Sequence record: NC_070882.1
Direction: 5' to 3' (one strand)
Length of the DNA stretch: 64,000 nt
Shown: positions 1-64,000 of the stretch, one piece after another
Layout: each line of letters begins with the position of its first letter
How positions within the stretch are numbered: position 1 is the stretch's first letter
Position numbers and translations under genes: made by a program
Notes under the pieces: generated by a model
The model's input: only the letters and a program-made list of their open reading frames with translations
The model's database searches: none
Told to the model about the DNA's origin: nothing

Positions 1-215
1 TCTATCTACCTTATGCTGCACTGGCTATTTCAACAGGTGTACTAGCTGCATGTACCTGTGTTTTAGGTATCGGTAATGCACTAGTTGATCCAAATGCCTG
101 CGATACACCTAAACACTGGAGAGAGTATCGTTATTATCTAATCGCTGGATTTGGGTTCTTCACTGTTGCTATGTTCGCAGCAGCTAATCTCAAATATGCA
201 TTTAAGTTCATTTAA
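1..215 (+). CDS. 3' end of small membrane protein (5'-truncated by window)
   Basis: Frame 3 open from window start to TAA at 213-215; two hydrophobic segments (AALAISTGVLAACTCVLGIG; YYLIAGFGFFTVAMFAAA). Confidence 0.7.
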   Translation, partial: YLPYAALAISTGVLAACTCVLGIGNALVDPNACDTPKHWREYRYYLIAGFGFFTVAMFAAANLKYAFKFI

Positions 216-219
216 AGCC

Positions 220-227
220 TATATTAC
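220..227 (+). promoter_or_regulatory. phiKZ-type early promoter TATATTAC
   Basis: Exact TATATTAC with upstream TTTAAA and downstream TGTGA, before SD AAGGA and ORF 263. Confidence 0.75.
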
Positions 228-262
228 AACTGTGAATATACACCCACATAAAGGACAATGTA

Positions 263-457
263 ATGGCTATTATCACCAATGTATTTGCTTTCGCTATCAT
301 CACTCTGTTCATCGTCTTTTTCCTGAAACAGGGACTTGCGGTCATGGGTGTCAAAACGAACCACCTGCCGATTAAACTGGCTAAAGCTTTCAATGCATCT
401 GGTCCTTTGGCAGCAATCCTTCTTGCCGTATACTTGATCATGGCAACCTTTTTATAA
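263..457 (+). CDS. Small 2-TM membrane protein
   Basis: 64 aa, SD AAGGA, two hydrophobic helices. Confidence 0.75.
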   Translation: MAIITNVFAFAIITLFIVFFLKQGLAVMGVKTNHLPIKLAKAFNASGPLAAILLAVYLIMATFL

Positions 458-477
458 CATCTTTCTGAGTTGATACC

Positions 478-666
478 ATGGGATGGATTGTACTGATACT
501 CACCTTCTTCGCTTCTCTTACGGTTGGAGGTGTAATGACTTTCTATGGCTTGGTAGCTAGTAGTAAAACCTTTTCAGATAGAATCTCTATGGTTCTATTT
601 GGCGTAGTTATTATTGCTATCACCGGCTATAGTGGATATCATTTATTCGACATGCTTCCAAAATAG
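478..666 (+). CDS. Small 2-TM membrane protein
   Basis: 62 aa, two hydrophobic helices, tandem operon. Confidence 0.75.
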   Translation: MGWIVLILTFFASLTVGGVMTFYGLVASSKTFSDRISMVLFGVVIIAITGYSGYHLFDMLPK

Positions 667-674
667 GAGTTAAC

Positions 675-935
675 ATGGATTTGATGTTTACTAACCCAAT
701 AGCGTTTATTTACGGGACACTTAGCTTTCCTGGACTACTGTTCATGACTGGCTATGCTGTATCGTGGTTGTTCGTAATGGGTGTATGCAAGTGGCTTCCT
801 AATTGGAAGTACCTCTGCATGTTCCTCTGCGTCAGTTGGGCAATTAGCTTTGCGATTTATCTAGTAATGATCATTACGGCCCTGGTTAGCGTGTATACCC
901 CTCTCCAGTTACCGCCGTGGACGCTCATGAACTAA
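675..935 (+). CDS. Small membrane protein (2-3 TM)
   Basis: 86 aa, SD AGGAG, hydrophobic throughout. Confidence 0.8.
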   Translation: MDLMFTNPIAFIYGTLSFPGLLFMTGYAVSWLFVMGVCKWLPNWKYLCMFLCVSWAISFAIYLVMIITALVSVYTPLQLPPWTLMN

Positions 936-948
936 CAAGGAGTTAATC

Positions 949-1188
949 ATGGAAACCATCATGCTGATCTGGTGGATCTCTATTTCGATTATCGCTGGGT
1001 CCCTGTTCGTAGCAAAACTGGTAAAAGATAACGATGATGTTCGTCGAACTCGTTTACCAAAGAAAGATATCATCATGCTCGACCGCATTAATATGATTTG
1101 CACTGCTCTCATATGGGGAGCTGCTATCGTAGCGCTGATCACTCTCTTCTTGGGTGGTCTTTTCATGATGATTGAAGCACAAGTGTAA
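949..1188 (+). CDS. Small 2-TM membrane protein
   Basis: 79 aa, SD AAGGAG, two TM segments around a charged loop. Confidence 0.8.
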   Translation: METIMLIWWISISIIAGSLFVAKLVKDNDDVRRTRLPKKDIIMLDRINMICTALIWGAAIVALITLFLGGLFMMIEAQV

Positions 1189-1198
1189 GACGGCATAA

Positions 1199-1240
1199 AG
1201 CTCCTACCTTCGGGTAGGAGCTATGCTTTATTTTTTTTAT
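1199..1240. terminator. Bidirectional intrinsic terminator
   Basis: AGCTCCTACC-TTCG-GGTAGGAGCT hairpin plus T-run between convergent genes. Confidence 0.9.
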
Positions 1241-1659
1241 TTTAATCCAAGATCTTTCTCGATTTGTCTAGCTTGCGATGTACTTTGAATAGCCTTCGAC
1301 TCTGCAAGTTCAATCATGAACAAACAATCATTAAAGGGTAGTTCAAAGAACTCTAGTAAAGATAAACCATAAATGTCATTGATCTTGTAATTGACAAACT
1401 TCCGTATCCAAGTTCTTTCAGGTCCACCTTCTACGACGTTTTCCTTAGGATGCATTCTAACCAGATCTAAAGGATCAGCCTCTGGTGAATCATGATCGAA
1501 AATACCGTAGTCTTTATGGTAGGCCTTCCTGGTCAACATTTCGGCAATAGCTGGCCTTACGGCATCTAGCGTTCGCACGAGTTCATCGAATGCACTCTTA
1601 CCATTAACAGTCTTGCGACCGAAAGAGTTCATTGTAACGTGCCCGTTGTCGTCCTCCAA
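1237..1659 (-). CDS. Conserved phiKZ-like hypothetical protein (gp76-like); possible gpT/E'-like tail chaperone part
   Basis: 140 aa from TTG, or 131 aa from ATG 1632; start weak; LSLLEFFELP motif. Confidence 0.6.
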   Translation of the reverse strand: MEDDNGHVTMNSFGRKTVNGKSAFDELVRTLDAVRPAIAEMLTRKAYHKDYGIFDHDSPEADPLDLVRMHPKENVVEGGPERTWIRKFVNYKINDIYGLSLLEFFELPFNDCLFMIELAESKAIQSTSQARQIEKDLGLK

Positions 1660-1697
1660 ATTAATTGTTAGACGACTATGCCGGGGGTCCTCGTTGA

Positions 1698-3299
1698 TTA
1701 CTCCAGGTGCTTGGCTTTCTGGCCCGCCAACGTGAAAAATATTGCCATCATGTCTAGCGGTACAAGGTGCGGGAAACGTTCGTTGAATGCTTGGCCCTGA
1801 GGACCTTTACATTCTTTGCAGTTATGCGATGGAAGAGCTACCACAGCCAGTACACAAGAGTTAGTATACTCATGTACGGTATCAAAGAACTGTTCCGCGT
1901 ACTGCGGATCACTCAGAGTGTTCGCCAGATAATCACTAATGATTTCCTGATCGTCGGAAAGCAGTTGATCTTCGAAGTCTTCTACATCGTCGTCCTTTTC
2001 ATAGATACCATCTACCCAATGAGCATACTGCATGGCGATAGTAGCTTTACTCAGTTTATCAATGTACGCTGAACGTTGAACACCATGTGGCGGTTCGTTA
2101 AATGTACCTTGAGACATTTCGATCAATGTCTGAGACCACTGAGAAGCAGCCATCTTACGTTGAGCGATAGTCGGGATAGCAAGACGAACACCAATATCAC
2201 CAAACCAGAATACTTTCTTACCGCCAATACCGAAACCTTCACGGTAAGCTTTGAAGTCTTCATCCGTAGCGGGTGCAAATTTCTTAGCGATAAATTTACG
2301 CTGATCATTACTGAATACAGTGTTGTCAAACCAAACGATAGACGACATGTTAAGTTTTGCAGTGATACGAGCCGTACAGTTGTCCGGGTCTGCAATACAT
2401 GGAACGTCGTAGTTGAATCCATCAATGTACATTGTAGAAGCTAGGGCATGATGCAGGATAGCTTCATCAAAGATCGATAGTTCATGTTCCAGGTCACTTG
2501 GAGTAATGAAGGACTTGTTCGATGCAATAACACAAGACAGAGCCAGGTCAGTCATCGCGTTCATCATTACGGAACCAGCGTTAGAGAACGACATGCCTTT
2601 GGTTTGCATTCCCAGCCGCAGCTTGATCTGCTGCATTTCTGTTTGCAATGCGACTACTTCAGTAAGTGTCGGAGCACGCAGGCGAAGCCAGATACCCGAA
2701 CGAGGCATAAACGTTTCGTATGTCGCACCAAGACCAGATTTCTTGGAGAGGTATGCCAACAGTTCTTCTTTACTGTGTCGTTTATTACGATCGATCTTTT
2801 GAGAAGGGCGGCCTGGTCGAATAAGGTTACCGTTATCATGACCAGTAATACCTTGTTGCCATACAGAACCTTCACGTTCCGTCCCACCGATAGGAGTGGG
2901 GTCAAGGTTAGTATGGTTCATACCAGCTACTAGAGAAATCAACCAATCTCGGTCACTGCTAGTAGTAGTGAGATCACCTTGGTGCATTCCATTCAATAGC
3001 GCCGAGTGACGTTCCAATACCTGGTTAAAGGTCTTGGGGTTTTCTAGAATGAAACTCATCAAAGAGGTCATACCAGGAATAGCTTCACTAGAACAAGAAC
3101 GTGTCTCAGTGAAGTTAACTGGTTTCTGGTCAATTACCAGAGGAGGTAGTTCAACAGCAGGCGAAGAAGATACTTCTTCCGCAGATGCGTCCGGTAGAGT
3201 GGGACCCGTGGGCCCCTGTTCTACTTCTGCATCAGCTTGCTGTTCCCAATTACCCTCAGCAGGATAATTGTCTTCTTTATCCATATCAAGCTCTTGCAT
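1698..3299 (-). CDS. Conserved phiKZ-like protein (gp77-like); possible tail/baseplate assembly chaperone
   Basis: 533 aa; acidic N-terminus, LRLRAPT motifs, Cys clusters (PCIADPDNC, NCKEC); function inferred. Confidence 0.6.
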   Translation of the reverse strand: MQELDMDKEDNYPAEGNWEQQADAEVEQGPTGPTLPDASAEEVSSSPAVELPPLVIDQKPVNFTETRSCSSEAIPGMTSLMSFILENPKTFNQVLERHSALLNGMHQGDLTTTSSDRDWLISLVAGMNHTNLDPTPIGGTEREGSVWQQGITGHDNGNLIRPGRPSQKIDRNKRHSKEELLAYLSKKSGLGATYETFMPRSGIWLRLRAPTLTEVVALQTEMQQIKLRLGMQTKGMSFSNAGSVMMNAMTDLALSCVIASNKSFITPSDLEHELSIFDEAILHHALASTMYIDGFNYDVPCIADPDNCTARITAKLNMSSIVWFDNTVFSNDQRKFIAKKFAPATDEDFKAYREGFGIGGKKVFWFGDIGVRLAIPTIAQRKMAASQWSQTLIEMSQGTFNEPPHGVQRSAYIDKLSKATIAMQYAHWVDGIYEKDDDVEDFEDQLLSDDQEIISDYLANTLSDPQYAEQFFDTVHEYTNSCVLAVVALPSHNCKECKGPQGQAFNERFPHLVPLDMMAIFFTLAGQKAKHLE

Positions 3300-3310
3300 T
3301 TTGTATTACC

Positions 3311-3907
3311 TTATTTCACGAAGGAAACAGTATCAACACCAGCTTCTTGCATCTTAGCAATGAGACCCATCAGCAGTGGTTGAACAGCTGTTTCTACTTT
3401 ATGTTGGAGATTTGCGTAACCCAAAGTCAGCTTACCGATTTGATCGAGATCAGCCAGATCAGGTGTACCAGTTTTGTTTACGTGAAGAATACTAAGAGCT
3501 TCCAGAGCACTGATCATCTGTTCAATATCAGACATGCAGTTTTGCAGATCTTTAGAGAAACCTTCAGGATCACTGAGTTTACTCAGAATTTCTTCACGAC
3601 GCTCCAGCGCCGGAATGATAACAATGGAAGTAGCATTAAGAGCAGCAGCTGTAGTGCGATACAATTCGCGAAGAATGGCCCAGCCATCTTCTTTAATGAG
3701 TTGTTGTGCTGCTACAGCAGAAGCTTCTACAGCTTGGTCCAGTTGTTCTTTCGGGGACAGTGCGGTCATTTGATTGTGCTCCAATTTTGGATTATGGGGG
3801 AATATTTTATCAAGGGCTTCAGAGAGCCGTTTTTCATCTTCAGGAGTTGGTTTTGGATGGTGTATTGTATCCATCAAATTAAACGGCAGCTCACTAAACT
3901 TACTCAT
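3311..3907 (-). CDS. Hypothetical helical protein (gp78-like)
   Basis: 198 aa, SD AGGAG, operon with 1698-3299. Confidence 0.7.
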   Translation of the reverse strand: MSKFSELPFNLMDTIHHPKPTPEDEKRLSEALDKIFPHNPKLEHNQMTALSPKEQLDQAVEASAVAAQQLIKEDGWAILRELYRTTAAALNATSIVIIPALERREEILSKLSDPEGFSKDLQNCMSDIEQMISALEALSILHVNKTGTPDLADLDQIGKLTLGYANLQHKVETAVQPLLMGLIAKMQEAGVDTVSFVK

Positions 3908-4031
3908 TGAAGCTCCTAATGGAATAGTGTAGTAACATAGATGTTACAGGAAACGTAACTTTTCACATATTACGAAGACATACCTGCAACATAACCGTAT
4001 GTTAGATATTCATTTATACAGGATAATTCCA

Positions 4032-4883
4032 ATGAAAGAAATGCTAGATAGTATCCTCACTCCCCTAGTGATGGAAGAACGAAAAGAAATCATGCTTGAA
4101 TGCGTAGCTTCCCTAGAGGAAATGGATTACTCGGCAGCTCTTGATGAACTGCATACCGTTTGCTCTATTGCTGATGACAATGCAGACACTATGATGTTGC
4201 TTGGCCGTATTGACGATATTATCCGTGTGGCCCATGATCAGGTTCTAGCTGCACACGAAGTAAAAGTATCGGATGAGGCGACACAAGAGCAACGGCTTGC
4301 AATTGTCCGTACTATTTTAGGTTTGCCAAATTATATTCTTCCTGATCAGATTGAGTTGATTCTACAAGGCGATTTCGATAATGAGGAAATTCTTGCTCAT
4401 CTGGTACCTATGTTTGAACGCCTTTCTTTCGACGAAGTATGGCCTTTAATTAATGAAGTATCTGTTTCTTTCATCGATGCTTTAAAAGCGATGGTGCAAG
4501 ACACTATGATGACGCGTGGTCACATCGACGAATACATCGCTCCTGTATCCCGTATCCGTGTTCTTAATCGATTGATGAATACCATAGGTCGAGATAAGTT
4601 TAGTATGGTTCTCGAACTGTCTAATTCTGGTATGCGAGTCGGACATGACTGGTTAGAACTCCTTTCTAATAGTCTTGAAAGCCTGGACAATAAGAACGCT
4701 CAAGATGCGGCTTATGAAATGGTAGGTCTTGCATTCTTCTCTAATCTTCACCTCGATAGTATCTATAGCACTGTTAAAGTTTCTATCGATGAATACACAG
4801 AGAACGAGATGGAACGTAATATCATGGAACGGGTGATCGACGAGATCAAGCGTAAAATGGGAAAGCTCTATGAAACTGCGTGA
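4032..4883 (+). CDS. Conserved hypothetical protein (gp79-like)
   Basis: Start moved to ATG 4032 after SD AGGA; overlaps start of the RNAP gene. Confidence 0.75.
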   Translation: MKEMLDSILTPLVMEERKEIMLECVASLEEMDYSAALDELHTVCSIADDNADTMMLLGRIDDIIRVAHDQVLAAHEVKVSDEATQEQRLAIVRTILGLPNYILPDQIELILQGDFDNEEILAHLVPMFERLSFDEVWPLINEVSVSFIDALKAMVQDTMMTRGHIDEYIAPVSRIRVLNRLMNTIGRDKFSMVLELSNSGMRVGHDWLELLSNSLESLDNKNAQDAAYEMVGLAFFSNLHLDSIYSTVKVSIDEYTENEMERNIMERVIDEIKRKMGKLYETA

Positions 4884-6213
4884 TTATTTCCTTTTAGGAA
4901 TTAAAGCTGGTCTATGTAAAAAACGTGCTTGGATGAACAGTCTGTTCAACATCGTTTATAATAACGATGATATTCCTAACATGCCTTATAAGCCACATTT
5001 TGGTGAAGGCCGAATGTGGTTCTACATGCCGAATGGCGATGAGAAAATTTTCATCGATGATTACATCGAAGGTCGAGCTCCTTTACACTTCCGTGATGAA
5101 TTCATTTTACAACCGGGTGAAATAGAAAACTACAAAGGTACTGAACCGTTACGTACTACGTATGGCAATGTATTCGTTAACTACCTCTGTCTGGTCCTTC
5201 CGTTCGGGGATATCTTCCCATTTCAGACAGGATATTTCTCACCTGCTAAAATTGAGAATGAGCTGCTAGATAGACTGATTGACGACCGTGAAGATGGTAA
5301 CGTCACTGAACGAGCACCGGATGGTAAGATCTACGTTTGGCAATATCTAATGTTTGCGGATCATTGTCTAGCTATTCCCGCTTACGCCGATAGCCTTGTT
5401 ACTTCTGTTACACGTAAATCGATGACTGCTCACCCAGACAGAGATAAAGTACGTGCAGCTCTTTTGGAACAATATAAAGATCAATTAACTGACCCAGCTA
5501 TTGTTGCAAAAATAGGTAACGAACTTATTAAGATGGATGAAGAGTATCTATCTGACGATGAGTCGTATGAGTTCTATGATGCAAAACATGCTAAGCTATT
5601 CGGCGGTGTTCGTAAGAAAGTTCACTATCTATTTGGTGGTGAATCTCCGTTCTCGGATGGTACGTCGGTTGAACTTATCTCTAAGTCACTTGAAGAAGGC
5701 ATTGATACAGATCACATGCCTGTGATGAACAACTCTCTTCGTTATGGTTCTTATAACCGTGGTGCTCAGACTGCATTGGGTGGCGAGTCCACCAAGACTA
5801 TTTATCGAATGGTCGGTACAGTCCGAATTATAGAACCTGACTGTAAAACACATATTGGTGTTCCAACGCGAGTAGATAAGTTTAATGCTAAAGAACTCGT
5901 TGGTTACACTATGGTTAAGGATGGAGAATCCATTCTTATTACCTCTGAAAACATTGATGGACTTATGGGTCAAATTATCGATGTACGCGGTCCAATGACG
6001 TGTAAGTCTGGACGTGACATTGAAAAGGGTATCCTTGGACGAGATAAGAATATCTGTGCTACTTGTGCGGGTAAAGCTCTTGCTGAGAACCCCAACGGTA
6101 TTCCTGCTGCGGCAGCTGGTGTGGGTGGACGCTTCTTGAGTATCTTCATGTCGAAGATGCACAGTGCTACTCTGAAGACTGTTAAATGGGACCCGGTCCG
6201 TCGTCTTTCTTAA
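4870..6213 (+). CDS. rpoC: Virion RNA polymerase beta' subunit fragment (phiKZ gp80-like)
   Basis: RGPMTC...ICATCAG zinc site and GIPAAAAGVGG..FMSKMH resemble RpoC RSPLTC..VCAKCYG and GIIAAQSIGEP..MRTFH. Confidence 0.9.
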   Translation: MKLRDYFLLGIKAGLCKKRAWMNSLFNIVYNNDDIPNMPYKPHFGEGRMWFYMPNGDEKIFIDDYIEGRAPLHFRDEFILQPGEIENYKGTEPLRTTYGNVFVNYLCLVLPFGDIFPFQTGYFSPAKIENELLDRLIDDREDGNVTERAPDGKIYVWQYLMFADHCLAIPAYADSLVTSVTRKSMTAHPDRDKVRAALLEQYKDQLTDPAIVAKIGNELIKMDEEYLSDDESYEFYDAKHAKLFGGVRKKVHYLFGGESPFSDGTSVELISKSLEEGIDTDHMPVMNNSLRYGSYNRGAQTALGGESTKTIYRMVGTVRIIEPDCKTHIGVPTRVDKFNAKELVGYTMVKDGESILITSENIDGLMGQIIDVRGPMTCKSGRDIEKGILGRDKNICATCAGKALAENPNGIPAAAAGVGGRFLSIFMSKMHSATLKTVKWDPVRRLS

Positions 6214-6275
6214 GACAAAGGGGAATCTTACCAATTCCCCTAATTCTTTGACTATTCACAAACTAGGAAATCCCC

Positions 6276-7706
6276 ATGGCTAAAAATCGAAATCGTGGTT
6301 TCTCTATTCCTACCGTAGCTAAACCGGTAGAACCTGTTACTCCTGTTATTCCGGAAACTCCCCAAGAGACACCGGTTGAATACGGTCCCCTTTCTTTTGA
6401 AGAACTACAAGCTGCTTTCGAAGGTCATGATGACAACGAAGTAGCAGCACTCGTATCTCCTGTTCTAGCTGCACTCCATCGTGATGCGTTCTATGATGAC
6501 GATGGTCGGATGCTGACTTGCGGTGAAGTTGTTGATAAGTTCGATACCGATGTTGAATCTGAAGCCGAAGCTGAAGACAGTGGTGACCCTAAAGGAGAAG
6601 AAGAAAGTGATCTCGAAGAGACTACTGATCTTCCTCCGGAAGGTGAAACCGAAGAAGAGCTGGCTGATCCAGAACCTACCCCCGCTCTGGTCTATCTGCT
6701 TCGAGAAGAAGCTACCGCAGCTATTTCTGAACCTGAAGTAGTTGAGGAAGTCAAGCCTCTCGTTGATACTCCTGTATCGGGTTGGACTAAAGAAGAACTC
6801 GAACTGTATATCAAAGGCGAGCTTGTTGAAGATGTTCGTTACAATGTTCTGAAGGAAGCTATTGTTGAACATCAACGCCGTGAAGCTACTCTTGATCTAG
6901 CCTGGAATCCACAGCAATGTAAAGAGTTCCTTGTCAGTGGTATTGTTCCTGACAAAACTTCTAAAGGTGCTTGGAAATCCGACATCACTCGTTTTGCACG
7001 TAAAGCAACTCAATGGACCACACAAGAACTTGAAAGCTGGGCTCTTGGTGAGATTCGCCCGGAGGGTTCTACCAGTGAACCCGCACTGGCCGTTGAACTG
7101 AAAGAACGTTTGATGTTGGTTAGTAAGAGCAATGCTCCTGAAGATGTCATCCTGGCTTATAAAGCTCAAACCGGACAAACAACTCAGACTACCCATTTGA
7201 CCGGAACTATTCCGACTGCGGCTGCTCCGAAAGTAGATGTCGAAGCTGTTCGTATCCAACTCTCCTACGAAGGACTTACCGAAGTGAACCAAACTTACAT
7301 TGAAGAAACTCTCAAGAAATACAAAGAAATTTGTGCTCCGGGTAAACCACTGACTCCGCAAACTGGTGTCATGGCGCAGAAACAACTGGATAACGTTATT
7401 CGTTATGTTATCAATCTCGAAGATCCAGTTGGCTTTAAGAACGGTATGGAAATTATTCGGAAATTCATTACCGAAAACCGTAAATCTCCTGGCCTGTTCG
7501 ATGATAGCCATGCATTCCGTTTCACTGATGGTTTGAGTGTTCAAGGTGGTGTACAAGAATCGCACATTCAGATCCTGACTCTGTTCTTCATCTTCGCCGA
7601 TGAGAACAAAGAAGCGCGGACCCAGTACGATGTTCCTAGTCTGGTATCCCTCTTCCCGACTAAGCGTCAACCTCTCCTGCTTCAGTACTTCCAACAAGTA
7701 CAGTAA
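6276..7706 (+). CDS. Conserved hypothetical protein (gp81-like)
   Basis: 476 aa; acidic/Pro-rich N-terminus; three W-x-x-x-E/Q-L/C repeats. Confidence 0.8.
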   Translation: MAKNRNRGFSIPTVAKPVEPVTPVIPETPQETPVEYGPLSFEELQAAFEGHDDNEVAALVSPVLAALHRDAFYDDDGRMLTCGEVVDKFDTDVESEAEAEDSGDPKGEEESDLEETTDLPPEGETEEELADPEPTPALVYLLREEATAAISEPEVVEEVKPLVDTPVSGWTKEELELYIKGELVEDVRYNVLKEAIVEHQRREATLDLAWNPQQCKEFLVSGIVPDKTSKGAWKSDITRFARKATQWTTQELESWALGEIRPEGSTSEPALAVELKERLMLVSKSNAPEDVILAYKAQTGQTTQTTHLTGTIPTAAAPKVDVEAVRIQLSYEGLTEVNQTYIEETLKKYKEICAPGKPLTPQTGVMAQKQLDNVIRYVINLEDPVGFKNGMEIIRKFITENRKSPGLFDDSHAFRFTDGLSVQGGVQESHIQILTLFFIFADENKEARTQYDVPSLVSLFPTKRQPLLLQYFQQVQ

Positions 7707-7713
7707 ACATAAC

Positions 7714-7740
7714 GCCCTCCCTGAAGGGAGGGCTTTATGC
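7714..7740 (+). terminator. Intrinsic terminator hairpin
   Basis: GCCCTCCC-TGAA-GGGAGGGC-TTTATG. Confidence 0.8.
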
Positions 7741-7779
7741 CGGCAATGGTATAGGTTTTAAGAAAGAACAGGATTACAT

Positions 7780-9048
7780 ATGTTCGAATCATTATTAGCA
7801 GTTCTTAATAAGTACGATGATACATTTCCACCAGGATCACAAATTCCAATTGCTGGTAGTGATTACTTTAGTTATTTCGGTGGGTTTAAAGCAGGCCTAC
7901 CACAACCTGAAGCATTCTCTAATCTAGTTGGTTTCACAGAGGGTACATTACACACTAGTGAAACAACTTGGTTTAAATACAAAGAGAATAACAGACTTAT
8001 TTATTTACCGAAAACACCTTTTAGACGAGGCGCTGCTAGATCGATTATAGAGAACCATGGACTCATCGATGGTAAGGAAATACAGATCGGTAGACATAAG
8101 TTCCTATGTCGTGTTATGACGGGTATTGATAACCCTGGTGCCAGTGCAACTGGTGGCGGCGAATATAACCGTTTGGTTTATTCGATGGTAATACCCAGAC
8201 AATCTGGTGCAGCGGCATTTGAGTCATTCTCAACAAGTGACTTTGGTTTAGCTAGTACCGGTGGGGCTAATTGGGTACGTGAAGTCCAAACTACTGGTAC
8301 TGACGTAGGTAAAGGCTTCTATCGTGGTTTTAATTCAATCAGCTATGTGGGTAGAGAAGTAGCTGGTTCAAATATGAATAACTACGGATGGCGTCCAATT
8401 CTAATTTGGATTGACCCGGACATTATTCCATCGAAAGGACCTGGTACTGAATCACTTATAGCCGGTAATGACGATATAGGTTACTTTGGTCGTGTCCCAT
8501 CTAGTGAATTAATTACAGCATCTGCATTAGCTACCTTAGTTGGTTTGAGCGAGGGGACTGTTCTTAATGAGGCACCGGACTGGTTTAAGTTCTCTCACAG
8601 AAGCACCATTCTTTATATCCCACAAAAACCACTCAAAAACAACATGACATGGAATTCTCTGGCAAATGCTGGATTGAATGGTAGGGGGAAACGAATCACT
8701 ATCGGTGACAACGTATACCAGTGTCGATTGATGTATATTGGCGCTACCGATACAGGTATAACCAATAACGCTGCTCCAGGAAGAGAATGGCGTGATCTAA
8801 TGTATAACGTCCATGGAACTGTAACCGGTACAAAAGCATGGGAAAACTTAACCAACGCTGATCTCGGGGTAGGTGGACAAGGAGCCGGTAGTTATAGCTG
8901 GGGTCAGGAAACTGGCTTAGTCGATGGTAAAACAGCATATGCCGGTATCGGTTATAGTAACATGTCCCAGTTGAATATTAACGTACCCACCAATACGGGT
9001 GCACATATGGGTTGGCGTCCTGTTCTAGAGTTGATTGGTAAAGCTTAA
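7780..9048 (+). CDS. Putative virion structural/fibre-associated protein with two tandem homologous domains
   Basis: Both halves share YFG..LVG..EGT..WFK..IY.P.KP..GWRP(I/V)L; family typical of phiKZ-like phages. Confidence 0.7.
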   Translation: MFESLLAVLNKYDDTFPPGSQIPIAGSDYFSYFGGFKAGLPQPEAFSNLVGFTEGTLHTSETTWFKYKENNRLIYLPKTPFRRGAARSIIENHGLIDGKEIQIGRHKFLCRVMTGIDNPGASATGGGEYNRLVYSMVIPRQSGAAAFESFSTSDFGLASTGGANWVREVQTTGTDVGKGFYRGFNSISYVGREVAGSNMNNYGWRPILIWIDPDIIPSKGPGTESLIAGNDDIGYFGRVPSSELITASALATLVGLSEGTVLNEAPDWFKFSHRSTILYIPQKPLKNNMTWNSLANAGLNGRGKRITIGDNVYQCRLMYIGATDTGITNNAAPGREWRDLMYNVHGTVTGTKAWENLTNADLGVGGQGAGSYSWGQETGLVDGKTAYAGIGYSNMSQLNINVPTNTGAHMGWRPVLELIGKA

Positions 9049-9057
9049 CGGCATAAA

Positions 9058-9077
9058 GCCCCACCTAATGGTGGGGC
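9058..9077. terminator. Bidirectional terminator
   Basis: GCCCCACC-TAAT-GGTGGGGC between convergent genes. Confidence 0.8.
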
Positions 9078-9086
9078 AATATGTTG

Positions 9087-9455
9087 TCAATACCCTTTAT
9101 TCAAGAGTTCTGCTAAAGCGCGTGCTTGTGAGATATTAGTCGATGCAAAGACATCAGAAAGATATCCTTCGTTTGCTTCAGCTCCTTTACGAAGTTCTTT
9201 CATCAGGTCAGGATTCGCCTTTGCCCATGTTTCCCATAGAGCTAAATATGCATCCCATGAGTTTATAGGACTCAACGGAGGCTTGCCTTTACCGAGCTTC
9301 CAATTAGTACCACCAACATCATAACCTTTAACATCGCATTGGTAGTGCATCTCAATAGTTCGGCCATCGGGCATTACAGCATTTAAGGCGGAGAACCTTT
9401 TATCGCCAACGGAGGAACATTCGTATCCTCCGCGACGTTTCCATCGATATATCAC
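9087..9455 (-). CDS. Conserved phage protein, putative divergent NADAR-like ADP-ribosylhydrolase
   Basis: RFSAL..DGRTIEMHYQ..KG parallels NADAR/T4 30.3 LSNF..DG..S.E.YYQ..K; GTG start overlaps polymerase TGA. Confidence 0.5.
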   Translation of the reverse strand: MIYRWKRRGGYECSSVGDKRFSALNAVMPDGRTIEMHYQCDVKGYDVGGTNWKLGKGKPPLSPINSWDAYLALWETWAKANPDLMKELRKGAEANEGYLSDVFASTNISQARALAELLNKGY

Positions 9456-11395
9456 TTTGGGGAGTTAGCCTTCTTATCCAAATAAAGCTTCAGCATCTCA
9501 TCCAGCTTCGGAGCCTTCATGATTTTCTGACAGATCTCAATGGCATTAACACGTCCACCTGTTAAGTTCACACCTACTTCTCGACGATGATGTTCGGAGA
9601 TATCTTTCATCATGGAGAATTCCATGACAGTTGTTTCCCGAGCGATATTGAGAATCTGACTAACGTTCGGATAAGTCGAAACGATGTCAAGGTCAGCTAC
9701 GTGACTAAAGATCAAAGTCTTGTAATCAGGTAAGTCCTTAACACACTTCAACCCATTTGGACCAGCCATATAGGACGGCAGTGTAACAATCCAGCTATCA
9801 TGACCTACAACGTATTGATCTAGCTCGTGAACCATCTGGTCAGAGCTAGTTCCAATTACGCATGGCTCAGGACGGTTCAGATACCAGAAGTGCATATCGT
9901 CACAGAGACGCTTCGGGTTAGAGCTGAAGTTCTTATAGTCAGAAGACTTAGAGAACAGAGTAATCGAACTAGCAAGGTCGTTGATCTTTTCATCCAGTTG
10001 TTCCAGACGAATGGAGTCAATGATGTTGTAAAGACCATAACGAACCTTGTGGTTCTTCTGCATCTCAATGTGCCATTCGATACCACCAAGATGATCAGTT
10101 TCAGCAAACTTAAGTTTACCAAAGTTCATTGTGTAACGAACATGGTTACCTAGGTGTACAGTTTCACCCCAAGTGAAATGCTCTACTGGCGTCCAATCAT
10201 CCTCTTTACCGCTATAGTTAACAAACAGATACGGATAACTACCAGGACGTTCTACCAGAAGTTTATCAAGACTCTTCTTGAATTTAATCAGATCTTCTTC
10301 ACCAAGAATCTCTGTTTCTTCATCAACGTTTAGCTCCTTCTTAAGAATATAGTCGAGAGCATACGAAGGCTCTTTACCTTTAGCAAGACGAGTTACCCGA
10401 TACGTAGACATCGCATCAATGGGTTGGAAAGAGGCAGGACATGTAATCCAATGCCACTGATCTTCAGGTCCCTTAGATTTAGTAACACCAGAAGCGGTAG
10501 TTGTCATCGCCTGGTCTTGGCGGAAATGGAAATACTTGTAATTATTAGGAACAGACGGATCGCTAAATACAAGTGCCGGATCAACTCCTGCATCTTCCAG
10601 GGTCTTCAAGATTCGACTCATGTCGAAGCTGATGTTCCAGAAAGAGAAGAAGTCTGGTTTCCATTCGTGTAGCCGCTTAATACAGTTAATGACAATGTGA
10701 ACTGGTTGATCAACCACTTCGATTTCTATTTTAAGATTACGGCCATTACGAAGTGCACCCAATTCAGGAATACGTTCTAGTTCCTCGAACGTTTCTTTCA
10801 CGGGGTCTTTAAGATCACTAACCCAATGTTTAAGATAGGCAAGATAAACGTTTTCTTTATGGCTTACGGACATACAGATAATCTGTCCGTCTTTTCCATC
10901 TTCGTAAACGTTGGTCTCAATATCACCACCTGCTACCGTGTTACGAGAAATGAGATCAGGTGCAGCAGTTCGATAATCGTTCTTCAAGCAGCATACAGAA
11001 CTAACGTCCGCACCATACAGGTAAGGACTTCGACTCAGTTGACGAAGCCTAGGGTTAGGTCCCATGCTGTAATCACCCAGAGCTTTAGCAATCGCATGCG
11101 GCATGTTAATCTGGGTAGACTTACGTTTAATAAGCTTACTAGCGTACTCATAGTCTTTCTTCTCATGATAGGTACGCTGGCTTTCTTTTTTATTTGCTTC
11201 AGGATCCAGCCACCATGGCCGTTCATAATCCTCAATAAACCTCAGTCGTGGAATCCTGCGTTTATCTTTAAGATGCACGACTTCTTTAACAACATGTAAG
11301 TCATGCTTACGGTGATTCCTATCGGTGACGTATGTAATATGTTTAGCCTCGACACCGATTACATCTTCTTTACTGAAAGAAATATTATCACTCAT
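9452..11395 (-). CDS. Split family-B DNA polymerase, exonuclease plus motif-A half (phiKZ gp82-like)
   Basis: ExoI DIET, ExoII FWNISFD, ExoIII YNIID and PolB motif A DLDIVSTYP; motifs B and C absent. Confidence 0.88.
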   Translation of the reverse strand: MSDNISFSKEDVIGVEAKHITYVTDRNHRKHDLHVVKEVVHLKDKRRIPRLRFIEDYERPWWLDPEANKKESQRTYHEKKDYEYASKLIKRKSTQINMPHAIAKALGDYSMGPNPRLRQLSRSPYLYGADVSSVCCLKNDYRTAAPDLISRNTVAGGDIETNVYEDGKDGQIICMSVSHKENVYLAYLKHWVSDLKDPVKETFEELERIPELGALRNGRNLKIEIEVVDQPVHIVINCIKRLHEWKPDFFSFWNISFDMSRILKTLEDAGVDPALVFSDPSVPNNYKYFHFRQDQAMTTTASGVTKSKGPEDQWHWITCPASFQPIDAMSTYRVTRLAKGKEPSYALDYILKKELNVDEETEILGEEDLIKFKKSLDKLLVERPGSYPYLFVNYSGKEDDWTPVEHFTWGETVHLGNHVRYTMNFGKLKFAETDHLGGIEWHIEMQKNHKVRYGLYNIIDSIRLEQLDEKINDLASSITLFSKSSDYKNFSSNPKRLCDDMHFWYLNRPEPCVIGTSSDQMVHELDQYVVGHDSWIVTLPSYMAGPNGLKCVKDLPDYKTLIFSHVADLDIVSTYPNVSQILNIARETTVMEFSMMKDISEHHRREVGVNLTGGRVNAIEICQKIMKAPKLDEMLKLYLDKKANSPK

Positions 11396-11503
11396 TTTTG
11401 AGCTTCCTTTTTAAAACTTAAATCACGTAGTATTAATCACCAGAGTAATCTCTCATTCGAGCTTTACTTTATGATTAATAAAACTGACGAGTAGGCCACT
11501 CTC

Positions 11504-12751
11504 ATGTATAACCGATACACTATCTCTCAAGAGATGTTAGCAGTTGGAGCTAAATCCAACATTGGACCGATCACTGAAAAATACGTTACTCTTATCAGAG
11601 AAGCGTATAAAAAGGACAAGATCATTCCCGTTAGTTTGTTTACTGATTTTGCAAAAGAATTAAAAGTTGAAACCGGTATTAATTACGAGTTTACTGTCAG
11701 TGGTGACTCCGGATTAGACGCCGGCGTTAGCCTAGAAATGATGGCGTTGGGTCATAGCGGTACTTGGTATAATGCACATAAGTGGCTTCGAGCAGAGAAC
11801 AGCTATAACGATCCGCGGAAACTTGAAACCATTATCGATGTTAAGAACGTTCGTGTTAAAGGTGGTCTCGCCGATGAACTGAAATTTAAGATGTATATCT
11901 CTCTTGGGTTCATTAGTGAGAAACTAGGTTTCACCATTCGTGAAGTAACTGCTGCTCTTGTTCACGAAATAGGACACACCTTTAACGTCTTTATGTACAT
12001 GGGCGACTACGTATGGCTTAACTATTATCTTACCGATGGAATTGAAATTCTACAAGGTAAGAAAAACAACGTATTCAAGCTTGAGGTTCTCACCGATAAA
12101 TGGTTGAAGGAAAACCTTAAAGAAGAAGAATACCAGGCCTACATTAATGACCGCTCTGATATCGGTAACGTTCGCCGTGCTATTCTATCTGCTTATAAAA
12201 AGGCACCACGACACCATTTGATGAATAACCCCGTTACAGCAATGCGACGTGAAGAGCAGATGGCAGATATGTTTGCCTCTCGTTTGGGTTATGGTCGTGA
12301 TCTAGCGACATGCCTCCATAAGTTCGATAAATACTACGGAATGGAGTACCAAGAGTCTGGGTACATCATGTTGATTATCCATGCCTTGGCCATGCTTTGG
12401 TTCTCACCATTAGTCATGTTGGTTATTCTTACAAATAGCGAAGTAGATGAATTCAATTTCTCTGCACGTTACGATGACCCACGTGAACGAATCATGAAAG
12501 TCCGTCGAGATCTTATTGCTCAACTACGTAGAACTGATACAGTTAAAGATAAAGCTTCGATGAGTGATGATGTTAAAGCTATCGATGACATTATTCGAGA
12601 CTTTTCTAATAACCGTAATTTGTTCGATACCGTCCTAGAATTCTTCCGTCCAGCTCGTCGTAAAGAAACTCAGTATAAACAAACTGAAGAGAATCTTGAG
12701 ACATTGCTGAACAATGATTTGTTCTTACAAGCTTTCCGCTTAACTCAATAA
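11504..12751 (+). CDS. Zincin-like metallopeptidase-domain protein (gp83-like, probably virion-associated)
   Basis: AALVHEIGH (HExxH) and downstream EEQMADMFA..GYG, gluzincin/M48-like. Confidence 0.7.
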   Translation: MYNRYTISQEMLAVGAKSNIGPITEKYVTLIREAYKKDKIIPVSLFTDFAKELKVETGINYEFTVSGDSGLDAGVSLEMMALGHSGTWYNAHKWLRAENSYNDPRKLETIIDVKNVRVKGGLADELKFKMYISLGFISEKLGFTIREVTAALVHEIGHTFNVFMYMGDYVWLNYYLTDGIEILQGKKNNVFKLEVLTDKWLKENLKEEEYQAYINDRSDIGNVRRAILSAYKKAPRHHLMNNPVTAMRREEQMADMFASRLGYGRDLATCLHKFDKYYGMEYQESGYIMLIIHALAMLWFSPLVMLVILTNSEVDEFNFSARYDDPRERIMKVRRDLIAQLRRTDTVKDKASMSDDVKAIDDIIRDFSNNRNLFDTVLEFFRPARRKETQYKQTEENLETLLNNDLFLQAFRLTQ

Positions 12752-12766
12752 ACAAGGTAGACCGAA

Positions 12767-13207
12767 ATGCGTACTGGTTTTGAAATTGCCCGTATCCTGA
12801 AAGAAATTAAATCCCCGACCAACAATGATCGTCAAGCTCGCGCCATGTTTGTAGCTAACGCTGTTGGTTTCTTTGTCCAGCTTGATCCATCTCTTTCTTG
12901 TGAAGAGTTGATTGATGCACACATGCCTATGTTGAAGAAGGTAGCTGGCCAGGTTAACGAGAATATTGCTCTCGACCTGAATCTGACTCGTGAACTCTTT
13001 AAACAAGTCATCCGTATCCGATTGGAACTGATTAACTGTGTTAGCGATCCTGCTATCATTGAAGCTGCAATGAAATCCGTTACAGCAGAAGATTATCAGA
13101 CAATCGATGAAACCGCTACCGCTAACATGCTTGCCAGTCGTTTTGATTTCGCTAAGAGTCAAAATGCTATAGCCAGTGTTCTGCGTCAGCTTGAAGTAGA
13201 AGGCTAA
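12767..13207 (+). CDS. Hypothetical protein
   Basis: 146 aa in + strand operon. Confidence 0.75.
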   Translation: MRTGFEIARILKEIKSPTNNDRQARAMFVANAVGFFVQLDPSLSCEELIDAHMPMLKKVAGQVNENIALDLNLTRELFKQVIRIRLELINCVSDPAIIEAAMKSVTAEDYQTIDETATANMLASRFDFAKSQNAIASVLRQLEVEG

Positions 13208-13224
13208 TTCAGGGAGGGGTCGTC

Positions 13225-13527
13225 ATGATCGACCATACCCATGATGACTTAGTTCACCCGCGTATTACAAAAGCATACGCAAAGTCATTAATCGTAAAAG
13301 AGAAGATCATCTCTGACCCTGAAATGTTGGTGACAGTCTGCATTACTAAATTACGTAATGGCCATCGGATTGTCACCGATGCAATTGTAGCGAATAAAGC
13401 AGCATTCGATTCTAAGCGTGGAGTTGTAGTAGCCAGGCGAAAAGCAATTGAAGAAATTATTCGTTTAGAATTGTACCTCTTACGTGACAAGCTTTACGAG
13501 CATTCTAAAGGTAATGAAAATGCATGA
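13225..13527 (+). CDS. Phage Gp49/66 family protein, Acb4-like nucleotide sponge candidate
   Basis: PRIT..TVC..LRNG..N..FD..G..AR..AI..I..LE.YLL matches the recalled PF13876 consensus; SD GGAGG. Confidence 0.7.
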   Translation: MIDHTHDDLVHPRITKAYAKSLIVKEKIISDPEMLVTVCITKLRNGHRIVTDAIVANKAAFDSKRGVVVARRKAIEEIIRLELYLLRDKLYEHSKGNENA

Positions 13528-14758
13528 ATACGATGACGTTCTTATTGAAGGACAACGACAGTTAGGTGAAGAGCTTGAAGCAGCTCCCGTCCGTGGAGTT
13601 CAGCTCGATCCAAATCTGCAAGAAAAGCTACATGCTGCATTGGAGCATATTAGCACGCTAGACGATCTACGTTCTACTATCCGTGCCGAAGGTGTTAGTT
13701 CGCATGATATCACAGCTCTTCGTGGTATCCATAGTTCCATGGAAGCTATTGGTTTGAATGTGCCAGTACTACCATCTCTGGAAAACTATAACGCTCTATT
13801 TACGCCCACACGTACTAGCTTGAATCTAAAGGTTTCTAATGAAGCTATTGGTTCGGCTATTATGGCTACCATTAAAGAATGGTTCCATGTACTGGTTGAC
13901 TTTATTGTAAAGACAATCCGTTGGGTTAAGTCAGTTGAGATGAATGACGAAGTGATCCAAGGTAGGATCGTTTCTATTAACGAAAAAATCGTTAAATTAG
14001 AATCCAACTGGAAAGAGATGCAAGCTTTGAACCGTTTGGGTAATCGTAATCTTGATCGTAAGTATTACGAAGCTGCCGAAGTGGTTCTACTTGATCCTAA
14101 GCTACCCCGCTCTGATATCGGCCTGTTGGCTTTTGGTGTAGATGATGATCTTCGTCGAATCCGAAATATCCAACAAGAAGCACAAAAATTTGGTGCACAA
14201 CTGCTGGAGCAAATTCGACAGCTTCGTCAAGTAATGGATCGCTCTCGTTTAGAACTTGGCTTTGAATCTCATATTGGACCACGACTACAGTCTCTGGCAG
14301 AAACGCTGAAGAACATGGATAGTCAGTCTGACGATCCTAACTTCTATATCAAACACAAACGAGTTGGTATTCGTTTCTTTGAAGATACTAAACGCATGTT
14401 AAAGCGTGAGCCAATTACATATAAGTTCATCTATGAGCTCTATGGTAAATGTGCAGACGAACTGCGTAAAGTGAATCGATTTGATCTAGAAGAATCTGTT
14501 GTACCACTTCCTAAACTTCAGGCTGTTATTGCCAACGTTAACGCTGGTATTGAAGCACTGAATGACATGGTTAAGGTATTCAGTCGTATTCCTCTTTATC
14601 AGTACAAAGCTGGTGCAACATATGCCAACTTCTTCATCAAGGCGCACGACATCGTTCGTGAAGATTTCTATGCTCATGTCGCAAGTGACGTAGCTAATGC
14701 CGCCTGGGATAAACTGATTAAGCGTTTTGAAGATATCAAACGTGAGCTTGGTATTTGA
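13520..14758 (+). CDS. Virion structural (head) protein (gp84-like)
   Basis: Helical protein with SLE/SNE protease-type sites; start 13514 or 13520. Confidence 0.65.
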   Translation: MHEYDDVLIEGQRQLGEELEAAPVRGVQLDPNLQEKLHAALEHISTLDDLRSTIRAEGVSSHDITALRGIHSSMEAIGLNVPVLPSLENYNALFTPTRTSLNLKVSNEAIGSAIMATIKEWFHVLVDFIVKTIRWVKSVEMNDEVIQGRIVSINEKIVKLESNWKEMQALNRLGNRNLDRKYYEAAEVVLLDPKLPRSDIGLLAFGVDDDLRRIRNIQQEAQKFGAQLLEQIRQLRQVMDRSRLELGFESHIGPRLQSLAETLKNMDSQSDDPNFYIKHKRVGIRFFEDTKRMLKREPITYKFIYELYGKCADELRKVNRFDLEESVVPLPKLQAVIANVNAGIEALNDMVKVFSRIPLYQYKAGATYANFFIKAHDIVREDFYAHVASDVANAAWDKLIKRFEDIKRELGI

Positions 14759-14767
14759 CAACATATT

Positions 14768-14786
14768 GCCCGGCATTGAGCCGGGC
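14768..14786. terminator. Bidirectional terminator
   Basis: GCCCGGC-ATTGA-GCCGGGC between convergent genes. Confidence 0.8.
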
Positions 14787-14796
14787 TTTATGTCGT

Positions 14797-17712
14797 TTAG
14801 TTATTCAGTACTTCGTGTTTAAGGAAGTTGAATTGAACGTCGTCTTCCACAGTTAACTCTTGGTTAGCAAGAACAACAAGCTTCTTACGAATCGCGAGGC
14901 GAACAGCATCATCTTCAACTGTAAGAATGGCGTAGTTATTAGTGCCACCCAAACCGAATACCTCAAGTGCCTGTACCCCGTCACCAGACGTCGCTTCAAG
15001 TTGAGCAACTGTATCAGACATCGATACAGTCTTACGACTGATGTATTCATTAAGTACAGACTTACCGTTAGCCATAAGGCTAGGTCGAATTGTAGTGTTG
15101 GTATATTCAGCTGGTTTCAGATAGAAACTAAGAGTGAATGCTTGATCGACGGAGATGGTAGCTTTCTGACCTTCACGTACGGTAACAGTAGTATCACCAT
15201 AAGTGGTAGTCGGATAGAGATACATCTCACACATTTCAAGTAACTGTGCATCGAGGATACTGATGTCATTCTCAAGCCATGTAACGAATTCCATCGGAAT
15301 TTCGACTTTGTAATCAAGTGCCGATTTTTCATTGGCAAAGTAGAATAGTCCATCAACCATCATTAAAGTAATTTCACGTAGACGCTTACGCGGTGCAACC
15401 AAAATAGGTTTACCGTTTGAGTCTAGCATTACATCGCCTTTCTGGTGCTTGCGAACCTGATTACCTTGTGCATCCAATACCGGATCACCTTTACGATGAA
15501 GTATCTCATAATCGAGAGTACCATCGGGTTTAATCGTTACAATGATGTTACCTGCTTCATCGCGTTTATATTCGTTTTCCTCATAGAACCACATTACATC
15601 ATGTTCCCAGTGCTGATAAGACTCATCACCAAGTACAGTACGACTACGTCGCCACATTTTGGTCATGTCATAACCAAGTGTTGTAACTAGACGTTCACGG
15701 TTGACAACCATGAATTGTTGTGGCAATAGGTGGGCTTGAACCATTTCATCGATCTGGTTAGGTTGATAACCAGGTGTACTCGTATTAACAACAAGGATAG
15801 TGATATCAAACATGTTATTTAGAGTACTCGCGAAATTGTTTTGCACCTCGGAGAACATCGACATGTTAGTCGTGTAGAGCTCGTTCTTGGAATTGATGTC
15901 ATGGTTAGTTTTGATATCAAAAGTAAATACGCGCTCACCGTCTTCGATACCAATGAACTTACCATTAACAGAAGCCCAGCGTACTTCACCAGCTGGCTGA
16001 TAGCCAATTTGAAGTACAACTTGTTCATCAGCTAGTTTCTTGAACTGCTCGCCAGATTCTAAACGAACTGTAATTCGATAACCTTCATCCGTTTTAACTA
16101 TATCAAAGACATCGATAGCAGCTTGTAAATTAGCTGTGTCGTTCTCACCAACAAAAATCTTTTCGGTGATTGTTGGATTGTCTAAATAGTAGGGACGAAC
16201 CTCAAAATTCTCACGCGATGCATCTAGTACGTTATGGAACGGAGAATACACGTAACGGCCATTGTTCACCTCACGTGCAATCTGTTCGGCGGTGCTGCCT
16301 TTTAGACGATCAATCTCAGCATCAGCAACGGTGTTAACACGACCATTATTGAACGTGTAGAGCATACTAGGTTTGATCGTTAATCGATCACCATTGTCCG
16401 CTACATGTATAGAGCCCGCCAAAGACTCCATATCGACTTTAAGTTGCGACATGGCTACACCAGCACCAGAAATAACATCAAGCGACCTCGGAGCTCCTAG
16501 ACGCCTTGAAGCGAGGAACTGTCTATTCGTAATGTTATCGATATTGGATACGAGTGTATAACCACGCCGATTAACTGCGTCAGTAATTTGAACGTTAGTA
16601 ATAGGTACTTGGTTTGCACCGAGTGTATTATTAATAACCTGATTACGGAGTACGTTAAAATCAACAGAATTCGCACCTCCTTCTACTCGACCACGGGCCA
16701 GAGATTGAATGAGGTTAAACGTTGTCAACGGAGACACATACGAGCTATCGTCATCAATAGAGTTCAGATAGAACTTAAACTGGTTTGCTTTATAAGCACC
16801 TAGGTCGCGATCCATCTTTCCTTGGGTAGTATAGATATCGATACGGATATCACCCTGTGCCATTCGTGTGTTTGTATAGATAGTTGGAATACTCACTTGG
16901 AGTTTATTACCAATAACTTTAAACACAACGGTCAGTTCCATTGGGTCATAGACCAAAGCCGAGTGAGTCGTTTTAAGTTCCACCCAATTATCATCTTCAG
17001 TACGGCTGATGTACGCCCGCGCATAGAAGAACTGATCGGTGAATGTATACGACTCTTGGAAAAGACTAGATGGGTTAAGAGATTCGGTATGTGTCTTTAC
17101 TGCGAACTGATAGACCGGGATACTAAGAGAAATAACCTTACGTCGATCAATGACGAGCATAGACCATGGTACAATGTTCGTCGATAGGGTTTCCACAGGT
17201 GACTTTTTATCGAGGACATATTCGATAGTAATACCACCGTGACGCATAACCCGAATTTCAATTGGGTACTGCATCGTGAATTTAATACCAGCTGCATCAA
17301 ATTCCGTTAAGCGCGGTATAACTAGTTTCTTGATACCTGTATCTCCGACGGCCACTGCTTTAGCAATAACTTCATCGTAGGCAATCAAGAAATTGAAGGT
17401 TGTTCTAGCGGGAGAAGCAAAGCGTCCAATATAGTCATCATCTGACATGTGTTTATAGAGCTCTTCACTACCCAGCGAAAGACGTGGATACAGCTGACGT
17501 CCCAATGCCTCCATTTCACCAATTGCCATCGCGGTTTCCATGGAACCGATCTCAAGCGAGAATACAAAAGGGATAGACGCATCTGGAATATCAGCAATGA
17601 CGGCTCCATTACTAGAGCCGTTCATTTGTGTATCCAGTTCATTAAGAGCGATGGTTTGCATCAACGCTGGATTACGTCGAGCACTATACATCCGTTCTTT
17701 AAACTGACTCAT
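14797..17712 (-). CDS. Large virion structural protein, putative baseplate wedge (gp87-like)
   Basis: 971 aa, beta-rich; size and position match phiKZ gp87; wedge role inferred. Confidence 0.65.
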   Translation of the reverse strand: MSQFKERMYSARRNPALMQTIALNELDTQMNGSSNGAVIADIPDASIPFVFSLEIGSMETAMAIGEMEALGRQLYPRLSLGSEELYKHMSDDDYIGRFASPARTTFNFLIAYDEVIAKAVAVGDTGIKKLVIPRLTEFDAAGIKFTMQYPIEIRVMRHGGITIEYVLDKKSPVETLSTNIVPWSMLVIDRRKVISLSIPVYQFAVKTHTESLNPSSLFQESYTFTDQFFYARAYISRTEDDNWVELKTTHSALVYDPMELTVVFKVIGNKLQVSIPTIYTNTRMAQGDIRIDIYTTQGKMDRDLGAYKANQFKFYLNSIDDDSSYVSPLTTFNLIQSLARGRVEGGANSVDFNVLRNQVINNTLGANQVPITNVQITDAVNRRGYTLVSNIDNITNRQFLASRRLGAPRSLDVISGAGVAMSQLKVDMESLAGSIHVADNGDRLTIKPSMLYTFNNGRVNTVADAEIDRLKGSTAEQIAREVNNGRYVYSPFHNVLDASRENFEVRPYYLDNPTITEKIFVGENDTANLQAAIDVFDIVKTDEGYRITVRLESGEQFKKLADEQVVLQIGYQPAGEVRWASVNGKFIGIEDGERVFTFDIKTNHDINSKNELYTTNMSMFSEVQNNFASTLNNMFDITILVVNTSTPGYQPNQIDEMVQAHLLPQQFMVVNRERLVTTLGYDMTKMWRRSRTVLGDESYQHWEHDVMWFYEENEYKRDEAGNIIVTIKPDGTLDYEILHRKGDPVLDAQGNQVRKHQKGDVMLDSNGKPILVAPRKRLREITLMMVDGLFYFANEKSALDYKVEIPMEFVTWLENDISILDAQLLEMCEMYLYPTTTYGDTTVTVREGQKATISVDQAFTLSFYLKPAEYTNTTIRPSLMANGKSVLNEYISRKTVSMSDTVAQLEATSGDGVQALEVFGLGGTNNYAILTVEDDAVRLAIRKKLVVLANQELTVEDDVQFNFLKHEVLNN

Positions 17713-17722
17713 TAAAATTTCC

Positions 17723-18766
17723 TCAACTTGGATTGTATCCGCGTGTTAGGTTACCGCCGGCCATTTGGTCGTAGATAGACTTAGGTACGTGCCATTCTAA
17801 TTCCATATTCGCACTATTAATGTACGGGTAGGCCTGGAAGTTAAACCATTTCTTTTCATGCTGTCGTAACTTTTGTGTCAAACGCCCACGGTTGTTATCT
17901 CGCATCAGCGGGTTAAATGTTTCAACAAGATCATTAAACTCATAGATCAAGATATGATCGTAAATTGTCATTCCCATGCAACGGAAACTAAAGTTGAGTT
18001 GATCACTTGCAGTTTGGAACGGTGTCTCTGCTCCATCACCAGTAAAGTTAATAATTTGACCAGTTGGAGCATTCATTGGTAAAGCAGCACCACATGCAGC
18101 AATACGGGTTACAAATGTTTTAGTGGAGTCCATTACCAGGCGATAGATACGCGTGTTGGCATCGTATTCATTAAGCATCAATAAATCGGGATAGGGTAGG
18201 ATACGACCTTCTCTATTAAGTCCCATATAGACTAGCCAGATCTTGAACATCCATGTTATAGGATCTCCAGCAATATTGCGGAATGTCGCCTGTAAATCGT
18301 AGGTGTTGTACTGATATGGCACGTCGTCCACATAGGACATTACGTCACGGTAAACACCGGGTGTTGTGGTACCGAGATTAATAGTAAAATCTTCCCAACC
18401 AGTAAGACTAATCAAGTTGTTACTAAGAAGGGGGATAAACGGGTTAAGAGGATCTACTCCACCGCACCATGCTGTGCCACCTGCACTATGTGCTCTCGGA
18501 TCCAAATATGCCCTAACCATACGCTCGATACTCTGTGGGTTAGGATTCAGGATCATGGACAGTCGCCTGTCCACCATGCAGTTATCTTCAGCCAGGTTCA
18601 GTAATGGACGGGTAAAGAAAGTATAACCATGGTTTTCTGTATTTAACGAAATCGCATTGTTACGACCTGTGATGTTCAGGCCTTTGAATGAATCTTCAAT
18701 GGAACGATCACGCGGCGACATCCCAATGTTTTGTGTAATTTGCGTTAGATAATCACTTAATGCCAT
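17723..18766 (-). CDS. Virion structural protein, tail-tube-like/baseplate (gp88-like)
   Basis: 347 aa adjacent to the gp87-like gene; synteny. Confidence 0.6.
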   Translation of the reverse strand: MALSDYLTQITQNIGMSPRDRSIEDSFKGLNITGRNNAISLNTENHGYTFFTRPLLNLAEDNCMVDRRLSMILNPNPQSIERMVRAYLDPRAHSAGGTAWCGGVDPLNPFIPLLSNNLISLTGWEDFTINLGTTTPGVYRDVMSYVDDVPYQYNTYDLQATFRNIAGDPITWMFKIWLVYMGLNREGRILPYPDLLMLNEYDANTRIYRLVMDSTKTFVTRIAACGAALPMNAPTGQIINFTGDGAETPFQTASDQLNFSFRCMGMTIYDHILIYEFNDLVETFNPLMRDNNRGRLTQKLRQHEKKWFNFQAYPYINSANMELEWHVPKSIYDQMAGGNLTRGYNPS

Positions 18767-18803
18767 TTTTCAAATCTCTGTGAACAAATGAAGGAAGAGA
18801 ACG

Positions 18804-19988
18804 ATGCCACTACCAATCGTAGCTAGTGCTATGGCTGGCGCAGCAGGCGCTGCTGCCGGTAGCCAAGCTTTTAAAGGTCTTATGACCACAGTCCTTAATG
18901 CGACCAAAAATAGCATGGAGATTAACTCCCTTGCAGATTTGACTCGCCCATGTCGAGTTGAACCACTTGCTATTATTGATAGCGTTCTGGTCGACCAACC
19001 TTACATGCAAGATATCCTTAAAATGGCACTTAGCCAATTCGCCGGATATTATCTGCAAGCTGTTAATATGGTTCTTGGTGTAGGCAAAATCGATACTCTC
19101 AAAGTATTCGATAGCCTGAACCCGTACCGTTCTATTGGTGCTGATGTTAGTGGCGCTGTCTTCTCGAAAGAAAATTACATGAACGGTTTCCCGTCCCTCG
19201 AAGCGTTCAACCAAAAGATCCGTCCTGAACTGATTGCTGAATACTCTCAAGAAGCGTATGAGCAATCAAAAGACGATGATCGTAAGAAGGGTGATAGGGA
19301 AAAGAAAGAAGCTGCACCACGGATGTCTTCGGGTGATACTCAGAAAGTATACGAAACCGAAAACCTCGCTGTGGGTAAACTACTGAACGTTGAAATTACC
19401 GATGGTGATGCTAAGGCTAAACTGCCTGTACTCATCCGTCTCATTCCGGCAGCAGTTCCGTCGCAGACTCTTACTCATATCTTTAGTGCCGGCGGACGTG
19501 ATACTTGGAGCCATCGTCTGTTCCTGGTTAAAACTGGACAGATTCGTTTCTGGCGCGACTTCGTTCTTGGACAGGATATGATTGATGCACACTTTGCAGC
19601 TCTGATTTCCGATAAGTCCGGCGTTTACAAAGAGATCACTGATCGTCGTCGTAATAACCTGAGCAAGTCTGTTCAGACTGGCCGTGTTTCTATGGCAGAT
19701 GCTTCTAACATTGCTGTCGTTTCGTCTACCACGATGAAAACAACTGCCAATGCTCTTTACGGTAAACTAGAAGATCCGAATACCCGTCGTAAGATCTTCG
19801 ATAATAGCTATCTACTCATGTTGATCGTTGTTGATGAACGTTGGCAGCGTGTTACTATTTATCACCGTGGTGTGGATATTGCATCTAGCTTCCGCATCGA
19901 TGAAGTGAAGATGGCTGAGAAATCTAAAGGTCAAGACATCACTGAAATCTTTAAGATGTTCAGCAAACAGATGCAAACCAACATTTAA
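18804..19988 (+). CDS. Head/inner-body structural protein (gp89-like)
   Basis: 394 aa; SINSLADLT..CRVEP motif; SLE/SQE sites; synteny. Confidence 0.7.
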   Translation: MPLPIVASAMAGAAGAAAGSQAFKGLMTTVLNATKNSMEINSLADLTRPCRVEPLAIIDSVLVDQPYMQDILKMALSQFAGYYLQAVNMVLGVGKIDTLKVFDSLNPYRSIGADVSGAVFSKENYMNGFPSLEAFNQKIRPELIAEYSQEAYEQSKDDDRKKGDREKKEAAPRMSSGDTQKVYETENLAVGKLLNVEITDGDAKAKLPVLIRLIPAAVPSQTLTHIFSAGGRDTWSHRLFLVKTGQIRFWRDFVLGQDMIDAHFAALISDKSGVYKEITDRRRNNLSKSVQTGRVSMADASNIAVVSSTTMKTTANALYGKLEDPNTRRKIFDNSYLLMLIVVDERWQRVTIYHRGVDIASSFRIDEVKMAEKSKGQDITEIFKMFSKQMQTNI

Positions 19989-20003
19989 CCAAGGACATGA
20001 CCA

Positions 20004-20897
20004 ATGAGTATTCTTAACTATGTCCAGCAGCTTGCACCTGTAATGGAGCGCCGTCAACTGCTGAACGTTCTGGATCAACTCCAGACCGAATATGACGATA
20101 CCCTTGCCCCGATTGTTTCTGATGTTCGGGAAGCTTTCCAAGGTATCCCGCTGAAGTCTAACCTCGCCAAACGAATGGAAAACGTTCTTCGTCGTGGTAT
20201 TACTTTTAACCAGCCGGCTATCGATCTGATGCTGGGTTCTCTCGATAACATTCGTGGTAACTTCGAAGTTATTCGTAAAGAAATCCGTAGTCTATTCTCG
20301 ATCCAATTCACTAATACAAACCTGACATTCGATCGAGCTAACATGCTCAAGTTCATCGAAGGTCTGGCTTTCTATATTCGATTTGGTCGTAAATATCTGC
20401 TGTTCCTTGTTGCCCAAGAAGCTGCCCTACATGGGAAGGCTACCCGCGCTGCATGGACGTCGGCTGAATCCGATTGGATCGATACCAACATGGAACAGTT
20501 CGCTGCACTGTATCCGGCGATGACTCTTCAACCTCAAGCACTGAAGCAAAAGCTTAATGCTGCTTCTAATGCTACAGTTGACGAATCGACTTTCCAAGTT
20601 GCACAGCAGAATCTTGGACTTACCAAAACTGATCCTCTGGGTATGGCTGGTTTCTCTCCTCGTCAGAATCCCTTCTTGATCATCGGTAAGCTGATTGCAG
20701 AGATGCAGGCTGAGCGATATAACGTGGCACAAGAAGAGTACTATGGTCTTCAACTTCGGTTGGAAGAACTACGTGCACTTCTGGCTAAAGAACCGACCAG
20801 CCCTGTTCTGCAAAAACAGATCGAAGCTTACGAGCGTCGTATCTCCGCGTATGAATACGAGATCAATAAGATCGAAGAACGCGCTGGCGTACAATAA
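20004..20897 (+). CDS. Abundant internal head protein (gp90-like)
   Basis: 297 aa; C-terminal coiled coil; synteny. Confidence 0.7.
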   Translation: MSILNYVQQLAPVMERRQLLNVLDQLQTEYDDTLAPIVSDVREAFQGIPLKSNLAKRMENVLRRGITFNQPAIDLMLGSLDNIRGNFEVIRKEIRSLFSIQFTNTNLTFDRANMLKFIEGLAFYIRFGRKYLLFLVAQEAALHGKATRAAWTSAESDWIDTNMEQFAALYPAMTLQPQALKQKLNAASNATVDESTFQVAQQNLGLTKTDPLGMAGFSPRQNPFLIIGKLIAEMQAERYNVAQEEYYGLQLRLEELRALLAKEPTSPVLQKQIEAYERRISAYEYEINKIEERAGVQ

Positions 20898-20907
20898 GGA
20901 GTTGACA

Positions 20908-21441
20908 ATGCCTACTAATGCAGTCAAACCTTTCGATGCTAATCGTGAGTATTCTGGCGGTCAAGCTAAAGCTCAACAACGTTTCACTATGCGTCAAGGT
21001 GATCCGCGTGTTGTTGAACTTATGGTTGAATATACCAACTTTCCTCGCCGCGCTGTGTATTGGGAATTCCGTAAACGTGTAATTGATCTCGCTCTTATTA
21101 AATTCTCGGGTAACTATAACTGGTTTATCCGTCAAGATAATAATGCCATGATTGCTGATCACAATTACGCATTCCTGCAAGATACTGTACGGTTTATTGC
21201 CACAGGTAAACGTCGAGTGAATATCCATGCATGGCCAATGCTACTTACAGCAGAACCGCCAGCGGGTGTTCAACTAATCGAAGATCGTCGGGATATCGCT
21301 GAACTTTTCCTAAGCTACAATCTTTCTCCGAACGAGAACGACATGCTTCAGGAATGGCTCAAGAAGAAAGGTGGCTTCGATGATCTCATGTACACAATGA
21401 ACATGTTGTTTGGTAGTGTACCTGAAAAAATCAATAAGTAA
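20908..21441 (+). CDS. Hypothetical protein (gp91-like)
   Basis: Start moved to ATG 20908 after SD AAGGAG. Confidence 0.75.
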   Translation: MPTNAVKPFDANREYSGGQAKAQQRFTMRQGDPRVVELMVEYTNFPRRAVYWEFRKRVIDLALIKFSGNYNWFIRQDNNAMIADHNYAFLQDTVRFIATGKRRVNIHAWPMLLTAEPPAGVQLIEDRRDIAELFLSYNLSPNENDMLQEWLKKKGGFDDLMYTMNMLFGSVPEKINK

Positions 21442-21451
21442 GGAGGGGTCC

Positions 21452-22750
21452 ATGGTTGACTCAGTTAACCATTCCCAACCTAACGCAGTCGACGGGGTAA
21501 CACCCGTCGATCTGTCCGTCTCGATTGAAGATGAATTCAACGAGTTCGATGCTTGTGCTGAAAAACTTGATAAGTTAATGATGGGGATGGAAACCATAGA
21601 GCGACTCGATACATTTATCCAGTCTAACTATGACACAGCCAGTCCTGAGATGTTAGCTTATGCTGTTGAGAAATTCGGTCTCACTGACGTTGTCTCTACA
21701 GAAGACATTAGTGATTCGAGCAGGCAGGTTTGGGAACGTACTAAGTTAGAAATAAAGAGAGCGAATAGTGACCTATATGGCTACGCTAAAGTACTGATGG
21801 CTGGTATAGATCGTACTGTAGAACGAATCACTATGCTTTATGAGATGGCTTCGAACTTAAATGGAACTAAACCATTTAAATCGGAGATTGAACTGAGAAA
21901 GGCAAAGAAGTTTAATATCAATGGCGAGTTTAAACCATTGGATATTCGACCTGTTCTGGAACAAACACAAAACACCATTGATTTCTATGATAAGGTGTTC
22001 ATGCCTTATCTCACTGCGATCGACAAAACATTCAATAATCTTACCCTTGATCAAGAGTGGACAGATGACTCCACTATTCGGTTTGAAATATTCAATGCGA
22101 AACGTTGGATGAAGGGGGCTATTGAAGTCGACCAAGATGACAGGTTTAGAGTCAATGCTACTTTGTTCCGTTCTGAGTTAACTCAGGGTAATAAGGCTCT
22201 TTATTTCTCTGGTCCGAGTGAAACTAAGACTGAGCAACTTAAAGATTGGCAGTTTATGGTAAACTCCATTCGGGACTTCCGTTTTAAGTATTACACTGTA
22301 CCAGAACAGAAACCATTAAATGAGCAAGATAACAAAGTTGAAGTGTCGAATATAAACGCTGTTCGTCAGCGTTTAGGAGTACTACTTGGATTAGCTAAAC
22401 GCTTACAATCGCGCAAAGGCTATGACCAAAAGATCTCTGCTCAACTTCGTAAACTTGAACAATCCGCTGAAAAGATTAGAGTAAAAGCTGGACAACTTCG
22501 CCAAAGTCAAGGTCGTAAAAAACCTGGCGCTGAGGAAAGAGATGAAGCCCGGCCATCCGTATCTAATGTCGTTAACGATCTAACAATGATCCTTAATAAT
22601 GTCATGCGGATGATCATTGACTATAACAACACTCTCGCTGGTATGATTCGCTTAATTGCAGGTTTGGCTATGGTAGCCGACCTTGAACTTAAGGCGTATC
22701 AGGCTCCTCTTCGCAAACCTACGGAAGAAGAACAGAAGCGTTTGGGTTGA
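21452..22750 (+). CDS. Internal head protein (gp92-like)
   Basis: Start ATG 21452 after SD AGGAGG; SIE/GME/STE sites. Confidence 0.7.
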   Translation: MVDSVNHSQPNAVDGVTPVDLSVSIEDEFNEFDACAEKLDKLMMGMETIERLDTFIQSNYDTASPEMLAYAVEKFGLTDVVSTEDISDSSRQVWERTKLEIKRANSDLYGYAKVLMAGIDRTVERITMLYEMASNLNGTKPFKSEIELRKAKKFNINGEFKPLDIRPVLEQTQNTIDFYDKVFMPYLTAIDKTFNNLTLDQEWTDDSTIRFEIFNAKRWMKGAIEVDQDDRFRVNATLFRSELTQGNKALYFSGPSETKTEQLKDWQFMVNSIRDFRFKYYTVPEQKPLNEQDNKVEVSNINAVRQRLGVLLGLAKRLQSRKGYDQKISAQLRKLEQSAEKIRVKAGQLRQSQGRKKPGAEERDEARPSVSNVVNDLTMILNNVMRMIIDYNNTLAGMIRLIAGLAMVADLELKAYQAPLRKPTEEEQKRLG

Positions 22751-22753
22751 TGA

Positions 22754-22785
22754 CATAAAGGGGAACCACACGGTTCCCCTTTATG
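22754..22785 (+). terminator. Terminator hairpin with CATAAA/TTTATG flanks
   Basis: AAGGGGAACC-ACAC-GGTTCCCCTT. Confidence 0.8.
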
Positions 22786-22818
22786 CTATGTTATCTATTC
22801 ACATGTCAGAGAATCGAA

Positions 22819-25464
22819 ATGACTATTCACAATCTGAACAAACATCTTGGTGGTGGTAAAGCCACCTCCTCAAACGAAGCTATTGCTGATGGCGTAGCTC
22901 GCGAAGTACCAGTTGATACTTCTGTAAAAGCCTTGACCACTACCAAAGATCTACCAGAAAATCCAGAAGAAGGTGCTGTTTATCACGTTAACGGTGTTGA
23001 CTGGGTATTCGTTAAAGGTGAATGGGTCACGCGTCAAGGTATTTATGGCCACGAAGATTTTGGCGATGCGCATGAACCTCTGTGGGATGGTACTGGTGAG
23101 AAACCTAATATCGAAACACAGAGAGCAGAATCTGAAGTTGTCCGAGAAAATAGTGATGAACCTGCAATCACTCCTGAGGGTACCAATGAGTCCACGGAAC
23201 AGGTTGTAAGTGAAACTGAACAAGTTGAAGAAGTAGTTGAAGAAAACGCTACTCCTGAACCTATCGTTAATCCAGCCTCTCCTAGTGAGACTATGGAAGA
23301 AGCTACTTCTGAAACGGAAGCCGAGAGTGAGTCAGTGGTTGAACCCACCGTACATGAACAGGTAGAAGCCCATGAAGCAGCAGCTAACCCCATCGAAGAG
23401 ATTGAGGAAAGCGAGACCCAGGAAGAAGAGAAACCCTCGACAGAAAACGTTGACGGGGAACCTCTAGCTCATCCCGTTGAAGAAGATAAGCCTGTTGAAG
23501 TAATGGAACCTTCTGATGTGGGTATGTGTGAAGAAACTATGTTGGCGCATGATCGCATCGGTCAAGTGGCGAATAGTATCGATCAGTTGCATACAGCACA
23601 GACTGCTCTAGAAGCTTATCACGATGTCGTTAAGACTGGTCGTGTGTCTAAGCAATCTGCCGCAGTACTTCATAAAGGTCTTGTTCATATTGATCGGACT
23701 TTTAATCTCAAGGTCAAAGCAACAGGACTTGAGGCATTCGATACTACTCCTCGTTCGGCAATGGAATCTGTCGATATTGATGATGAGACTATCACTGGAC
23801 GAATGAAGCAGATCGGTGGGGCAGTCTACAAAAAGATTCAAGAACTTCTCGCCAAGCTGATCGAATACATTAAGAACTTTGATCTAAAGCGTAAACAATC
23901 TGAAGCTAAAGTAGACAAGCTGCTTTCTCAGATCAGTGATGTACCGCGCAACGCGATTCCTGAAAACGAAAAGATTAAAGTATCGAAAGCTAAGTTCTTC
24001 TATGCTGGCGGTAAATTCGTTGGCACTGATACAAGTGCAGAAGTAGCTGTTATTGATCTAGCTGTATCTGCTGCCATGGCAATGCAGTCTAACGTTGTAT
24101 TCCTTGGTCAACAACTTGCTAAGATGGAAGCGACTAGTGATGGTGTGAACGAGTTCAGAAATGTTATTGAAACACGTCTGAGTCAGAACCGTGATCACGT
24201 TGAGAAAGATCTTCCAGGTGGTGGTAAAATCATCCGAGAAGGCCATGCCCTTATTCTTGAGCGTGGTGAAGATGAACATGCAGGTGAAGAACTAGATGCT
24301 CTTTCTCGTACTGATATCGAGAAAGCTTTGAAGTCACTTCAGAAGTTCTATCAGAATGCAGGTAAGTCTGACCGTATTTCTCGAATTGTAGATTCTGCTC
24401 GTACTAAGTCACAAGAAGCAATTAAAGCTGCACGTACTGGTGGTGATGAACGTTATGTTCAAGAGCTACAACAACTTTACGTTACAGCTGTAGCAGATAT
24501 GATCAAAGAGATGAATCTCCAGATGGTAACTGCTCTTGTTACTTATACGTCTTCTGGTAAAGCTATGTATCTTGAAGCATGCCTTGAGAACCTTAAAGTG
24601 CAAGGTGCTGGCATGGAGTCTCACGATCCGTTCGTATTCTCTAATGAAGGCCTCTTTACCGAAATCGGTCACTTCTTCAACGCTATGATTCATGGGCGTA
24701 AAGAAGATCTTAAGCCAGAGCAGTACAATGCGGTTAAGAGCAAGATCTCTAAAACGTTTGGTGATCCGAATTGGCTGAAGAATCGTCGTTTCATTGAAGG
24801 CGATATTAAGTTCAAAGGAGATCCTTCTCTTGGGGATAACTTCAAACAAGTAATCGCTAAGGCAGTTGGTCAACTTAACCAGGCGGCCCGTGGTAACGCA
24901 GCTGTGTTTACCCGAGCTGCTAACTCCGTTAAGCCATATACTGACTTCCTGATCAAGATGGAATATCGTAACCATCCTGAGAAGACTCAGAAAATGTACG
25001 ACGGCATGCCAAGCTTTGATAAGAATAAGTTCAAACCCGTTAAATATAACAGTGGTATGGCACATTCTTACGTAGACGTTACTCTTCCTGCAATGACTCC
25101 AGAACAGGTAGCCTCAGCCGCAGATGAGATCATTAAAGCTATTGATTATATCACTGGCTATTGGAAAACATCTATGGGCAAAGAGTGGTGGGATACTTTC
25201 AACGTTGAGAATGAGTACGGTCTATTTGGTCGATTTATTCCAGCGCACATGGAAGGTTCCGGTAAGTACACGGATGTTATCCGTAACATTGCTACGTACA
25301 CTAAAGGTGAAGACCAGAAATGGTGTGTTAAGCTTGCCAGTAAGATTGCTGAATTCGCTGATGATGGCGAAGCCACATTCTTCAAAGAAGGCGGTGGTCA
25401 GTGGGAATTCTATTTCACTTACATCCGCGGTCTAATCAACTGGATGGATGCTTCCACCCGTTAA
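22819..25464 (+). CDS. Large internal head (ejection) protein, gp93-family, apparent two-module fusion
   Basis: Acidic linker, ALEAY..GLEAF..AMES module, second GMES..SNEGLF module. Confidence 0.7.
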   Translation: MTIHNLNKHLGGGKATSSNEAIADGVAREVPVDTSVKALTTTKDLPENPEEGAVYHVNGVDWVFVKGEWVTRQGIYGHEDFGDAHEPLWDGTGEKPNIETQRAESEVVRENSDEPAITPEGTNESTEQVVSETEQVEEVVEENATPEPIVNPASPSETMEEATSETEAESESVVEPTVHEQVEAHEAAANPIEEIEESETQEEEKPSTENVDGEPLAHPVEEDKPVEVMEPSDVGMCEETMLAHDRIGQVANSIDQLHTAQTALEAYHDVVKTGRVSKQSAAVLHKGLVHIDRTFNLKVKATGLEAFDTTPRSAMESVDIDDETITGRMKQIGGAVYKKIQELLAKLIEYIKNFDLKRKQSEAKVDKLLSQISDVPRNAIPENEKIKVSKAKFFYAGGKFVGTDTSAEVAVIDLAVSAAMAMQSNVVFLGQQLAKMEATSDGVNEFRNVIETRLSQNRDHVEKDLPGGGKIIREGHALILERGEDEHAGEELDALSRTDIEKALKSLQKFYQNAGKSDRISRIVDSARTKSQEAIKAARTGGDERYVQELQQLYVTAVADMIKEMNLQMVTALVTYTSSGKAMYLEACLENLKVQGAGMESHDPFVFSNEGLFTEIGHFFNAMIHGRKEDLKPEQYNAVKSKISKTFGDPNWLKNRRFIEGDIKFKGDPSLGDNFKQVIAKAVGQLNQAARGNAAVFTRAANSVKPYTDFLIKMEYRNHPEKTQKMYDGMPSFDKNKFKPVKYNSGMAHSYVDVTLPAMTPEQVASAADEIIKAIDYITGYWKTSMGKEWWDTFNVENEYGLFGRFIPAHMEGSGKYTDVIRNIATYTKGEDQKWCVKLASKIAEFADDGEATFFKEGGGQWEFYFTYIRGLINWMDASTR

Positions 25465-25470
25465 AGCATG

Positions 25471-25486
25471 GGGAGCTTCGGCTCCC
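25471..25486 (+). terminator. Terminator hairpin
   Basis: GGGAGC-TTCG-GCTCCC-TTTATG. Confidence 0.8.
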
Positions 25487-25523
25487 TTTATGCTATGTAA
25501 ACTAATTCTATTTCGAGGCTAAC

Positions 25524-26786
25524 ATGCTTGACACTGAAATACCCTGTACTGTAAATACAGAACCTGCTGAAACAATCATCGAACCAGCGGAAGATATCCA
25601 GGTAGAGATTGAAGACGTATCTGATTTCCAAAACGATGTAGCTGAACAAGAAGTTGTAGAATCCGAAGACCTCGAAGGTGTCGCTGAATCTCTAGAAGCT
25701 TATTCTCAACTCCTTAAACAAGCTGGTGACAAAGGTATCACTAAACAATCTGCTGCAATGATGCGAATTGGCATGAAACAGATTGATGCGCGGCTCAATA
25801 TCAAACGAGAAGCACTTAGCCTGGAAGGCTTTAAAACGTGCACTATGCGCGATGGACTACAAACCACTACTGTTTCCATGGAAGATGTCAAAGAGCGCGT
25901 TAAAGAGCTTGGTAAGCGCATTGTAGAGTTCATTGCTAGGCTGATTGAACGAGCGAAGGCGATTTACCAAAAACTGGCTGGTCCTAAAGTTAAAACACAA
26001 AAGGCAGCACAACAACTAATTGCTGCTTCTCGTGCCTTCCCTGCTTATCCTGGCGGTAAGATGCGTGGCTCTGTTCCAGAAAATGTTTCAGAAGATCTTA
26101 AGAAGAAAGCTGCTGAGATTAAAGAGCGTAAAGGTGATATCGACGAAGAATCTAAGAAGATTCGTATTGAAGATACCACTAACATTGTTGCCGATGGGGA
26201 GAACACATACGACACCATCGCAACTGAAAAGGCTTACGCTGTATTCCTCTACGATCGTCTTCCCAAAGCACTAATGTCCGTGATGAAATTTGCCAAAGAT
26301 AATGTTGGTAAAGGCGATGCTTCTGAATATATTGAAAGTGTTCTAGATCACACCCACAGTGAAATGACAAAAGTTGTTCAAGCCTCTATCGGTCAAGATT
26401 TCCTACCCGGTAGTATCCGTCTTTCGTGGGATATGGAAAACCTAGGCTTTAAGATTATTCAGGGTACTGACTCGAATGGACCTATTGAGGTTGATCTCCG
26501 TCCAGCAAGTGCTATCACTAAATTTGCTCAGGAATGTGAAACTGTTCTAGCTGTCATGACCGATGATGCATCTGTAAATCGGCACAATGGTGAACTTCAA
26601 CAGCTATCGGACTCCCTCGGTGCAAAACTAGTGACTGAGCTGGACGACCCAGCTGTATTTGGTGCCATCACAAGTCTAATCACTAAGATCCGTTCTCTCG
26701 ATGTTCTTGCTCAAGTTGAACGTCAGATTGTTACCTCTGTTTTTGCGAAACTAGCTATCGCTAAACACGAGCTAACTAAGTACTAA
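25524..26786 (+). CDS. Internal head protein, gp93-97 paralog family
   Basis: SLEAY..KQSAAM..SLEGF..SMED module. Confidence 0.75.
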   Translation: MLDTEIPCTVNTEPAETIIEPAEDIQVEIEDVSDFQNDVAEQEVVESEDLEGVAESLEAYSQLLKQAGDKGITKQSAAMMRIGMKQIDARLNIKREALSLEGFKTCTMRDGLQTTTVSMEDVKERVKELGKRIVEFIARLIERAKAIYQKLAGPKVKTQKAAQQLIAASRAFPAYPGGKMRGSVPENVSEDLKKKAAEIKERKGDIDEESKKIRIEDTTNIVADGENTYDTIATEKAYAVFLYDRLPKALMSVMKFAKDNVGKGDASEYIESVLDHTHSEMTKVVQASIGQDFLPGSIRLSWDMENLGFKIIQGTDSNGPIEVDLRPASAITKFAQECETVLAVMTDDASVNRHNGELQQLSDSLGAKLVTELDDPAVFGAITSLITKIRSLDVLAQVERQIVTSVFAKLAIAKHELTKY

Positions 26787-26793
26787 CATAAAT

Positions 26794-26811
26794 GCCCTCC
26801 CTATGGAGGGC
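26794..26811 (+). terminator. Terminator hairpin
   Basis: GCCCTCC-CTAT-GGAGGGC-TTTATG. Confidence 0.75.
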
Positions 26812-26860
26812 TTTATGACTGCTATGCCAAATTCTATGTTTAACATAACGAGAAATCAAA

Positions 26861-28021
26861 ATGGACACTCGTCAGAATCCAGCAAATCGCCCGCAATTAA
26901 AAGATAGTCCTCAGGAAGAACTTCCGGATATGATCGTCAATGATCATGAACAAGAATTCAAAGATTTGTTTGAAGCCCATATCGCTATTGAAGCTTATCT
27001 TGATCAATTAACTGATGCAGGTCGAGATGGCCTAAGTTTACAAACTCGTAAGTTCATGGCTATTGGTCTTGAGCATATAGACCGTATTCTTGGTAAACAA
27101 GAACGTGTATCGATTGAAGCACTTCTTACTGATCCAACTATTTCACAAGAGTCACTAGTTGATCGTTTAAAAGAGGTGGGTAGAAAAATCCTTGAGCTCA
27201 TCGAAAAGATAATCGATGAAGCTAAACTACTCGCGCAACGTGTTATCTCTGGTATCAGCTCAACTGAAAAGAAAACAGAAGAGCTTCTTAAGTTAGCTCA
27301 ACAGAGCAGCAATAAGAAAGCCAGTATGGAATTCCATGACAACGGTACAACTATCACTGTTAATGGAGCTTCCAAGCTTTTTGCAGGCTCTGAGTTCTGC
27401 CTGGATGATTTCAAAGCTGAAACCACTGTAATGAAGTTCTTCATTAATACTTACCCGAAGTACCTTGTCGATAATATTAATCGGCTATGTAAGTCCCTTA
27501 AGAGTTACGATGTAGAAACTGGTGATATCACGACATTTGAAGCGAACTCGGAATTCATTGGTAAGCATACCAGTATTATTCATCCGCTCAAAGATGTTGT
27601 TCTACCGGGTAACTATGTTATCCATTTCCGCGACGTATCTCTTCTACCAATGGTCATCCATGATGAGGATATGACCAGCGGGCCAGAAACATATGAACAT
27701 CCAGTGCGCAGTCGATTGGAAATCCAAAAGACTCTTAAACAGAATCTGGTCGTTACAAATAGCCTTGGTGAACTCTTTAAAGAGGAAGCTAAGGTACTTG
27801 AGCAAATGAAATGTCTAACCAAAGATCTTATTGCATTGGAAGATCGTCGTGGTGAGACAGTATGGAAAAGATCTCGGGATGCTCTAGATCGAGTGTCTAG
27901 TATTGTAATGGATCTTATTCCGAAATTACGGCCGAACTATGGTCCAATTGTTGCACGTATTAATGCTATCACTAACATTCGAAATAAAGTGTGTGAATTA
28001 GAGCTCAGTGCGACCTCTTAA
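26861..28021 (+). CDS. Internal head protein, gp93-97 paralog family
   Basis: AIEAY..GLE..SIE..SQES module. Confidence 0.75.
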   Translation: MDTRQNPANRPQLKDSPQEELPDMIVNDHEQEFKDLFEAHIAIEAYLDQLTDAGRDGLSLQTRKFMAIGLEHIDRILGKQERVSIEALLTDPTISQESLVDRLKEVGRKILELIEKIIDEAKLLAQRVISGISSTEKKTEELLKLAQQSSNKKASMEFHDNGTTITVNGASKLFAGSEFCLDDFKAETTVMKFFINTYPKYLVDNINRLCKSLKSYDVETGDITTFEANSEFIGKHTSIIHPLKDVVLPGNYVIHFRDVSLLPMVIHDEDMTSGPETYEHPVRSRLEIQKTLKQNLVVTNSLGELFKEEAKVLEQMKCLTKDLIALEDRRGETVWKRSRDALDRVSSIVMDLIPKLRPNYGPIVARINAITNIRNKVCELELSATS

Positions 28022-28081
28022 CCAATTCTATGGTTATTAACAATCATCATCGCGCGATGATTCTCCTCCGAGGAAAATGTA

Positions 28082-29515
28082 ATGCTACGATCCATTCATA
28101 AATACGTCGGTTCTCTAGAAGAATTCAAAGAAGAACCGATTACTCCAGAAGTTGCTGCTGTTGCAGAAGCTCCTTTGGAAACACAAGAAGTAGAAGTCAT
28201 CGAAGCACCGGCCAATGTGGTCGATGAGGCTCCTGTTGAATTACCCGTTCCGACACCTGTACCCGAAATTGGTGCAGTTGGTACCGATACTGTTGTAGAA
28301 ACCGAGCCGGTTGAAGTACCTGCTGAGTTTGCTCCTATCGAAGGTCCAGTTGACGTTACTGAAGCTGTTGGTGAAATCGATGCTGTATCGCATGCTCACG
28401 TTGAAAAAGAAATCCTTGAACAACGTGCAGATGAACTGATTGAAACGCAACATGCCCTTGAAGCGTATTCTGGTCTACTGCGTCAAGCTCGTGGGGAGAT
28501 TTCTCAACAGACGGCAGCATTCCTTCGTGTTGGTATTAAACAAGCTGAACGTGTTCTTGGTACTAATCAAGTATCCACAGGACTTGAAAACTATAATGCC
28601 GGCGAACGTTCTGATATTCTTCGTGCAGAAATTTCTGTAGAAGATATTAAAGAATACGCCAACAAGGCATTTGAGAAACTGAAAGAAATCATCGAGAAGA
28701 TCATTGACGCCATTATTGGTGGTATCGATAATCTGATGAACGGTATCTCCAAAGCAGATAAAGTTGTCACTCAACTCGAAGAGATTCTTGCTTCTGGTGG
28801 TAATCTCTGGACCGGTACAGGTAAGACCTTTGTTCTTAACAATCCGGCGCCTGTCTTTGCGAATGGTAAATCCAAACTTGGCGATACCAAAGTTCTCAGT
28901 GGTCTAGCTCATTTCTCGGCTTACGTATACCCGGCCGCTGTTAAGAAATACTACGAGAACCTTGCTAAACTTATTAGCGGTTATAACGTAGTTAAAGGTG
29001 ATGGCGAAGAGATGTCGGAGAAGTTGTACAAAGCTACCGCTCCTCTTGATGACATCTACGGTGCAAACTACGATATCTTCCCTGGCAACATGCGTGTTGA
29101 ACTTCAAGCAGACGGTATCGTTTACGGTATTGGTCCAGCCACTTCTGCCAAAGAAGCACCGGCGGAATTTGAAGTTAAAGTATCCAGTCCAAGTACTCTG
29201 CGTACCAATACGAAACGCCTTCGCGATATCATCGAGATTCTGAAAGCAGCTCGCGATGAACACGTTAAGATCAAAGAAGGTGCTGAAGCCCTTAAGAAAG
29301 CAGTTAGTAAAATCGAAGATCAGCTTAACAATGAAGATCTCGACGATGCATCTAAAGCTGCTGCTCGAAAAGTAACTCAGACTGCACTGGAACTGATTCG
29401 TGAATCCAACCCGCGTTCTCGTGAAATCATCCGGTATGTAACCCGTACTGTTGTTGCATACGCTTCTGTTTATATTCAAGAAGCTAAGCTGCATAAAGAG
29501 CCGGCTAAAGACTAA
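28082..29515 (+). CDS. Internal head protein, gp93-97 paralog family
   Basis: N-terminal MLRSIHKYVGSLEEF; ALEAY..GLENY..SVED module. Confidence 0.75.
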   Translation: MLRSIHKYVGSLEEFKEEPITPEVAAVAEAPLETQEVEVIEAPANVVDEAPVELPVPTPVPEIGAVGTDTVVETEPVEVPAEFAPIEGPVDVTEAVGEIDAVSHAHVEKEILEQRADELIETQHALEAYSGLLRQARGEISQQTAAFLRVGIKQAERVLGTNQVSTGLENYNAGERSDILRAEISVEDIKEYANKAFEKLKEIIEKIIDAIIGGIDNLMNGISKADKVVTQLEEILASGGNLWTGTGKTFVLNNPAPVFANGKSKLGDTKVLSGLAHFSAYVYPAAVKKYYENLAKLISGYNVVKGDGEEMSEKLYKATAPLDDIYGANYDIFPGNMRVELQADGIVYGIGPATSAKEAPAEFEVKVSSPSTLRTNTKRLRDIIEILKAARDEHVKIKEGAEALKKAVSKIEDQLNNEDLDDASKAAARKVTQTALELIRESNPRSREIIRYVTRTVVAYASVYIQEAKLHKEPAKD

Positions 29516-29520
29516 GACAT

Positions 29521-29546
29521 AGACGGGGCTCTTCGGAGTCCCGTCT
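29521..29546 (+). terminator. Terminator hairpin
   Basis: GACGGGGCTC-TTCG-GAGTCCCGTC. Confidence 0.85.
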
Positions 29547-29564
29547 TATGTTCAGGAGTTAACA

Positions 29565-30686
29565 ATGGAAACAGAAAATATTCCCCTAGATGTGGAATCT
29601 AATCCACCCGAGGAAATCGTCGTATTCGATGACTCCCCTGCGGCATTGAGTGCGCTACTTGAGAAAGATGAAGTTACTGCTAATCGTATTCTTGATCTAA
29701 TTGGTGGTTTTGAAAATTATCCAATGTTTGAAAGAGAATCACATCTACTAGATCTCGGTTGTGAAGATTTCAAAGGAACCGTTGTAGGTATTCTTGATAA
29801 AGTCATTGCATTTCTAAATCGAATTATGGAAGATATGTTCGATGGTAGTCTAGCTTTATCTCTAGCATTTGACAATATCCTTCTTCGAGTAGAAGAACTT
29901 AATACGTTAACACGTACTACTGCACGCCGTTCAAAGGAACCGACCTTTGATGTGACTACTCGAATTCAAAATCTTTGTGTTCGTTATAAAGCCATCAATG
30001 AAGTACAGGGATTGATTGCAAACCTAAAGAACCTTGAGCAAATTGGGAAACAGTTCTTTGATTACAATAATGAAGAACTTATTCGTGCAGCATTCCATAT
30101 CCCACAGCGCATTACAACCGCTGAGGAATTAAATAAACTCGTTGAAACAATCATGTTATCCAACCCGGTTAAAATGGTTTCTTCTAATCCACTTTATAGT
30201 CATCGTGGATATCGGCATGAGTCTCTTCACCTGATGGGTAATTATCAGGTCGTAGTTCTTGACAAATCGCCAGAAGCAACTGGTATAGATCGAATGTTGG
30301 GTATCAGTGTTAAACTAGATAACTCTGAACGTGATCCTTTGCCCCTTCCAGATTTAATTAAATTTCAACATTTCTCTGGACCTGTACAGATTACTGTATT
30401 GCGCCAAGTAGAGAAGATGGCCGAGATGTTTAACCGTGCAAGTGGTATGAGTATCCGTCATCGTCGGAAAGAACGTATTCGATCAATGTTGAATATTGTC
30501 AAAGGTATTCGTAATCAGATTGTCAATGATCAAGTTGAGGGCGCAGATGAAGCAATTCTACGTCAGTTTGTTGAAGTACTTGAGCGCTACATTGATTGGC
30601 TTGCTAATCCTTACTTGGGTATCTTGGCTCTTGCCGGGCGTAATCTTAACGCTGTTCTTAATGTATGTCGTTCCAATATTAAGTAG
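29565..30686 (+). CDS. Internal head protein (gp96-like)
   Basis: 373 aa, SD AGGAG, GFE/GCE sites; synteny. Confidence 0.7.
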   Translation: METENIPLDVESNPPEEIVVFDDSPAALSALLEKDEVTANRILDLIGGFENYPMFERESHLLDLGCEDFKGTVVGILDKVIAFLNRIMEDMFDGSLALSLAFDNILLRVEELNTLTRTTARRSKEPTFDVTTRIQNLCVRYKAINEVQGLIANLKNLEQIGKQFFDYNNEELIRAAFHIPQRITTAEELNKLVETIMLSNPVKMVSSNPLYSHRGYRHESLHLMGNYQVVVLDKSPEATGIDRMLGISVKLDNSERDPLPLPDLIKFQHFSGPVQITVLRQVEKMAEMFNRASGMSIRHRRKERIRSMLNIVKGIRNQIVNDQVEGADEAILRQFVEVLERYIDWLANPYLGILALAGRNLNAVLNVCRSNIK

Positions 30687-30780
30687 GCCTTGGCGTTCAA
30701 TAATCTGAAACAGTGTTTCGTCCATGAGTAGCGTTTAGGACGAATAACGCTACTCGTATTCTGTACAGAAGGTAAACAAC

Positions 30781-33315
30781 ATGTTGAAGAACATTCACAA
30801 ATATATCACCAGTCTTGAAGACTTCGCTGAGAGCTCCACCGAAGTTGAAGATAAGCCTGTTGAAACTGTAGATGCTACTAATGTAGAAGCATCCGCAGAA
30901 CCGGAAAGCGATGTAGTTGAAGCAGGCGATGAACTTGCGCAAGCTACCCCCACTGAAGAAGTAAAACCCGATGGTGATCTGGAAACGGTAGAAGAACCTC
31001 TTGCTGGTGAAACCAGTGAAGAGCCGTCTGGTATTCCAGAACCTATGGCTACTACCAATGAATCTGCGGCTGAGGCTGCTGCTGCTCAAGCTGAAGAAGC
31101 ACAAGCTGCCGAAGTGAAAGAACTCACTGAACAGGCCGAACAGATTCAAGCAACCCAACAGGAAACTGTTGAAGCAGCCGCGGCAGATGCCGAGGCCATC
31201 GAAGCCAACGAGACAGATGTAAATGGTAACACTGTACCTGCTGAAGATACTACTGGTGAACAAAACGTAGATATCACTAATAGCAGCGATACTGGTGAAA
31301 CTGAACTGACTAACGATGTTGAATCTCTTGATACCGAAACTACTGTCGATGACGGTGGTGAAACTGCTACCGCTGATACCATCGGTGAAGAACCGGAAAC
31401 CCCGGTTGAAGAAGTAGAAGAGACTTCGGAAGCAGAGATTGAAGAAGTAGCTGATGTCAGTGATGCTGCCCCTGAACTCGACAACACTGAGCCGGCCGCT
31501 GTAGAAGGTGGTGAAACTCAGGGTGGTGATGAAGAACTGCCTGAGTTAGAACCGGAAGCTCAAACCGAAGCAAATGATCAGGTGGATGGTGTCTCTACCC
31601 CTGAAGTTGAAGAAGGCGCTGACGAAGTCACCGTACCCGAAGTCGAAGAGTCTATCGCGGAAACTACCGAAGAAGAAGTTTCTGAAGATGTAGCTGAAAC
31701 GGAAGAAGTCAACGAAGAAATCGCTGAAGATTCCACTGATGATATTCCAGCTGAAGAAACTCCAGTTGAAGAACAAGTGACTGAAACTGAAGAATCTACT
31801 GTGGAAGAAATTCCAGCAGAGGAAGAACCAGTAGTCGAGGAAACTGAAGTCGAAGAAGAAACACCGGCGGAAGTGGAAGAAACTCCTGAAGAAGACATCG
31901 TCAACGAAGAGGAAACTCCTGTTGAGACAGAAGCGGAGGTTGTAGATGAACAAGTCGAAGATCAATCCGAGTCTACCGATGAGACTACAGATGTCGCTGA
32001 AGACGAACCAGTCCTCGAAGAGATCGAAGAAGACGAACCCGATGGAGAAATCGATGATGACGGTGAAGCTAACTTCGATGAAGGTGAACTGGATATCGAG
32101 GACGTTGACACTGATGTCACTGAAGACGATGTAGCCGAAGCCGTAAAAGAAGCCGATGAGGCCGAAGAAGAAGCCGATGCTGATGAAGAGGAAGCGATTG
32201 ATGCCAGCCGTACAATCGAAGATCTTCAGAAAGAGAAGGAGTCTGTAGAAGGCTTCATGGAGATTCTGAAATATGGTCTCTCTCAAGAAAGCTATAGTGT
32301 TCAAACTCTTATCCTGAGTCAAGTTAAACTTGATGAACTCAAGAAAGCATTTGGTGACTATGCTCCTTCCGTTCCTTCGATGGAGCAATATGGTAAAGAA
32401 GATCTCGATAAGTACTATGCTGCTAGTCTTGAGTCTTTCCGCGGTTTCCTTAGTCGTATTACCGGTCTGAAGCGTGCACTGAACGAGAAGTTGATTAAAT
32501 GGTGGGAAGGTCCCCTCGTTACTAAAGTTAAGAAGCGTTCTCAAGCACTTAACAAAGATGTCGACCTTGCTCTGACTAAACTTGGTAAGTCCAATATCGG
32601 GCGTGAAACCGTTAAAGGTATTTCTAGCGATATGGCCACCAAAGAAACTAACCTCGTGCAAGCTGTTGCAAAAGATCTTCGTGTCACTTCCGAGATCGCT
32701 GTTAAGGGCGTTAAAGACTCTGAACGTGCACTGCAAGAAGTAGTAGGTATCATCAACAAGGCTGTTACTGAAGGTGGTTACGATAAGACTGGTCCGCTAG
32801 TTAAGACTGCTCTGAATATCAAACCTGCCAAGTATCCGGAAAACATGGCTAACGCTCTCATGGGTGGTTGGGCTATTGAATACGAGAAAGGCCCACGCGG
32901 TGGCGATAGTAAGATCGAGGCTTTGGCATATACTCTGGTACCTGTCTTCAAGAAGGTCAAAGTAGAAGATCGCCAAGTTAGTTTCGATGTGACCAAAGCT
33001 GATCTAGCGAACATGCTTAAGATGGCTAAGGCATACGTCGCCCTGGCTGATAAGCTTGCTGATTCCGTTGGTTCTAAAGCTATCGATGACATTATCAATC
33101 TCGACGTTACACGCAACCGTGCATTGAGCACTGGCTCCAGTGAGTTCGATACTACTTCCCGTGCATCGGGTTGGGATGAACAAGCTGAGCTGGATGATCT
33201 GGCTAGTGCAATGCTGAAAGTGTCTTACGCGCATGTGGATGCGTATAAGTTCGTAACACAGCATGCTCTTGACGTGGCAGATGGTATTGTTAGTGTTGTT
33301 CGTAAAGCTCTGTAA
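30781..33315 (+). CDS. Internal head protein (gp97-like) with very long acidic N-terminal region
   Basis: N-terminal MLKNIHKYITSLEDF; about 470 aa E/D/T/A-rich; SVE/SQE/SME/SLE sites before a Lys-rich folded domain. Confidence 0.75.
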   Translation: MLKNIHKYITSLEDFAESSTEVEDKPVETVDATNVEASAEPESDVVEAGDELAQATPTEEVKPDGDLETVEEPLAGETSEEPSGIPEPMATTNESAAEAAAAQAEEAQAAEVKELTEQAEQIQATQQETVEAAAADAEAIEANETDVNGNTVPAEDTTGEQNVDITNSSDTGETELTNDVESLDTETTVDDGGETATADTIGEEPETPVEEVEETSEAEIEEVADVSDAAPELDNTEPAAVEGGETQGGDEELPELEPEAQTEANDQVDGVSTPEVEEGADEVTVPEVEESIAETTEEEVSEDVAETEEVNEEIAEDSTDDIPAEETPVEEQVTETEESTVEEIPAEEEPVVEETEVEEETPAEVEETPEEDIVNEEETPVETEAEVVDEQVEDQSESTDETTDVAEDEPVLEEIEEDEPDGEIDDDGEANFDEGELDIEDVDTDVTEDDVAEAVKEADEAEEEADADEEEAIDASRTIEDLQKEKESVEGFMEILKYGLSQESYSVQTLILSQVKLDELKKAFGDYAPSVPSMEQYGKEDLDKYYAASLESFRGFLSRITGLKRALNEKLIKWWEGPLVTKVKKRSQALNKDVDLALTKLGKSNIGRETVKGISSDMATKETNLVQAVAKDLRVTSEIAVKGVKDSERALQEVVGIINKAVTEGGYDKTGPLVKTALNIKPAKYPENMANALMGGWAIEYEKGPRGGDSKIEALAYTLVPVFKKVKVEDRQVSFDVTKADLANMLKMAKAYVALADKLADSVGSKAIDDIINLDVTRNRALSTGSSEFDTTSRASGWDEQAELDDLASAMLKVSYAHVDAYKFVTQHALDVADGIVSVVRKAL

Positions 33316-33328
33316 GTAACAACATATT

Positions 33329-33351
33329 GCCCTGCCCTAAAAAGGCAGGGC
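33329..33351 (+). terminator. Terminator hairpin
   Basis: GCCCTGCC-CTAAAAA-GGCAGGGC-TTTATG. Confidence 0.8.
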
Positions 33352-33393
33352 TTTATGCCGGATCTTATGATCTTAAACCATGAGGTGGTTACC

Positions 33394-35040
33394 ATGCCCC
33401 ATGCAATTATCCCCTTGCCAGACGTATACGAAACCGTAATGCGGAAGGTATCAGTCGATGCTATTCGACAAATTGCTACAATGATGCAGTTACCCGGTGC
33501 TACCCGAGTTTACCTACCTGGACGTGTTGATACCGTTCCTATGAACGACGGTATGTTTGGTAACTGTTGCGATGCAGCCGATGCTGTTCACTTTGACCCA
33601 GAAGAACGTATTACAGTTGCATATGAAGAAATAGCCGAAGAGAACTTTACTCTTTCAACCGCGGTTTATAACAACGAGAACTTTCCTCTATTTGTTGACG
33701 ATGTTCATGATATTACTATTCGACCGATTCGACGTTTTGTTGACTTCAGGATAGACATTGAATATCAGGCACCTAACGTGGTACTGGCTCAACGCTGGTT
33801 AGACGATCAACGGATACGTTGTTCAGCCGGCGGTGCTGAGATGACAATGTCTCTAACGTATCACTATAATGTCCCTCCATCTCTTTTAGGTTTGATGAAA
33901 GGACTGTATGATACAATGCAGAAGTCAAACTGGCCAACCGATCTAACCTTCCGTGAGTGGATGGAGAAACATTGGTGCCAACCTCAAACCGAAATGGCTA
34001 CCCTAGCAAGTACACATCCTACACTTTCTATATACGAACGTCAAGTTGATGTGGTCGGTTGGTTTGACTTTAGTACATCTCCAGATACGCCACAAAAGTC
34101 GTCTGATAATGCTGGTGGATACACTGTTAATTTTAGCTATCTGTGTCGTTATGAACGACCTACGCATATGCGTGTTAACTATCCAATCCTAATGAACCAG
34201 TGTACTATTCCTAAAGTATTCCGACCGGAGTATCGATATCAGAATTATCAAGCGGTTGATCGGAAGACTACATCTTTACGTGGAACATTAGATCATCAAT
34301 TTCTCTTAATGCGAGATATGGGTCTACCTTATATCCAGCATCCAGATATCGATGATTGGCATACTGACCAAATTCCACCGCACCGCTTCACATTCTTTAA
34401 TGGGTTGTTGTGCCTGAGTAAAGATGACCTGACATCACTGATGGACTTCAAGAACCTAGGTCGATTTACATTCAATCCATATTGGCTTGAGTTTATCCAG
34501 ACTCTAGGAACAGCTGCAATCGCAGATGGCTCTTTCTTTGAAATCCGGTTGTACCAAAATAACGAGCGGTTACGTGTACCGATGACAATTGATCCTGGGA
34601 CTACTCTTCTGAGAACAACCATCCCACTGGATCCTTTGAAGTACTACCACATTCAAATTAGTCTCTCTAAGAACTTCTATGGTATCCATGATAAGTACTG
34701 GGAGATGATTCGTCGTTATCCAACTACCTGCTGGAGTCTATTCCGGTTGTTCCGTGTTAGTATTGGTCGTAACCCGATCGAGAAAATGGAACTACTGGGT
34801 CTAAGTGGTCCTCGTCCAGAAGATCCCGATGCTCCAGGTGAAGGTACTACACCAATCACATCTGACCTGCCTAATACGTTTAAGCGTGGTATCGTGAAAT
34901 GGGGTGATATTGCTAAAGCTCGTGAAGAGCAAGACAAGATCATTGCAGAAGTTGGAGCCAGTGGTGGTTATATAGATCAACACAAAGTCGGTCCATTGAA
35001 CGTATTATTTTCGCACATTATTTCTGACATTAGGAGTTAA
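33394..35040 (+). CDS. Virion structural protein (gp98-like; neck/tail junction candidate)
   Basis: Start moved to ATG 33394 after SD GAGGTG; synteny. Confidence 0.65.
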
Positions 35041-35042
35041 CG

Positions 35043-36449
35043 ATGTCTCTTTTTGTAGATGAGGAAGAAATTGCTCCTCAGAGTCCAGAAGTTAATCCTG
35101 TTACTGTCAAAGCACGCCCCGAGGTTTATCGGGGCATTGCCATTGATACAAAGTTCGTACCAAAAAGTTCGATGCTTGCATGGATAAATGGTTCTAACTG
35201 GAACGTAACGTATTTCTCACAAATTCTTGACGAAACTCAAGAACCAACTCCCCTGGCTCTCCATCGTCAACCACCATATCAACAATACCGTTGCATTAAA
35301 GGAATGGATCTTAAGGTTAACCAATCTTTAGATATTTCCCAAGATGAACGTATTCGTACATTCTCTGTTACTGGTGCCGGACACACATATCCGTTCCTCG
35401 TTCCCAACGTTGGAGATATGTTCATTGGTAACATTGGTGATGGTGTACTAGGTCTATTCACTATTACGGCGGCTCGTCGTGAAACATTCTTGCGTGATTC
35501 CACATACGCTATCGAATGGAAGATGGTGAGTAAACTTAATGAACAACAGGTAGAAGACCTTGAACGTAAGACTATAATCACTTACTATTATTCTGCAAGT
35601 TCTCTTACTAGTGGTTGTGGTCCGTTTGTTACTGAACAAGAACAACAAGATCAAAAAGATTTTGCTGCTCTTCGTAAAGAGATCATTCGGAGATACATTA
35701 GTGACTTCTTCTCTGTTGAACATAGTACATTCCTAGTACCAGATCAGTTAATGAAAACCTATGACCATTTTGTAACTAAAGCGATGGTTATGATGGTTGA
35801 CATGAAAACTGATCGACGGATGATGAATGTTAAGTTACTGAATGTAATGTCCGAACCTGTAATGAAGCAACCAACTATTTGGGATGCTATCTTACGTCAA
35901 GATGCTACCCGTCTTTGCGGTTCTACTGAACGTGCACATCTCGTAGCTACTAGAATCTCCCGCTGGCGGCCAGAACTACAGGCAATTGGTTATACCGGTA
36001 TCCCTAGGTTCGTGTTCCCTATCGAGGGACCAACTGACGTGGATTCACAATACGATGGTGAAGACCGTGCTCGACCAGAAGGAATTCCGTTCCATGAAGG
36101 TCAACCACGTCGTCCTCAAATACCGTATAAGACGCAAGAAGAACGAAACAGCGAATGGTTTAAACGTGCTGATCCAGATGTCATAAAACAAGATGAAGCG
36201 TGGGATCGCCCGGCTGACATCGCACCCGTAGTTCGTGATAACTTCTATGTATTTACCGAAGCCTTTTATACGGAAGATGCCAAGCTCCAGACTAAACTGG
36301 AAATGTTAACTTGGCAAATGATCAATCGTCAACCTATGGACATGAACCAATTAAGAAAAGTGACGAAATGTTGCCTTTCGTGGGACAATTTGGAACGATT
36401 TTATTATCACCCTGTCCTGATAGCACTACTTAAATACGCAACGAGGTAA
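35043..36449 (+). CDS. Virion structural protein (gp99-like; neck/head-closure candidate)
   Basis: 468 aa; VPNVGDMF motif recalls T4 gp14-like neck proteins (inference). Confidence 0.6.
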
Positions 36450-36455
36450 TCTCCA

Positions 36456-37028
36456 ATGCAACTCTGTGAACGATATACTGCGGCATGGCGTTTGTTCCAT
36501 CTTCGTTATGAAGTTGTTACACCAGATCTTGCAGCTTATAGCACTAACTATCTACGTAATAACCATATCAACGTAACGGGAGATCGACTAGTCGACCGTG
36601 AACGTGTATCGCAAATGTCCCGTGGTCAACAAACAGCCGCTGGTATTGCAATGATGATGGGTGAGGGGTATAGCGTAGGTCTCGTTAACTATAAAGACTG
36701 CGTGCAGATCTATGCTGACATCCAGAAACATCTGGGTGACTGGCGAGAACAAACTCTATTCCATGCACATCCAGCTGGTTTCCCACCTATTGAAGATCTT
36801 CGTCTTTTCGAAGCACTTGCTATTGAGGTTTATGAACTAGCGAAAAAGCTGGAACCGCGTGAAGACGTACGTAGTCAAATATTTGACTCGCTTGTGGCAA
36901 TGAACCGTCGTCGTAACTTGGCATCCACTAATAAGTGGTTGCAGGCACGTAGTGAAGTCGAAGGTAAATTAAAGCCATACGTTTCTATCGTAGATCAGAT
37001 TGAACGTTACATCGTGGAGGCTGAATAA
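36456..37028 (+). CDS. Conserved hypothetical protein (gp100-like)
   Basis: 190 aa, SD GAGG, coupled to next gene. Confidence 0.75.
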   Translation: MQLCERYTAAWRLFHLRYEVVTPDLAAYSTNYLRNNHINVTGDRLVDRERVSQMSRGQQTAAGIAMMMGEGYSVGLVNYKDCVQIYADIQKHLGDWREQTLFHAHPAGFPPIEDLRLFEALAIEVYELAKKLEPREDVRSQIFDSLVAMNRRRNLASTNKWLQARSEVEGKLKPYVSIVDQIERYIVEAE

Positions 37029-38413
37029 TGTCTGTCGATAGTACGCTTTTAATGCGTGAAGTCGAACAGGTTACCGAAATTGGTGAAAGCTATTCTAACT
37101 TCCGCAATGAGATTAAAATCCTTGCTAATAAAAAGTGGATTACTCCTGTACGTCTTGATTTTCTTTATTTGAATAGAGACTACGGGAGTGGTCAACTTGG
37201 TGATATCAGAGAGGTTCAGTTCTTAATTGGTTATGGTGACTATGTCCATGATATCGTCCCTTATCGCGATAACCTACAAGTCGATGTATCTGAGATACCT
37301 CTACTGGAAGCAGTAGCTACACGTAACGTCGAACGGAAAGCAGTTACCAAACGTTACCGAGGGATTATTTCCGTTAGTGGTGACGATAACCCGGCCTTGT
37401 CAGGAAAGAACTCTAATCTTAAATCCAGAGAAGCGATGAACCAGATCGGATTGATCAGCGTACAGATGCAACTTGTGGATGAACTGACGTATAAACTGAT
37501 GATGGTAACTTGTGGCACTACATATCGAGTTACGACCACAATGAATGCTCTTAAATCACTGTGGACGCAATTTGGGCAATTAGTGGGAGGCTCGGATAGC
37601 CAAAGATTACTTGCCATCGATATCGCAGATGGATATAGTCAAGAAGAACGTAATCAGATTATCATCCCAGATGGAATGCCTTTGAAAGACGTTCATCGAT
37701 TCTTCCAAGATAAAGAAGGAGGAATCTATTCTACGGGTATTGGACGTTATATACAAAATCAGGTTTTATTCTTGTATCCTCTTTACGATACAACTCGTTA
37801 TGGAAAGAATACAAAAGTGCTAAACTTGATCAACGTTCCTAATGATCGGTACCAGGGTGCCGAGAAGACGTTCAGAAACACGATGCGCCATATCACAGTG
37901 TTAGCCACTGGCGATGCGACTTCACTTGACCAAGGACTCGCCGAGCAACTTCAGAATGGTAACTCTTTCCGATTTGGGGATGCTCGTAAAGTATTCCAAG
38001 ACTTTGCAATTGACAAAGACAACAAAATGTTAGTTGATAGGGCTACTAACTTGTTCGAAGTCAAGATGAAGGATTTGGAAACAGGATTCAATAACGTTCG
38101 CTGGGCAAAAGATAGATTGACATCTAACCCTTTCAAGCAATATACGGATATGGCTAGAAAGCAAGGACAAGAGATCAAATTGGAATGGACACATGGTAAT
38201 CCTGATTTACTCTATCCGGGGATGCCTGTTAAATTTCAGACAATATCTGATAACCGAGTGAAAACATACCACGGCGTGTTATTAGGTGTAAACGAACAAC
38301 GTAGATCAGCTGACGCTGGGGCCACAGTCAATCGCCACGTCGGTAAAGTCACATTGGGCGTTTTCATTAATCGCTTCGAAGTAACAGAAGACGGTATAGA
38401 GCCCACCCCGTAA
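37028..38413 (+). CDS. Virion structural protein (gp101-like; baseplate hub-like candidate)
   Basis: 461 aa; C-terminal GNPDLLYPGMPVKF recalls gp27/VgrG-type hubs (inference). Confidence 0.55.
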   Translation: MSVDSTLLMREVEQVTEIGESYSNFRNEIKILANKKWITPVRLDFLYLNRDYGSGQLGDIREVQFLIGYGDYVHDIVPYRDNLQVDVSEIPLLEAVATRNVERKAVTKRYRGIISVSGDDNPALSGKNSNLKSREAMNQIGLISVQMQLVDELTYKLMMVTCGTTYRVTTTMNALKSLWTQFGQLVGGSDSQRLLAIDIADGYSQEERNQIIIPDGMPLKDVHRFFQDKEGGIYSTGIGRYIQNQVLFLYPLYDTTRYGKNTKVLNLINVPNDRYQGAEKTFRNTMRHITVLATGDATSLDQGLAEQLQNGNSFRFGDARKVFQDFAIDKDNKMLVDRATNLFEVKMKDLETGFNNVRWAKDRLTSNPFKQYTDMARKQGQEIKLEWTHGNPDLLYPGMPVKFQTISDNRVKTYHGVLLGVNEQRRSADAGATVNRHVGKVTLGVFINRFEVTEDGIEPTP

Positions 38414-38430
38414 TTGGGGTGGGTTTTTAT
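38402..38430 (+). terminator. Intrinsic terminator
   Basis: CCCACCCC-GTAATT-GGGGTGGG-TTTTT. Confidence 0.85.
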
Positions 38431-38444
38431 TTAGGTAGGACCAT

Positions 38445-38876
38445 ATGCAGAACGTGTTCTTTCGTATTGACCACGTTTGGTCATACAACTTTATTGGATC
38501 TATAAAAGGATTCATCGATCTTTCAATAGATGTAGTAAACCACTTATACTCTTTAGCCACCGAGTATGTGAAACTACAGCACAACTTTATTTATAACCAC
38601 AACGCTAAAGAGTTCAATAAAGGGTATCAATACATCCTTATGGAACTACAACGCTATCCAATCGATACAAGTTTCTTTGAAGGTAATTTCAAAGAACTAT
38701 ATAACTTTCATCGATTAGCATTTAATAGCTTAAAAGGTGAAATCGAGACTATAAAGACATATTGCAACGACGAAGGGAATATAGAGGCGTTCATTATAGA
38801 ACTTCGTGAGTGTCCACCTTGCATTCAAAGCATTTTAAACCCTATATCACAATTGGGAATAAACCAGTTATATTAG
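38445..38876 (+). CDS. Hypothetical protein
   Basis: 143 aa, SD TAGGA, AT-rich. Confidence 0.65.
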   Translation: MQNVFFRIDHVWSYNFIGSIKGFIDLSIDVVNHLYSLATEYVKLQHNFIYNHNAKEFNKGYQYILMELQRYPIDTSFFEGNFKELYNFHRLAFNSLKGEIETIKTYCNDEGNIEAFIIELRECPPCIQSILNPISQLGINQLY

Positions 38877-38883
38877 GTGCTTT

Positions 38884-39027
38884 ATGCAAGAACAAGCTAA
38901 GGAAGAAATGTTCCCGCGTTCCAATAAGAGTGATCCCAATGTCCCACCGAGCTGGGTTAAACTAGAGCATGTTGTAATCGTGTTCGTTATCTCTCTTGTT
39001 GCAACAATCATTTTCAACGGCTTCTAA
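38884..39027 (+). CDS. Small protein with C-terminal TM helix (not in ORF track)
   Basis: 47 aa MQEQAKEEMF...VVIVFVISLVATIIFNGF; alternative start 38908. Confidence 0.6.
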   Translation: MQEQAKEEMFPRSNKSDPNVPPSWVKLEHVVIVFVISLVATIIFNGF

Positions 39028-39036
39028 GGATAAACC

Positions 39037-39201
39037 ATGTTCTATGATCATAATAAACCTCACGAAGAAAACGAAAAGAGTCGTCGTGAGTACGCCCACA
39101 ATCGTGAACTTATGCAATATGCAACCGCTGGTATTGCTTTAATAACCGCTGCAATTACCCTTACTATAGCGGTAAAAAAGGCAGTGAATGAGTTCACCTA
39201 A
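39037..39201 (+). CDS. Small protein with C-terminal hydrophobic helix (not in ORF track)
   Basis: 54 aa, SD AAGGA, ATAGIALITAAITLTIAV. Confidence 0.65.
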   Translation: MFYDHNKPHEENEKSRREYAHNRELMQYATAGIALITAAITLTIAVKKAVNEFT

Positions 39202-39269
39202 TCTTGCACAATCTGATGAGTTGTGGTTTCGCGACCATTAGATTTTGTAGGACAAAGGAGCCATTGACT

Positions 39270-39743
39270 ATGGCTGAATTCGTGATAGGTAAAGACATTT
39301 TTAAAGAGCCTGGGGATCTTTACCTAATAACTGTTAATACCCGTGGCGTAATGGGTACAGGTTTAGCGGAAAGCTTCCGTGAGAAGTTCCCTGAACTGTA
39401 TCAAAGATATAAACATGATTGCAAGTATCGAATCATCACCATCGGTAACCCAACCATCTATCTTGCCGATGATGGTAAACGTTACATGATGTTCCCAACG
39501 AAAGATCGTTGGCAAGATGATTCGCAGTTAAGCTATATCAATGACGGCCTCCAATGGATAGTCGACAATATTGATGTAGAAGATGGGATCGACCCTAAGT
39601 GGAAGATCGTAGTACCACCGCTCGGTTGCGGAAACGGCATGCTGAAATGGCCTGATGTTAAACAAACATTAGAAAAGTTCAGTAGTCATATCCCTAACGA
39701 GATGGTGGTCGTAGTACCGCCCTGGATGGCGGCCCTTGCTTAA
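39270..39743 (+). CDS. Macrodomain protein, DarG-like ADP-ribosylhydrolase (phiKZ gp104-like)
   Basis: VNTRGVMGTGLA..F..FP, FPTK..W..S, PPLGCGNG.L.W..V motifs; start 39270 after SD AAGGAG. Confidence 0.85.
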   Translation: MAEFVIGKDIFKEPGDLYLITVNTRGVMGTGLAESFREKFPELYQRYKHDCKYRIITIGNPTIYLADDGKRYMMFPTKDRWQDDSQLSYINDGLQWIVDNIDVEDGIDPKWKIVVPPLGCGNGMLKWPDVKQTLEKFSSHIPNEMVVVVPPWMAALA

Positions 39744-39756
39744 TCAAACCTAAAAA

Positions 39757-39777
39757 GCCCTGGTCTTCGATCAGGGC
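39757..39777 (+). terminator. Terminator hairpin
   Basis: GCCCTGGTC-TTC-GATCAGGGC-TTTATG. Confidence 0.8.
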
Positions 39778-39817
39778 TTTATGTCGTGTCAAACCAAACC
39801 CAAAAGGAAATTGAAAA

Positions 39818-40246
39818 ATGAATATCGCAATCAACGCAATTGTAGCTGTAAGTGTAATCGCTTTCCTGGCCTACATGGCTTATGCAATTTACATGCACCG
39901 TCAACATGAGCTAGCTAAAGGGATCAAATCGGATATCTGGCGCTGGCACATGAAAACTATGGATAACATGATCGGTAAGATGGAGAACATTCTCAGGTAC
40001 TCTAGTTTGAAGAGTAGTTTCGTAGCCGGTGAACGTCAGTTCGTTGAAGTTATTCGCGAATATCGTATTAAGTCGATCGCTAATACCGAAAGTAAACTTC
40101 GTCAAGCTGGACTCGTGAGTGGTCTGTGTAATGAAGTAAGTAATCACAACGAACATGTGGCCGACGATGTAATTGATCGTGTTCTCGGTCATTTCATCAC
40201 CGATCAGAATCTGCTTCAGCGCATCGCTCGTAAGTCCGTAGTCTAA
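39818..40246 (+). CDS. N-terminally membrane-anchored protein
   Basis: 142 aa; IAINAIVAVSVIAFLAYMAYAIY. Confidence 0.8.
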   Translation: MNIAINAIVAVSVIAFLAYMAYAIYMHRQHELAKGIKSDIWRWHMKTMDNMIGKMENILRYSSLKSSFVAGERQFVEVIREYRIKSIANTESKLRQAGLVSGLCNEVSNHNEHVADDVIDRVLGHFITDQNLLQRIARKSVV

Positions 40247-40273
40247 AGACTACATTCAAACCAATTTAAAGGC

Positions 40274-40281
40274 TATATTAC
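40274..40281 (+). promoter_or_regulatory. Early promoter TATATTAC
   Basis: TTTAAAggcTATATTACaagTGTGATA. Confidence 0.8.
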
Positions 40282-40317
40282 AAGTGTGATATTAGTCAAC
40301 AGATCAAGGAGATCAAC

Positions 40318-40422
40318 ATGGGACTCGCACGCTTCTGTGTAAAACTCGCTGCATGTATCATCGTTGTTAATGCTGCCTGTTGGGCAGTTGATGAAGTATT
40401 CAATGCTGCTCAAGGAGAATAA
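40318..40422 (+). CDS. 34-aa hydrophobic mini-protein (not in ORF track)
   Basis: SD AAGGAG; MGLARFCVKLAACIIVVNAACWAVDEVFNAAQGE. Confidence 0.7.
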   Translation: MGLARFCVKLAACIIVVNAACWAVDEVFNAAQGE

Positions 40423-40424
40423 AC

Positions 40425-40520
40425 ATGAACACTCTCGTAAAAACTGTATTTGTCGTAACTGTCGGTATCCTGGCAATGAATATTGCTGGTACTCTTTACG
40501 ATGAAGTAGTGGGTGCATGA
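40425..40520 (+). CDS. 31-aa hydrophobic mini-protein (not in ORF track)
   Basis: SD AAGGAG; MNTLVKTVFVVTVGILAMNIAGTLYDEVVGA; ATGA overlap with next gene. Confidence 0.7.
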   Translation: MNTLVKTVFVVTVGILAMNIAGTLYDEVVGA

Positions 40521-40846
40521 AAACCCGCTATGTTGTTGGTGCCGTTGCATTAGGTATAATTGTATCCGGTTTTGCTGGTGCAGCTTATCTAATGCAAAGG
40601 CATATCGACATGGTTAATAAAGTCGTAGCTAAGGCCGGTAAGGTCGTTGAAAGCTATCACCATGTCTTGCTCCGTAGGAGTCAGTACCTCTTTGGTGATC
40701 CAGAGAGACGCTACGCGATGCTACGTAAAGCATGTTGGGAAGAGGTTCGTGAGATCCTAGATCAGGAATACGAGCCAATCCGAAAGACTGCTGAACCGCG
40801 TGTCGATCATTATATCAAACAGGTCATCTATCGAGACCTACCTTAA
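40517..40846 (+). CDS. N-terminally membrane-anchored protein
   Basis: 109 aa; YVVGAVALGIIVSGFAGAAYL. Confidence 0.8.
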   Translation: MKTRYVVGAVALGIIVSGFAGAAYLMQRHIDMVNKVVAKAGKVVESYHHVLLRRSQYLFGDPERRYAMLRKACWEEVREILDQEYEPIRKTAEPRVDHYIKQVIYRDLP

Positions 40847-40861
40847 AAAGGGAACTCCATC

Positions 40862-41059
40862 ATGAAAAAGATTCTGGTTGTTACTGGTGCTCTGGCTGCC
40901 GTTATCGCTCTCGGTACAGCTGCATGTAAGCTGTATGAAACTCTGAACGACAACGTTGTCGAACCAACTGGCGATGATGCATCCACGGATACCACAGCTG
41001 AATCTCCTGTTCAAGAACAGGATACCTCTGCTCCGGCTGAAGAAACAACTGCTCAATAA
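40862..41059 (+). CDS. Membrane-anchored or secreted small protein with acidic tail
   Basis: 65 aa; MKKILVVTGALAAVIALGTAAC. Confidence 0.8.
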   Translation: MKKILVVTGALAAVIALGTAACKLYETLNDNVVEPTGDDASTDTTAESPVQEQDTSAPAEETTAQ

Positions 41060-41085
41060 CCCCATCTGCAAATAAGGAAAGTAAC

Positions 41086-41367
41086 ATGTTCGGTAATTTT
41101 GTAAAAGGTCTGGGTTGTGTTGTAGTCGGCGGTGTAATCTCGATGATCGCCATTACATGGACCGACGAGAACACAGCAGAAGAAGTCATGCAGAAACTGC
41201 GTGACGCCAATGATCGAATCCCGCCGGATTACGATCTCGATAAACGTAAAGAAGAACTGTCCGATCTGGCAGAACGCCTGATCCATGAAGCAGAAGAACG
41301 TATTCTGCTGACGGCAACTCTGCGCGAACTGCGTGAGGAAGTTGTCAAGTTCCTGCGTAAACTGTAA
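41086..41367 (+). CDS. N-terminally membrane-anchored coiled-coil protein
   Basis: 93 aa; GLGCVVVGGVISMIAITW. Confidence 0.8.
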   Translation: MFGNFVKGLGCVVVGGVISMIAITWTDENTAEEVMQKLRDANDRIPPDYDLDKRKEELSDLAERLIHEAEERILLTATLRELREEVVKFLRKL

Positions 41368-41371
41368 TAAG

Positions 41372-41399
41372 AAGGGCTCTTCGGAGCCCTTTCTTTTTA
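41372..41399 (+). terminator. Intrinsic terminator
   Basis: AAGGGCTC-TTCG-GAGCCCTT plus T-run. Confidence 0.9.
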
Positions 41400-41435
41400 T
41401 CATATTCGAATGTACATTTAAGTCTTTTTAAAACG

Positions 41436-41443
41436 TATATTAC
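41436..41443 (+). promoter_or_regulatory. Early promoter TATATTAC
   Basis: TTTAAAacgTATATTACaaaTGTGATA. Confidence 0.8.
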
Positions 41444-41482
41444 AAATGTGATAATACCCCTATCTAGAGAAGGAAACTCAAC

Positions 41483-41638
41483 ATGAAAGCTATCGTAATG
41501 GTTCTGGTTGGTATGGTTCTCGGTGCAGCTGTTGTTTACGGCGGTTCCTATGAAGCTCCGAAAGTTGAAAAAGAATCCGAGGTTATTCTCGGTCATCGTA
41601 TCGGTCCCAATGGCCAAGAAATGCTCGTAACTAAATAA
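41483..41638 (+). CDS. 51-aa N-terminally anchored protein (not in ORF track)
   Basis: SD AAGGA; MKAIVMVLVGMVLGAAVVYGG. Confidence 0.75.
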   Translation: MKAIVMVLVGMVLGAAVVYGGSYEAPKVEKESEVILGHRIGPNGQEMLVTK

Positions 41639-41649
41639 GGAGATAAAAA

Positions 41650-41991
41650 ATGGAAAAGTCCGTAGCAGTTAAAGTAATCGACAACATGTGCCGTCCGAAT
41701 ATCGTTGCTCGCATGAATGGTAAACTGGTCTACCATGCGCGTAACGTAGAAATAGTGGAAGGTAAGGATCTATGGCCAAATCGCACTGACGTAGATGATG
41801 TTCGTGTACTGGTCGGTGAAACCTTCCGTAACGGTGAATGGGTATCCCTGCGCAGTTCTAGCCTGGTTAAAGTAGACACTGTTGCTGGTGTATACGAAAC
41901 CCTCAACTCTGTTTACCTTGCTCCGGATCTTCTGGGAAGTCTCTCGGTTGGTCCCGACGTCTTCAATTCGGATGCCACTCTGAAAGGGTAA
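41650..41991 (+). CDS. Small conserved phage beta-rich protein
   Basis: 113 aa, SD AAGGAG; G....S..V..D...G..ET.NS.Y pattern recalled from phage hypotheticals. Confidence 0.75.
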   Translation: MEKSVAVKVIDNMCRPNIVARMNGKLVYHARNVEIVEGKDLWPNRTDVDDVRVLVGETFRNGEWVSLRSSSLVKVDTVAGVYETLNSVYLAPDLLGSLSVGPDVFNSDATLKG

Positions 41992-41996
41992 TAGTC

Positions 41997-42149
41997 ATGG
42001 ACTTCATTAAAGAAAATGCACTCAGCTTGGGTCTCATCGCCGTAGCCGTTGTCGGCTTCGTCGGCGTTGCTGCTTACCATAACAACTGGATGGAAGAGCG
42101 TCGTAAGACCAAGGACGAAACTGCAAAACCAAAAGCTGAACTGCGTTAA
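41997..42149 (+). CDS. 50-aa N-terminally anchored protein (not in ORF track)
   Basis: ALSLGLIAVAVVGFVGVAAY followed by a charged tail. Confidence 0.75.
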   Translation: MDFIKENALSLGLIAVAVVGFVGVAAYHNNWMEERRKTKDETAKPKAELR

Positions 42150-42187
42150 TCCATTCTCACTTCAAATTCGAAAATAGGAATATACAA

Positions 42188-42511
42188 ATGAATCAAGTCC
42201 TCAAAGAAATGGCAATTGGTCTTGGCGTTGCCCTGGCTGTCGCTGGTGTCATGATCGGTACTGATATCGTGGCTAAGAGTCTGAACGATAAGATTCTTTT
42301 CGCTGATTTCAGTAAGCGGTTGGACGTACTGATCCAAGAAGCACGTAAAGCTGCGATCGAGAATGATACCGCTGCTCGTCTGCGTTTCTCTCAGGGCCTG
42401 TTGAGTCTCCGCATTAAAATGGCTATTGAAATGCGTGATCGTGACGGTGAGTACAAAGCTGCATTCGATGTACGCATCGATGAATTCAAATCCGAAATGG
42501 GTTGGGGGTAA
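42188..42511 (+). CDS. N-terminally membrane-anchored helical protein
   Basis: 107 aa; MAIGLGVALAVAGVMIG. Confidence 0.8.
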   Translation: MNQVLKEMAIGLGVALAVAGVMIGTDIVAKSLNDKILFADFSKRLDVLIQEARKAAIENDTAARLRFSQGLLSLRIKMAIEMRDRDGEYKAAFDVRIDEFKSEMGWG

Positions 42512-42515
42512 TAGG

Positions 42516-42902
42516 ATGGAAACCTACGTTAAATACGGTCTCATTGCATTGGCGGTTAGTGCAACCGCCGTTGCTGCTATCCTCGCCGTAAAAGCAACCA
42601 CCAAGGAAGAAGGGCGAACTGTAGCGGAACAGATCGAAAGCAGTATCTCCGATATTCTTATCGATAAGATCTCGGCCTACCGTAATAGTGATCAACATCG
42701 CAAGTTGGTGAATCGGCTCAGGCGTGATCGTGAACTGGATGTCGCAGAGTTCATTTCGCGTATCCAGCTGGACATCGCTCTGAACGTTCTTCCGGAGGTA
42801 GAAGTACTTCTGGAATCTCATCGTGATCAGCTGACCGAGGAAGAGTTCGATCGGCTGGTTGCAAATCTCCAACATTTCGTACAACGGATCATCGCTAAGT
42901 GA
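42516..42902 (+). CDS. N-terminally membrane-anchored helical protein
   Basis: Start moved to ATG 42516; YGLIALAVSATAVAAILAV. Confidence 0.8.
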   Translation: METYVKYGLIALAVSATAVAAILAVKATTKEEGRTVAEQIESSISDILIDKISAYRNSDQHRKLVNRLRRDRELDVAEFISRIQLDIALNVLPEVEVLLESHRDQLTEEEFDRLVANLQHFVQRIIAK

Positions 42903-43075
42903 AAACCAAAATAGGTGTAGGTTTTCTTGCAGTTCTGATGGGACTCGCTGCTGCTTGCGGTGAGTTCTATTATGAACTGACCAAACCCGAAGGTAAGGTT
43001 TCGAAGGAATGGTGTCAACATCCGGCTAAACTGAAATGTACTATGTTTGCATTCACTGTAAATGAGGATAAATAA
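42899..43075 (+). CDS. 58-aa N-terminally anchored Cys-containing protein (not in ORF track)
   Basis: GTGA overlap start; IGVGFLAVLMGLAAAC; TAA abuts next ATG. Confidence 0.7.
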   Translation: MKTKIGVGFLAVLMGLAAACGEFYYELTKPEGKVSKEWCQHPAKLKCTMFAFTVNEDK

Positions 43076-43678
43076 ATGGATAGTCGTCTGTCGAAAGTCT
43101 TCCAAAACGTGGACCATGTGTTCACCCAAGAGCAGACCAATGAACTGGTCAATCGTCGTAATGAAGACATGATGTTGACCGTAAAGGTTGACGCTATGCT
43201 GGCGTTGATCAAAAACGATGCGGTTAAGTTCAAAGATCTGGAAACGTTGATCATTAATGATGCAATCGATTTCATTACAGCTGAACGTGCATCTGATATC
43301 GCACTGGGCCTTTTCAACAAAATGGTTTACCAGGATGTTGGACCAGATGCAGTCGGCTTGTTGGAATATGCCAAAGCCGCCGAGTACATGTGCACGCACG
43401 TGGATGAATCCTGTGCATGGGTCAATACGTACCGTGATAAGCTGAAGTCTTTCATGGTCACTTTCACCTCTCAGTGCATTGGCAATGCTCTGGTTCGTTC
43501 TGAGCTGAGAACTCTTCAAGCTCAAAACTACAACATCGCCAAGCAAAACTTTCGCAACATGAGTAAACCTGCCCCTGAAGGCACCGTAAAGGAACTGGCT
43601 GCAAAATACGGTAAGTCCATTTCGGAGATCCGCCGTATGAAAGCCGAAGGTCGTCTTGGGGAACTGACCCAAGAATAA
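43076..43678 (+). CDS. Hypothetical protein with C-terminal HTH-like motif
   Basis: VKELAAKYGKSISEIRRMKAEG. Confidence 0.75.
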   Translation: MDSRLSKVFQNVDHVFTQEQTNELVNRRNEDMMLTVKVDAMLALIKNDAVKFKDLETLIINDAIDFITAERASDIALGLFNKMVYQDVGPDAVGLLEYAKAAEYMCTHVDESCAWVNTYRDKLKSFMVTFTSQCIGNALVRSELRTLQAQNYNIAKQNFRNMSKPAPEGTVKELAAKYGKSISEIRRMKAEGRLGELTQE

Positions 43679-43680
43679 TA

Positions 43681-43705
43681 GATGGGTCTCTTCGGAGACC
43701 CCATC
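43681..43705 (+). terminator. Hairpin, probable terminator
   Basis: GATGGGTCTC-TTCG-GAGACCCCATC. Confidence 0.75.
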
Positions 43706-43773
43706 TCAATGTGTCTTGGAAAGGATGCATTGAGATGTACTCAACTAAACCCAAATGTAAAAAGGAAATTACC

Positions 43774-44892
43774 ATGAAACAATATCGCGAACCCACCACC
43801 CGTCTGACCAAAGAAAAACTGGAATGGGTTATCGAACGTCGCAAGGAACGTAAAGCCGAGAGCCCCTTCGGCCGCGCTCATTTCCCTGCTGGTACCCGTG
43901 CAATCTTCGAGTCCTGTTCTCTCCGTTTCCTGGACGAAAATGAACGCGTGTATCCCGGTCAGCGTTATGAAACCTTCGAAGCTACCGTTCTTGGTATCGT
44001 GGCCAATGGTCATGACAGCTATGTCGCTGTTCTGGATAAACCCTGCAACTTGATCGAAGGACGCAAGTACAGCATCAACATTAGCTGGTGTAAAAAGATC
44101 CTCGAACGTGGCGAAGGTAACTTCACCTGGTTCAAAGAAGAACCGACTGAGTACGATCATGCGCATGGTTGGAACATCCGTGAGAAACATCCGACTGTTC
44201 GTTGGGTAGAAGGTCCTCGCCCTACTAAGGTTCGCAACCTGACCTGGGCTGAGGAGTTCGACTACCATCGTCATACCGATCCGGTCTACGTCGAGATCAA
44301 CAAGCACCACAACCAGTACTTCATCACTGACATGCGTACGTTCGTGATGTTCGCTCTCCAAGAGCATCCTGCATATACCAACCCTTCGAAGGATCATCTG
44401 TACGATCTGGAGAAACTGGTAGCAGCGATGTATGCTGATCCGACTATCAAGGCAGCTGAAGTAAAACTGTCTCGTTATTTCGGTAGCTGGTTGATCAGCA
44501 AGAAGAAGTTCCATAAAGTCCTGCAACGCTTGCTGCCATTCTACAAGACTTCTCGTCGTAAGGCGCAGGAAGAAGATAACAAAGCAATGTCCGAAATGTA
44601 CGAAAAAGAAATGGAACGTGACTTCGATGAAATGTATGGAGAGTCTTCGGATTCTTCTGATGAATCGTGCTACTCCATGGAAGACTCGTACTACGACTCT
44701 GGTTTGGATGACGACATCGAGATGACTGACATGTATGAAGATTCGGCATGTTCTCGTGAAATCAGTGATGACGTTCAACCCAAAACCATCGGTGAACTCC
44801 TGCGTGAAGCAATGGAAGAACCCGACGAAGATAAATCCAAACTGGTTATCAGCAGTATGGAAACTCTCTCGGAAGCGGTTGTTATCAAATAA
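43774..44892 (+). CDS. Hypothetical protein with acidic C-terminal tail
   Basis: Start moved to ATG 43774 after SD AAGGA. Confidence 0.8.
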   Translation: MKQYREPTTRLTKEKLEWVIERRKERKAESPFGRAHFPAGTRAIFESCSLRFLDENERVYPGQRYETFEATVLGIVANGHDSYVAVLDKPCNLIEGRKYSINISWCKKILERGEGNFTWFKEEPTEYDHAHGWNIREKHPTVRWVEGPRPTKVRNLTWAEEFDYHRHTDPVYVEINKHHNQYFITDMRTFVMFALQEHPAYTNPSKDHLYDLEKLVAAMYADPTIKAAEVKLSRYFGSWLISKKKFHKVLQRLLPFYKTSRRKAQEEDNKAMSEMYEKEMERDFDEMYGESSDSSDESCYSMEDSYYDSGLDDDIEMTDMYEDSACSREISDDVQPKTIGELLREAMEEPDEDKSKLVISSMETLSEAVVIK

Positions 44893-44925
44893 TTCGTTCC
44901 TAAGAACTTTCAATAAGGAATAGGC

Positions 44926-45066
44926 ATGCTCTGGAAAATCACGTGTTACAATGGTACTGTCTGGGAGGCTCCCTCACAAATGGGAATCGAAGAGGCACTT
45001 CAAAAGTTCTATCGTGACACTGAATTGTCGCAGTGGGATATTGTCAAAATAGAAAACATGCATTAA
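44926..45066 (+). CDS. 46-aa hypothetical protein (not in ORF track)
   Basis: MLWKITCYNGTVWEAPSQMGIEEALQKFYRDTELSQWDIVKIENMH; fills the operon gap. Confidence 0.65.
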   Translation: MLWKITCYNGTVWEAPSQMGIEEALQKFYRDTELSQWDIVKIENMH

Positions 45067-45075
45067 GGAGTAATT

Positions 45076-45708
45076 ATGGACGTCGTTCAAGCAGTTCTGG
45101 TAATGGCTGCCCTTAAAGAACAAGCCGTCAAAGGCGTTGTTCGCGTTGCATTGACTCACCCCCGTGCAGCTAACTGGGTAAAGGTCGAAGATCGACTGAT
45201 TCCTGACTATACTTCCAAGATCACTCACATCGAAGTTCCGCTTCACGATGTGCTGATCATGGGTAATGTCAATGCCAGTGGCAAATACGAACGCTGCGTC
45301 GTGCGTAACAACGCAAGCTGGTATGATATCATCATCCTGAAAAATGGTGTACCGACTGTGGAAGGTTGGATGCATCAACGCGCTACCGCAGACATGCAGG
45401 TCAAAGCTCTGGGTACTGTAGCGGAGTGGTCTAAACCCGCTACTGCTGCCTTACCTAATCCGACCAAGATCTTCTTCCATCTGGTAACCGTAATGGATAC
45501 CGATGGTCGTGTCTGGTCTGTGGTGATCGAAGCTCGTGGTATCCCGGTAACTCAGGAAAACGTGAAAGATAAACTGTCCATGGGTATGTTCTTCGAGAGT
45601 GAAGAACACGCCCGTGAATACGTCAACGATCGAGTAATGTTCTTCAGTGAGGTCTCTCCGACTAAACCTCAATGCAACGCCCTGTCGTATGCACAGGTAG
45701 CTGCATGA
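45076..45708 (+). CDS. Hypothetical protein
   Basis: 210 aa, SD AAGGAG. Confidence 0.8.
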   Translation: MDVVQAVLVMAALKEQAVKGVVRVALTHPRAANWVKVEDRLIPDYTSKITHIEVPLHDVLIMGNVNASGKYERCVVRNNASWYDIIILKNGVPTVEGWMHQRATADMQVKALGTVAEWSKPATAALPNPTKIFFHLVTVMDTDGRVWSVVIEARGIPVTQENVKDKLSMGMFFESEEHAREYVNDRVMFFSEVSPTKPQCNALSYAQVAA

Positions 45709-45713
45709 TAACA

Positions 45714-45745
45714 GGGGACCTTCGGGTCCCCTTTTTATTTTTTAT
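45714..45745 (+). terminator. Intrinsic terminator
   Basis: GGGGACC-TTCG-GGTCCCC-TTTTT. Confidence 0.9.
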
Positions 45746-45798
45746 ATCGTAATTTTTTATTTAGTAATAAACCCATAAACCGCAAAAAGGAAATTACC

Positions 45799-46827
45799 AT
45801 GATCATTAATGCAAGCCTGAACCGCGCTATGTTTTCCACTCAGACCAACGAAGCTGCCGAACTGCTTCTGTTGTCTTATCTGCGTACCTCACCCGATGCG
45901 GCCGCAACCGAGGATAATGCTACCAAACGTATCCTGGCGGCCAAAGATAATTTGGTTGCACTGTGGAAGAACGGCTGCCGTTTTGTGATCGACGATGACC
46001 ATCGTTGGATCATCTCTGAATTTGGAAATGCCATTCGTATTGCATATCAGGGACGTATCCGTGGTAGCTGGACTACCTTTGGTATTAACCTTGTGGACAT
46101 CAATAACGGTGAAGCTGTTCTGAACGTTATTCGTGCCCGGCTTCGTACTGGTTACCCGGCGGATGAACTGCAACCTGGTTCTAATATCAAAGGGCATCTG
46201 TATGAAGACTACAAGGTGAATGGAAGTGGGATGTGGGCCGTAGGTCGAATCATTCTCGGCTTGCAGCCCAATGGGGTATTCCTCTGGGCTACTCTCGAAC
46301 GTCTCTATGAGGTGGCTAAATATCACAAGCTGTACGCCGATATCGTTGATGATTTCGGGATCAATCACGACCGTGATTACCTGAACAACATCGTCGATGG
46401 GAAATGGGTAGTGAATGAAGCTAACGCTAAGGCAGTGCTGAATAGCTACTTCGTATCGATGCTGAAGTTTTTCTATGAGCGTGGGTTCTACTACCAAGAC
46501 ACCATCGATGGCGGGCGCATCGATATTCGTTCCAACGTAGGTTCCTACCACTTCGATGGAAAGAATGCGACTGCGCACACGATCAATATTACTTACCTCA
46601 GCGAGAACAGCTACGAAGTTCGTGATAATGAATGGGAATTCTGTTGGGATTGCAACAACACCGAATACTTCCCTCTGGAAGCTCCTGTTGAAGCACTGAC
46701 TGCATTCCAAACTCGTGTCGACAAAGAGCATATCTACATGGCGACTGGTCGTGGTTATAAGCTGGAAGATATCCACAACATCCAGCGTACTAAACGTGAA
46801 CCTACCGAGTGGGAACAAGGGAAGTGA
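45799..46827 (+). CDS. Hypothetical protein
   Basis: 342 aa, SD AAGGA, phage-like codon use. Confidence 0.8.
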   Translation: MIINASLNRAMFSTQTNEAAELLLLSYLRTSPDAAATEDNATKRILAAKDNLVALWKNGCRFVIDDDHRWIISEFGNAIRIAYQGRIRGSWTTFGINLVDINNGEAVLNVIRARLRTGYPADELQPGSNIKGHLYEDYKVNGSGMWAVGRIILGLQPNGVFLWATLERLYEVAKYHKLYADIVDDFGINHDRDYLNNIVDGKWVVNEANAKAVLNSYFVSMLKFFYERGFYYQDTIDGGRIDIRSNVGSYHFDGKNATAHTINITYLSENSYEVRDNEWEFCWDCNNTEYFPLEAPVEALTAFQTRVDKEHIYMATGRGYKLEDIHNIQRTKREPTEWEQGK

Positions 46828-47114
46828 TTAACATTAATCACGATCTACCTATCTGGGTATTACTACTATTAAGTACAGCCACATCATTCATCTACGCTTT
46901 TGTAAAAACCTTTCAGCAAAGAAACATCTTTCATGGTTATAAAAAGGCTGCTTTCTTCACCTCGTGGGGTATCAGTACCCTTGAGTTGACCACCATTGGC
47001 CTATTTGTGATAGTGGGTCTTCCCGCTATTATATCTAGTGGTCTAGGTGGTTCTATAGGTGTCGTGTTGGCAATGACATTCCATGATAAGATTTTTCGTA
47101 AATTAACAAAATAG
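46824..47114 (+). CDS. Small 3-TM membrane protein (DUF5698/UPF0316-like pattern)
   Basis: Probable GTG start overlapping upstream TGA; SSGLGGSIGVVLAM helix. Confidence 0.6.
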   Translation: MININHDLPIWVLLLLSTATSFIYAFVKTFQQRNIFHGYKKAAFFTSWGISTLELTTIGLFVIVGLPAIISSGLGGSIGVVLAMTFHDKIFRKLTK

Positions 47115-47123
47115 GAAAAAACA

Positions 47124-47462
47124 ATGTCTCGTAAACTCGGAAAGAAACATCCTCGCAATCGTTACGAGGATGCTAAGGCATATGAACACAAGTTGCGCAC
47201 TGAGAAAGCCCAACTGGCGAACTGCCGACTGGGGCAATTGTATTCGGTTCGTATCCTGAATGACAACTGCTTCTTGCGTGATCGCCTCATGTGCCAGGAA
47301 CAGGATATGTTCGATCCTCTTCGACTGACCCGTGCTAAACGGGAACGTTATCTCAAAGGTGAGCGCTATTGGCTCAATGCTGGATCGGGTAAATTCATTC
47401 GTTCTGGCTATGAAAAGAACTGGGCTAAAAATAAACGTAAGGAGATGGCAAATGAGCAGTAG
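47124..47462 (+). CDS. Basic hypothetical protein
   Basis: 112 aa, SD TAGGA, K/R-rich. Confidence 0.75.
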   Translation: MSRKLGKKHPRNRYEDAKAYEHKLRTEKAQLANCRLGQLYSVRILNDNCFLRDRLMCQEQDMFDPLRLTRAKRERYLKGERYWLNAGSGKFIRSGYEKNWAKNKRKEMANEQ

Positions 47463-47736
47463 TTATAACCCACCGGTGGACACTGTTGATGTCCTCCATA
47501 TCGACTGCGAGTACGAAACGTTCTCGTTCGGTAAGTTGTTTCAACGTATGGTCGATCACTTCGGTAGCGATATCAAGCTGGACGATTTCGAAATCGAAGC
47601 AACCAAGATCAAAGTACGTGGTTGCAACTGTTGTTTGGATCTGGATGACTACACGGATTATATTCGTGTAACTCGTCTTACCCAACCCGCCGCCGATACC
47701 GAGACCCTATCGATCGAAGGTCTTATTGTCGGTTGA
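47452..47736 (+). CDS. Hypothetical protein with GCNCC motif
   Basis: Start moved to ATG 47452 after SD AAGGAG. Confidence 0.75.
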   Translation: MSSSYNPPVDTVDVLHIDCEYETFSFGKLFQRMVDHFGSDIKLDDFEIEATKIKVRGCNCCLDLDDYTDYIRVTRLTQPAADTETLSIEGLIVG

Positions 47737-47745
47737 CGGCATAAA

Positions 47746-47767
47746 GCCCCTACCTTCCGGTAGGGGC
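47746..47767 (+). terminator. Terminator hairpin
   Basis: GCCCCTACC-TTCC-GGTAGGGGC. Confidence 0.75.
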
Positions 47768-47896
47768 TAAATCCCATTTCTTTTCGCCAAAGAGTTCGTC
47801 TCGGGCATTGCGCGTTTTGGGCACTAACCCAGCAGTAGGAATAAGAAGTAACGCGTAATCTCCTTACATACTATCAGCCAATAGGTATTATTTCAC

Positions 47897-48451
47897 ATGG
47901 ACAAAAAACTGAAAGAATTCCAAGCAGTGACTCCGGGCGTAGATCGTTTCGTTTATTACGAGAAAACTGACACCTGGCTCCCCAAAGATACTCGTCCAAT
48001 GGACTGTTTCCGCAATAAGAAAGCAATAGAGGCATTCGATAAAGCCAACGAAGAAATTCAAGAACGTTGGTTCTATTGGTGCATCGCATGGGAGAAAGCT
48101 TCTGTTCGCCCTACAATGGAAACCGAACTCTGGAAGAACCCGTTCATCTCTGTTGAAGAACGACTGGAGATTGCAGAAGGCGCCATCGCGTTCCGTAACG
48201 AGGTCATCAGAAATCTCCAGGGACGTTTAGTTTCGCCAACGATTGCCGAGTTCAAACTTAACGACGAAATGGTGGAAGCTATCTTGGATAGCAGTTACAC
48301 TGTAAAAGATTTCGATCGGAACTCGGAAACGGGCGAAGTAGAGCTTCAGTATCAGATTTCCAATAACTTCCACAATCGCGAGTTGGCACGTGATACTGTT
48401 CACCGTATCATCAATGCCCTCAAACAACTTACCCCGGTGCAACAGCAATGA
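47897..48451 (+). CDS. Hypothetical protein
   Basis: 184 aa; ATGA overlap with next gene. Confidence 0.75.
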   Translation: MDKKLKEFQAVTPGVDRFVYYEKTDTWLPKDTRPMDCFRNKKAIEAFDKANEEIQERWFYWCIAWEKASVRPTMETELWKNPFISVEERLEIAEGAIAFRNEVIRNLQGRLVSPTIAEFKLNDEMVEAILDSSYTVKDFDRNSETGEVELQYQISNNFHNRELARDTVHRIINALKQLTPVQQQ

Positions 48452-48657
48452 TCTACCTTGGTTGGTTCACCATCATCTTCGTGGTGATGGGTCTTGGTTT
48501 ATTCGGTGCTTTCTGTCATCGAATAGTTAATTCCACTAATCCTGGATTGGAAGAGAAGCGTACTACAATGAATATCGCTATCTGGACAGGTATTCTTCTA
48601 GTGCTCGCTTATCTCAATGAAATCAGTCGGGTCTTTATTGTAGGGGTAGTTACATGA
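48448..48657 (+). CDS. Small 2-TM membrane protein
   Basis: 69 aa, two hydrophobic helices. Confidence 0.75.
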   Translation: MIYLGWFTIIFVVMGLGLFGAFCHRIVNSTNPGLEEKRTTMNIAIWTGILLVLAYLNEISRVFIVGVVT

Positions 48658-48896
48658 CATTACAAGAGCTGCGTGAACTTCTTTATAAAGAAGCTGGTAT
48701 GGAATCAATCCATGCTAAAATTAAGCAACGGGCGCTCGCTGGTGATTCAGAGGTAAACTTCGATTACAGCAACGAGAACACGCCAGTTGAAGGAAAGATG
48801 AATAATCGTCAAGCGGAAATCCTCCGTAAAGACGGTTACATTGTTGAATACAATAGTGCCTGTCTCTGGTACGAAGTAAAAGGATGGGATGAATAA
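48654..48896 (+). CDS. Hypothetical protein
   Basis: 80 aa; ILRKDGY.V..W pattern; coupled overlaps. Confidence 0.75.
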   Translation: MTLQELRELLYKEAGMESIHAKIKQRALAGDSEVNFDYSNENTPVEGKMNNRQAEILRKDGYIVEYNSACLWYEVKGWDE

Positions 48897-49162
48897 TGGG
48901 ACTTCGTTACATGGGTTATTCCGTTAAAGCAACTGTGACTGACCGTGAAGGCGAGTCGCATATCTTTGACGGCTTTGCCAAGCCTGGCGAGGGTAATTCG
49001 GTTTATCCCGGAGCTAATGGTGAAGGCGATAAGCGTCTTGCAGCTCGCCGCGCACTGGAAGCCTTCATGGATAGTCCAGTCTTCGAGGAACTAACATCAG
49101 ATATGTACGATACGTTCGATGTTCGTTTCAATTCTCTTGTACACACTGGAATGCCGGAGTAA
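48896..49162 (+). CDS. Hypothetical protein
   Basis: 88 aa; TAATG overlap. Confidence 0.75.
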   Translation: MGLRYMGYSVKATVTDREGESHIFDGFAKPGEGNSVYPGANGEGDKRLAARRALEAFMDSPVFEELTSDMYDTFDVRFNSLVHTGMPE

Positions 49163-49167
49163 TAAAA

Positions 49168-49605
49168 ATGTCGATGTATACCAAAGACAACGCTGAACTT
49201 TACACCCACAAAGAAGATGGTGGTATTTACTACTACCATGGCTTGGCTCATGGTACCGGTGATCAACGTGGAGAACTGCTGCACATCTACAGTGATTACT
49301 TCACTGACATGATGTACTACCGTAACCACACCTGGTCTACTCGGATGGAACGCGTTTCTGCTCCAGGGCTTCGTCTGAGTCGTTTCTTGCATCCACGTCT
49401 GTGGATCACCACTCTGATCGGTTTGATGATCATTATCATTACTCAGGTTGTTTTCGGCACCGAGTTCAATGCAATCACTCCCCAAGAGATTGTCGGTACA
49501 GCCGTCGCTGGTGTACTGGCACTGGGTCTTCCGAGTTTCATCCTGCACCAACTGTACAAGTGGAAGTACAGGAAACCTGTTAAACAGAAGTCCGAAGCGG
49601 CATAA
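49168..49605 (+). CDS. DUF1653-like N-terminal domain fused to two TM helices
   Basis: LYTHKEDGGIYYYHGLA..H.Y resembles DUF1653 YRHYKG..Y.V.G.A; hydrophobic C-terminal half. Confidence 0.55.
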   Translation: MSMYTKDNAELYTHKEDGGIYYYHGLAHGTGDQRGELLHIYSDYFTDMMYYRNHTWSTRMERVSAPGLRLSRFLHPRLWITTLIGLMIIIITQVVFGTEFNAITPQEIVGTAVAGVLALGLPSFILHQLYKWKYRKPVKQKSEAA

Positions 49606-49769
49606 AAGGAAATCCCCATTGGCCGCTAAACCAATGGGGTTCCAAACAGTGCATTCGCGACTACACTGTCAGCAGGTGTCGTCCAAGAGAACTGCGGATT
49701 AGCTACTTACCCCTCGTGGGCATTTTCACTAGCAGTATTATAACAACACCGTACGTTCTGAAAAGATTA

Positions 49770-49793
49770 GCCCTCCTGGTTGCACAGGAGGGC
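49770..49793 (+). terminator. Terminator hairpin
   Basis: GCCCTCCTG-GTTGCA-CAGGAGGGC. Confidence 0.75.
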
Positions 49794-49858
49794 TATATGT
49801 CGTCAAGTTTAAGCTTGACTTTTTGCCCAAATGGGCCCACTTGCAGAGGAGACTCCTA

Positions 49859-50125
49859 ATGAAAGTCTTTGAAACAAGTTCCAGACCAGATCCCCACCAC
49901 GGGTACTTGACTGGTCTAGAGGTAACAGCATTCAATGGTAAGCCGATCGTCTATGGGCGAAATGAGCAAATCAAAGTTGCTGTATACGATGGTAAGATGT
50001 TCCTTGGTTACATTGGCAATGGTCAGCTTGTAAGCAAGCTTTCCGATGCTAAATGGATTAACGGATCATCGAACTATCATATCAAGTCTAACTCCAGTAA
50101 TCTTTTGTTTACTAGAGCAGCTTAA
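49859..50125 (+). CDS. Hypothetical protein
   Basis: Start moved to ATG 49859 after SD GAGGAG. Confidence 0.75.
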   Translation: MKVFETSSRPDPHHGYLTGLEVTAFNGKPIVYGRNEQIKVAVYDGKMFLGYIGNGQLVSKLSDAKWINGSSNYHIKSNSSNLLFTRAA

Positions 50126-50135
50126 CCTCAATTGC

Positions 50136-50178
50136 CCTCTTCCTTGTGGAGAGGGCTTTACTTAGTTTATTTTTTTTT
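50136..50178 (+). terminator. Intrinsic terminator
   Basis: GCCCTCTTCC-TTGT-GGAGAGGGC plus T-rich tail. Confidence 0.75.
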
Positions 50179-50542
50179 GTTGATTTAGAAGTTTTACTTG
50201 GGTGTTTAATGAATCTGTAGAACGAGGAAAAGGTACCTCCGGAGGAGGGGGGTTTTATTTAGTAATAAACAATACCGAAGGTATTTCCTTATTCTAATTA
50301 TAAACTTCTTTAATCCTTATTCCTGCTTTTACCCGAAGGGGATCTAACGGAGGCGATGCCCAAACATCGCCATACCAAATGAATTAAGCTTTAAAAAAAC
50401 AACACAGTCGCCTTGCCTCTCAGGAGCCTCTACACGACATTTCTAATATTAAGTGTCACCATGTTAGGCTTTATCTCTAATATCTCTATAAACGCGTTGT
50501 AGAGCCTTTTACGGCATAAAGTTCCCCGAAGGGAGCAGTATG

Positions 50543-50944
50543 TTAGGTCTTACGTTCTTCGAGATAGTTAGTCAACATCGCCTGGCCTTCCTGGCATGGA
50601 TCTGTATCAAAGAAGTATTTAGAGTAGTTAGATACATCTACTGATATAAAATCACCATCTGGACAAGGTGCAGCTTTCTGGAGAATGTCGATATGCAGAT
50701 GATGACTAAAGAACAGAGATGCTCTATACCTCTCTCCTTTCTCCATGATCTCGTTGGCCGACATGGTGAGGAAGTCTACATCCATTCCTTCTAATGCATT
50801 GATAAACAGTTTTGCTATCTCAAAGCGGACCTTATAAAGATTTTGGGATGCCACATGTACCAGAACAGAAGTACCGTGACGTTGTTGTAGATTGAAACGA
50901 AGGTAACCCTTTAGGTTATCGATAAGTGCGTCAATACAACTCAT
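50543..50944 (-). CDS. Hypothetical protein
   Basis: 133 aa; followed on the minus strand by a CTCCC-TTCG-GGGAA hairpin. Confidence 0.7.
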   Translation of the reverse strand: MSCIDALIDNLKGYLRFNLQQRHGTSVLVHVASQNLYKVRFEIAKLFINALEGMDVDFLTMSANEIMEKGERYRASLFFSHHLHIDILQKAAPCPDGDFISVDVSNYSKYFFDTDPCQEGQAMLTNYLEERKT

Positions 50945-50974
50945 GATATTTACTCTTGTGAATTTGTGAATAAA

Positions 50975-50994
50975 GCCTTCCCCGAAGGGAAGGC
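50975..50994 (-). terminator. Terminator of the helicase gene
   Basis: Minus strand GCCTTCCC-TTCG-GGGAAGGC. Confidence 0.8.
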
Positions 50995-51004
50995 ATTTAT
51001 GTCG

Positions 51005-52543
51005 TTAGATAGACCATGCGTCAGAATCGAGATCACCGCCAATTACAGACCCAGGAACAACTTTCAGAGAATAATCTTCCTCTTTATCAATGTCCCATGG
51101 AATCGTACCGATATTACTAAATGGTAGAAGAACATATTGGTCTTCTTCTGCCGTTACAGTGTTACGGTGTTTACCACGTTGAATAGCGAGATACGCTTTT
51201 CCTTTATGGCGGATGATGTGGTGGAACAGCTCAAGGTCAGGTTCCTGACCCAGACGACGACAACCATCGTAATAACCTTTGTTCGCTACTACCTTAACGA
51301 AGTCCTCGGTATTTTCACGCATCAGTTGCAATGCATCAGAACCAAGCTGATGAGGGCTGATGAAAGTGATACCACGAGGAGTAGTGTAGTTACGCATGCG
51401 ACGGAATAGAAGACGAATATCGTCACCTGCTACTTTAGCATCAAGTCCTGTCTTAGGTAGCATGTTCAGATAGTCAACTACCAGGAATTGAATCTCGTAT
51501 CCCTGTCCCTGAAGACCATCTAGATAGTTAGTGAAACCACCAATTGTAAATTCAGTGGGGTTGAATCGAACCATCTTAACTTTAAAGCCATTCTCTTCAA
51601 GGCGCGCACAAACATAAGCAGCAGCTTCACGTTTATCGATATCTTTGACAATGACTTCTTCACCCGTTTCGTTTTCACGGATGTATTTGTAAATAGTCAG
51701 AAGGTTATCAGAGATTTCGTTTTCAAGGGTTGCAAATAGAAGAAGAGGCTTCTTCGATTTATCACGCATCCATGGCTTATTAAACAATGCGACATGTACA
51801 AACAGTAACATAACCAGATATGATTTAAAGTTATGTTGTAGAGCTGCGGTGGTAATAAACTCACCACGACGGAAAGCACCTAGGCTACCCAATACACGGT
51901 TGAAACCTTTCCAACCTAGTTTGAAAGCACCATCGGCAGACAAAGTAGTTTGTACAGCTTCGAAGAATTCTTCTACACCTTCCGGGTTGTCAAAATCAAG
52001 GCAACCCATTTCAGCGGGATGTCGACTTTCAGCACGAGCCTTTACATAAGGATCGAGCTTAGCCCCCATCTCGTTGATCATACCAGCGATATCATTACCG
52101 CCACCACGGTTAAACAGAAGCTTAGTGGAATACTCTTTCATAATCGCTTTAATAGTTTCATCATTGATGTATTCATTAAGCGAACGACGATAAGAGTTGA
52201 TCCGGTGCATGATAGCCATCCCATCTGGGAAGTTTTCATTAACACCATTTAGTACAGCTTCGTAAAGATAGTTCTCTTCACGGCAGCTCACTTGCACAGA
52301 TTGTAGTACTTCAGCGATACTTGGAAATTCGTGCTTAACTTTCTTATTGAGATCTTGAACAAGTTTACGAAGCTCAAGAAAAGTTTGTCGACCATGATCA
52401 TGATCAACAGTAGTCTCTTTAATTTCAAGTGAACCAACAATTTTATCAATTAGTTCAGTAGACGGAGAGGCCGGAGAATCTGGGCGGTGCTCCAAGCAAA
52501 GCAGGGTAACGCAACTGACAAGAAGCTGTTTTGGGGAGGACAT
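51005..52543 (-). CDS. dnaB: DnaB-like replicative helicase (phiKZ gp118-like)
   Basis: GFN..LG..G..RRGE, variant Walker A AALQHNFKS, LVVDYL, SPHQL, IQRGKHR motifs. Confidence 0.9.
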   Translation of the reverse strand: MSSPKQLLVSCVTLLCLEHRPDSPASPSTELIDKIVGSLEIKETTVDHDHGRQTFLELRKLVQDLNKKVKHEFPSIAEVLQSVQVSCREENYLYEAVLNGVNENFPDGMAIMHRINSYRRSLNEYINDETIKAIMKEYSTKLLFNRGGGNDIAGMINEMGAKLDPYVKARAESRHPAEMGCLDFDNPEGVEEFFEAVQTTLSADGAFKLGWKGFNRVLGSLGAFRRGEFITTAALQHNFKSYLVMLLFVHVALFNKPWMRDKSKKPLLLFATLENEISDNLLTIYKYIRENETGEEVIVKDIDKREAAAYVCARLEENGFKVKMVRFNPTEFTIGGFTNYLDGLQGQGYEIQFLVVDYLNMLPKTGLDAKVAGDDIRLLFRRMRNYTTPRGITFISPHQLGSDALQLMRENTEDFVKVVANKGYYDGCRRLGQEPDLELFHHIIRHKGKAYLAIQRGKHRNTVTAEEDQYVLLPFSNIGTIPWDIDKEEDYSLKVVPGSVIGGDLDSDAWSI

Positions 52544-52680
52544 TTGAACCGCATCCTTTTAGTAAAATTAAAATGATGTACCGTGTATCATTTTTATCTT
52601 AAGTAATTTGTCACCAATTTAAGTATATATTCCTATGTAGACACTTAATAGCCTTGGTCCCACAATAGGTCAATACCCCG

Positions 52681-53217
52681 ATGATCAAGTTACTTGTAAT
52701 CCCCGAAGCAGTCTATGATCAGTACAAAGCTGATGGTGTGCAGTTTACTAAGCTACTCTGCCCCAACTATATAGCTTCCGTAAGCTCGGTAAATGACCTT
52801 GCGGAGATCGACGCTGCAATTAATGAATTCCCATTCCGGTTCTGTCAGGGAACTCAGATCGAGAAGGCTGACAGTCCGGTTGTTGGGATCGCCCTAAAGG
52901 CAACCTCCGACGACGATAATCAATTCAAGATGCAAGAATTGCACAATCGTGTAGAGGAACGTATTGCCAATATGGCTCTGCGTAAGGCAAATGATTCTGA
53001 TTATATCAGTGTTTATAGCCTTTATCCTGTAGATGAGTATCTTTGGGTTGCGGTGCAGAAGAGTCTGCACACTGGTTCAAGCGATCCTGACCGGCTCACA
53101 ATTAAGGCTAACCACACTTTCTTTGATAGTATGATTAGCGAGCTGACTAGAGCTTGCCCATTTGAGCAAGTAATGGCAACAAATCTCTTCACTTATTATC
53201 TGGAGTCACAAGGCTGA
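52681..53217 (+). CDS. Hypothetical protein (gp119-like)
   Basis: 178 aa between helicase and capsid genes; synteny. Confidence 0.7.
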   Translation: MIKLLVIPEAVYDQYKADGVQFTKLLCPNYIASVSSVNDLAEIDAAINEFPFRFCQGTQIEKADSPVVGIALKATSDDDNQFKMQELHNRVEERIANMALRKANDSDYISVYSLYPVDEYLWVAVQKSLHTGSSDPDRLTIKANHTFFDSMISELTRACPFEQVMATNLFTYYLESQG

Positions 53218-53288
53218 ATCCGGAAAATACCAGCTTTGATGACAAGATATTTGTAACATCCAAAACCCATCCTGCGTAGGAATAAAAC

Positions 53289-55514
53289 ATGAAAGACCTT
53301 AAATCTCTGTTCAAAGTGAACGGCGACCGCGACCTGACTCGTTTCTCCATGGAATCCTTCCTTGGTAAACTGGACCTGGAAAAAGACTACGGCGACAGCA
53401 TCCTGTCCGCTGGTAGCAAACTGATTAGTAAGATCGGTCTGGAAAACTTCGGCCAACTGAGCGACGAAGATGCTCAAAGTGCTGCTGGTATGTACGCTAG
53501 CCTGCAAAAAGTTGCCCGTCAGTGTGGCTTCGAATCCTTCGAAGGCGCTAACAGCCGTGTAGGCGAAAACCAACTGTCCGCTGCCACCATGGCTGCCCTG
53601 GCAATGTCCAACTCCACTGAGTACGTTAAGGCTCTGAAACAAGTTGGTAAGAAAATTGCTTCCACTGACAAGAACGTCATTTCGGTTGAACACCGTTTCG
53701 ACGGCCCGGCTGGTTCGATCCAAACTTTCGAAGCTGCTGCTGGCGTCGGTCTGGAAAACTACAACGAGAAATCCCAGCGTGACTTCCGCGTTGTGACCGT
53801 TGGTTATAACCTGGCCGCTTCCCGTCAGGATGAGTTCGCTGAGCGTATCTATCCGACCACCGTTATCAACCCGATTGAAGGTGGTGTTGTTCAGGTTCTT
53901 CCGTACATCGCGGTAATGAAAGACGTTTACCACGCTGTTTCCGGTCAGAAGCTCGACAACCAAGAAGTCAACATGGTTGAAGCCTATCGTGATCCGTCCA
54001 TCCTGGACGACGAGTGCACTGCACTGATCCCGGCTATCGATCCTGCTGGCACTAACCTGAAGTACTTCGCTGATCCGGCTCTGCTGCCTCCGGTAACCGT
54101 TATCAACGAACAAAACATGTCCATCGAAACTGCTCCGCTGAAGCCGGGCGTTAAACTGGACCTGATGGGTAACTCGAACGCCAACCTGCTGATCAACAAA
54201 GGCATGCTGGACATTTCGGATACCATCGATCCGTCGGGCCGCCTGAAGGCTCTGTACGTTAAGTTCCAAGGTAAAGTCATCAAGTTCCAAACTGAACGTC
54301 TGCCGCGCGCAGTGTTCCAGCCGGACCTGGTTGGTGATACCCGCGGTGCCAAGATCGACTTCTGGTCGGATGACCTGACTGTTTCGGCCGTAACCCGCAC
54401 TACTGACGCTGCACAAACTGCTGGCATGAAAGAACTGGAACAACGTAAGTGGGTTCTGCGTCTGAGCATGCAATTCAGTGGTCACATCAGCCTGAGCCGT
54501 GGCGATAGCCGTTTCACCATCGGTGAAGTAACTATCGATCGCATCCTGGACGAAGACAAGCGTCGCATCGACCTGGAAACTGGCGATGGTAAAGCTCTGG
54601 CCGACAGCATTGGCGAAATGGAAATCGTTGGTTTCGACCTCGACACCCGCTTCACCAACACTAACCGCCGTCAGCGTGGTCACCTGCTGCAAACTCGTGC
54701 CCTGCAATTCCGTCACCCGATTCCGATGCATGCTCCGGTTACCCTGCCGCTGAGCACCATGGACGAAGAAGGTCCGGGCGAAGTTGTTAAGGCTCTGACT
54801 GTCAACACCAACATCCGTAACAGCAACAACGCTGTTAAGCGCCTGCTGAACTACCTGGCTCAGCTGAAAGAAGTAACCGCTAACGGTTTCGACCGTCCGC
54901 AGTTCGGTGCTGTTGAAGGTGCTCTGTCCGCAGTAATGCGTCCGACCTACCGCTACAAGAAGCTGCACCTGCCTGACATGATCGACACCCTGAAGTCGCA
55001 AGACCGTTGGGAAGACGTCTGCTCGGCAATCCTGAACGCTGTTAAAGGTGTACTGTTCCCGGCTTACCGTGAATCCAACATCGAAGCAGCTTTCCGCGTG
55101 ATCTCCGGTAACCAAGACGAGCGTCCGATGTTCCTGTTCTGCTCGGACAAAGAGATCGCTAACTACCTGATGACCAAGGGCGACGATCGTACCCTGGGCG
55201 CTTACCTGGAATACGACCTGGTATCGACCAACAACGAACTGTTCGACGGTAAGCTGGTAGTGATTCCGACCCGTAAGACTCCGCAAGAGAACGACATCCT
55301 CAGCTTCGGTCAATTCTACTACGTATCGACCGTAATCGCCGACCTGCCGATCACCCGTGGTGGCCAGCAAGTTACTCGCGAAATCGCTGCGATTCCGTTC
55401 AACCTGCACGTTAACAACATCCCGTTCGCTCTCGAATTCGACGTTACTGGCTTCGAAGAAGTGATGGGTGAGTCTCAGTGGAACAAGCCCCTGGTTGAAG
55501 CCGTAAAAGGTTGA
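53289..55514 (+). CDS. Major capsid protein (phiKZ gp120-like)
   Basis: 741 aa; GLE/NYNEK maturation site; SRQDEFAE..YPT..INPIEGG; strong codon bias; adjacent to DnaB gene as in phiKZ. Confidence 0.95.
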   Translation: MKDLKSLFKVNGDRDLTRFSMESFLGKLDLEKDYGDSILSAGSKLISKIGLENFGQLSDEDAQSAAGMYASLQKVARQCGFESFEGANSRVGENQLSAATMAALAMSNSTEYVKALKQVGKKIASTDKNVISVEHRFDGPAGSIQTFEAAAGVGLENYNEKSQRDFRVVTVGYNLAASRQDEFAERIYPTTVINPIEGGVVQVLPYIAVMKDVYHAVSGQKLDNQEVNMVEAYRDPSILDDECTALIPAIDPAGTNLKYFADPALLPPVTVINEQNMSIETAPLKPGVKLDLMGNSNANLLINKGMLDISDTIDPSGRLKALYVKFQGKVIKFQTERLPRAVFQPDLVGDTRGAKIDFWSDDLTVSAVTRTTDAAQTAGMKELEQRKWVLRLSMQFSGHISLSRGDSRFTIGEVTIDRILDEDKRRIDLETGDGKALADSIGEMEIVGFDLDTRFTNTNRRQRGHLLQTRALQFRHPIPMHAPVTLPLSTMDEEGPGEVVKALTVNTNIRNSNNAVKRLLNYLAQLKEVTANGFDRPQFGAVEGALSAVMRPTYRYKKLHLPDMIDTLKSQDRWEDVCSAILNAVKGVLFPAYRESNIEAAFRVISGNQDERPMFLFCSDKEIANYLMTKGDDRTLGAYLEYDLVSTNNELFDGKLVVIPTRKTPQENDILSFGQFYYVSTVIADLPITRGGQQVTREIAAIPFNLHVNNIPFALEFDVTGFEEVMGESQWNKPLVEAVKG

Positions 55515-55598
55515 ACTGGAAAGGGTACCTTCCGTAAGCTTGAAAATGGTACTACCCGTTATCTTGAAGACGGAGTGGCCCGCCGCCTAGAGCGGTAA
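55515..55598 (+). other. In-frame 27-codon extension after capsid UGA (candidate readthrough product)
   Basis: TGKGTFRKLENGTTRYLEDGVARRLER-TAA with 8-aa RxLE(N/D)G periodicity; upstream of the terminator. Confidence 0.6.
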
Positions 55599-55630
55599 AG
55601 CGGAAGTGTTAAGCTGACTGCTGGCATAAC

Positions 55631-55654
55631 AGCCTCTACCTTCGGGTAGAGGCT
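55631..55654 (+). terminator. Capsid operon terminator
   Basis: AGCCTCTACC-TTCG-GGTAGAGGCT-TTATG. Confidence 0.9.
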
Positions 55655-55684
55655 TTATGTCGTCATTAAAAAATATTTCAAATC

Positions 55685-55692
55685 TATATTAC
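55685..55692 (+). promoter_or_regulatory. Early promoter TATATTAC
   Basis: TTTCAAatcTATATTAC upstream of SD GAGGA and ATG 55731. Confidence 0.7.
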
Positions 55693-55730
55693 GGTATTGA
55701 AGAATCATTCCCTAATTAGAGGATCAGACA

Positions 55731-56210
55731 ATGTTCTGGAATACACACGGGCATCATGTTGAGCAAGAGCTCACTGATTCCCAAATGAATCCTGGCGACA
55801 TTGTCGTCATGAAAGAAAATACTACGGTTAGTAATAATACGTCTAACCAAACCAATTCTCAAACCACCACTACTATTCATCCTACCCAGGATGAGAATAT
55901 GTCCCATTTTGCTAATCGCTTCGAGAAGCAAATAAGACATGTTAATATATCCAATGGCCGTTGTTATGAATCGGGAGGTACCCCTGAAGAAAAACAACGT
56001 TCGCGCAACACGCGGAAGGGTAAAGGTAAAACGCGTGTTGCGCATGGGAAACGTGGAGACAGAAATCATAGAGATTCGAAAGCATCCCAAACGAGTCGAT
56101 ATGAACCTAGTCAAGAACGGAGTAGGCCCAAAGGACGTAAAGTAGAAATGGTATTGGATAGGATTGTTTTAAATGGTAAAGATCAACCGTTCCCGTGCGG
56201 GTCATATTGA
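55731..56210 (+). CDS. Low-complexity basic hypothetical protein (gp121 position)
   Basis: 159 aa, SD GAGGA; N/T-rich then R/K/G-rich; an alternative-frame ORF is nested. Confidence 0.5.
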   Translation: MFWNTHGHHVEQELTDSQMNPGDIVVMKENTTVSNNTSNQTNSQTTTTIHPTQDENMSHFANRFEKQIRHVNISNGRCYESGGTPEEKQRSRNTRKGKGKTRVAHGKRGDRNHRDSKASQTSRYEPSQERSRPKGRKVEMVLDRIVLNGKDQPFPCGSY

Positions 56211-57210
56211 GGACGATCCCGTACTGGAGTGTCCTCTTGACACATCGTACATGGACAGATGGCAGACATCTGTTTTCCAAAACATTTTCTTCGGCCAAGG
56301 TCTCGTCGATAAACGTGTACGTTACTTAAACCAATCGACGCATGAAATAAGTATTATCGATGGAACAGGTATTGTCCTGGATCTACCGGGTACTAACCGT
56401 ATTGAAAATAGACTTGTTATTTGTATCAACTTTACATGGGGTGGCGATGTAGAACTTAATATCGGAGCGATGATTAAACATTGGCCTAATCTCACTCAAG
56501 AATATCTGGAACAACTGGTAGGTTCTGTTAAGAACAAAGGAACCAACACGCCATGTGAACTGGATTTCTATTTCATTGTTGACCTTGACCACATCGATAC
56601 CGATCCTTATGGGCTTTGGATCGAAGCGCTCAACGTTCAAGTAGTTTCCACAGATCGAGCGAAGAAGACTACATTCTTCCCGCGCGATTGTTTCTTCTCG
56701 AAGAACGATGAACTCTACCGTCAGGAAGATATCATCTGGACTACTACTACAACTGTTGCTTATTTCGTAGACGATGAGCGTATAACCGAAAGTGTATTTA
56801 TGCCATTCGGCAGCGATCTACTTGAGGTAAAGCCTGTCTTCATGCCAGATATGCCTGTTGGTATTCATATTAACCTAAGGGGTAATGTGACATTTGCAGC
56901 ACGACGGGATAATGCGAAAGCGATTGTTATCAAACCTGGAGACTTTAAGAAGTATGGCATCTATTCCAGTTTACGTGAATGGAGAGAAGCTGTAAAGGAA
57001 AGTACAAAAGGAATGTCAAAGGAAGATGCTCAGAGACGTATGGATTGTTTTGATATGTTCCATCGACATCTATACGACGAAGAACTCGAACCTTTGGCTG
57101 TGAGAGATATCATCCTGTTTAGGGATATATCAGTTGGAACTGTCGTGGACTTCTTAGCTGAAGTAGCCAAGGCAGATGCATTGCTCGAAAAGATATTCCG
57201 AAAGCGATAG
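56173..57210 (+). CDS. Conserved hypothetical protein (gp122-like)
   Basis: 345 aa immediately upstream of the nvRNAP gene. Confidence 0.75.
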   Translation: MVKINRSRAGHIEDDPVLECPLDTSYMDRWQTSVFQNIFFGQGLVDKRVRYLNQSTHEISIIDGTGIVLDLPGTNRIENRLVICINFTWGGDVELNIGAMIKHWPNLTQEYLEQLVGSVKNKGTNTPCELDFYFIVDLDHIDTDPYGLWIEALNVQVVSTDRAKKTTFFPRDCFFSKNDELYRQEDIIWTTTTTVAYFVDDERITESVFMPFGSDLLEVKPVFMPDMPVGIHINLRGNVTFAARRDNAKAIVIKPGDFKKYGIYSSLREWREAVKESTKGMSKEDAQRRMDCFDMFHRHLYDEELEPLAVRDIILFRDISVGTVVDFLAEVAKADALLEKIFRKR

Positions 57211-57218
57211 GAGGGGTG

Positions 57219-58844
57219 ATGGACCCGTACGTAATCAGTAGGATTGATGGTGTCATACCCAAGCTAAATAAAGATTTAGCCAATGGGCTTGCAGTAAAGC
57301 ACATGATGGAGATCAACCCAGAAACAGGCATGAACGCAACTCGTGCATATGTTGATAAGTTGTTTGAAATCAACTCGGCGCTATTCCCTGCTGACTTCAA
57401 GTATCATGGAAACCGTCTGTGTAAACCCGAAGTTCATTTCGAAGAGATAACCCGTGAGTATGGCTCTAAGCGTGTAGCAAATATCGCCGAGAGTAATACG
57501 TACATGATCGAGCTGATCACTAGCTATAAAGGCGAAATGATGTTCCCACGAAGGGTACTATTGCCATATGTTCGTGATGGTGGTATCTGTACGCTCAATG
57601 GTGCAACCTATTCGATCTCTCCGGTGTTGACTGATGTTGGCTTCTCGGTATTGAATGGCAGTATCTTCATTCCATTCCGGCGTGCCAAACTGACGTTTAA
57701 GCAAGTTGACCACCACTACATGTGTAATGGTCAGCGTGAAGTGATGTATGTGATCTGGTCTCAGATTCACAACGAAATGTCTAAGCGCACTAAACGTGAT
57801 CTGGATAACCGGCAGCACATCGAGTCGTGTCTTGCACATTACTTCTTCTGTGAGTTTGGTGTCGTTGAAACGTTCAAGCGTTGGGCTGGAGTAGATATTC
57901 AAATTGGATATCTGAAAGACTTTCCTGAGTCCCAGTATCCGCGTGATCAATGGAACGTTTATGAATCTGCGGTTCTGAAACGTCGTCATCCAACTGGAGA
58001 TATGGTTCTGGTTCTACCCAAAGACAAGGAGACAGACTTTGTCCGTCGACTCGTTGCAGGGTTCTGGTACGTCGTAGATGCATTCCCAAGCCGGTTCTAC
58101 GAGCCGAGCTACATGGATAATAAACAGCTATGGCGAATCATTCTCGGTCTGATGATCTTTGGTGACTTCGAGCACCAAGGTAAAATTGCTGAGAACATTG
58201 AATCTCACCTGGATAGCTTCAACAACTCTCTGGATGAGATGACTATTGAAGAACTTCGTTCAGTTGGAGTGAAAGTCAATACCATCTGGGAACTGCTATA
58301 TGCGATCATGACAGATATGGCACACCATCTGTATGCCACTGACATTGATGAAACTAGTATGTACGACAAACGCCTGAGTATTCTTAGGTATGTGATGGCA
58401 GAGTTTAACTATGCTGTCTCCATGTTTGCGTATACGTTCCAAGGTCGTAAAGATAAAGAGTGGACTGGACAGGAAATCAACGATGCCCTGAAACGTTCAT
58501 TCAAACTCAATACGTGCATTAAGAAACTTACCAGTGAACACGGTGAGCTCGACACACTGTCGTCTCCTGGTGATAGCAAGGTTATTAAAGTAACCTCGAT
58601 CCTTGTACCGCAGGATCGCGCGAAGACTTCTAAAGCACACAACAAATCACTAATCGGTGATAGCTCTCGTTTAATCCACGCTTCGATCGCGGAGGTGGGC
58701 CAATACAAAAACCAACCGAAAAACAACCCGGATGGTCGTGGCCGACTAAACCTCTTCGTCGGAGTTAGATACGACGGATTGGTTGAACGACGTGAAGAAG
58801 ATCGTGAACTTATTGACAAAGCTCAACAACGTTTTGTCTCTTAA
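57219..58844 (+). CDS. rpoB: Non-virion RNA polymerase beta subunit N-terminal part (phiKZ gp123-like)
   Basis: LPYVRDGG...LNG..Y.I resembles RpoB IP.MT..GTF.ING.ERV; SD GGAGG; synteny. Confidence 0.85.
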   Translation: MDPYVISRIDGVIPKLNKDLANGLAVKHMMEINPETGMNATRAYVDKLFEINSALFPADFKYHGNRLCKPEVHFEEITREYGSKRVANIAESNTYMIELITSYKGEMMFPRRVLLPYVRDGGICTLNGATYSISPVLTDVGFSVLNGSIFIPFRRAKLTFKQVDHHYMCNGQREVMYVIWSQIHNEMSKRTKRDLDNRQHIESCLAHYFFCEFGVVETFKRWAGVDIQIGYLKDFPESQYPRDQWNVYESAVLKRRHPTGDMVLVLPKDKETDFVRRLVAGFWYVVDAFPSRFYEPSYMDNKQLWRIILGLMIFGDFEHQGKIAENIESHLDSFNNSLDEMTIEELRSVGVKVNTIWELLYAIMTDMAHHLYATDIDETSMYDKRLSILRYVMAEFNYAVSMFAYTFQGRKDKEWTGQEINDALKRSFKLNTCIKKLTSEHGELDTLSSPGDSKVIKVTSILVPQDRAKTSKAHNKSLIGDSSRLIHASIAEVGQYKNQPKNNPDGRGRLNLFVGVRYDGLVERREEDRELIDKAQQRFVS

Positions 58845-58867
58845 ACTTCTCAAATAGGAAAAGTCAG

Positions 58868-60931
58868 ATGTACAACCAACAAGCTCAACTCCCGGTATCC
58901 TGCCAACAAGTCGATCAGAGTACCTTTAATGGTAATCTGCCTCATGGCAATGACCGGGTACCTCAACTCCAACTCAGCCAGAACCTGATGAATAACCAAC
59001 AGCTGGTGCTCATGGCTATTGGTCTGTTCCGTGGGCTTGCGCAATCGTCGGTTGGAAAAAGCAACCTTCATATTTTCGCGTACAACCTGCTGTCGTCGAA
59101 CTGGTTCCAAAACCAGATCTTCCAACAATGGTGTCAGCACCTGGTGGATTTCGTTGAGTTCCTGTGTGTCTGCAAGAACTACAGTCAGACGGATGCTCCG
59201 CCGAAAGCTGCACAGCGTATGTATGAAGCGTTCCTTGGTCAATGCGTTGCATCGTATCCTGCTCTCGTGCAAATGGGTGCAGTTCCGCAACATATGTTCC
59301 AAGGTCTGCAAACTGCTCAAGCCATGTATCAGCAGATCCTCCAAGAGATTCAAGCGTACAAATCTGGTAACTATCGTCCCCAACAACAGCAAATGGGAAT
59401 GATGGGTCAACCGCAAGGTATCCAGATGGCAGGTAATTTGCCTCCCATTAACCCAGGTAACATGGGACAGTTCGCAACAACCACCCAAGCTACTTTCTCT
59501 CAACCCGCTGGTACTTATGGCGCAGCGCCAAACACGGTATCGAGCACCACCAGTTCGTATTACGATGATACTCCGGCTGCATCTGCTCCCCTGATGCCGA
59601 AGGAAGAGATCAGTACTGATATTTACGGTGGCTACTCCCATCAACAGGAGCAACAACCGATGTACAGTCAACAACCGCAAGTGCAAAATACACCCGTTGT
59701 GGAAGATACTGATCTCCCTGTTCCGATCGACGTATCTCAGGTGATGATCGATCCGATGTATTACCAACCTACTGGTTTCCGTGTAAACATCGCTCGTCCT
59801 TACGATGAGATTCATAACCCTGGGGGAATTCTGATTAAACCGGCACAACTGGTTGATTGGGAACGGACCGTTGGTGATGAAGATCCGTACAGTCCTCTGG
59901 TTGATCCGGAACACTATTGCCGTTTCTTCGTCAAGTTCCCCGATGGTGTAGTAAAAGAGAAATTCATTGAATGGAACCCGCAAATGGAATACCTGAAACA
60001 CGAACTGAATGATGACCTGCGTCGTCGTGAATATCGTCCTAACGGTGTGGTATATGCTTCCACCACTCCCATCTCTACTATCGGTGGAGATGCAATGGGT
60101 ATTGAAGAAGTAGAAAGCCTCGTCAAGGATAATGAACTCGGTGAAGCGGCGGCAATGCGTCCGATCATTCTTGATAATAAGATGTTCATGGGTGCTAACG
60201 ATCTCGAAAACGAATCTGAAGCACGTGCTGCTGTTCGGGAACTCCTGAACATTGGTGACGACGAAGAATCGCAGTCGATCACTCTGCCTGCACACGAATA
60301 TAAATCGATGAGCATCTATCACATGGATGTTAGCGATGAAACCTTCGAGCAGCTGAGTAATCTGCGTAACTATACCGATCTGATCGGGATTGCTACCGAA
60401 CTGAAAGAAATGGTAAATCGCGGTCAACTGAGCATCCGTTATTTCCGTTTCCTGAACGATCGTCTGACGGATTCCATCAATGACTTCATGGCAGATAGCC
60501 TGTCGATCCAAAATATCACCATCAGTGATTTCGCACATGACATCGGTGATCTGCTGGATTACATCAGCAACAAGAAAGGTACGCAAGTACTGCAAATCAT
60601 CAAAGCTTGCGCAGCTCAAATTATCGCTCGTTCGGTAACGATGGCTGAGGTTGATGATATCCGTGGTGTTGCTGACCAGTATGTCAACTTCCAGGTAGGT
60701 TGGACTCTGGAACAGATGGCTACTCTGAACGTTCTGACTGAGAAAGCTGTTCTTGTTTCCGAGGGAACCCATCCGACTGTCCGTGAAGTACTGAAAGGTA
60801 TGATCACTCGCGCAACCGCATCTGGCCTTGCCAATGTTCGTATGCGTCTGATCACCGTTGATGGTGTGTACATGGAAGTTATTCGTGGTCGTCTGACCGA
60901 GAAAGCTGTCCTGCTGAAACGTCTGAAGTAA
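58868..60931 (+). CDS. Conserved large protein with Q/M/G/P-rich disordered region (gp124 position)
   Basis: 687 aa; strong codon bias. Confidence 0.75.
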   Translation: MYNQQAQLPVSCQQVDQSTFNGNLPHGNDRVPQLQLSQNLMNNQQLVLMAIGLFRGLAQSSVGKSNLHIFAYNLLSSNWFQNQIFQQWCQHLVDFVEFLCVCKNYSQTDAPPKAAQRMYEAFLGQCVASYPALVQMGAVPQHMFQGLQTAQAMYQQILQEIQAYKSGNYRPQQQQMGMMGQPQGIQMAGNLPPINPGNMGQFATTTQATFSQPAGTYGAAPNTVSSTTSSYYDDTPAASAPLMPKEEISTDIYGGYSHQQEQQPMYSQQPQVQNTPVVEDTDLPVPIDVSQVMIDPMYYQPTGFRVNIARPYDEIHNPGGILIKPAQLVDWERTVGDEDPYSPLVDPEHYCRFFVKFPDGVVKEKFIEWNPQMEYLKHELNDDLRRREYRPNGVVYASTTPISTIGGDAMGIEEVESLVKDNELGEAAAMRPIILDNKMFMGANDLENESEARAAVRELLNIGDDEESQSITLPAHEYKSMSIYHMDVSDETFEQLSNLRNYTDLIGIATELKEMVNRGQLSIRYFRFLNDRLTDSINDFMADSLSIQNITISDFAHDIGDLLDYISNKKGTQVLQIIKACAAQIIARSVTMAEVDDIRGVADQYVNFQVGWTLEQMATLNVLTEKAVLVSEGTHPTVREVLKGMITRATASGLANVRMRLITVDGVYMEVIRGRLTEKAVLLKRLK

Positions 60932-60938
60932 ACATAAA

Positions 60939-60958
60939 GGCCCCTCTTCGGAGGGGCT
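60939..60958 (+). terminator. Terminator hairpin
   Basis: GCCCCTC-TTCG-GAGGGGC. Confidence 0.85.
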
Positions 60959-60976
60959 TCTTTAGAGGAGTAGGAC

Positions 60977-61387
60977 ATGCTGTCATTTGACAATGGAGTA
61001 GGTACAGAGTTCATAGCTTTGAATCGACTTCCTGAATACATGCGTACAGATTACGAAAGTTCCAAGTTCAGTAACGCTGTACGTGACGGTACTATTGCTT
61101 GTGAGTATGGACATCCAAAACTGACAGGCAACGCTGAAACAGATTACAAACGAGCCACGTCTATTAATTGCAATAACGGCGCTGCTTTAGTAATCGGTAT
61201 CGATCCAGTACACGAAAAGGCTAAACTCATCGGCTTCAATGTGTATATCCGTCCATTCGGTCCGTTCCATGATCGGATACACGCGATGATCAAAAAAGGT
61301 ATCCCAATGCGTCTGGGTGTCCGTGGTCTTAAGAACGCAGATGGTATCTTGAAAGAAATCATCACGTTCGATATTTTGTCCGATTGA
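60977..61387 (+). CDS. Prohead protease (T4 gp21/phiKZ gp175) fold paralog, predicted catalytically dead
   Basis: CEYGHP, AALVI, PFGP, IP..LGVRGL and TFD align with gp21 GELNHP, AAIII, HGP, IPGVSSRGL and VD. Confidence 0.6.
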   Translation: MLSFDNGVGTEFIALNRLPEYMRTDYESSKFSNAVRDGTIACEYGHPKLTGNAETDYKRATSINCNNGAALVIGIDPVHEKAKLIGFNVYIRPFGPFHDRIHAMIKKGIPMRLGVRGLKNADGILKEIITFDILSD

Positions 61388-61393
61388 TAATTA

Positions 61394-61411
61394 GCCCCTC
61401 ATTAGAGGGGC
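61394..61411 (+). terminator. Terminator hairpin
   Basis: GCCCCTC-ATTA-GAGGGGC-TTTATG. Confidence 0.75.
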
Positions 61412-61436
61412 TTTATGTCCCTCTAGGAGTAATGTA

Positions 61437-61976
61437 ATGAAATTCGAAAAACTTCCGAATGCTAAGTTCCGTGTAACTATCTCTTTCGAAGAGATGCGCC
61501 AACGTATGGCAGAAGGTCTTCGTCGTGATCTAGCACTTCTGGGTAAAGAACGGGTTGAGGCTATTGTAGAACATGCTCGAACGTTGAGTCAGTTGTATCT
61601 CTGGGAAAACTCGTCTTTCGTTAAGAAGAATGAACTCCTGATGTCCGGTATGGAACTTGGTCACCCCAATGTAATCGTATCTTCGCCAGAGAATATGATT
61701 CTACGTGGCATGGTTATAGATGCTAACCGTGTGTGCGCCACTATCGATAACTGGCATATCCGTCAAGGTAACAGTATCGATACTTCACATGCATTGATCT
61801 TGGACATTACCTCCGCTGGTCCTCTGGCACGTGATATGAATGCCCTTTACGATCTCCTACCCTTGGCAGTGGGTTTCCGTTATCAGTTGAATGAACGTGA
61901 GCAAGTAGCTGATATCGTGGGTGTAGATATTCTCTATAAAGACGATTTCGATAACCCTGTATTTAAAGATAAATAA
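61437..61976 (+). CDS. Hypothetical protein
   Basis: 179 aa, SD AGGAG. Confidence 0.75.
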   Translation: MKFEKLPNAKFRVTISFEEMRQRMAEGLRRDLALLGKERVEAIVEHARTLSQLYLWENSSFVKKNELLMSGMELGHPNVIVSSPENMILRGMVIDANRVCATIDNWHIRQGNSIDTSHALILDITSAGPLARDMNALYDLLPLAVGFRYQLNEREQVADIVGVDILYKDDFDNPVFKDK

Positions 61977-61980
61977 AGCC

Positions 61981-62000
61981 TATATCACAGAGGTGATATA
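61981..62000 (+). promoter_or_regulatory. Variant early promoter inside a palindrome
   Basis: TATATCAC-agag-GTGATATA. Confidence 0.55.
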
Positions 62001-62029
62001 AATACACCCTATCAAAAGGAAATTGCAAA

Positions 62030-62734
62030 ATGAACCAAGTCATCAACGCTGTAAAATCTATGTTCATTCCGTCCCATCGCGAAGTGTTCGGCAATGCAAT
62101 TCGTGATGTAGAACATGATGTTGATTTCTTTGAAACAATAATGGATACCTGTAGTTATAATCCAACCGAGCTCCCTAAAGCCAAAGGAGAAAGTATGTCT
62201 ATTGATGTCCTTACTGTTGATGATCTTCCTTTGCGGGGTGATCCGGAAGTAACTTACAAAGTGACCTCCACTTTGGATTTGTATCGCTGGGTTAATGGGG
62301 AGTATGTAGTATATAACCCCTATCTCGATCCGGTGGTCCAAAGCTCCGGTGAAAAATCGGTGATCGTTGATCCAACTGCAACTCTACCGCACCTGACCGA
62401 AGAACATCTCCGTAAAGGAGGTGATATCCGATTGGCTATGGTCTATAATGTCAGAGCCCTTCGTGAAGATCTTCGTCGCATGGAGCTCCTGAACATTTCC
62501 ATGGAATCACTGTTGCCTCGCAACCTCCGTGTCAAAGACCTCGATGTTCCGGGTATGTTCCTCTCCACCAATCACACCATTCTGACTCGTCAACTGAAGT
62601 CCATTATGCGTGGTAAAGGTAACTATGACAAATACGTCGTAGAGGGTCTTGCACGTATGGGTGTTGATGTTTGGTATGATGAAGCTAAACGTAAAGTTGG
62701 CTTTAAAGATGGCACTTTTGTGGCGATGGTGTAA
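62030..62734 (+). CDS. Hypothetical protein with fibre-type DLP..G...Y.V....Y.W.NG.Y mini-domain
   Basis: 234 aa, SD AAGGA. Confidence 0.75.
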   Translation: MNQVINAVKSMFIPSHREVFGNAIRDVEHDVDFFETIMDTCSYNPTELPKAKGESMSIDVLTVDDLPLRGDPEVTYKVTSTLDLYRWVNGEYVVYNPYLDPVVQSSGEKSVIVDPTATLPHLTEEHLRKGGDIRLAMVYNVRALREDLRRMELLNISMESLLPRNLRVKDLDVPGMFLSTNHTILTRQLKSIMRGKGNYDKYVVEGLARMGVDVWYDEAKRKVGFKDGTFVAMV

Positions 62735-63007
62735 ATGTCTGTCTTCGGTTATGTATTGACGTGGACTCAGGAATTTCACATGTGGTTCCTGATAGCTGTT
62801 CTCGCTGCTTTCTTTGCTCTTTATCTAAATCATCGGTTTAGGTATCTCATCTACGTGCCATTTGAAAAGATTGGCAAACGTGATTTCATTAAGATGTCCC
62901 TTACTTCAATTACAATGCTGTTGTGTATTGTCGTTGTATTTGGGGCTACTCTACGAATGATCGAGATGAAAGAGATCGATAGAGTATGGTCGATTGAACA
63001 GCGATGA
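62735..63007 (+). CDS. Small 2-TM membrane protein
   Basis: 90 aa, two hydrophobic helices. Confidence 0.75.
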   Translation: MSVFGYVLTWTQEFHMWFLIAVLAAFFALYLNHRFRYLIYVPFEKIGKRDFIKMSLTSITMLLCIVVVFGATLRMIEMKEIDRVWSIEQR

Positions 63008-63020
63008 GTAACAACATAAA

Positions 63021-63062
63021 GCCCTCTCCTTCGGGAGAGGGCGATATGCTTTATTTTTTTTT
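63021..63062. terminator. Bidirectional terminator
   Basis: GCCCTCTCC-TTCG-GGAGAGGGC plus T-run between convergent genes. Confidence 0.9.
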
Positions 63063-63489
63063 ATTTCTCGAAACTTAATTCAACTTGTGAAGTTGGAATG
63101 TAGGCTAGAGAACGAGTAGTGGGTTTTAAAATAACCGTATTACCAGTTAGAGGACCATCTAGGAATTCATCAGTATCGACGGGTACAGTCACTTTATCAC
63201 GGAGTACTTTAATAACATCATGGATAGTTGAATAATCAATTCTCTTCCCTGGAATAACAACCCCATTGAGAGCTTCTTCAATTCGATATCGATTAAAGAA
63301 TATTTGTTTCTGTCCTTTAAAATACTTGCTTGTCCCAACAGCCTGAATAGTAGCTCTTGAGTTATTACCGTTCTGCAACCATATTTCAATACCAGTCCAA
63401 ATAACATCCTCAGGACGAATAGCTGGATCCAACTTGTTCTGAATACTAAACTGTTGGAGTAGTTTAGATTTCATGTTTTTAACGTGCAT
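63061..63489 (-). CDS. Virion structural protein (phiKZ gp126/127-type small structural family)
   Basis: NSRATIQA....YFKGQ....FNRY.I motif; SD AAGGAG. Confidence 0.6.
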   Translation of the reverse strand: MHVKNMKSKLLQQFSIQNKLDPAIRPEDVIWTGIEIWLQNGNNSRATIQAVGTSKYFKGQKQIFFNRYRIEEALNGVVIPGKRIDYSTIHDVIKVLRDKVTVPVDTDEFLDGPLTGNTVILKPTTRSLAYIPTSQVELSFEK

Positions 63490-63498
63490 CTCTACTCC

Positions 63499-64000
63499 TT
63501 AGTTATAATGAATTCTAATTTCGCCAACGACATCCTGACATAAAGTTTTATGTAACTCGATAACAAGTACATTTTGTATATCAGTACGCCCACTAAATCG
63601 AGGTAGTACAATGCCATTATAAATGATCCTGTACTTTAGAACCCCTATTTCTTCAGTATAAGCGATGTTGTGAGAAGCTGGTGTCTTTGATGCTGTCCAA
63701 GGTTTATTCGTCACCTCGGCGAGAATAGCGGCCATCTTCTTAGGATCCGGATGGGTACCAGCCTTTGTTAGATGACGAAGATACTCTCTATGTTCACTAA
63801 AGTCATATCCAGTGATGTAATAAGTACCATTGATCAGTGAAAGATCATTAGCTTTAACATTGTCAGGTTTACCTACGTCAGGGAATTCAACTTTACTGAA
63901 AGTAGATAATTCCTTTCGTAGTGTATTAATCAAACGAACCCGAAGAAAACCTACAAAACGAAGAGACTTTTTATTCGCATGGAGAATGAATTCTTGGTTG
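63499..64000 (-). CDS. Virion structural protein, 5'-truncated by window end
   Basis: Frame stays open from 63933 to the window edge (..FILHANKKSLRFVGFLRVRL..). Confidence 0.6.
   Translation of the reverse strand, partial: NQEFILHANKKSLRFVGFLRVRLINTLRKELSTFSKVEFPDVGKPDNVKANDLSLINGTYYITGYDFSEHREYLRHLTKAGTHPDPKKMAAILAEVTNKPWTASKTPASHNIAYTEEIGVLKYRIIYNGIVLPRFSGRTDIQNVLVIELHKTLCQDVVGEIRIHYN

Follow-up and report, generated by a model that had tools for sequence, protein, structure and literature searches.

Organisation of the locus

The 64,000-nt stretch of NC_070882.1 analysed here (the window) belongs to a PS119XW/PA1C-type Pseudomonas chimallivirus, a nucleus-forming jumbo phage. It is identical (100% over the 2.1 kb compared) to Pseudomonas phage vB_PaeM_PS119XW and 99.3–99.7% identical to PA1C, phiHQ, phiLBG22, BRkr and HHBS36_1. 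These relatives are phiKZ-like jumbo phages of 300 kb; the relative HPP-Temi is placed in the genus Pawinskivirus.

A small gene of the PF13876 family lies within a unit of head genes (Table 1). The unit opens with the counterpart of phiKZ gp84, whose counterparts in PhiPA3 and 201phi2-1 are annotated virion proteins, and the sponge-family gene is flanked by the genes for two head vertex-binding proteins. Its stop codon (13525–13527) overlaps the gp86-like start at the ATG at 13520 by 8 nt; were translation to begin at 13514 or 13484 instead, the two genes would share 14 or 44 nt. The preliminary description had placed the gene inside a structural operon and across the start of a head protein gene, and both points hold. 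The gp86-like gene converges on a gp87-like gene, and the hairpin between the two has T-rich tails on both strands. This hairpin is likely a bidirectional terminator that closes the four-gene unit 11504–14758. A scan for sigma-70 promoters returned fewer matches than shuffled sequence did, which is uninformative because phages of this kind use their own RNA polymerases. None of three RNA runs screened was useful, as each contained less than 10% of the sampled words. Judging from the neighbouring genes alone, the sponge-family gene would be expressed late.

Table 1. Features of the head-gene unit that contains the sponge-family gene (window coordinates).
Feature	Position	Strand	Basis or remark
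phiKZ gp84 counterpart, first gene of the unit	11504..12751	+	phrog_2767, 1.4e-92
gp85-like head vertex-binding protein gene	12767..13207	+	PF25615, 4.5e-70; 17 nt 5' of the sponge-family gene
Shine-Dalgarno GGGAGGGG	13212-13219	+	5 nt 5' of the sponge-family ATG; read directly from the sequence
Sponge-family gene, PF13876 (Phage_gp49_66 / Acb4 family), 100 aa	13225..13527	+	ORF, ATG..TGA
Codons 45-57 (N-G-H-R ... T-D-A-I-V-A-N), strand beta3 and the loop after it	13357..13395	+	alignments
gp86-like head vertex-binding protein gene	13520..14758	+	PF25617, 5.2e-165; start as annotated in PA1C
GC-rich bidirectional hairpin, perfect 7-bp (7 G-C pairs)	14768..14786	.	terminator scan

Membership of the Acb4 family

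The sponge-family protein is a real member of the Acb4 family PF13876. The resemblance to the Gp49/66 consensus is borne out by a profile run, in which the protein scores 42.5 bits (curated cut-off 27; E 9.7e-11) and aligns with the whole profile (1–82 of 82). It also matches phrog_322 at 8e-25. On PF13876 the orthologues in eight other jumbo phages score 29–44 bits, SPO1 Acb4 scores 35.5 bits and the canonical N4-like protein, Erwinia S6 gp048, scores 90.9 bits. A family profile was needed for the link to a solved structure because a single-sequence search of the PDB with the protein gave chance matches only (E at least 0.13). The profile, built from 108 homologues, retrieved Acb4 (9E4W) as the sole significant solved structure (E 7.3e-9). 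A BLASTP alignment with SPO1 Acb4 (23% identity, 48 residues, E 0.001) served as a register check only, and the SPO1 gp1.3 sequence was confirmed by comparison to be the chain of 9E4W.

According to the Acb4 paper (bioRxiv 10.1101/2024.12.30.630793), SPO1 gp1.3 is Acb4, a tetrameric 3'3'-cGAMP sponge of PF13876 (PDB 9E4W) and the founding characterised member of the family; the preliminary description had already placed Acb4 in this family and named 3'3'-cGAMP as its ligand. Eight PF13876 members of differing sequence were assayed there, and all eight bound 3'3'-cGAMP. Table S3 of that paper lists the exact window protein as A0A4D6BJL4 of phage PA1C, along with the proteins of PhiPA3, 201phi2-1, Phabio and Noxifer, so that its place in the family was already on record. 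None of the proteins named as assayed in the available text is from a Pseudomonas jumbo phage, and no paper ranked in a literature search joined Acb4 with jumbo-phage terms.

Predicted fold and tetramer

The AlphaFold2 model has a mean pLDDT of 88.6 and comprises H16–22, E23–31, E36–43, E48–54 and H63–99, the last helix being long. The model thus contains a three-stranded antiparallel sheet with flanking helices that can be superposed on 9E4W. This solved structure is the top Foldseek match of the predicted model (probability 1.0, TM 0.59–0.73) and its best match by VIA-align (Z 9.1, rmsd 2.6 A, 74 residues), so that the overlay on Acb4 proposed in the preliminary description came out in favour of the family assignment.

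Modelling of four copies predicts a homotetramer, with an ipSAE of 0.87 versus 0.10 for the best control. Among solved structures, 21 of 30 homodimers and none of 23 monomers attained the score mark used; the tetramer score may in part reflect the model's memory of 9E4W. The runs agreed in at least 80% of contacts, with a partner pLDDT of at least 82. The subunits meet through the beta-sheet face (residues 25–54) and through a helix joint (44–47 with 81–92), and both modelled interfaces match the beta-sandwich dimer and helix 'joint' interfaces described for Acb4.

The next fold matches were RF2 domain 3, Rv2632c, the hibernation factors RaiA/HPF/YfiA and dsRBDs, at Z 5–7.7. The matches to RF2 domain 3, the hibernation factors and dsRBDs, taken with the basic charge of the window protein (pI 9.3, against 4.5–5.0 for the acidic S6 gp048 and SPO1 Acb4), could be read as signs of an RNA- or ribosome-binding protein that might tune translation late in infection. 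Such a role seems very unlikely. SPO1 Acb4, a genuine sponge, is itself given the same secondary fold matches in the Acb4 paper (bioRxiv 10.1101/2024.12.30.630793), and the matches therefore reflect a shared ancient fold. The charge is not kept within the clade (-0.3 in 201phi2-1 and -2.1 in Noxifer), and a scan of family models found no sequence match to any RNA-binding family, the likeness to dsRBD and hibernation-factor folds being one of topology without a sequence relationship. In the model, moreover, the tetramer buries the beta-sheet face.

Synteny, conservation and selection

The order gp85–PF13876–gp86 is found in three metagenomic contigs and nine sequenced phages, among them PhiPA3 (gp088), 201phi2-1 (gp147), Psa21, Phabio, Noxifer, Viktualia, RVTF4 and HPP-Temi. 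Metagenomic contigs from all three subclades described below share this order. The stop codon overlaps the gp86 start by 4–32 nt in 10 of 12 related loci. A genome-wide search found a single copy of the gene in each of PA1C, PhiPA3, 201phi2-1 and Noxifer, and found no PF13876 match anywhere in phiKZ. About 48 Phikzvirus records resemble phiKZ in that gp85 directly adjoins gp86 at a distance of 10 nt, with no PF13876 gene anywhere. In phiKZ itself (NC_004629, 83665–83676) the two genes are 10 nt apart, with no trace of a PF13876 gene between them. The pattern suggests that the Phikzvirus line has lost the gene cleanly, which is the simpler history because the more distant Noxifer keeps the gene.

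The gene is functional, under purifying selection and selectively maintained. Over the whole 100 codons, dN/dS is 0.033 between PS119XW and HPP-Temi (dS 0.80); it is 0.128 between 201phi2-1 and Viktualia and 0.085 between RVTF4 and Psa21. These are the three informative pairs, with dS reaching 0.8–1.2. The protein is 95% identical to its HPP-Temi orthologue, versus 87% for gp85 and 78% for gp86, and 74% identical to that of PhiPA3, versus 59% and 36%. No reading frame is interrupted in any of the nine sequenced phages or in some two dozen additional metagenomic members of the clade. The preliminary description had allowed that the variant may be inactive; the low dN/dS and a conservation above that of the neighbouring head proteins exclude this option.

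The same data bear on a specific form of that idea, in which the gene is an inactive sponge relic retained solely because translation of gp86 begins within its 3' end. The overlap with the gp86 start and the substitutions at family-conserved positions would fit a relic, but constraint extends across all 100 codons (dN/dS 0.03–0.13), the frames are intact throughout, 28 positions are invariant in the subclade of the window protein and the model is a confident one. A relic is scarcely credible on this evidence.

Tad1 and the virion

In phiKZ, Tad1 (gp184) is a sponge and a minor capsid protein that is delivered by injection. A homologue of the Tad1 sponge domain is encoded in PA1C outside the window (MK599315.1, 198584–198940; 54% identity over phiKZ gp184 residues 112–230). 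Homologues are present in PhiPA3, 201phi2-1 and Noxifer as well, so that each of these phages carries two sponge families. A complementary distribution of the two genes was considered and rejected, as PA1C, PhiPA3, 201phi2-1 and Noxifer have both. The PF13876 protein would thus be a second sponge and not a replacement for Tad1.

Like the role proposed for the sponge-family protein, Tad1 is a head-linked nucleotide-signal sponge of a nucleus-forming Pseudomonas jumbo phage. Tad1, however, is of an unrelated fold and family; sponges of its type have an N-terminal capsid-wedging module with a head-protease site after it, and Tad1 is packaged and injected. Elsewhere in the window, the ORF at 22783–25464 (+ strand) encodes an 893-aa protein that falls in PF12699, the family of phiKZ internal head proteins (1.9e-29). 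Near its N-terminus it has a motif of 47 residues in common with phiKZ gp184/Tad1 (68% identity, residues 48–93 vs 64–110). The shared motif probably corresponds to the module that reportedly wedges into the capsid until a protease releases the sponge for injection. This 47-residue module is absent from the 100-aa sponge-family protein, and delivery by the capsid in the manner of phiKZ Tad1 was rejected on this ground. Mass spectrometry of 201phi2-1 virions identified the neighbours gp146 and gp148 but not the orthologue gp147. The label 'virion structural protein' is likewise given only to the neighbours, and not to the PF13876 orthologue, in PhiPA3, Psa21, Phabio and Noxifer. Lacking the wedge module, and with its 201phi2-1 orthologue not reported in virions, the sponge-family protein is therefore probably cytoplasmic and not packaged.

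As an alternative to a sponge, the Acb4 fold may have been co-opted as a non-packaged assembly factor or chaperone for gp85 and gp86, with no binding of immune signals left. The slot between these two genes is fixed in every locus examined, the overlap with gp86 is widespread (10/12), the protein is as conserved as the two head proteins or more, residues invariant in the family are missing, and anti-defence genes, unlike this one, usually turn over fast. Co-option is nonetheless unlikely. Phikzvirus, including phiKZ and the roughly 48 records noted above, keeps gp85 and gp86 without a PF13876 gene, and these head proteins therefore do not need the PF13876 protein. The absence of the orthologue from the reported virion proteins, where its neighbours were found, and the tetramer interfaces kept in the model also speak against it.

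Proposed role

It seems on balance probable that the gene product is a working tetrameric sponge for a cyclic nucleotide, synthesised along with the head proteins. Family, predicted fold and tetramer, selection and synteny carry this reading, to which ligand binding, an anti-defence effect and the timing of expression are added by inference. Pockets between the subunits of the homotetramer would trap one of the cyclic nucleotides that the Pseudomonas host uses as immune signals and so keep abortive-infection effectors off. CBASS-type signals would be the default class of ligand expected. Translational coupling to gp86 is proposed, and so the protein would probably be made together with the head proteins. 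The PF13876 protein would act beside the separate Tad1-type sponge encoded elsewhere in the genome. The gene is not a recently acquired accessory gene, but one inherited vertically at a single fixed slot between gp85-like and gp86-like genes.

The sponge reading fits what is known of phiKZ, whose infection triggers CBASS signalling and which uses the sponge Tad1. An nlp1 mutant of phiKZ is killed by type III-C CBASS and is rescued by the sponge Acb2 (PMC12676376), and the earlier suggestion that the phage nucleus does not block CBASS, making such a gene useful, agrees with this observation. In a 2026 review, Tad1 is named as the one anti-defence protein described to date from jumbo phages.

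Comparison with characterised relatives supports a shared architecture in a different genomic setting. SPO1 Acb4 and the window protein belong to the same Pfam family, share the alpha-beta-beta-beta-alpha core and, in the predicted homotetramer, both kinds of interface, and have in common V at V56, F at F62 and the invariant G67 and Y85, yet they are only about 20% identical. The genes clustered with SPO1 acb4 are small and uncharacterised, whereas the window gene lies inside a head-gene unit, and 3'3'-cGAMP-binding activity of SPO1 Acb4 is present by about 15 min after infection. The N4-like gp49-type proteins (N4 gp49; Erwinia S6 gp048; Ab09 gp59, an Acb4-Sequestin fusion of a Pseudomonas phage) are of the same family and come from phages of Gram-negative hosts, including P. 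aeruginosa. The family that includes them is reported to bind 3'3'-cGAMP and c-di-AMP and to be tetrameric. They score about 90 bits on PF13876, in contrast to 42.5 for the window protein, and keep the motifs G-E-S-A-C and W-x-L-E-G-Y, which the jumbo-phage clade lacks. They also occupy a variable anti-signalling hot spot, often as fusions with Sequestin or Tad2, whereas the jumbo-phage genes stand alone in one fixed slot. The usual setting of acb4 is an accessory-gene island, as in SPO1 and N4-like phages, and the position of the window gene is unlike these.

If this role is correct, PhiPA3, 201phi2-1 and the therapy-relevant PA1C/PS119XW-type phages would gain a second sponge from another family. 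Vertical inheritance, conservation above the surrounding capsid genes and a clean loss in Phikzvirus only would be atypical of anti-defence genes. The finding carries limited weight, as family membership is already in public tables and sponge function here is a prediction. The proposal can be tested directly, since genetic tools and P. aeruginosa strains with CBASS, Thoeris and Panoptes exist.

Substitutions in the predicted pocket

The two substitutions named in the preliminary description, SAC to AIV and W.LEGY to I.RLELY, are present relative to the family consensus: the canonical S/A-A/S-C reads A53-I54-V55 and the canonical W-x-L-E-G-Y reads I79-R-L-E-L83-Y84. At the 'C', 'W' and 'G' positions the validated SPO1 Acb4 itself carries V, I and A, respectively, and these changes are therefore no argument for a lost or altered function. 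More unusual positions in the window protein are L35, H47, R48, T51, D52, I54 and R65. The protein keeps G67 and Y85 (SPO1 numbering), and G52 is replaced by T. G52, W80 and G84 are replaced in all 33 jumbo-phage members and are present in 93/93, 93/93 and 92/93 other PF13876 proteins, respectively; SPO1 Acb4 is also without W80 and G84.

Ten ligand-contact positions of SPO1 Acb4, taken from the Acb4 paper (bioRxiv 10.1101/2024.12.30.630793), can be mapped onto the window protein (Table 2). Two are identical, two are conservative and six show a non-conservative change. Codons 45–57 hold the counterparts of the contacts F48, E49, V56 and Y57; within clade A, nine of these 13 residues do not vary and H47 hardly does. 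Contact positions vary too among family members reported in that paper to bind cGAMP, so contact residues do not define membership. The pocket appears rebuilt relative to that of SPO1 Acb4, and given the replacements K36 to L, F48 to H, E49 to R, Y57 to A, I66 to R and T70 to V, the ligand preference may differ. Binding of a signal other than 3'3'-cGAMP by the window protein is conceivable from these residues, though the balance leans against it.

Table 2. SPO1 Acb4 ligand-contact positions, their counterparts in the window protein, and residues in the three jumbo-phage subclades.
SPO1 residue	Window residue	Remark	Clade A	Psa21-like	Noxifer-like
K36	L35	guanine-reading in SPO1	L/C	R	R
F48	H47	stacking in SPO1	H	Q	Y/F
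E49	R48	guanine-reading in SPO1	R	T/S	A
V56	V55	identical			
Y57	A56	changed	A	G	P
F62	F61	identical			
N63	D62	conservative			
I66	R65	changed	R/K	K/R	small residue
T70	V69	changed	V/I	V/I	H
K81	R80	conservative			

The jumbo-phage clade and its subclades

A word-seeded profile search yielded 957 PF13876 proteins, 114 of which are covered by a quick maximum-likelihood tree (IQ-TREE). Thirty-three tree rows form one clade (SH-aLRT 99) on a stem of 1.73 substitutions per site; long-branch warnings touch the placement of this clade in the family and not its unity. Thirteen of the 33 rows were traced to sequenced jumbo phages or to contigs of 170–316 kb, and three more on shorter contigs (P0004, P0005 and P0006) were traced by a gp85/gp86 flank or by phage name. 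The tree and the traced loci indicate that the jumbo-phage branch is a distinct, old clade confined to jumbo-phage-type loci.

Three supported subclades were resolved within it, with the caveats of a quick tree and long branches: clade A (PA1C type, PhiPA3, 201phi2-1, Viktualia and Phabio), a Psa21-like subclade (the Psa21/RVTF4-like group) and a Noxifer-like subclade (the Noxifer-like group). Each has its own fixed set of pocket residues (Table 2). In clade A, R48 and the run D-A-I-V-A-N are among the 28 invariant positions. Three subclades with different fixed pockets offer a natural series for the evolution of sponge specificity. It may tentatively be proposed, from a comparison of these residues, that the jumbo-phage Acb4 branch switched ligand more than once, a history that is possible but not the expected one. 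The subclade pockets may be read in two ways. The phages may track Pseudomonas signals other than 3'3'-cGAMP. Alternatively, the pockets may serve to dodge the c-di-AMP decoys of guard systems like Panoptes, which punish ordinary Acb4. In this tentative picture, the fixed place in the head operon would bring the sponge into play just when capsid proteins set off signalling.

A search for related loci with the single protein and with the clade-A alignment found only the copies of PhiPA3, 201phi2-1 and Phabio and one partial metagenomic contig. The partial clade-A copy lies at bases 1–171 of the 31-kb IMG/VR contig 3300007103_000016 and covers residues 36–92 at 51% identity, which suggests that more uncultured relatives exist. 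Elsewhere in PF13876, longer or fused metagenomic relatives occur, among them P0062 (147 aa, which also matches PF08681) and P0017 and P0107, each of about 200 aa.

Follow-up and report, generated by a model that had tools for sequence, protein, structure and literature searches.

The Imm and Sp proteins of phage T4 are immediate-early membrane proteins for superinfection exclusion and its rI protein is an antiholin; all three are small early proteins anchored in the membrane, act at the envelope, and can be dispensed with in the laboratory. The host-takeover module of Bacillus phage SPO1 (gp37–gp60) is a dense set of small early genes with strong promoters, whose unrelated products, including the membrane-anchored division inhibitor gp56, are individually dispensable. 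The Llp protein of T5 and the Cor proteins of T1 and phi80 are phage lipoproteins that block receptors. [quoted passage not shown]

The locus described here belongs to Pseudomonas phage PS119XW, a PA1C-like phage that carries the chimallivirus markers chimallin (nuclear shell protein, gp054) and PhuZ (gp028). We analyzed a 64,000-nt stretch of its genome, the window, in which each coordinate equals the NC_070882.1 coordinate minus 62,000. An array of small membrane-anchored proteins, proposed at 39818–43075 in a sequence-only reading, was found at exactly these coordinates and consists of 12 plus-strand genes (RefSeq PP933_gp113–gp124), each labeled "hypothetical protein" (table 1). Using the best 19-residue Kyte–Doolittle window per protein (KD19), 11 of the 12 products have an N-terminal helix (maximum 1.91–2.46, window start at residue 3–10), the sole exception being gp120 (41650–41991; KD19 0.93). 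A single N-terminal helix is found in only 16 of the 386 genes in the rest of the genome (Fisher p = 1.7e-13), as counted with our own gene caller, which recovers all 12 RefSeq coordinates. The five reading frames of less than 60 aa said to be missing from the earlier track do exist (34, 31, 51, 50, and 58 aa) and are already annotated in the public RefSeq record, and KD19 confirmed the two C-anchored mini-proteins noted upstream, at 38884 and 39037.

Table 1. Genes and transcription signals of the island and its flanks, in window coordinates
Feature	Coordinates	Strand	Remarks
Promoter variant TTTAAA-N4-TATATCAC	38834..38850	+	Inside gp109 3' end, 34 nt upstream of gp110
gp110, 47 aa	38884..39027	+	C-terminally anchored mini-protein; KD19 2.34 at residue 29
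gp111, 54 aa	39037..39201	+	C-terminally anchored mini-protein; KD19 1.90 at residue 28
gp112	39270..39743	+	Macro-domain protein, phiKZ gp104 homolog; Pfam Macro E = 5.7e-7
Intrinsic terminator, phiKZ-type	39756..39785	+	GC hairpin then TTAT
gp113, 142 aa	39818..40246	+	N-terminal helix, predicted N-out/C-in
Early promoter 1	40265..40287	+	Serves gp114–gp118; site 40265–40281, 14/16 of consensus core
gp114, 34 aa	40318..40422	+	N-in helix and acidic tail
gp115, 31 aa	40425..40520	+	N-in helix and acidic tail; dN/dS 0.06 vs HPP-Temi
gp116, 109 aa	40517..40846	+	N-terminal helix and soluble part
gp117, 65 aa	40862..41059	+	N-in helix and very acidic low-complexity tail; net charge -10
gp118, 93 aa	41086..41367	+	N-terminal helix and acidic soluble part; phrog_25105; net charge -6
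Intrinsic terminator	41371..41400	+	Separates the two early units
Early promoter 2	41427..41449	+	Serves gp119 onwards; site 41427–41443, 16/16 of core GTATATTACAAATGTG
gp119, 51 aa	41483..41638	+	phiKZ gp010.1 family, phrog_15989; conserved C-terminal motif
gp120, 113 aa	41650..41991	+	phiKZ gp011 family, phrog_23976; the one non-membrane gene of the array
gp121, 50 aa	41997..42149	+	N-out/C-in helix; N-terminus equals phiKZ gp012 N-terminus
gp122, 107 aa	42188..42511	+	N-terminal helix and soluble part; restricted to Pawinskivirus
gp123, 128 aa	42516..42902	+	phiKZ gp012 family, phrog_27375; N-terminal helix, predicted four-helix bundle
gp124, 58 aa	42899..43075	+	GTG start overlapping gp123 stop; mini-protein, conserved Cys pair
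gp125	43076..43678	+	phiKZ gp013 homolog, soluble; phrog_24977; transcription unit of gp119–gp124
gp126	43735..44892	+	phiKZ gp014 homolog; phrog_16056

The transcription signals place the block in the early class, as had been proposed. The element TATATTAC by itself shows no enrichment in the window (4 observed vs. 1.97 expected); the extended motif TTWAA-N4-TATATYAC does (7 vs. 0.61 expected), and none of 100 shuffles reaches 7. Genome-wide, the extended motif has 11 sites, all on the plus strand and located 27–40 nt from a gene start, with one at 87 nt. The two promoters of the sequence-only reading both match the consensus early promoter of phiKZ, scored over the 3' core of the published consensus, and a third must be added to them at 38834–38850, an exact match to the extended motif with a spacing that resembles the other 10 sites. 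Early promoter 1 is conserved in HPP-Temi and PhiPA3, the variant seen at 38834 stands at the equivalent place in both, and the extended motif, which takes the same places in these two phages, is found again inside the 201phi2-1 and RVTF4 islands. The terminator upstream of gp113 fits the terminator motif that PMC10914365 describes for phiKZ. Because gp113 lies between this terminator and early promoter 1 and lacks a dedicated early promoter, the promoters of the sequence-only reading account for only 10 of the 11 genes; gp113 may not belong to the early class at all.

The direct orthologs of the right-hand part of the array are phiKZ gp010.1, gp011, gp012, the unannotated gp012.1, and gp013, which are colinear with 41582–43456 at 83–89% nucleotide identity and share the families phrog_15989, 23976, 27375, and 24977; the colinear gene order extends to gp125, and the element of early promoter 2 also lies upstream of phiKZ gp010.1. 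The phiKZ locus differs in holding the right-hand part only, at another genome position and without gp122, and it has no counterpart to gp113–gp118. In the phiKZ RNA series, PHIKZ010.1, 011, 012, and 013 rise from about 0 to 2361, 807, 1016, and 860, respectively, at 2 min, the first time point. Promoter identity together with these ortholog data is the basis on which we infer early expression in PS119XW; a search for RNA runs from infections with this phage found none. In Grad-seq and SEC mass spectrometry, the products of PHIKZ012 and PHIKZ013 were found, and PhiPA3 locus tags AVT69_gp111–113 are also detected by mass spectrometry. Transposon reads are abundant in PHIKZ011 (2522), PHIKZ012 (667), and PHIKZ013 (1425), compared with 13–15 in chimallin and its neighbor, and by our own comparison of these insertion counts the three genes look dispensable in the laboratory; gp14 is classed as nonessential by the original authors. 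Reads are low in PHIKZ010.1 (43) and PHIKZ009 (5), and therefore some members may matter.

The island varies among relatives of PS119XW. Its syntenic anchor is the macro-domain gene gp112, found by tblastn in 244 phage records; in PhiPA3, 201phi2-1, and RVTF4 the island likewise follows this gene, in phiKZ it is split over two loci, and in Goslar and RAY it is absent at this position. Membership amounts to about nine N-terminally and two C-terminally anchored proteins in PhiPA3, about six proteins in 201phi2-1, about 20 in RVTF4, and two in EL. Identity is mosaic, with 88–95% to phiKZ-like phages over 41582–44891, 66–69% in the flank downstream, and nothing detected upstream. Recombination within helix-coding segments reshuffles the soluble parts, as shown by phiKZ gp012, which consists of the gp121 head fused to the gp123 body, with an 11-nt shared stretch at the junction.

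The C-anchored gp110 matches phrog_34982 and has homologs in phiKZ (gp102.1) and PhiPA3 (an unannotated reading frame), and at the position of gp111 similar C-anchored reading frames are found in 201phi2-1 (gp166) and PhiPA3 (unannotated); dN/dS against HPP-Temi is 0.13 for gp110 and 0.07 for gp111. Within the array, gp113 is restricted to Pawinskivirus. The position of gp114 is occupied in PhiPA3 by an unannotated reading frame of like size and sequence, judged by eye without an alignment test, and that of gp116 by gp109 (109 aa, N-terminal helix), a match seen by eye only, for which BLAST found no support; the ESM Atlas yielded no informative relative of gp116. PhiPA3 gp110 is a homolog of gp118 by BLAST; for 201phi2-1 gp171, a position and N-terminal motif shared with gp118 were recognized by eye only. 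The gp120 family comprises 23 representative clusters, and a remote homolog on a metagenome contig is also flanked by small membrane reading frames; the AlphaFold2 model of gp120 is a small beta domain (core residues 21–92, block-mean pLDDT 89–95) with only weak, SANTA/DUF6957-like matches in a fold search. The predicted structure of gp123 gave no match in a fold search. By hhalign, the gp124 family extends to PhiPA3, RVTF4, and a metagenome contig (93–96%).

Hydropathy and simple rules were used to call membrane insertion, topology, and signal cleavage, and on this basis the array products are predicted either to insert into membranes or to be exported, with topologies that are mixed across the array by the positive-inside rule. 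An acidic or helical soluble part, claimed for the array in general, is borne out in some genes only (gp117, gp118, and the predicted helix bundle of gp123). In gp119, a V/F-N-A site follows the helix in the orthologs from phiKZ, PhiPA3, 201phi2-1, and EL, and a cleavable signal peptide is more probable than an anchor; gp124 likewise looks like an exported peptide with a cleavable signal sequence rather than an anchor. Hidden paralogy, for which an all-versus-all check had been proposed, was not detected among the soluble parts. A "toolkit" suggests a coherent family, yet these parts are mutually unrelated, which counts against a dedicated one.

We give a probability of about 0.5 to the reading that the locus is an accessory island of mutually unrelated small envelope proteins that confer a conditional benefit at the host envelope or infection site. 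Against this reading, no member is similar to known exclusion, anti-defence, holin, or defence proteins in PHROGs, Pfam, NCBIfam, or PADLOC. Imm, Sp, and rI resemble the array proteins in being small, early, membrane-anchored, dispensable, and located at the envelope, but share no homology with them and are encoded by scattered genes rather than an array of 11. The earlier interpretation, an early membrane toolkit of a nucleus-forming phage, is retained with respect to the chimallivirus context, the early promoters, and the predicted membrane or exported products, but not with respect to its being dedicated and necessary, given the tolerated insertions, the variable content, and the unrelated soluble parts. 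A second proposal, which we consider unlikely, is that the proteins reside mainly in the early infection vesicle and serve nucleotide or mRNA exchange, ribosome docking, or genome hand-over to the protein nucleus. The early promoters of the block and the predicted lumen-facing orientation of several members are consistent with it, as is the build shared with the vesicle protein gp241 of phiKZ, a 109-aa protein in which a soluble part follows an N-terminal hydrophobic helix and whose gene has its own early promoter and many transposon insertions (2237 reads). Because of this common architecture, decoration of the vesicle by array proteins stays plausible by analogy. Against the proposal, insertions are tolerated in PHIKZ011, 012, and 013, and vesicle-making phages carry from 2 to about 20 members, with Goslar and RAY lacking the island at this locus. 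A pull-down with the vesicle marker gp93 recovered gp14, 16, 22, 38, 216, 238, and 280 and no ortholog of the block, although this method easily misses membrane proteins. Furthermore, no array member is similar in sequence to gp241, whose helix is less hydrophobic (KD19 1.47) and whose gene lies elsewhere; the localization of gp241 has been tested, whereas that of the array members is predicted.

It is less probable still that the array encodes host-takeover envelope effectors that inhibit division or cell-wall synthesis or time lysis, in the manner of SPO1 gp56 or T4 rI. The array proteins share the general build of such effectors (early, small, single-pass, with differing soluble parts), and, as in the SPO1 module, tightly spaced genes with unrelated products lie behind strong promoters; however, the array proteins are not homologous to any such effector, nearly all of them have a hydrophobic N-terminus whereas most products of the SPO1 module are cytoplasmic, and SPO1 relies on the host enzyme for transcription whereas the array would use the injected phage polymerase. 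The lysis cassette lies elsewhere, with an Rz-like spanin at record position 142641, and the phiKZ holin gp142 belongs to a late cassette. Among 15 early Churi proteins screened, only the gp014 homolog inhibits growth, in a source that is silent on whether orthologs of the block were among the 15.

We consider it quite improbable that gp117 and gp124 are receptor-masking lipoproteins, lipid-modified at Cys and acting like T5 Llp or T1/phi80 Cor. Both have the Cys after the helix that had been noted (position 22 in gp117, 20 in gp124), preceded by K/R, an uncharged run of 17–19 residues, and small residues, a signal-like N-terminus recalling Llp and Cor, to which they have no homology. This hint is weakened because the orthologs lose the Cys: Cys22 of gp117 is Tyr in HPP-Temi and absent from the PhiPA3 and 201phi2-1 counterparts, and in the gp124 family the helix-end Cys is confined to PS119XW and HPP-Temi, while only the downstream pair is kept in the members from phiKZ, PhiPA3, RVTF4, and the metagenome contig. 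The -3 residue of gp117 is Thr, and for the family as a whole sequence comparison already argues against lipid modification.

HPP-Temi retains all 12 array reading frames, with dN/dS of 0.01–0.38 in 11 of the 12 pairs (dS 1.2–2.5 for gp113–gp118 and 0.2–2.2 for gp119–gp123; for gp114, dN 0.02 and dS 1.38); for gp124, dS is about 0 and the ratio is not measurable. Because of this retention at low dN/dS, even the reading frames of 31 and 34 aa are, as judged from their conservation, real genes. That the small frames arose by chance in leader or spacer DNA and are untranslated is hardly credible, even with five below 60 aa and proteomic support absent for PS119XW itself, given dN/dS of 0.01–0.18 at dS 0.2–1.4 in the four measurable mini-ORFs, families that persist across genera, and a Shine–Dalgarno-like AGGA/AAGG/GGAG close upstream of 10 of the 12 genes (the other two, gp116 and gp124, both overlap the preceding gene).

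For the accessory island that we prefer, we propose that the injected virion RNA polymerase would transcribe the genes within the first minutes after infection, starting at two or three early promoters, that host ribosomes would translate the messages, and that host Sec/YidC would insert the products into membranes derived from the inner membrane, namely that of the cell and perhaps that of the early infection vesicle. Single-pass anchors with a small cytoplasmic domain are predicted for gp113, gp121, and probably gp116 and gp123; gp114, gp115, gp117, and probably gp118 would face the periplasm or vesicle lumen, and gp119 and gp124, the latter with a disulfide loop, would probably be released as exported peptides. 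Given that members look individually dispensable, come and go quickly, and pass between jumbo phages that infect the same cell, we hypothesize that each works on its own at the host envelope or infection site; a part in building an essential structure is improbable. The likeliest benefits would be conditional, either exclusion of competitor phages or evasion or blunting of membrane- or vesicle-directed defences. Such an island appears typical of phiKZ-like Pseudomonas chimalliviruses, for which we favor an accessory role directed at the envelope or infection site that may include exclusion or counter-defence.

The twelve consecutive genes gp113–gp124 (window 39818–43075), all of which RefSeq annotates as hypothetical proteins, form an array in which 11 products are predicted to be single-pass membrane or exported proteins. 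The 3.3-kb stretch that holds them is 100% identical to vB_PaeM_PS119XW (NC_070882.1, Pawinskivirus, 301,543 bp; record coordinates equal window coordinates plus 62,000) and 99.6–99.9% identical to PA1C, BRkr, phiHQ, HHBS36_1, and phiLBG22. We place PS119XW among the nucleus-forming chimalliviruses because its genome encodes a nuclear shell protein (gp054) and PhuZ (gp028). When each product was scored with a 19-residue Kyte–Doolittle window (KD19), 11 of the 12 gave a maximum of 1.91–2.46 starting at residues 3–10, and gp120 peaked at only 0.93. Uncharged runs extend over 18–27 residues in nine of the 11 and over 15 and 17 residues in gp114 and gp124, respectively; with KD19 values of 1.9–2.5, these assignments are predictions from hydropathy. 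A single N-terminal helix is found in 11 of the 12 array genes versus 16 of the 386 others in the whole genome (Fisher p = 1.7e-13), which bears out the clustering proposed in the sequence-only reading, and KD19 likewise confirms its two C-anchored mini-proteins ahead of the array, the helix being C-terminal in gp110 and gp111 immediately upstream.

Five array members are shorter than 60 aa. Whole-genome gene calling with a simple codon-usage model returned 398 genes, compared with 389 RefSeq CDS, and reproduced all array coordinates. The related phage HPP-Temi, which is ~81% identical over the stretch, keeps all twelve array genes in the same order, with dN/dS values of 0.01–0.38 for 11 genes and gp124 too similar to measure; the underlying dS is 1.2–2.5 across gp113–gp118, near saturation, and 0.2–2.2 across gp119–gp123, and the 34-aa gp114 has a dN of 0.02 versus a dS of 1.38. 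A Shine–Dalgarno-like motif lies close upstream of 10 of the 12 genes; the other two, gp116 and gp124, overlap the gene before them. The array ORFs are real genes, and we give little weight to the alternative that the small ones are not translated. In the HPP-Temi record, the gp116 and gp124 orthologues were deposited with starts that drop the N-terminal helix; when upstream GTG codons are taken as the starts, both align over their full length again.

Apart from gp113, the array lies behind promoters of the early phiKZ type, which are read by the virion RNA polymerase. On its own, the 8-mer TATATTAC shows no enrichment in the window; the elements starting at 40265 and 41427 extend well beyond it and share the pattern TTCAAAC...TTTAAA...TATATTAC...GTGA with elements upstream of phiKZ gp005, gp006, and gp010.1. 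Both match the 3' core, including TATATTAC, of the consensus early promoter printed in the phiKZ transposon study, in which this consensus was placed in the donor construct and gave early expression of the selection marker. The extended motif TTWAA-N4-TATATYAC, allowing at most one mismatch, occurs seven times in the window compared with 0.61 expected, and its 11 exact matches genome-wide are all on the + strand and 27–40 nt (87 nt in one case) upstream of a gene start. Early-type promoters occupy matching positions in HPP-Temi and PhiPA3, both of which also carry the TATATCAC-type variant in the same place, and are present inside the islands of 201phi2-1 and RVTF4. A search of sequencing runs turned up no RNA-seq of a PS119XW or PA1C infection. 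The data compared were the assembled DNA of a close relative, a metatranscriptome from sludge with phiKZ-like fragments, and one contig from an RNA run; in these, the promoter elements of 38–42 nt are repeated elsewhere in the same genome, on further contigs. With two terminators, these promoters define likely transcription units of gp110–gp112, gp114–gp118, and gp119 through gp125 on into gp126. The clustering, coding constraint, and promoter class of the array are thereby documented. Early timing is predicted for the genes behind the promoters at 40265 and 41427, which match the consensus; the prediction does not extend to gp113, which is flanked by a terminator on one side and the following promoter on the other and has no early promoter of its own. 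We rejected the TTTATG that follows the hairpin at 39756 as a late promoter because it belongs to the phiKZ terminator motif.

Several side observations concern the surrounding DNA (see table). The GC-rich hairpin between gp125 and gp126 is kept upstream of phiKZ gp014, carries neither the T-run nor the TTAT of the other terminators, and might serve for transcript processing or attenuation before the gp014 homologue, which is highly expressed. A second run of mini-proteins, four genes behind an early-type promoter, lies near the start of the window, with a fifth two-helix ORF (100 aa) ending just upstream of its promoter. Three further small proteins with predicted helices lie 4–6 kb downstream of the array, and outside the window there are two short runs of genes that each code for one N-terminal helix, both in an extended series of small + strand genes (227–286 kb). 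Across the PS119XW genome, predicted membrane mini-proteins are found within the first four genes of five of the 10 early-promoter units.

Coordinates of features in and around the array and in related phages (L002, L003, L004, and L008 are the phiKZ, HPP-Temi, PhiPA3, and RVTF4 stretches)
Feature	Sequence	Coordinates	Strand	Detail
Promoter of second mini-protein run	window	211-227		
ORFs of second mini-protein run	window	263-457, 478-666, 675-935, 949-1188		64, 62, 86, 79 aa; two predicted helices each
Early promoter variant, TATATCAC type	window	38834-38850	+	upstream of gp110; extended-motif match
gp112	window	39270-39743		macro domain
Terminator, hairpin then TTAT	window	39756-39785		fits phiKZ terminator motif
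Early-type promoter	window	40265-40287		14/16 consensus core at 40272-40287
Second terminator	window	41371-41400		
Early-type promoter	window	41427-41449		16/16 consensus core at 41434-41449
Hairpin GGGTCTC-TTCG-GAGACCC	window	43682-43701		between gp125 and gp126
Three small proteins	window	46824-49605		96, 69, 145 aa; two or three predicted helices
Single N-terminal-helix gene run	NC_070882.1	253836-255021		151, 149, 56 aa
Single N-terminal-helix gene run	NC_070882.1	265290-266074		130, 125 aa
gp009	L002	3805-4137		in-frame upstream ATG, GGAG 8 nt ahead
Unannotated gp124 homologue	L002	about 5472-5648		GTG start overlaps gp012 stop
gp116 orthologue	L003	3720-4049		deposited start 3795
gp124 orthologue	L003	6107-6283		deposited start 6146
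Six unannotated ORFs	L004	6626-6766, 6776-6946, 7629-7736, 7729-7833, 8184-8339, 9780-9962		two C-anchored; rest like gp114, gp115, gp117, gp124
Small membrane ORFs	L008	900-8900		include runs of C-anchored mini-proteins
ORF with textbook lipobox	L008	4548-4796		L-T-G-C

The position of the island is shared among related phages, and its content varies. In PS119XW, homologues of the virion genes gp097–gp102 come first, then gp112, which encodes a macro-domain protein (Pfam: Macro), and then the island. PhiPA3 is laid out in the same way: ahead of the macro gene are two C-anchored ORFs that lack annotation, and after it come unannotated gp114- and gp115-like ORFs, gp109, an unannotated gp117-like ORF, and gp110–gp113, and the run closes with an unannotated gp124 homologue. 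In 201phi2-1, the corresponding genes are gp166, which is C-anchored, the macro gene, and gp169, 170, 171, 173, 179, and 180. In RVTF4, the macro gene is surrounded by ~20 small membrane ORFs, and EL has two; in phiKZ, gp102.1, 103, 108, and, weakly, 106 and 107 are found at the macro gene with early promoters, and the remainder at gp009–gp012. No such genes adjoin the macro gene of Goslar or RAY. A remote gp120 homologue on a 2.5-kb metagenome contig has small membrane ORFs on either side, in a run that ends in a gp124-like gene. The macro-domain protein (ADP-ribose-binding or -processing) is conserved in 244 phage records, is encoded together with the two C-anchored mini-proteins behind one early-type promoter, and could be a counter-defence enzyme. 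One multi-helix ORF of RVTF4 is annotated as a holin, a label that probably rests on hydrophobicity alone.

Profile searches connect several members with phiKZ families. The gp119, gp120, and gp123 proteins match the PHROG families of phiKZ gp010.1, gp011, and gp012 (E = 3e-24, 1e-63, and 6e-60, respectively), gp118 matches phrog_25105 (E = 1e-8), and gp121 matches the first 43 positions only of the gp012 profile; the PHROGs matched by array members are all families of unknown function. Pfam, NCBIfam, and PADLOC returned sub-threshold noise only for the 10 members submitted to each, a word-index search with gp123 found only phiKZ-like and PA1C-like phage proteins, and an IMG/VR scan with gp120 found one locus, on a 266,743-bp phiKZ-like contig. 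The sole soluble member, gp120, has 23 representative relatives and is predicted to form a small beta domain (block-mean pLDDT 89–95, residues 21–92); the soluble part of gp123 is predicted to form a four-helix bundle (pLDDT 73–93). Fold searches matched no solved structure for either; with gp120 the hits were weak and SANTA/DUF6957-like, and with gp123 they were generic helical bundles. The ESM Atlas was uninformative for gp120, gp113, and gp116. The sequence-only reading had suggested a check for hidden paralogy, and this was negative: with the helices masked, BLASTP found no within-genome pair at E < 1e-3, and hhalign gave at most 1% for every pair of array families, the profiles being shallow enough to leave room for deep paralogy. 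Similarity between members is confined to the heads of gp121 and gp123, and we reject the array as one paralogous family or a set of tandem duplicates on the basis of these comparisons of the soluble parts.

By the positive-inside rule, gp113 and gp121 are predicted to have a cytoplasmic C-terminus, as are gp116 and gp123 on a weaker signal; an outward-facing C-terminus is predicted for gp114, gp115, and gp117, and the rule is ambiguous for gp118, gp119, gp122, and gp124, which have acidic flanks. The gp119 and gp124 families look exported rather than anchored, judging from their sequence motifs. In the gp119 orthologues of phiKZ, PhiPA3, 201phi2-1, and EL, V/F-N-A stands directly after the helix and is followed by a conserved C-terminal motif, the corresponding position in PS119XW gp119 being V-Y-G. 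The gp124 family spans six genomes (hhalign 93–96%) and keeps a Cys-x6-9-Cys pair in the predicted mature part. A cysteine does follow the helix in gp117 and gp124, as the sequence-only reading had pointed out in suggesting imperfect lipoboxes. Compared with the lipobox [LVI][ASTVI][GAS]C, the L-A-A-C of gp124 fits, and the T-A-A-C of gp117 is atypical at position −3. The hint falters on conservation: the gp117 cysteine is a tyrosine in HPP-Temi and is missing from the PhiPA3 and 201phi2-1 counterparts, and the gp124 cysteine is present in PS119XW and HPP-Temi only, missing in phiKZ, PhiPA3, RVTF4, and the metagenome contig. Since neither cysteine is invariant among orthologues, we regard lipoprotein modification as improbable. 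A textbook lipobox does occur in one RVTF4 ORF (see table).

The right half of the island has a mosaic history. Window 41582–48638 is colinear with phiKZ 4663–10150 (gp010.1 to gp019), and identity drops from 89% to 66% along it. Compared with phiKZ-like phages, identity is 88–95% over 41582–44891 and 66–69% in the downstream flank, with none detectable upstream, and the macro proteins share only 63% amino-acid identity. Window 46762–47147 is also 88–95% identical to phiKZ-like phages (PA7 and PA02), with the DNA between at 66–69%. Between PS119XW and HPP-Temi, the high dS of the left half gives way to values mostly of 0–0.75 on the right, with gp122 (2.2) as the exception. Together, the mosaic identity and the low right-side dS point to a recent exchange between Pawinskivirus and Phikzvirus, in which the right half would have moved between genera that share hosts. 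The phiKZ gp012 gene is a recombinant that starts like gp121 and continues like gp123 (window 41997–42600 versus phiKZ 5077–5160), with the crossover at GGTCTCATTGC, an 11-nt stretch common to the helix-coding segments of both genes; a single recombination at that stretch deletes the gp121 tail, the entire gp122, and the gp123 head.

Data from phiKZ orthologues serve as a proxy for expression and dispensability of the array. In a published RNA-seq series with 2-minute steps, the RNAs of PHIKZ010.1, 011, 012, and 013 rise from ~0 before infection to 2361, 807, 1016, and 860 at 2 min, and then higher. The PHIKZ012, 013, and 009 proteins were detected in gradient fractions, and a size-exclusion proteome contains PHIKZ012 and 013 together with PhiPA3 AVT69_gp111–113. 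Transposon reads number 2522, 667, 1425, and 5527 for PHIKZ011, 012, 013, and 014, whereas chimallin has 13 and the gene next to it 15; the count for PHIKZ010.1 is low, at 43. By this comparison of insertion counts, which is our own, PHIKZ011–013 look dispensable in the laboratory; the authors of the transposon study call phiKZ gp14 non-essential. The downstream gene gp126 belongs to the family of this protein, gp014, which is abundant, early, and ribosome-binding. By extension from phiKZ, the array genes would be transcribed early, translated, and dispensable. The PHIKZ009 gene, whose protein is seen by mass spectrometry, has five transposon reads, unlike its neighbours. Its annotated start may be wrong because an in-frame upstream ATG preceded by GGAG extends the protein by 47 residues, in which an N-terminal hydrophobic helix is found.

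With regard to mechanism, where all we can offer is inferred, we favor an accessory island whose products would act independently of one another as envelope or infection-site proteins and would confer a conditional benefit in exclusion or counter-defence. We prefer this reading because members look dispensable in the laboratory, vary widely in number, are exchanged by phages that co-infect, and in part face the periplasm. A search for homology to superinfection-exclusion proteins of the T4 Imm/Sp type found no match of named function in PHROGs, Pfam, or NCBIfam.

Nucleus-forming phages first hold their genome in a lipid vesicle, and a serious rival to the accessory island is that the array proteins are part of this early infection vesicle. 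Reviews describe the phiKZ protein gp241 as an early protein that is located at the vesicle or anchored in it and that JukA senses; gp241 is built in the same way and has an early promoter of its own. The array transcription unit also ends in a ribosome recruiter, the gp014 homologue. However, the phiKZ orthologues look dispensable and are missing from a pull-down with the vesicle marker gp93, and phages that all make the vesicle differ greatly in how many members they carry. In a bolder form, which we think unlikely, the array and the gp241-like genes would constitute the phage-encoded membrane proteome of the vesicle, their messages translated and their products inserted there. Ribosomes gathered by the gp014 homologue from the same unit would then translate vesicle-exported messages, and members might act as conduits, offer docking sites to the protein shell as it forms, or serve as decoys for vesicle-sensing defences such as Juk and Avs5; if so, a bacterial virus would have a lipid organelle with its own fast-evolving resident membrane proteins. 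Control of lysis by a holin or antiholin is a weak proposal given the early-type promoters of the block and a spanin gene 38 kb away (record 142641), the phiKZ holin being gp142.

Small early membrane proteins are already familiar from T4, T5, and SPO1, and we rate the island, favored here as accessory, as a good experimental lead rather than a surprise in itself. Our literature search found no paper that mentions PHIKZ010.1–013 or the island. A 2026 review lists as open questions the exchange of nucleotides, mRNA, and proteins by the vesicle and the function of small uncharacterised jumbo-phage genes; the island bears on vesicle exchange, on recognition by defences, and on resident phage proteins. 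It supplies a short, well-delimited list of 11 candidate early membrane or exported proteins, and the gp118, gp119, gp123, and gp124 families are common to phiKZ or PhiPA3, in which genetics and imaging are established. The island also illustrates how such genes evolve, through gain and loss, recombination in helix-coding DNA, and exchange between phage genera that share hosts. If its products do act in exclusion or counter-defence, they would be relevant to choosing and combining jumbo phages against Pseudomonas aeruginosa.

What the first reader, a model, noticed from the sequence alone, without database searches (positions are those of the whole stretch)
55512..55598. Probable stop-codon readthrough of the major capsid protein adding an RxLE(N/D)G repeat tail
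Seen: the capsid ORF ends GGT-TGA-A, whereas the neighbouring abundant head genes mostly end TAA. The same frame continues for 27 sense codons to TAA at 55596-98, before the terminator at 55631, and has no plausible start of its own. It encodes TGKGTF-RKLENGTT-RYLEDGVA-RRLER, an 8-residue periodic repeat whose first two-thirds use codons typical of the capsid gene, which is unlikely in a neutral 3' UTR. A hairpin GGAAAGG-GTA-CCTTCC (55518-33) starts 3 nt after the UGA, and CTTCCG (55529-34) can alternatively pair with CGGAAG (55601-06). Established: UGA is leaky; extended minor capsid forms exist (T7 10B by frameshift, Qbeta A1 by UGA readthrough); R/LxxEDG-type repeats are recalled from phage fibre and decoration proteins. 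Inference: a fraction of capsid subunits carry a docking tail for head fibres or decoration proteins. I know of no such recoding system described for nucleus-forming jumbo phages. Selenocysteine insertion via a SECIS-like hairpin is a less likely alternative.
Basis: partly seen in the sequence, partly recalled or inferred. Interest (0 to 1): 0.9.

Follow-up and report, generated by a model that had tools for sequence, protein, structure and literature searches.

The report
Leaky stop extends jumbo-phage capsid protein
The major capsid gene of this phiKZ-like Pseudomonas jumbo phage ends in a UGA stop followed in frame by a 27-codon tail that evolves like a protein across dozens of relatives, so a minority of capsid subunits very probably carry an unannotated tail; no peptide has yet been detected.

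Summary
The window is a Pawinskivirus (PS119XW/PA1C-like) genome. Its PhiKZ-type major capsid gene (53289-55511) ends TGA-A. Twenty-seven in-frame sense codons follow, then TAA, then a strong terminator.

- **Distribution:** among 49 distinct capsid loci from phage genomes and metagenomes, all 31 ending in TGA have an in-frame extension. Of 18 ending in TAA, 17 have none. The two traits switch together about eight times on the capsid tree.
- **Coding signal:** all indels are whole codons. Invariant Arg, Glu, Gly and Leu positions are kept through synonymous codon changes, including CGN/AGR.
- **Relatives:** some carry an Ig-like (Big_2) domain between the stop and the same tail.
- **Excluded:** own start codon, conserved hairpin or SECIS, suppressor tRNA.
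- **Second copy:** the tail matches, at E 2e-8 genome-wide, the C-terminal tail of the phiKZ gp143 family (DUF7941; virion protein and holin regulator).

Best explanation: programmed UGA readthrough makes a minor extended capsid subunit that displays this tail on the outside. A docking role is inferred only. I found no report of this in the literature. Direct protein evidence is lacking.

The parts
52681..53217 (+). Upstream neighbour: homologue of phiKZ gp119, the vertex-binding minor capsid protein. Context only.
   Evidence: PF25619 E 2e-96, phrog_14501.
53289..55511 (+). Major capsid protein coding sequence (741 codons), PhiKZ gp120 family.
   Evidence: PF25620 E 8e-231; phrog_3231. PDB 8y6v gp120 E=0. 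100% identical to PS119XW and HHBS36_1.
55512..55514 (+). In-frame UGA stop, followed by A: the proposed leaky (readthrough) codon.
   Evidence: TGA in 31 of 31 distinct relatives that have an in-frame extension. TAA in 17 of 18 that lack one. Next base A19/G6/C1; last sense codon is nearly always Ala, Pro or Gly.
55515..55532 (+). Extension linker, TGKGTF.
   Evidence: GKG or xPG conserved in most lineages; the length varies by whole codons only.
55533..55556 (+). Repeat 1, RKLENGTT.
   Evidence: R, E and G invariant in 9 lineages with 2-4 synonymous codons each.
55557..55580 (+). Repeat 2, RYLEDGVA.
   Evidence: R and G invariant, with CGT/CGG/CGA/AGA and four Gly codons.
55581..55595 (+). 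Terminal half-repeat, RRLER.
   Evidence: R and L invariant (CGC/CGG/AGG; CTA/TTA/CTG). The whole 27-residue piece matches a profile of gp143-family tails at E 2.4e-8; the next-best six-frame peptide scores E=1.
55596..55598 (+). Second stop (TAA), ending the extended product.
   Evidence: A stop at the equivalent place in all relatives.
55626..55658 (+). Intrinsic terminator hairpin (GC stem, UUCG loop, then UUUAU). It places the extension inside the capsid mRNA.
   Evidence: dG -19.1, z -6.1. Same position with changed stem sequences in Phabio and phiKZ. The simple scan missed it because the T-run is short.

Best explanation
Programmed, low-level readthrough of the capsid gene's UGA stop.

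1. Most ribosomes terminate at 55512-14 and make the 741-residue major capsid protein.
2. A minority decode UGA with a near-cognate host tRNA (by analogy, tRNA-Trp) and add 28 residues: one at the stop, then TGKGTF-RKLENGTT-RYLEDGVA-RRLER. They stop at TAA 55596-98, upstream of the terminator.
3. The extended subunits co-assemble into the T=27 shell. If readthrough is a few per cent, that is tens of copies among about 1,600. In phiKZ, the C-terminal arm of the pentamer subunits contacts the external decoration protein gp244, so the tail should project outward.
4. The tail is a small module of three short strands joined by E-(D/N)-G turns. The same module ends the DUF7941 protein gp143 (a virion protein and holin regulator). 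In some relatives it sits behind an Ig-like domain that is itself encoded after the capsid stop.
5. Its most likely role is as a surface handle that binds a phage partner, for example a DUF7941 N-terminal domain.

Shown here: anatomy, conservation, the coupling of UGA to the extension, the absence of other decoding routes, and the homology to the gp143 tail. Inferred: the actual translation, its level, the residue inserted, outward display, and the binding partner.

The confidence of 0.8 is for translation of the tail by readthrough of the UGA. I put translation by any route at about 0.9 and the docking role at about 0.35.
For: - **Coding signal:** frame 0 is open in all relatives, while frames +1 and +2 carry stops. 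Indels are whole codons only.
- **Synonymous turnover:** seven residues are invariant in nine genera-level lineages with 2-4 synonymous codons each, including CGN/AGR Arg and CTN/TTA Leu switches.
- **Stop and extension coupled:** 31 of 31 TGA loci have an extension and 17 of 18 TAA loci have none (Fisher 3e-12, uncorrected). There are about eight joint switches on the capsid tree. L089, L099 and L041 are TAA/no-tail loci nested in TGA/tail clades.
- **Longer variant:** L081 and L082 (two samples) and L039 carry 95 in-frame codons directly after the stop, an Ig-like domain plus the same tail. They have no shared start codon. Differences by codon position are 33/29/62, and the other frames hold 4-8 stops.
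- **No constitutive fusion:** none of 120 database homologues carries the tail as part of the annotated protein.
- **Other routes absent:** seven phage tRNAs, none reading UGA; no conserved RNA structure or Rfam hit.
- **Not a global recoding:** TGA ends 35% of window ORFs.
- **Match to the gp143 tail:** E 2.4e-8. The tandem motif occurs only twice in six frames of the ~300 kb genome.
- **C-terminus exposed:** the C-terminal arm of phiKZ penton subunits touches external gp244 (PMC11297242). C-terminally GFP-tagged Goslar capsid protein localised like capsids, as puncta around the phage nucleus and in the bouquets, in infected cells.
Against: - No peptide, ribosome-footprint or band evidence exists. 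Searches for the tryptic peptides in papers found nothing.
- Three structural papers on phiKZ and Goslar virions mention no extended capsid form.
- No stimulatory RNA element was found, so the efficiency is unknown and may be very low.
- pN/pS over the whole tail is about 0.5, looser than the capsid C-terminus at about 0.25. Codon usage is not capsid-like.
- One relative (L039) has TAA before an apparently functional extension, which simple UGA leakiness does not explain.
- Tail and gp143-tail sequences do not co-vary within genomes, which gives no support to a shared co-evolving partner.
Confidence: 0.8

Rival explanations
1. The tail is translated, but passage of the UGA is driven by a dedicated factor rather than by passive near-cognate leakiness. 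Candidates are a phage or host change to release factor 2 or to tRNA late in infection, or an in-frame 'stop hop'. The extended form could then be abundant or timed.
For: - The UGA context is constrained beyond the stop. The last residue is Ala, Pro or Gly, the next base is a purine in 25 of 26 contexts, and GGG at +11 to +13 is invariant in 25-26 of 26, even across Lys (AAG) and Pro (CCG) codons.
- L039 has its extension behind TAA.
- The genome encodes tRNA-related enzymes: a QueC-like protein and an RNA ligase.
Against: - No suppressor, Trp or Sec tRNA is present in the genome.
- 35% of ORFs end in TGA and would be affected by any global change.
- Nothing identifies such a factor.
Confidence: 0.1
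2. The 27 codons are a separate small gene. It would be translated by reinitiation just after the capsid stop, or from a non-canonical start, to give a free peptide of about 20-27 residues.
For: - In one clade (L034, L084, L085) an ATG sits two codons after the TGA, and gene callers annotate the Big_2 ORF as a separate gene.
- GGAAAGGG after the stop resembles a ribosome-binding site.
Against: - There is no in-frame ATG, GTG or TTG before the repeats in the window, phiKZ, Phabio, D6, RVTF4, Noxifer or Viktualia.
- The 95-codon variants share no start, and their Ig-like domain begins at residue 2.
- A free ORF would not need to stay in the capsid frame in 31 of 31 loci, nor need UGA specifically.
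Confidence: 0.05
3. Selenocysteine is inserted at the UGA, directed by a SECIS hairpin immediately downstream.
For: UGA is invariant, and a weak hairpin can be drawn 3 nt after it in the window. From general knowledge, the Pseudomonas hosts have selenoprotein machinery; this was not checked here.
Against: - The hairpin is no better than shuffled sequence (z 0.0) and is absent in phiKZ, D6 and Noxifer.
- RNAalifold finds no conserved pair in 22 sequences.
- There is no Rfam match.
- The downstream sequence varies freely at synonymous sites, unlike a SECIS.
Confidence: 0.02
4. The region is not translated. It would be a conserved RNA or DNA element of the capsid 3' UTR, or a decaying remnant of an ancestral C-terminal tail.
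For: It lies in a 3' UTR whose terminator and downstream motif are also conserved. Its codon usage is poor.
Against: - Arg CGN/AGR and Leu CTN/TTA switches preserve the amino acids, not the bases. Indels are whole codons only, and only frame 0 is open.
- There is no conserved structure.
- The peptide matches a real protein's C-terminus.
- A remnant would not keep UGA in 31 lineages and flip to UAA exactly when the tail is lost.
Confidence: 0.03

Closest known systems
Q-beta A1 (readthrough) protein of ssRNA coliphages
   Same: A leaky UGA ends the coat gene. An in-frame extension is made in a few per cent of translations, and the extended form is a minor capsid component. This rests on established knowledge, not on a test here.
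   Different: - The host of the system here is a 300 kb dsDNA jumbo phage with an HK97-fold capsid protein.
- The extension here is 27 residues (95-203 in relatives), not about 200.
- There is no sequence relationship.
- The function of the tail here is unknown.
Frameshift-derived extended major capsid proteins of dsDNA phages (T7 10B, T3, Lactobacillus A2, Listeria A118, A500 and PSA)
   Same: One capsid gene yields a major product and a minor C-terminally extended product. In T3, A2 and others the extension is an Ig-like domain (review PMC5009743). Relatives L039, L081 and L034 likewise add a Big_2 domain.
   Different: Here the extension is in the zero frame behind a stop codon, with no slippery site or frame change. 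The window's own extension is a short repeat tail, not an Ig-like domain.
C-terminal tail of the phiKZ gp143 family (DUF7941; 'virion structural protein', holin-specific lysis regulator)
   Same: Same module at the extreme C-terminus: two RxLE(D/N)Gxx units plus RxLE. Profile match E 2.4e-8.
   Different: - In gp143 the tail is constitutive, follows a DUF7941 globular part, and typically ends RELEH.
- The capsid tail ends RRLER or RYLE and is gated by a stop.
- The two do not co-vary within genomes.
Ig-like (Big_2, Hoc-like) display domains on phage capsids
   Same: Surface display of an accessory module on a subset of capsid subunits. Big_2 is encoded after the capsid stop in relatives.
   Different: The window phage has no Ig-like domain in its extension.

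Membership tests
Programmed stop-codon readthrough (Q-beta A1 type) | An in-frame ORF continues past a single stop of the upstream gene and has no start of its own. | tested here: met
Programmed stop-codon readthrough (Q-beta A1 type) | The extension is under protein-level purifying selection in relatives. | tested here: met
   Synonymous codon turnover at invariant residues, whole-codon indels and third-position excess.
Programmed stop-codon readthrough (Q-beta A1 type) | The stop codon itself is conserved, and is of the leaky kind (UGA). | tested here: met
   31 of 31 loci with an extension have TGA; 17 of 18 TAA loci lack one; one exception, L039.
Programmed stop-codon readthrough (Q-beta A1 type) | The extended protein is detected, and its ratio to the normal product measured. 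| not testable with these tools
   No proteomic or ribosome-profiling data were at hand. Literature searches were empty.
Programmed stop-codon readthrough (Q-beta A1 type) | A stimulatory 3' context or RNA structure. Many cases have one, but not all. | tested here: inconclusive
   A purine follows UGA in 25 of 26 contexts and GGG at +11 to +13 is conserved. No conserved structure was found.
Selenoprotein gene (bacterial SECIS-directed UGA decoding) | A conserved SECIS stem-loop immediately 3' of the UGA. | tested here: not met
Frameshift-extended capsid proteins (T7 10B, T3, PSA type) | The extension lies in the -1 or +1 frame and is reached at a slippery site. | tested here: not met
   The extension is in frame 0 in all loci.
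Stop-codon reassignment or phage suppressor tRNA | A tRNA reading UGA, and UGA used inside genes. | tested here: not met
   Seven tRNAs (Asp, Thr, Leu x2, Tyr, Met, Pro) in the whole genome. TGA terminates 21 of 60 window ORFs.
Ig-like (Big_2) capsid display extension | A Big_2 domain in the extension. | tested here: not met
   None in the window's 27 residues. Present in relatives: L039 30.1 bits and L034 36.7 bits (gathering score 22.8); L081 19.5 bits, below threshold.
gp143/DUF7941-type C-terminal RxLE(D/N)G tail | Two 8-residue RxLE(D/N)Gxx units plus RxLE at the extreme C-terminus. | tested here: met
   Profile of 42 gp143-family tails: E 2.4e-8, next-best peptide E=1. The regex finds only these two sites in the genome.
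gp143/DUF7941-type C-terminal RxLE(D/N)G tail | The tail binds a defined partner, for example a DUF7941 N-terminal domain in head-to-tail fashion. | not testable with these tools
   Only single-chain prediction was available. The gp143 tail is modelled at pLDDT about 80 as three bridged mini-strands. The head-to-tail model comes from a preprint.

The most novel reading that the evidence does not exclude
The readthrough tail is a capsid-borne copy of the gp143/DUF7941 tail, and it physically couples heads to the DUF7941 system. There are two possible forms:
- It seeds or anchors DUF7941 filaments, or gp143 itself, on the head surface. This would explain why gp143 is found in virions.
- It competes with gp143's own tail for a common site. 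Accumulating capsids would then tune the holin regulator and so the timing of lysis.

In related phages the same stop-gated slot has been used to display Ig-like domains. The capsid stop codon would then be a general, evolvable 'dosage valve' for surface modules in chimalliviruses.
Probability: 0.15. Interest if true: 0.9.

Novelty: new variant of a known kind. Interest (0 to 1): 0.8.

Why it matters
phiKZ and its relatives are the main models for nucleus-forming jumbo phages, and their capsids have been solved to near-atomic resolution. An extended capsid subunit encoded in every one of these genomes appears to have gone unannotated.

If the tail is made, several things follow:
- It adds a new virion component, perhaps tens of copies per head.
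- It gives dsDNA phages a case of coat-protein stop-codon readthrough; I know of no other, but did not search for one. Until now this was the textbook property of Q-beta, while dsDNA phages were known to use frameshifting.
- It links the head to the newly described DUF7941 family and to a lysis regulator.

It also matters in practice:
- Annotation pipelines miss the extension, or call spurious overlapping ORFs in its place.
- Proteomic databases lack it.
- The natural stop-gated C-terminal slot shows where this capsid tolerates displayed modules.

Tried and rejected
rejected. z is 0.0 for the hairpin and -0.4 for the 105-nt region, with no conserved pairs.
- **SECIS or any Rfam family:** none found.
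- **Suppressor tRNA:** the whole PS119XW genome was read in separate pieces and none was found.
- **Constitutively fused tails among 120 capsid homologues:** none.
- **Co-variation of capsid tail and gp143 tail within 17 genomes:** none. Mean score 46.8 for the same genome against 49.5 across genomes.
- **Codon-usage argument:** only weakly supportive.
- **Whole-tail pN/pS:** moderate, about 0.5. The decisive signal is at the motif columns.
- **The motif elsewhere in the window:** none.
- **Literature on capsid-protein readthrough, ribosome profiling or the tail's tryptic peptides:** nothing found.
- **DUF7941 among the window ORFs downstream of the capsid gene:** no Pfam hit.
- **Enrichment of the conserved TCTATATTAC in the window:** none.
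- **Structure prediction of the tail itself:** not possible. It has 27 residues, below the tool's minimum, and a protein read through the stop was not to be submitted. All searches used the pieces separately.

Full report
**What is there.** The window is a Pawinskivirus genome. Bases 55000-55800 are 100% identical to Pseudomonas phages PS119XW, HHBS36_1 and phiLBG22, and 99.4-99.9% identical to BRkr, phiHQ and PA1C. ORF 53289-55514 encodes a 741-residue PhiKZ-type major capsid protein (PF25620, E 8e-231; phrog_3231; PDB 8y6v gp120). It ends GGT TGA A. The same frame continues for 27 sense codons (TGKGTF, RKLENGTT, RYLEDGVA, RRLER) to TAA at 55596-98. A strong terminator hairpin follows at 55626-55658 (dG -19.1, z -6.1), so the extension lies inside the capsid mRNA.

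**Comparative evidence for translation.** I aligned the region with phiKZ, Phabio, HPP-Temi and PA1C. I then read the capsid stop and its in-frame continuation in D6, RVTF4, Noxifer, Viktualia, PhiPA3 and 201phi2-1.
- All nine lineages end the capsid gene in TGA, down to 63% capsid identity. All continue in frame for 26-30 codons with the same pattern: a short linker, two RxxE(D/N)Gxx units, then RxLE and a stop.
- Frames +1 and +2 contain stops in most lineages. All length differences are whole codons.
- In the codon alignment, seven residues are invariant in all nine lineages while their codons vary. Arg appears as CGT, CGG, CGA, CGC, AGG and AGA. Gly uses all four codons, Glu uses GAA and GAG, and Leu uses CTA, TTA and CTG.
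- Changes that cross between CGN and AGR, or CTN and TTA, preserve the amino acid and not the bases. That is the signature of a translated sequence.
- Whole-tail pN/pS is about 0.5, against about 0.25 for the last 100 capsid codons. The tail is constrained mainly at the motif positions.

**Wider sampling.** A protein search found 120 capsid homologues (53-100% identity). None has the motif fused to its annotated C-terminus. Loci from IMG/VR, public metagenomes and Logan assemblies brought the set to 49 distinct capsid loci.
- Twenty-eight have TGA plus the short tail.
- Two have TGA plus a 203-codon in-frame ORF with a Big_2 domain.
- One has TGA plus 95 codons (an Ig-like domain, then QRFLEDGSFRALENGLPRLLES).
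- One (L039) has the same 95-codon architecture behind TAA.
- Seventeen have TAA and nothing.
- Every TGA locus therefore has an extension, and 17 of 18 TAA loci have none (Fisher 3e-12, uncorrected for phylogeny).
- On a neighbour-joining tree of the capsid C-terminus, each trait changes about eight times, and they change together. L089, L099 and L041 are TAA/no-tail loci nested in TGA/tail clades. L034 and L084 are TGA/Big_2 loci nested in a TAA clade.
- When the extension is lost the stop becomes the efficient UAA. Wherever the extension is kept the stop is the leaky UGA.

**The 95-codon variant.** This variant gives an independent and longer test. L081 and L039 differ at 43% of bases, with 33, 29 and 62 differences at codon positions 1, 2 and 3. 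Frame 0 is open, while the other frames carry 4-8 stops. The two share no in-frame start codon, and the Ig-like domain begins at residue 2 after the stop.

**How the stop is passed.**
- No start codon of its own precedes the repeats in most lineages.
- There is no conserved RNA structure. RNAalifold predicts zero pairs in 22 sequences. The window's 105-nt region folds no better than shuffles (z -0.4). There is no Rfam match.
- Selenocysteine insertion and structure-stimulated readthrough are therefore unsupported.
- I read the rest of the PS119XW genome in separate pieces. It has seven tRNAs (Asp, Thr, two Leu, Tyr, Met, Pro) and none that reads UGA.
- TGA ends 21 of 60 window ORFs, so UGA is an ordinary stop in this phage.
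- What remains is near-cognate decoding of a UGA in a permissive context. The next base is A or G in 25 of 26 contexts. The last residue is Ala, Pro or Gly. GGG at +11 to +13 is nearly invariant. Whether that GGG acts at the RNA level is open.

**What the tail is.**
- A tblastn search with the 27 residues found a second site in phiKZ-like, Phabio and Noxifer genomes. That site is the extreme C-terminus of the phiKZ gp143 family.
- Sixty-nine of 77 family members match the motif in their last 36 residues, and three Arg are invariant in an alignment of 42 of them.
- A profile of these tails was searched against all 10,820 six-frame peptides of the PS119XW genome. It scores the gp143 homologue at E 4e-12, the capsid extension at E 2.4e-8, and nothing else below E=1. 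The tandem motif occurs only at these two places.
- gp143 is annotated as a virion structural protein. It was recently described as a holin-specific lysis regulator (PMC12894885) and is non-essential by transposon sequencing.
- gp143 is one of three phiKZ DUF7941 proteins. DUF7941 is a chimallivirus-specific family proposed to form head-to-tail filaments at the peripheral baseplate, with the segment after the N-terminal domain docking on the next protomer (preprint).
- My AlphaFold2 model of the PS119XW homologue (pLDDT 86.6) resembles the phiKZ outer-baseplate chain 9xqd_0 (E 5e-7) and many jumbo-phage tail-fibre N-terminal domains. Its tail is modelled at pLDDT about 80 as three short bridged strands flanking each Arg.
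- gp143-type tails also occur in phages whose capsid gene lacks the extension. The capsid tail therefore looks like the derived copy.

**Where it would sit.** In the phiKZ capsid structure, the C-terminal arm of pentamer subunits reaches the external decoration protein gp244 (PMC11297242). C-terminally GFP-tagged Goslar capsid protein localised like capsids, as puncta around the phage nucleus and in the bouquets, in infected cells. Distant homologues end in acidic, Gly-, Thr- and Pro-rich linkers before the stop. All of this fits outward display of whatever follows the stop.

**Function.** The docking-handle idea is the best available. It has a concrete candidate partner class, the DUF7941 N-terminal domains. 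It is still inference. Capsid tails and gp143 tails do not co-vary within 17 genomes, and each class keeps its own ending (RRLER or RYLE, against RELEH).

**What is known.** I found no report of capsid-protein readthrough in phiKZ-like phages. The closest precedents are Q-beta A1 (UGA readthrough of a coat gene) and the frameshift-derived extended capsid proteins of T7, T3, A2, A118, A500 and PSA, some of which carry Ig-like domains (PMC5009743). This is a new variant of that known kind. It is zero-frame UGA readthrough in a dsDNA jumbo-phage capsid gene, conserved across many genera, and it appends a DUF7941-type tail.

**Limits.**
- There is no direct protein or ribosome evidence.
- The efficiency and the inserted residue are unknown.
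- L039's TAA is unexplained.
- In the L034 clade an ATG two codons after the stop allows separate initiation.

Noticed in passing
window 55683-55692: TCTATATTAC lies between the capsid terminator and the next gene. It is invariant in the window phage, PA1C, HPP-Temi, Phabio and phiKZ while its flanks diverge. It is possibly a phage-polymerase promoter for the gp121-like gene. It is not enriched elsewhere in the window.
   Followed up: partly
L003:1969-2112 (HPP-Temi) and L012:2978-3076 (Viktualia): Public annotations call small 'hypothetical protein' ORFs that overlap the capsid stop and extension in another frame. They are most likely spurious calls prompted by the unannotated coding signal.
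   Followed up: partly
L034:3466-4074; L084 and L085:3775-4380: In one metagenomic clade the capsid TGA is followed in frame by a 203-codon Big_2 ORF with an ATG at its third codon. Either readthrough or separate initiation is possible. This ORF has no RxLEDG tail.
   Followed up: partly
L039:3454-3741: This is the only locus where a conserved in-frame extension (Big_2 plus tail) follows TAA rather than TGA. It could be UAA readthrough, a different host, or an assembly variant. It is unexplained.
   Followed up: partly
P0049-P0120 (capsid homologues): Many distant capsid homologues end in long acidic, Gly-, Thr- and Pro-rich low-complexity linkers, very often with Pro as the last residue before the stop.
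   Followed up: no
P0030, P0038-P0040: JGI names several of these capsid homologues 'virulence-associated protein VapD'. This looks like an annotation error, since they are PF25620 capsid proteins.
   Followed up: no
L059-L062, L066, L067, L072, L073, L076: Many gp143-family genes also end in TGA directly after their RELEHx tail. Whether anything conserved follows was not examined.
   Followed up: no
window 60977-61384 and 61437-61973: Two adjacent small ORFs give weak, sub-threshold matches to Peptidase_S80 (20.8 and 18.1 bits; cut-off 23.4). They are possibly paralogous fragments related to the prohead protease fold.
   Followed up: no
window 52681-53217: The gp119 homologue just upstream also ends TGA-A, with 12 in-frame codons before the next stop. 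No motif was seen, and conservation was not tested.
   Followed up: no
L057:12701-20932 (PS119XW record 288301-296532, outside the window): All seven phage tRNAs (Asp, Thr, Leu-TAG, Tyr, Met, Pro, Leu-TAA) lie scattered within one ~8 kb region. RefSeq marks the Leu-TAG one as a pseudo-tRNA, while ARAGORN calls it intact.
   Followed up: partly
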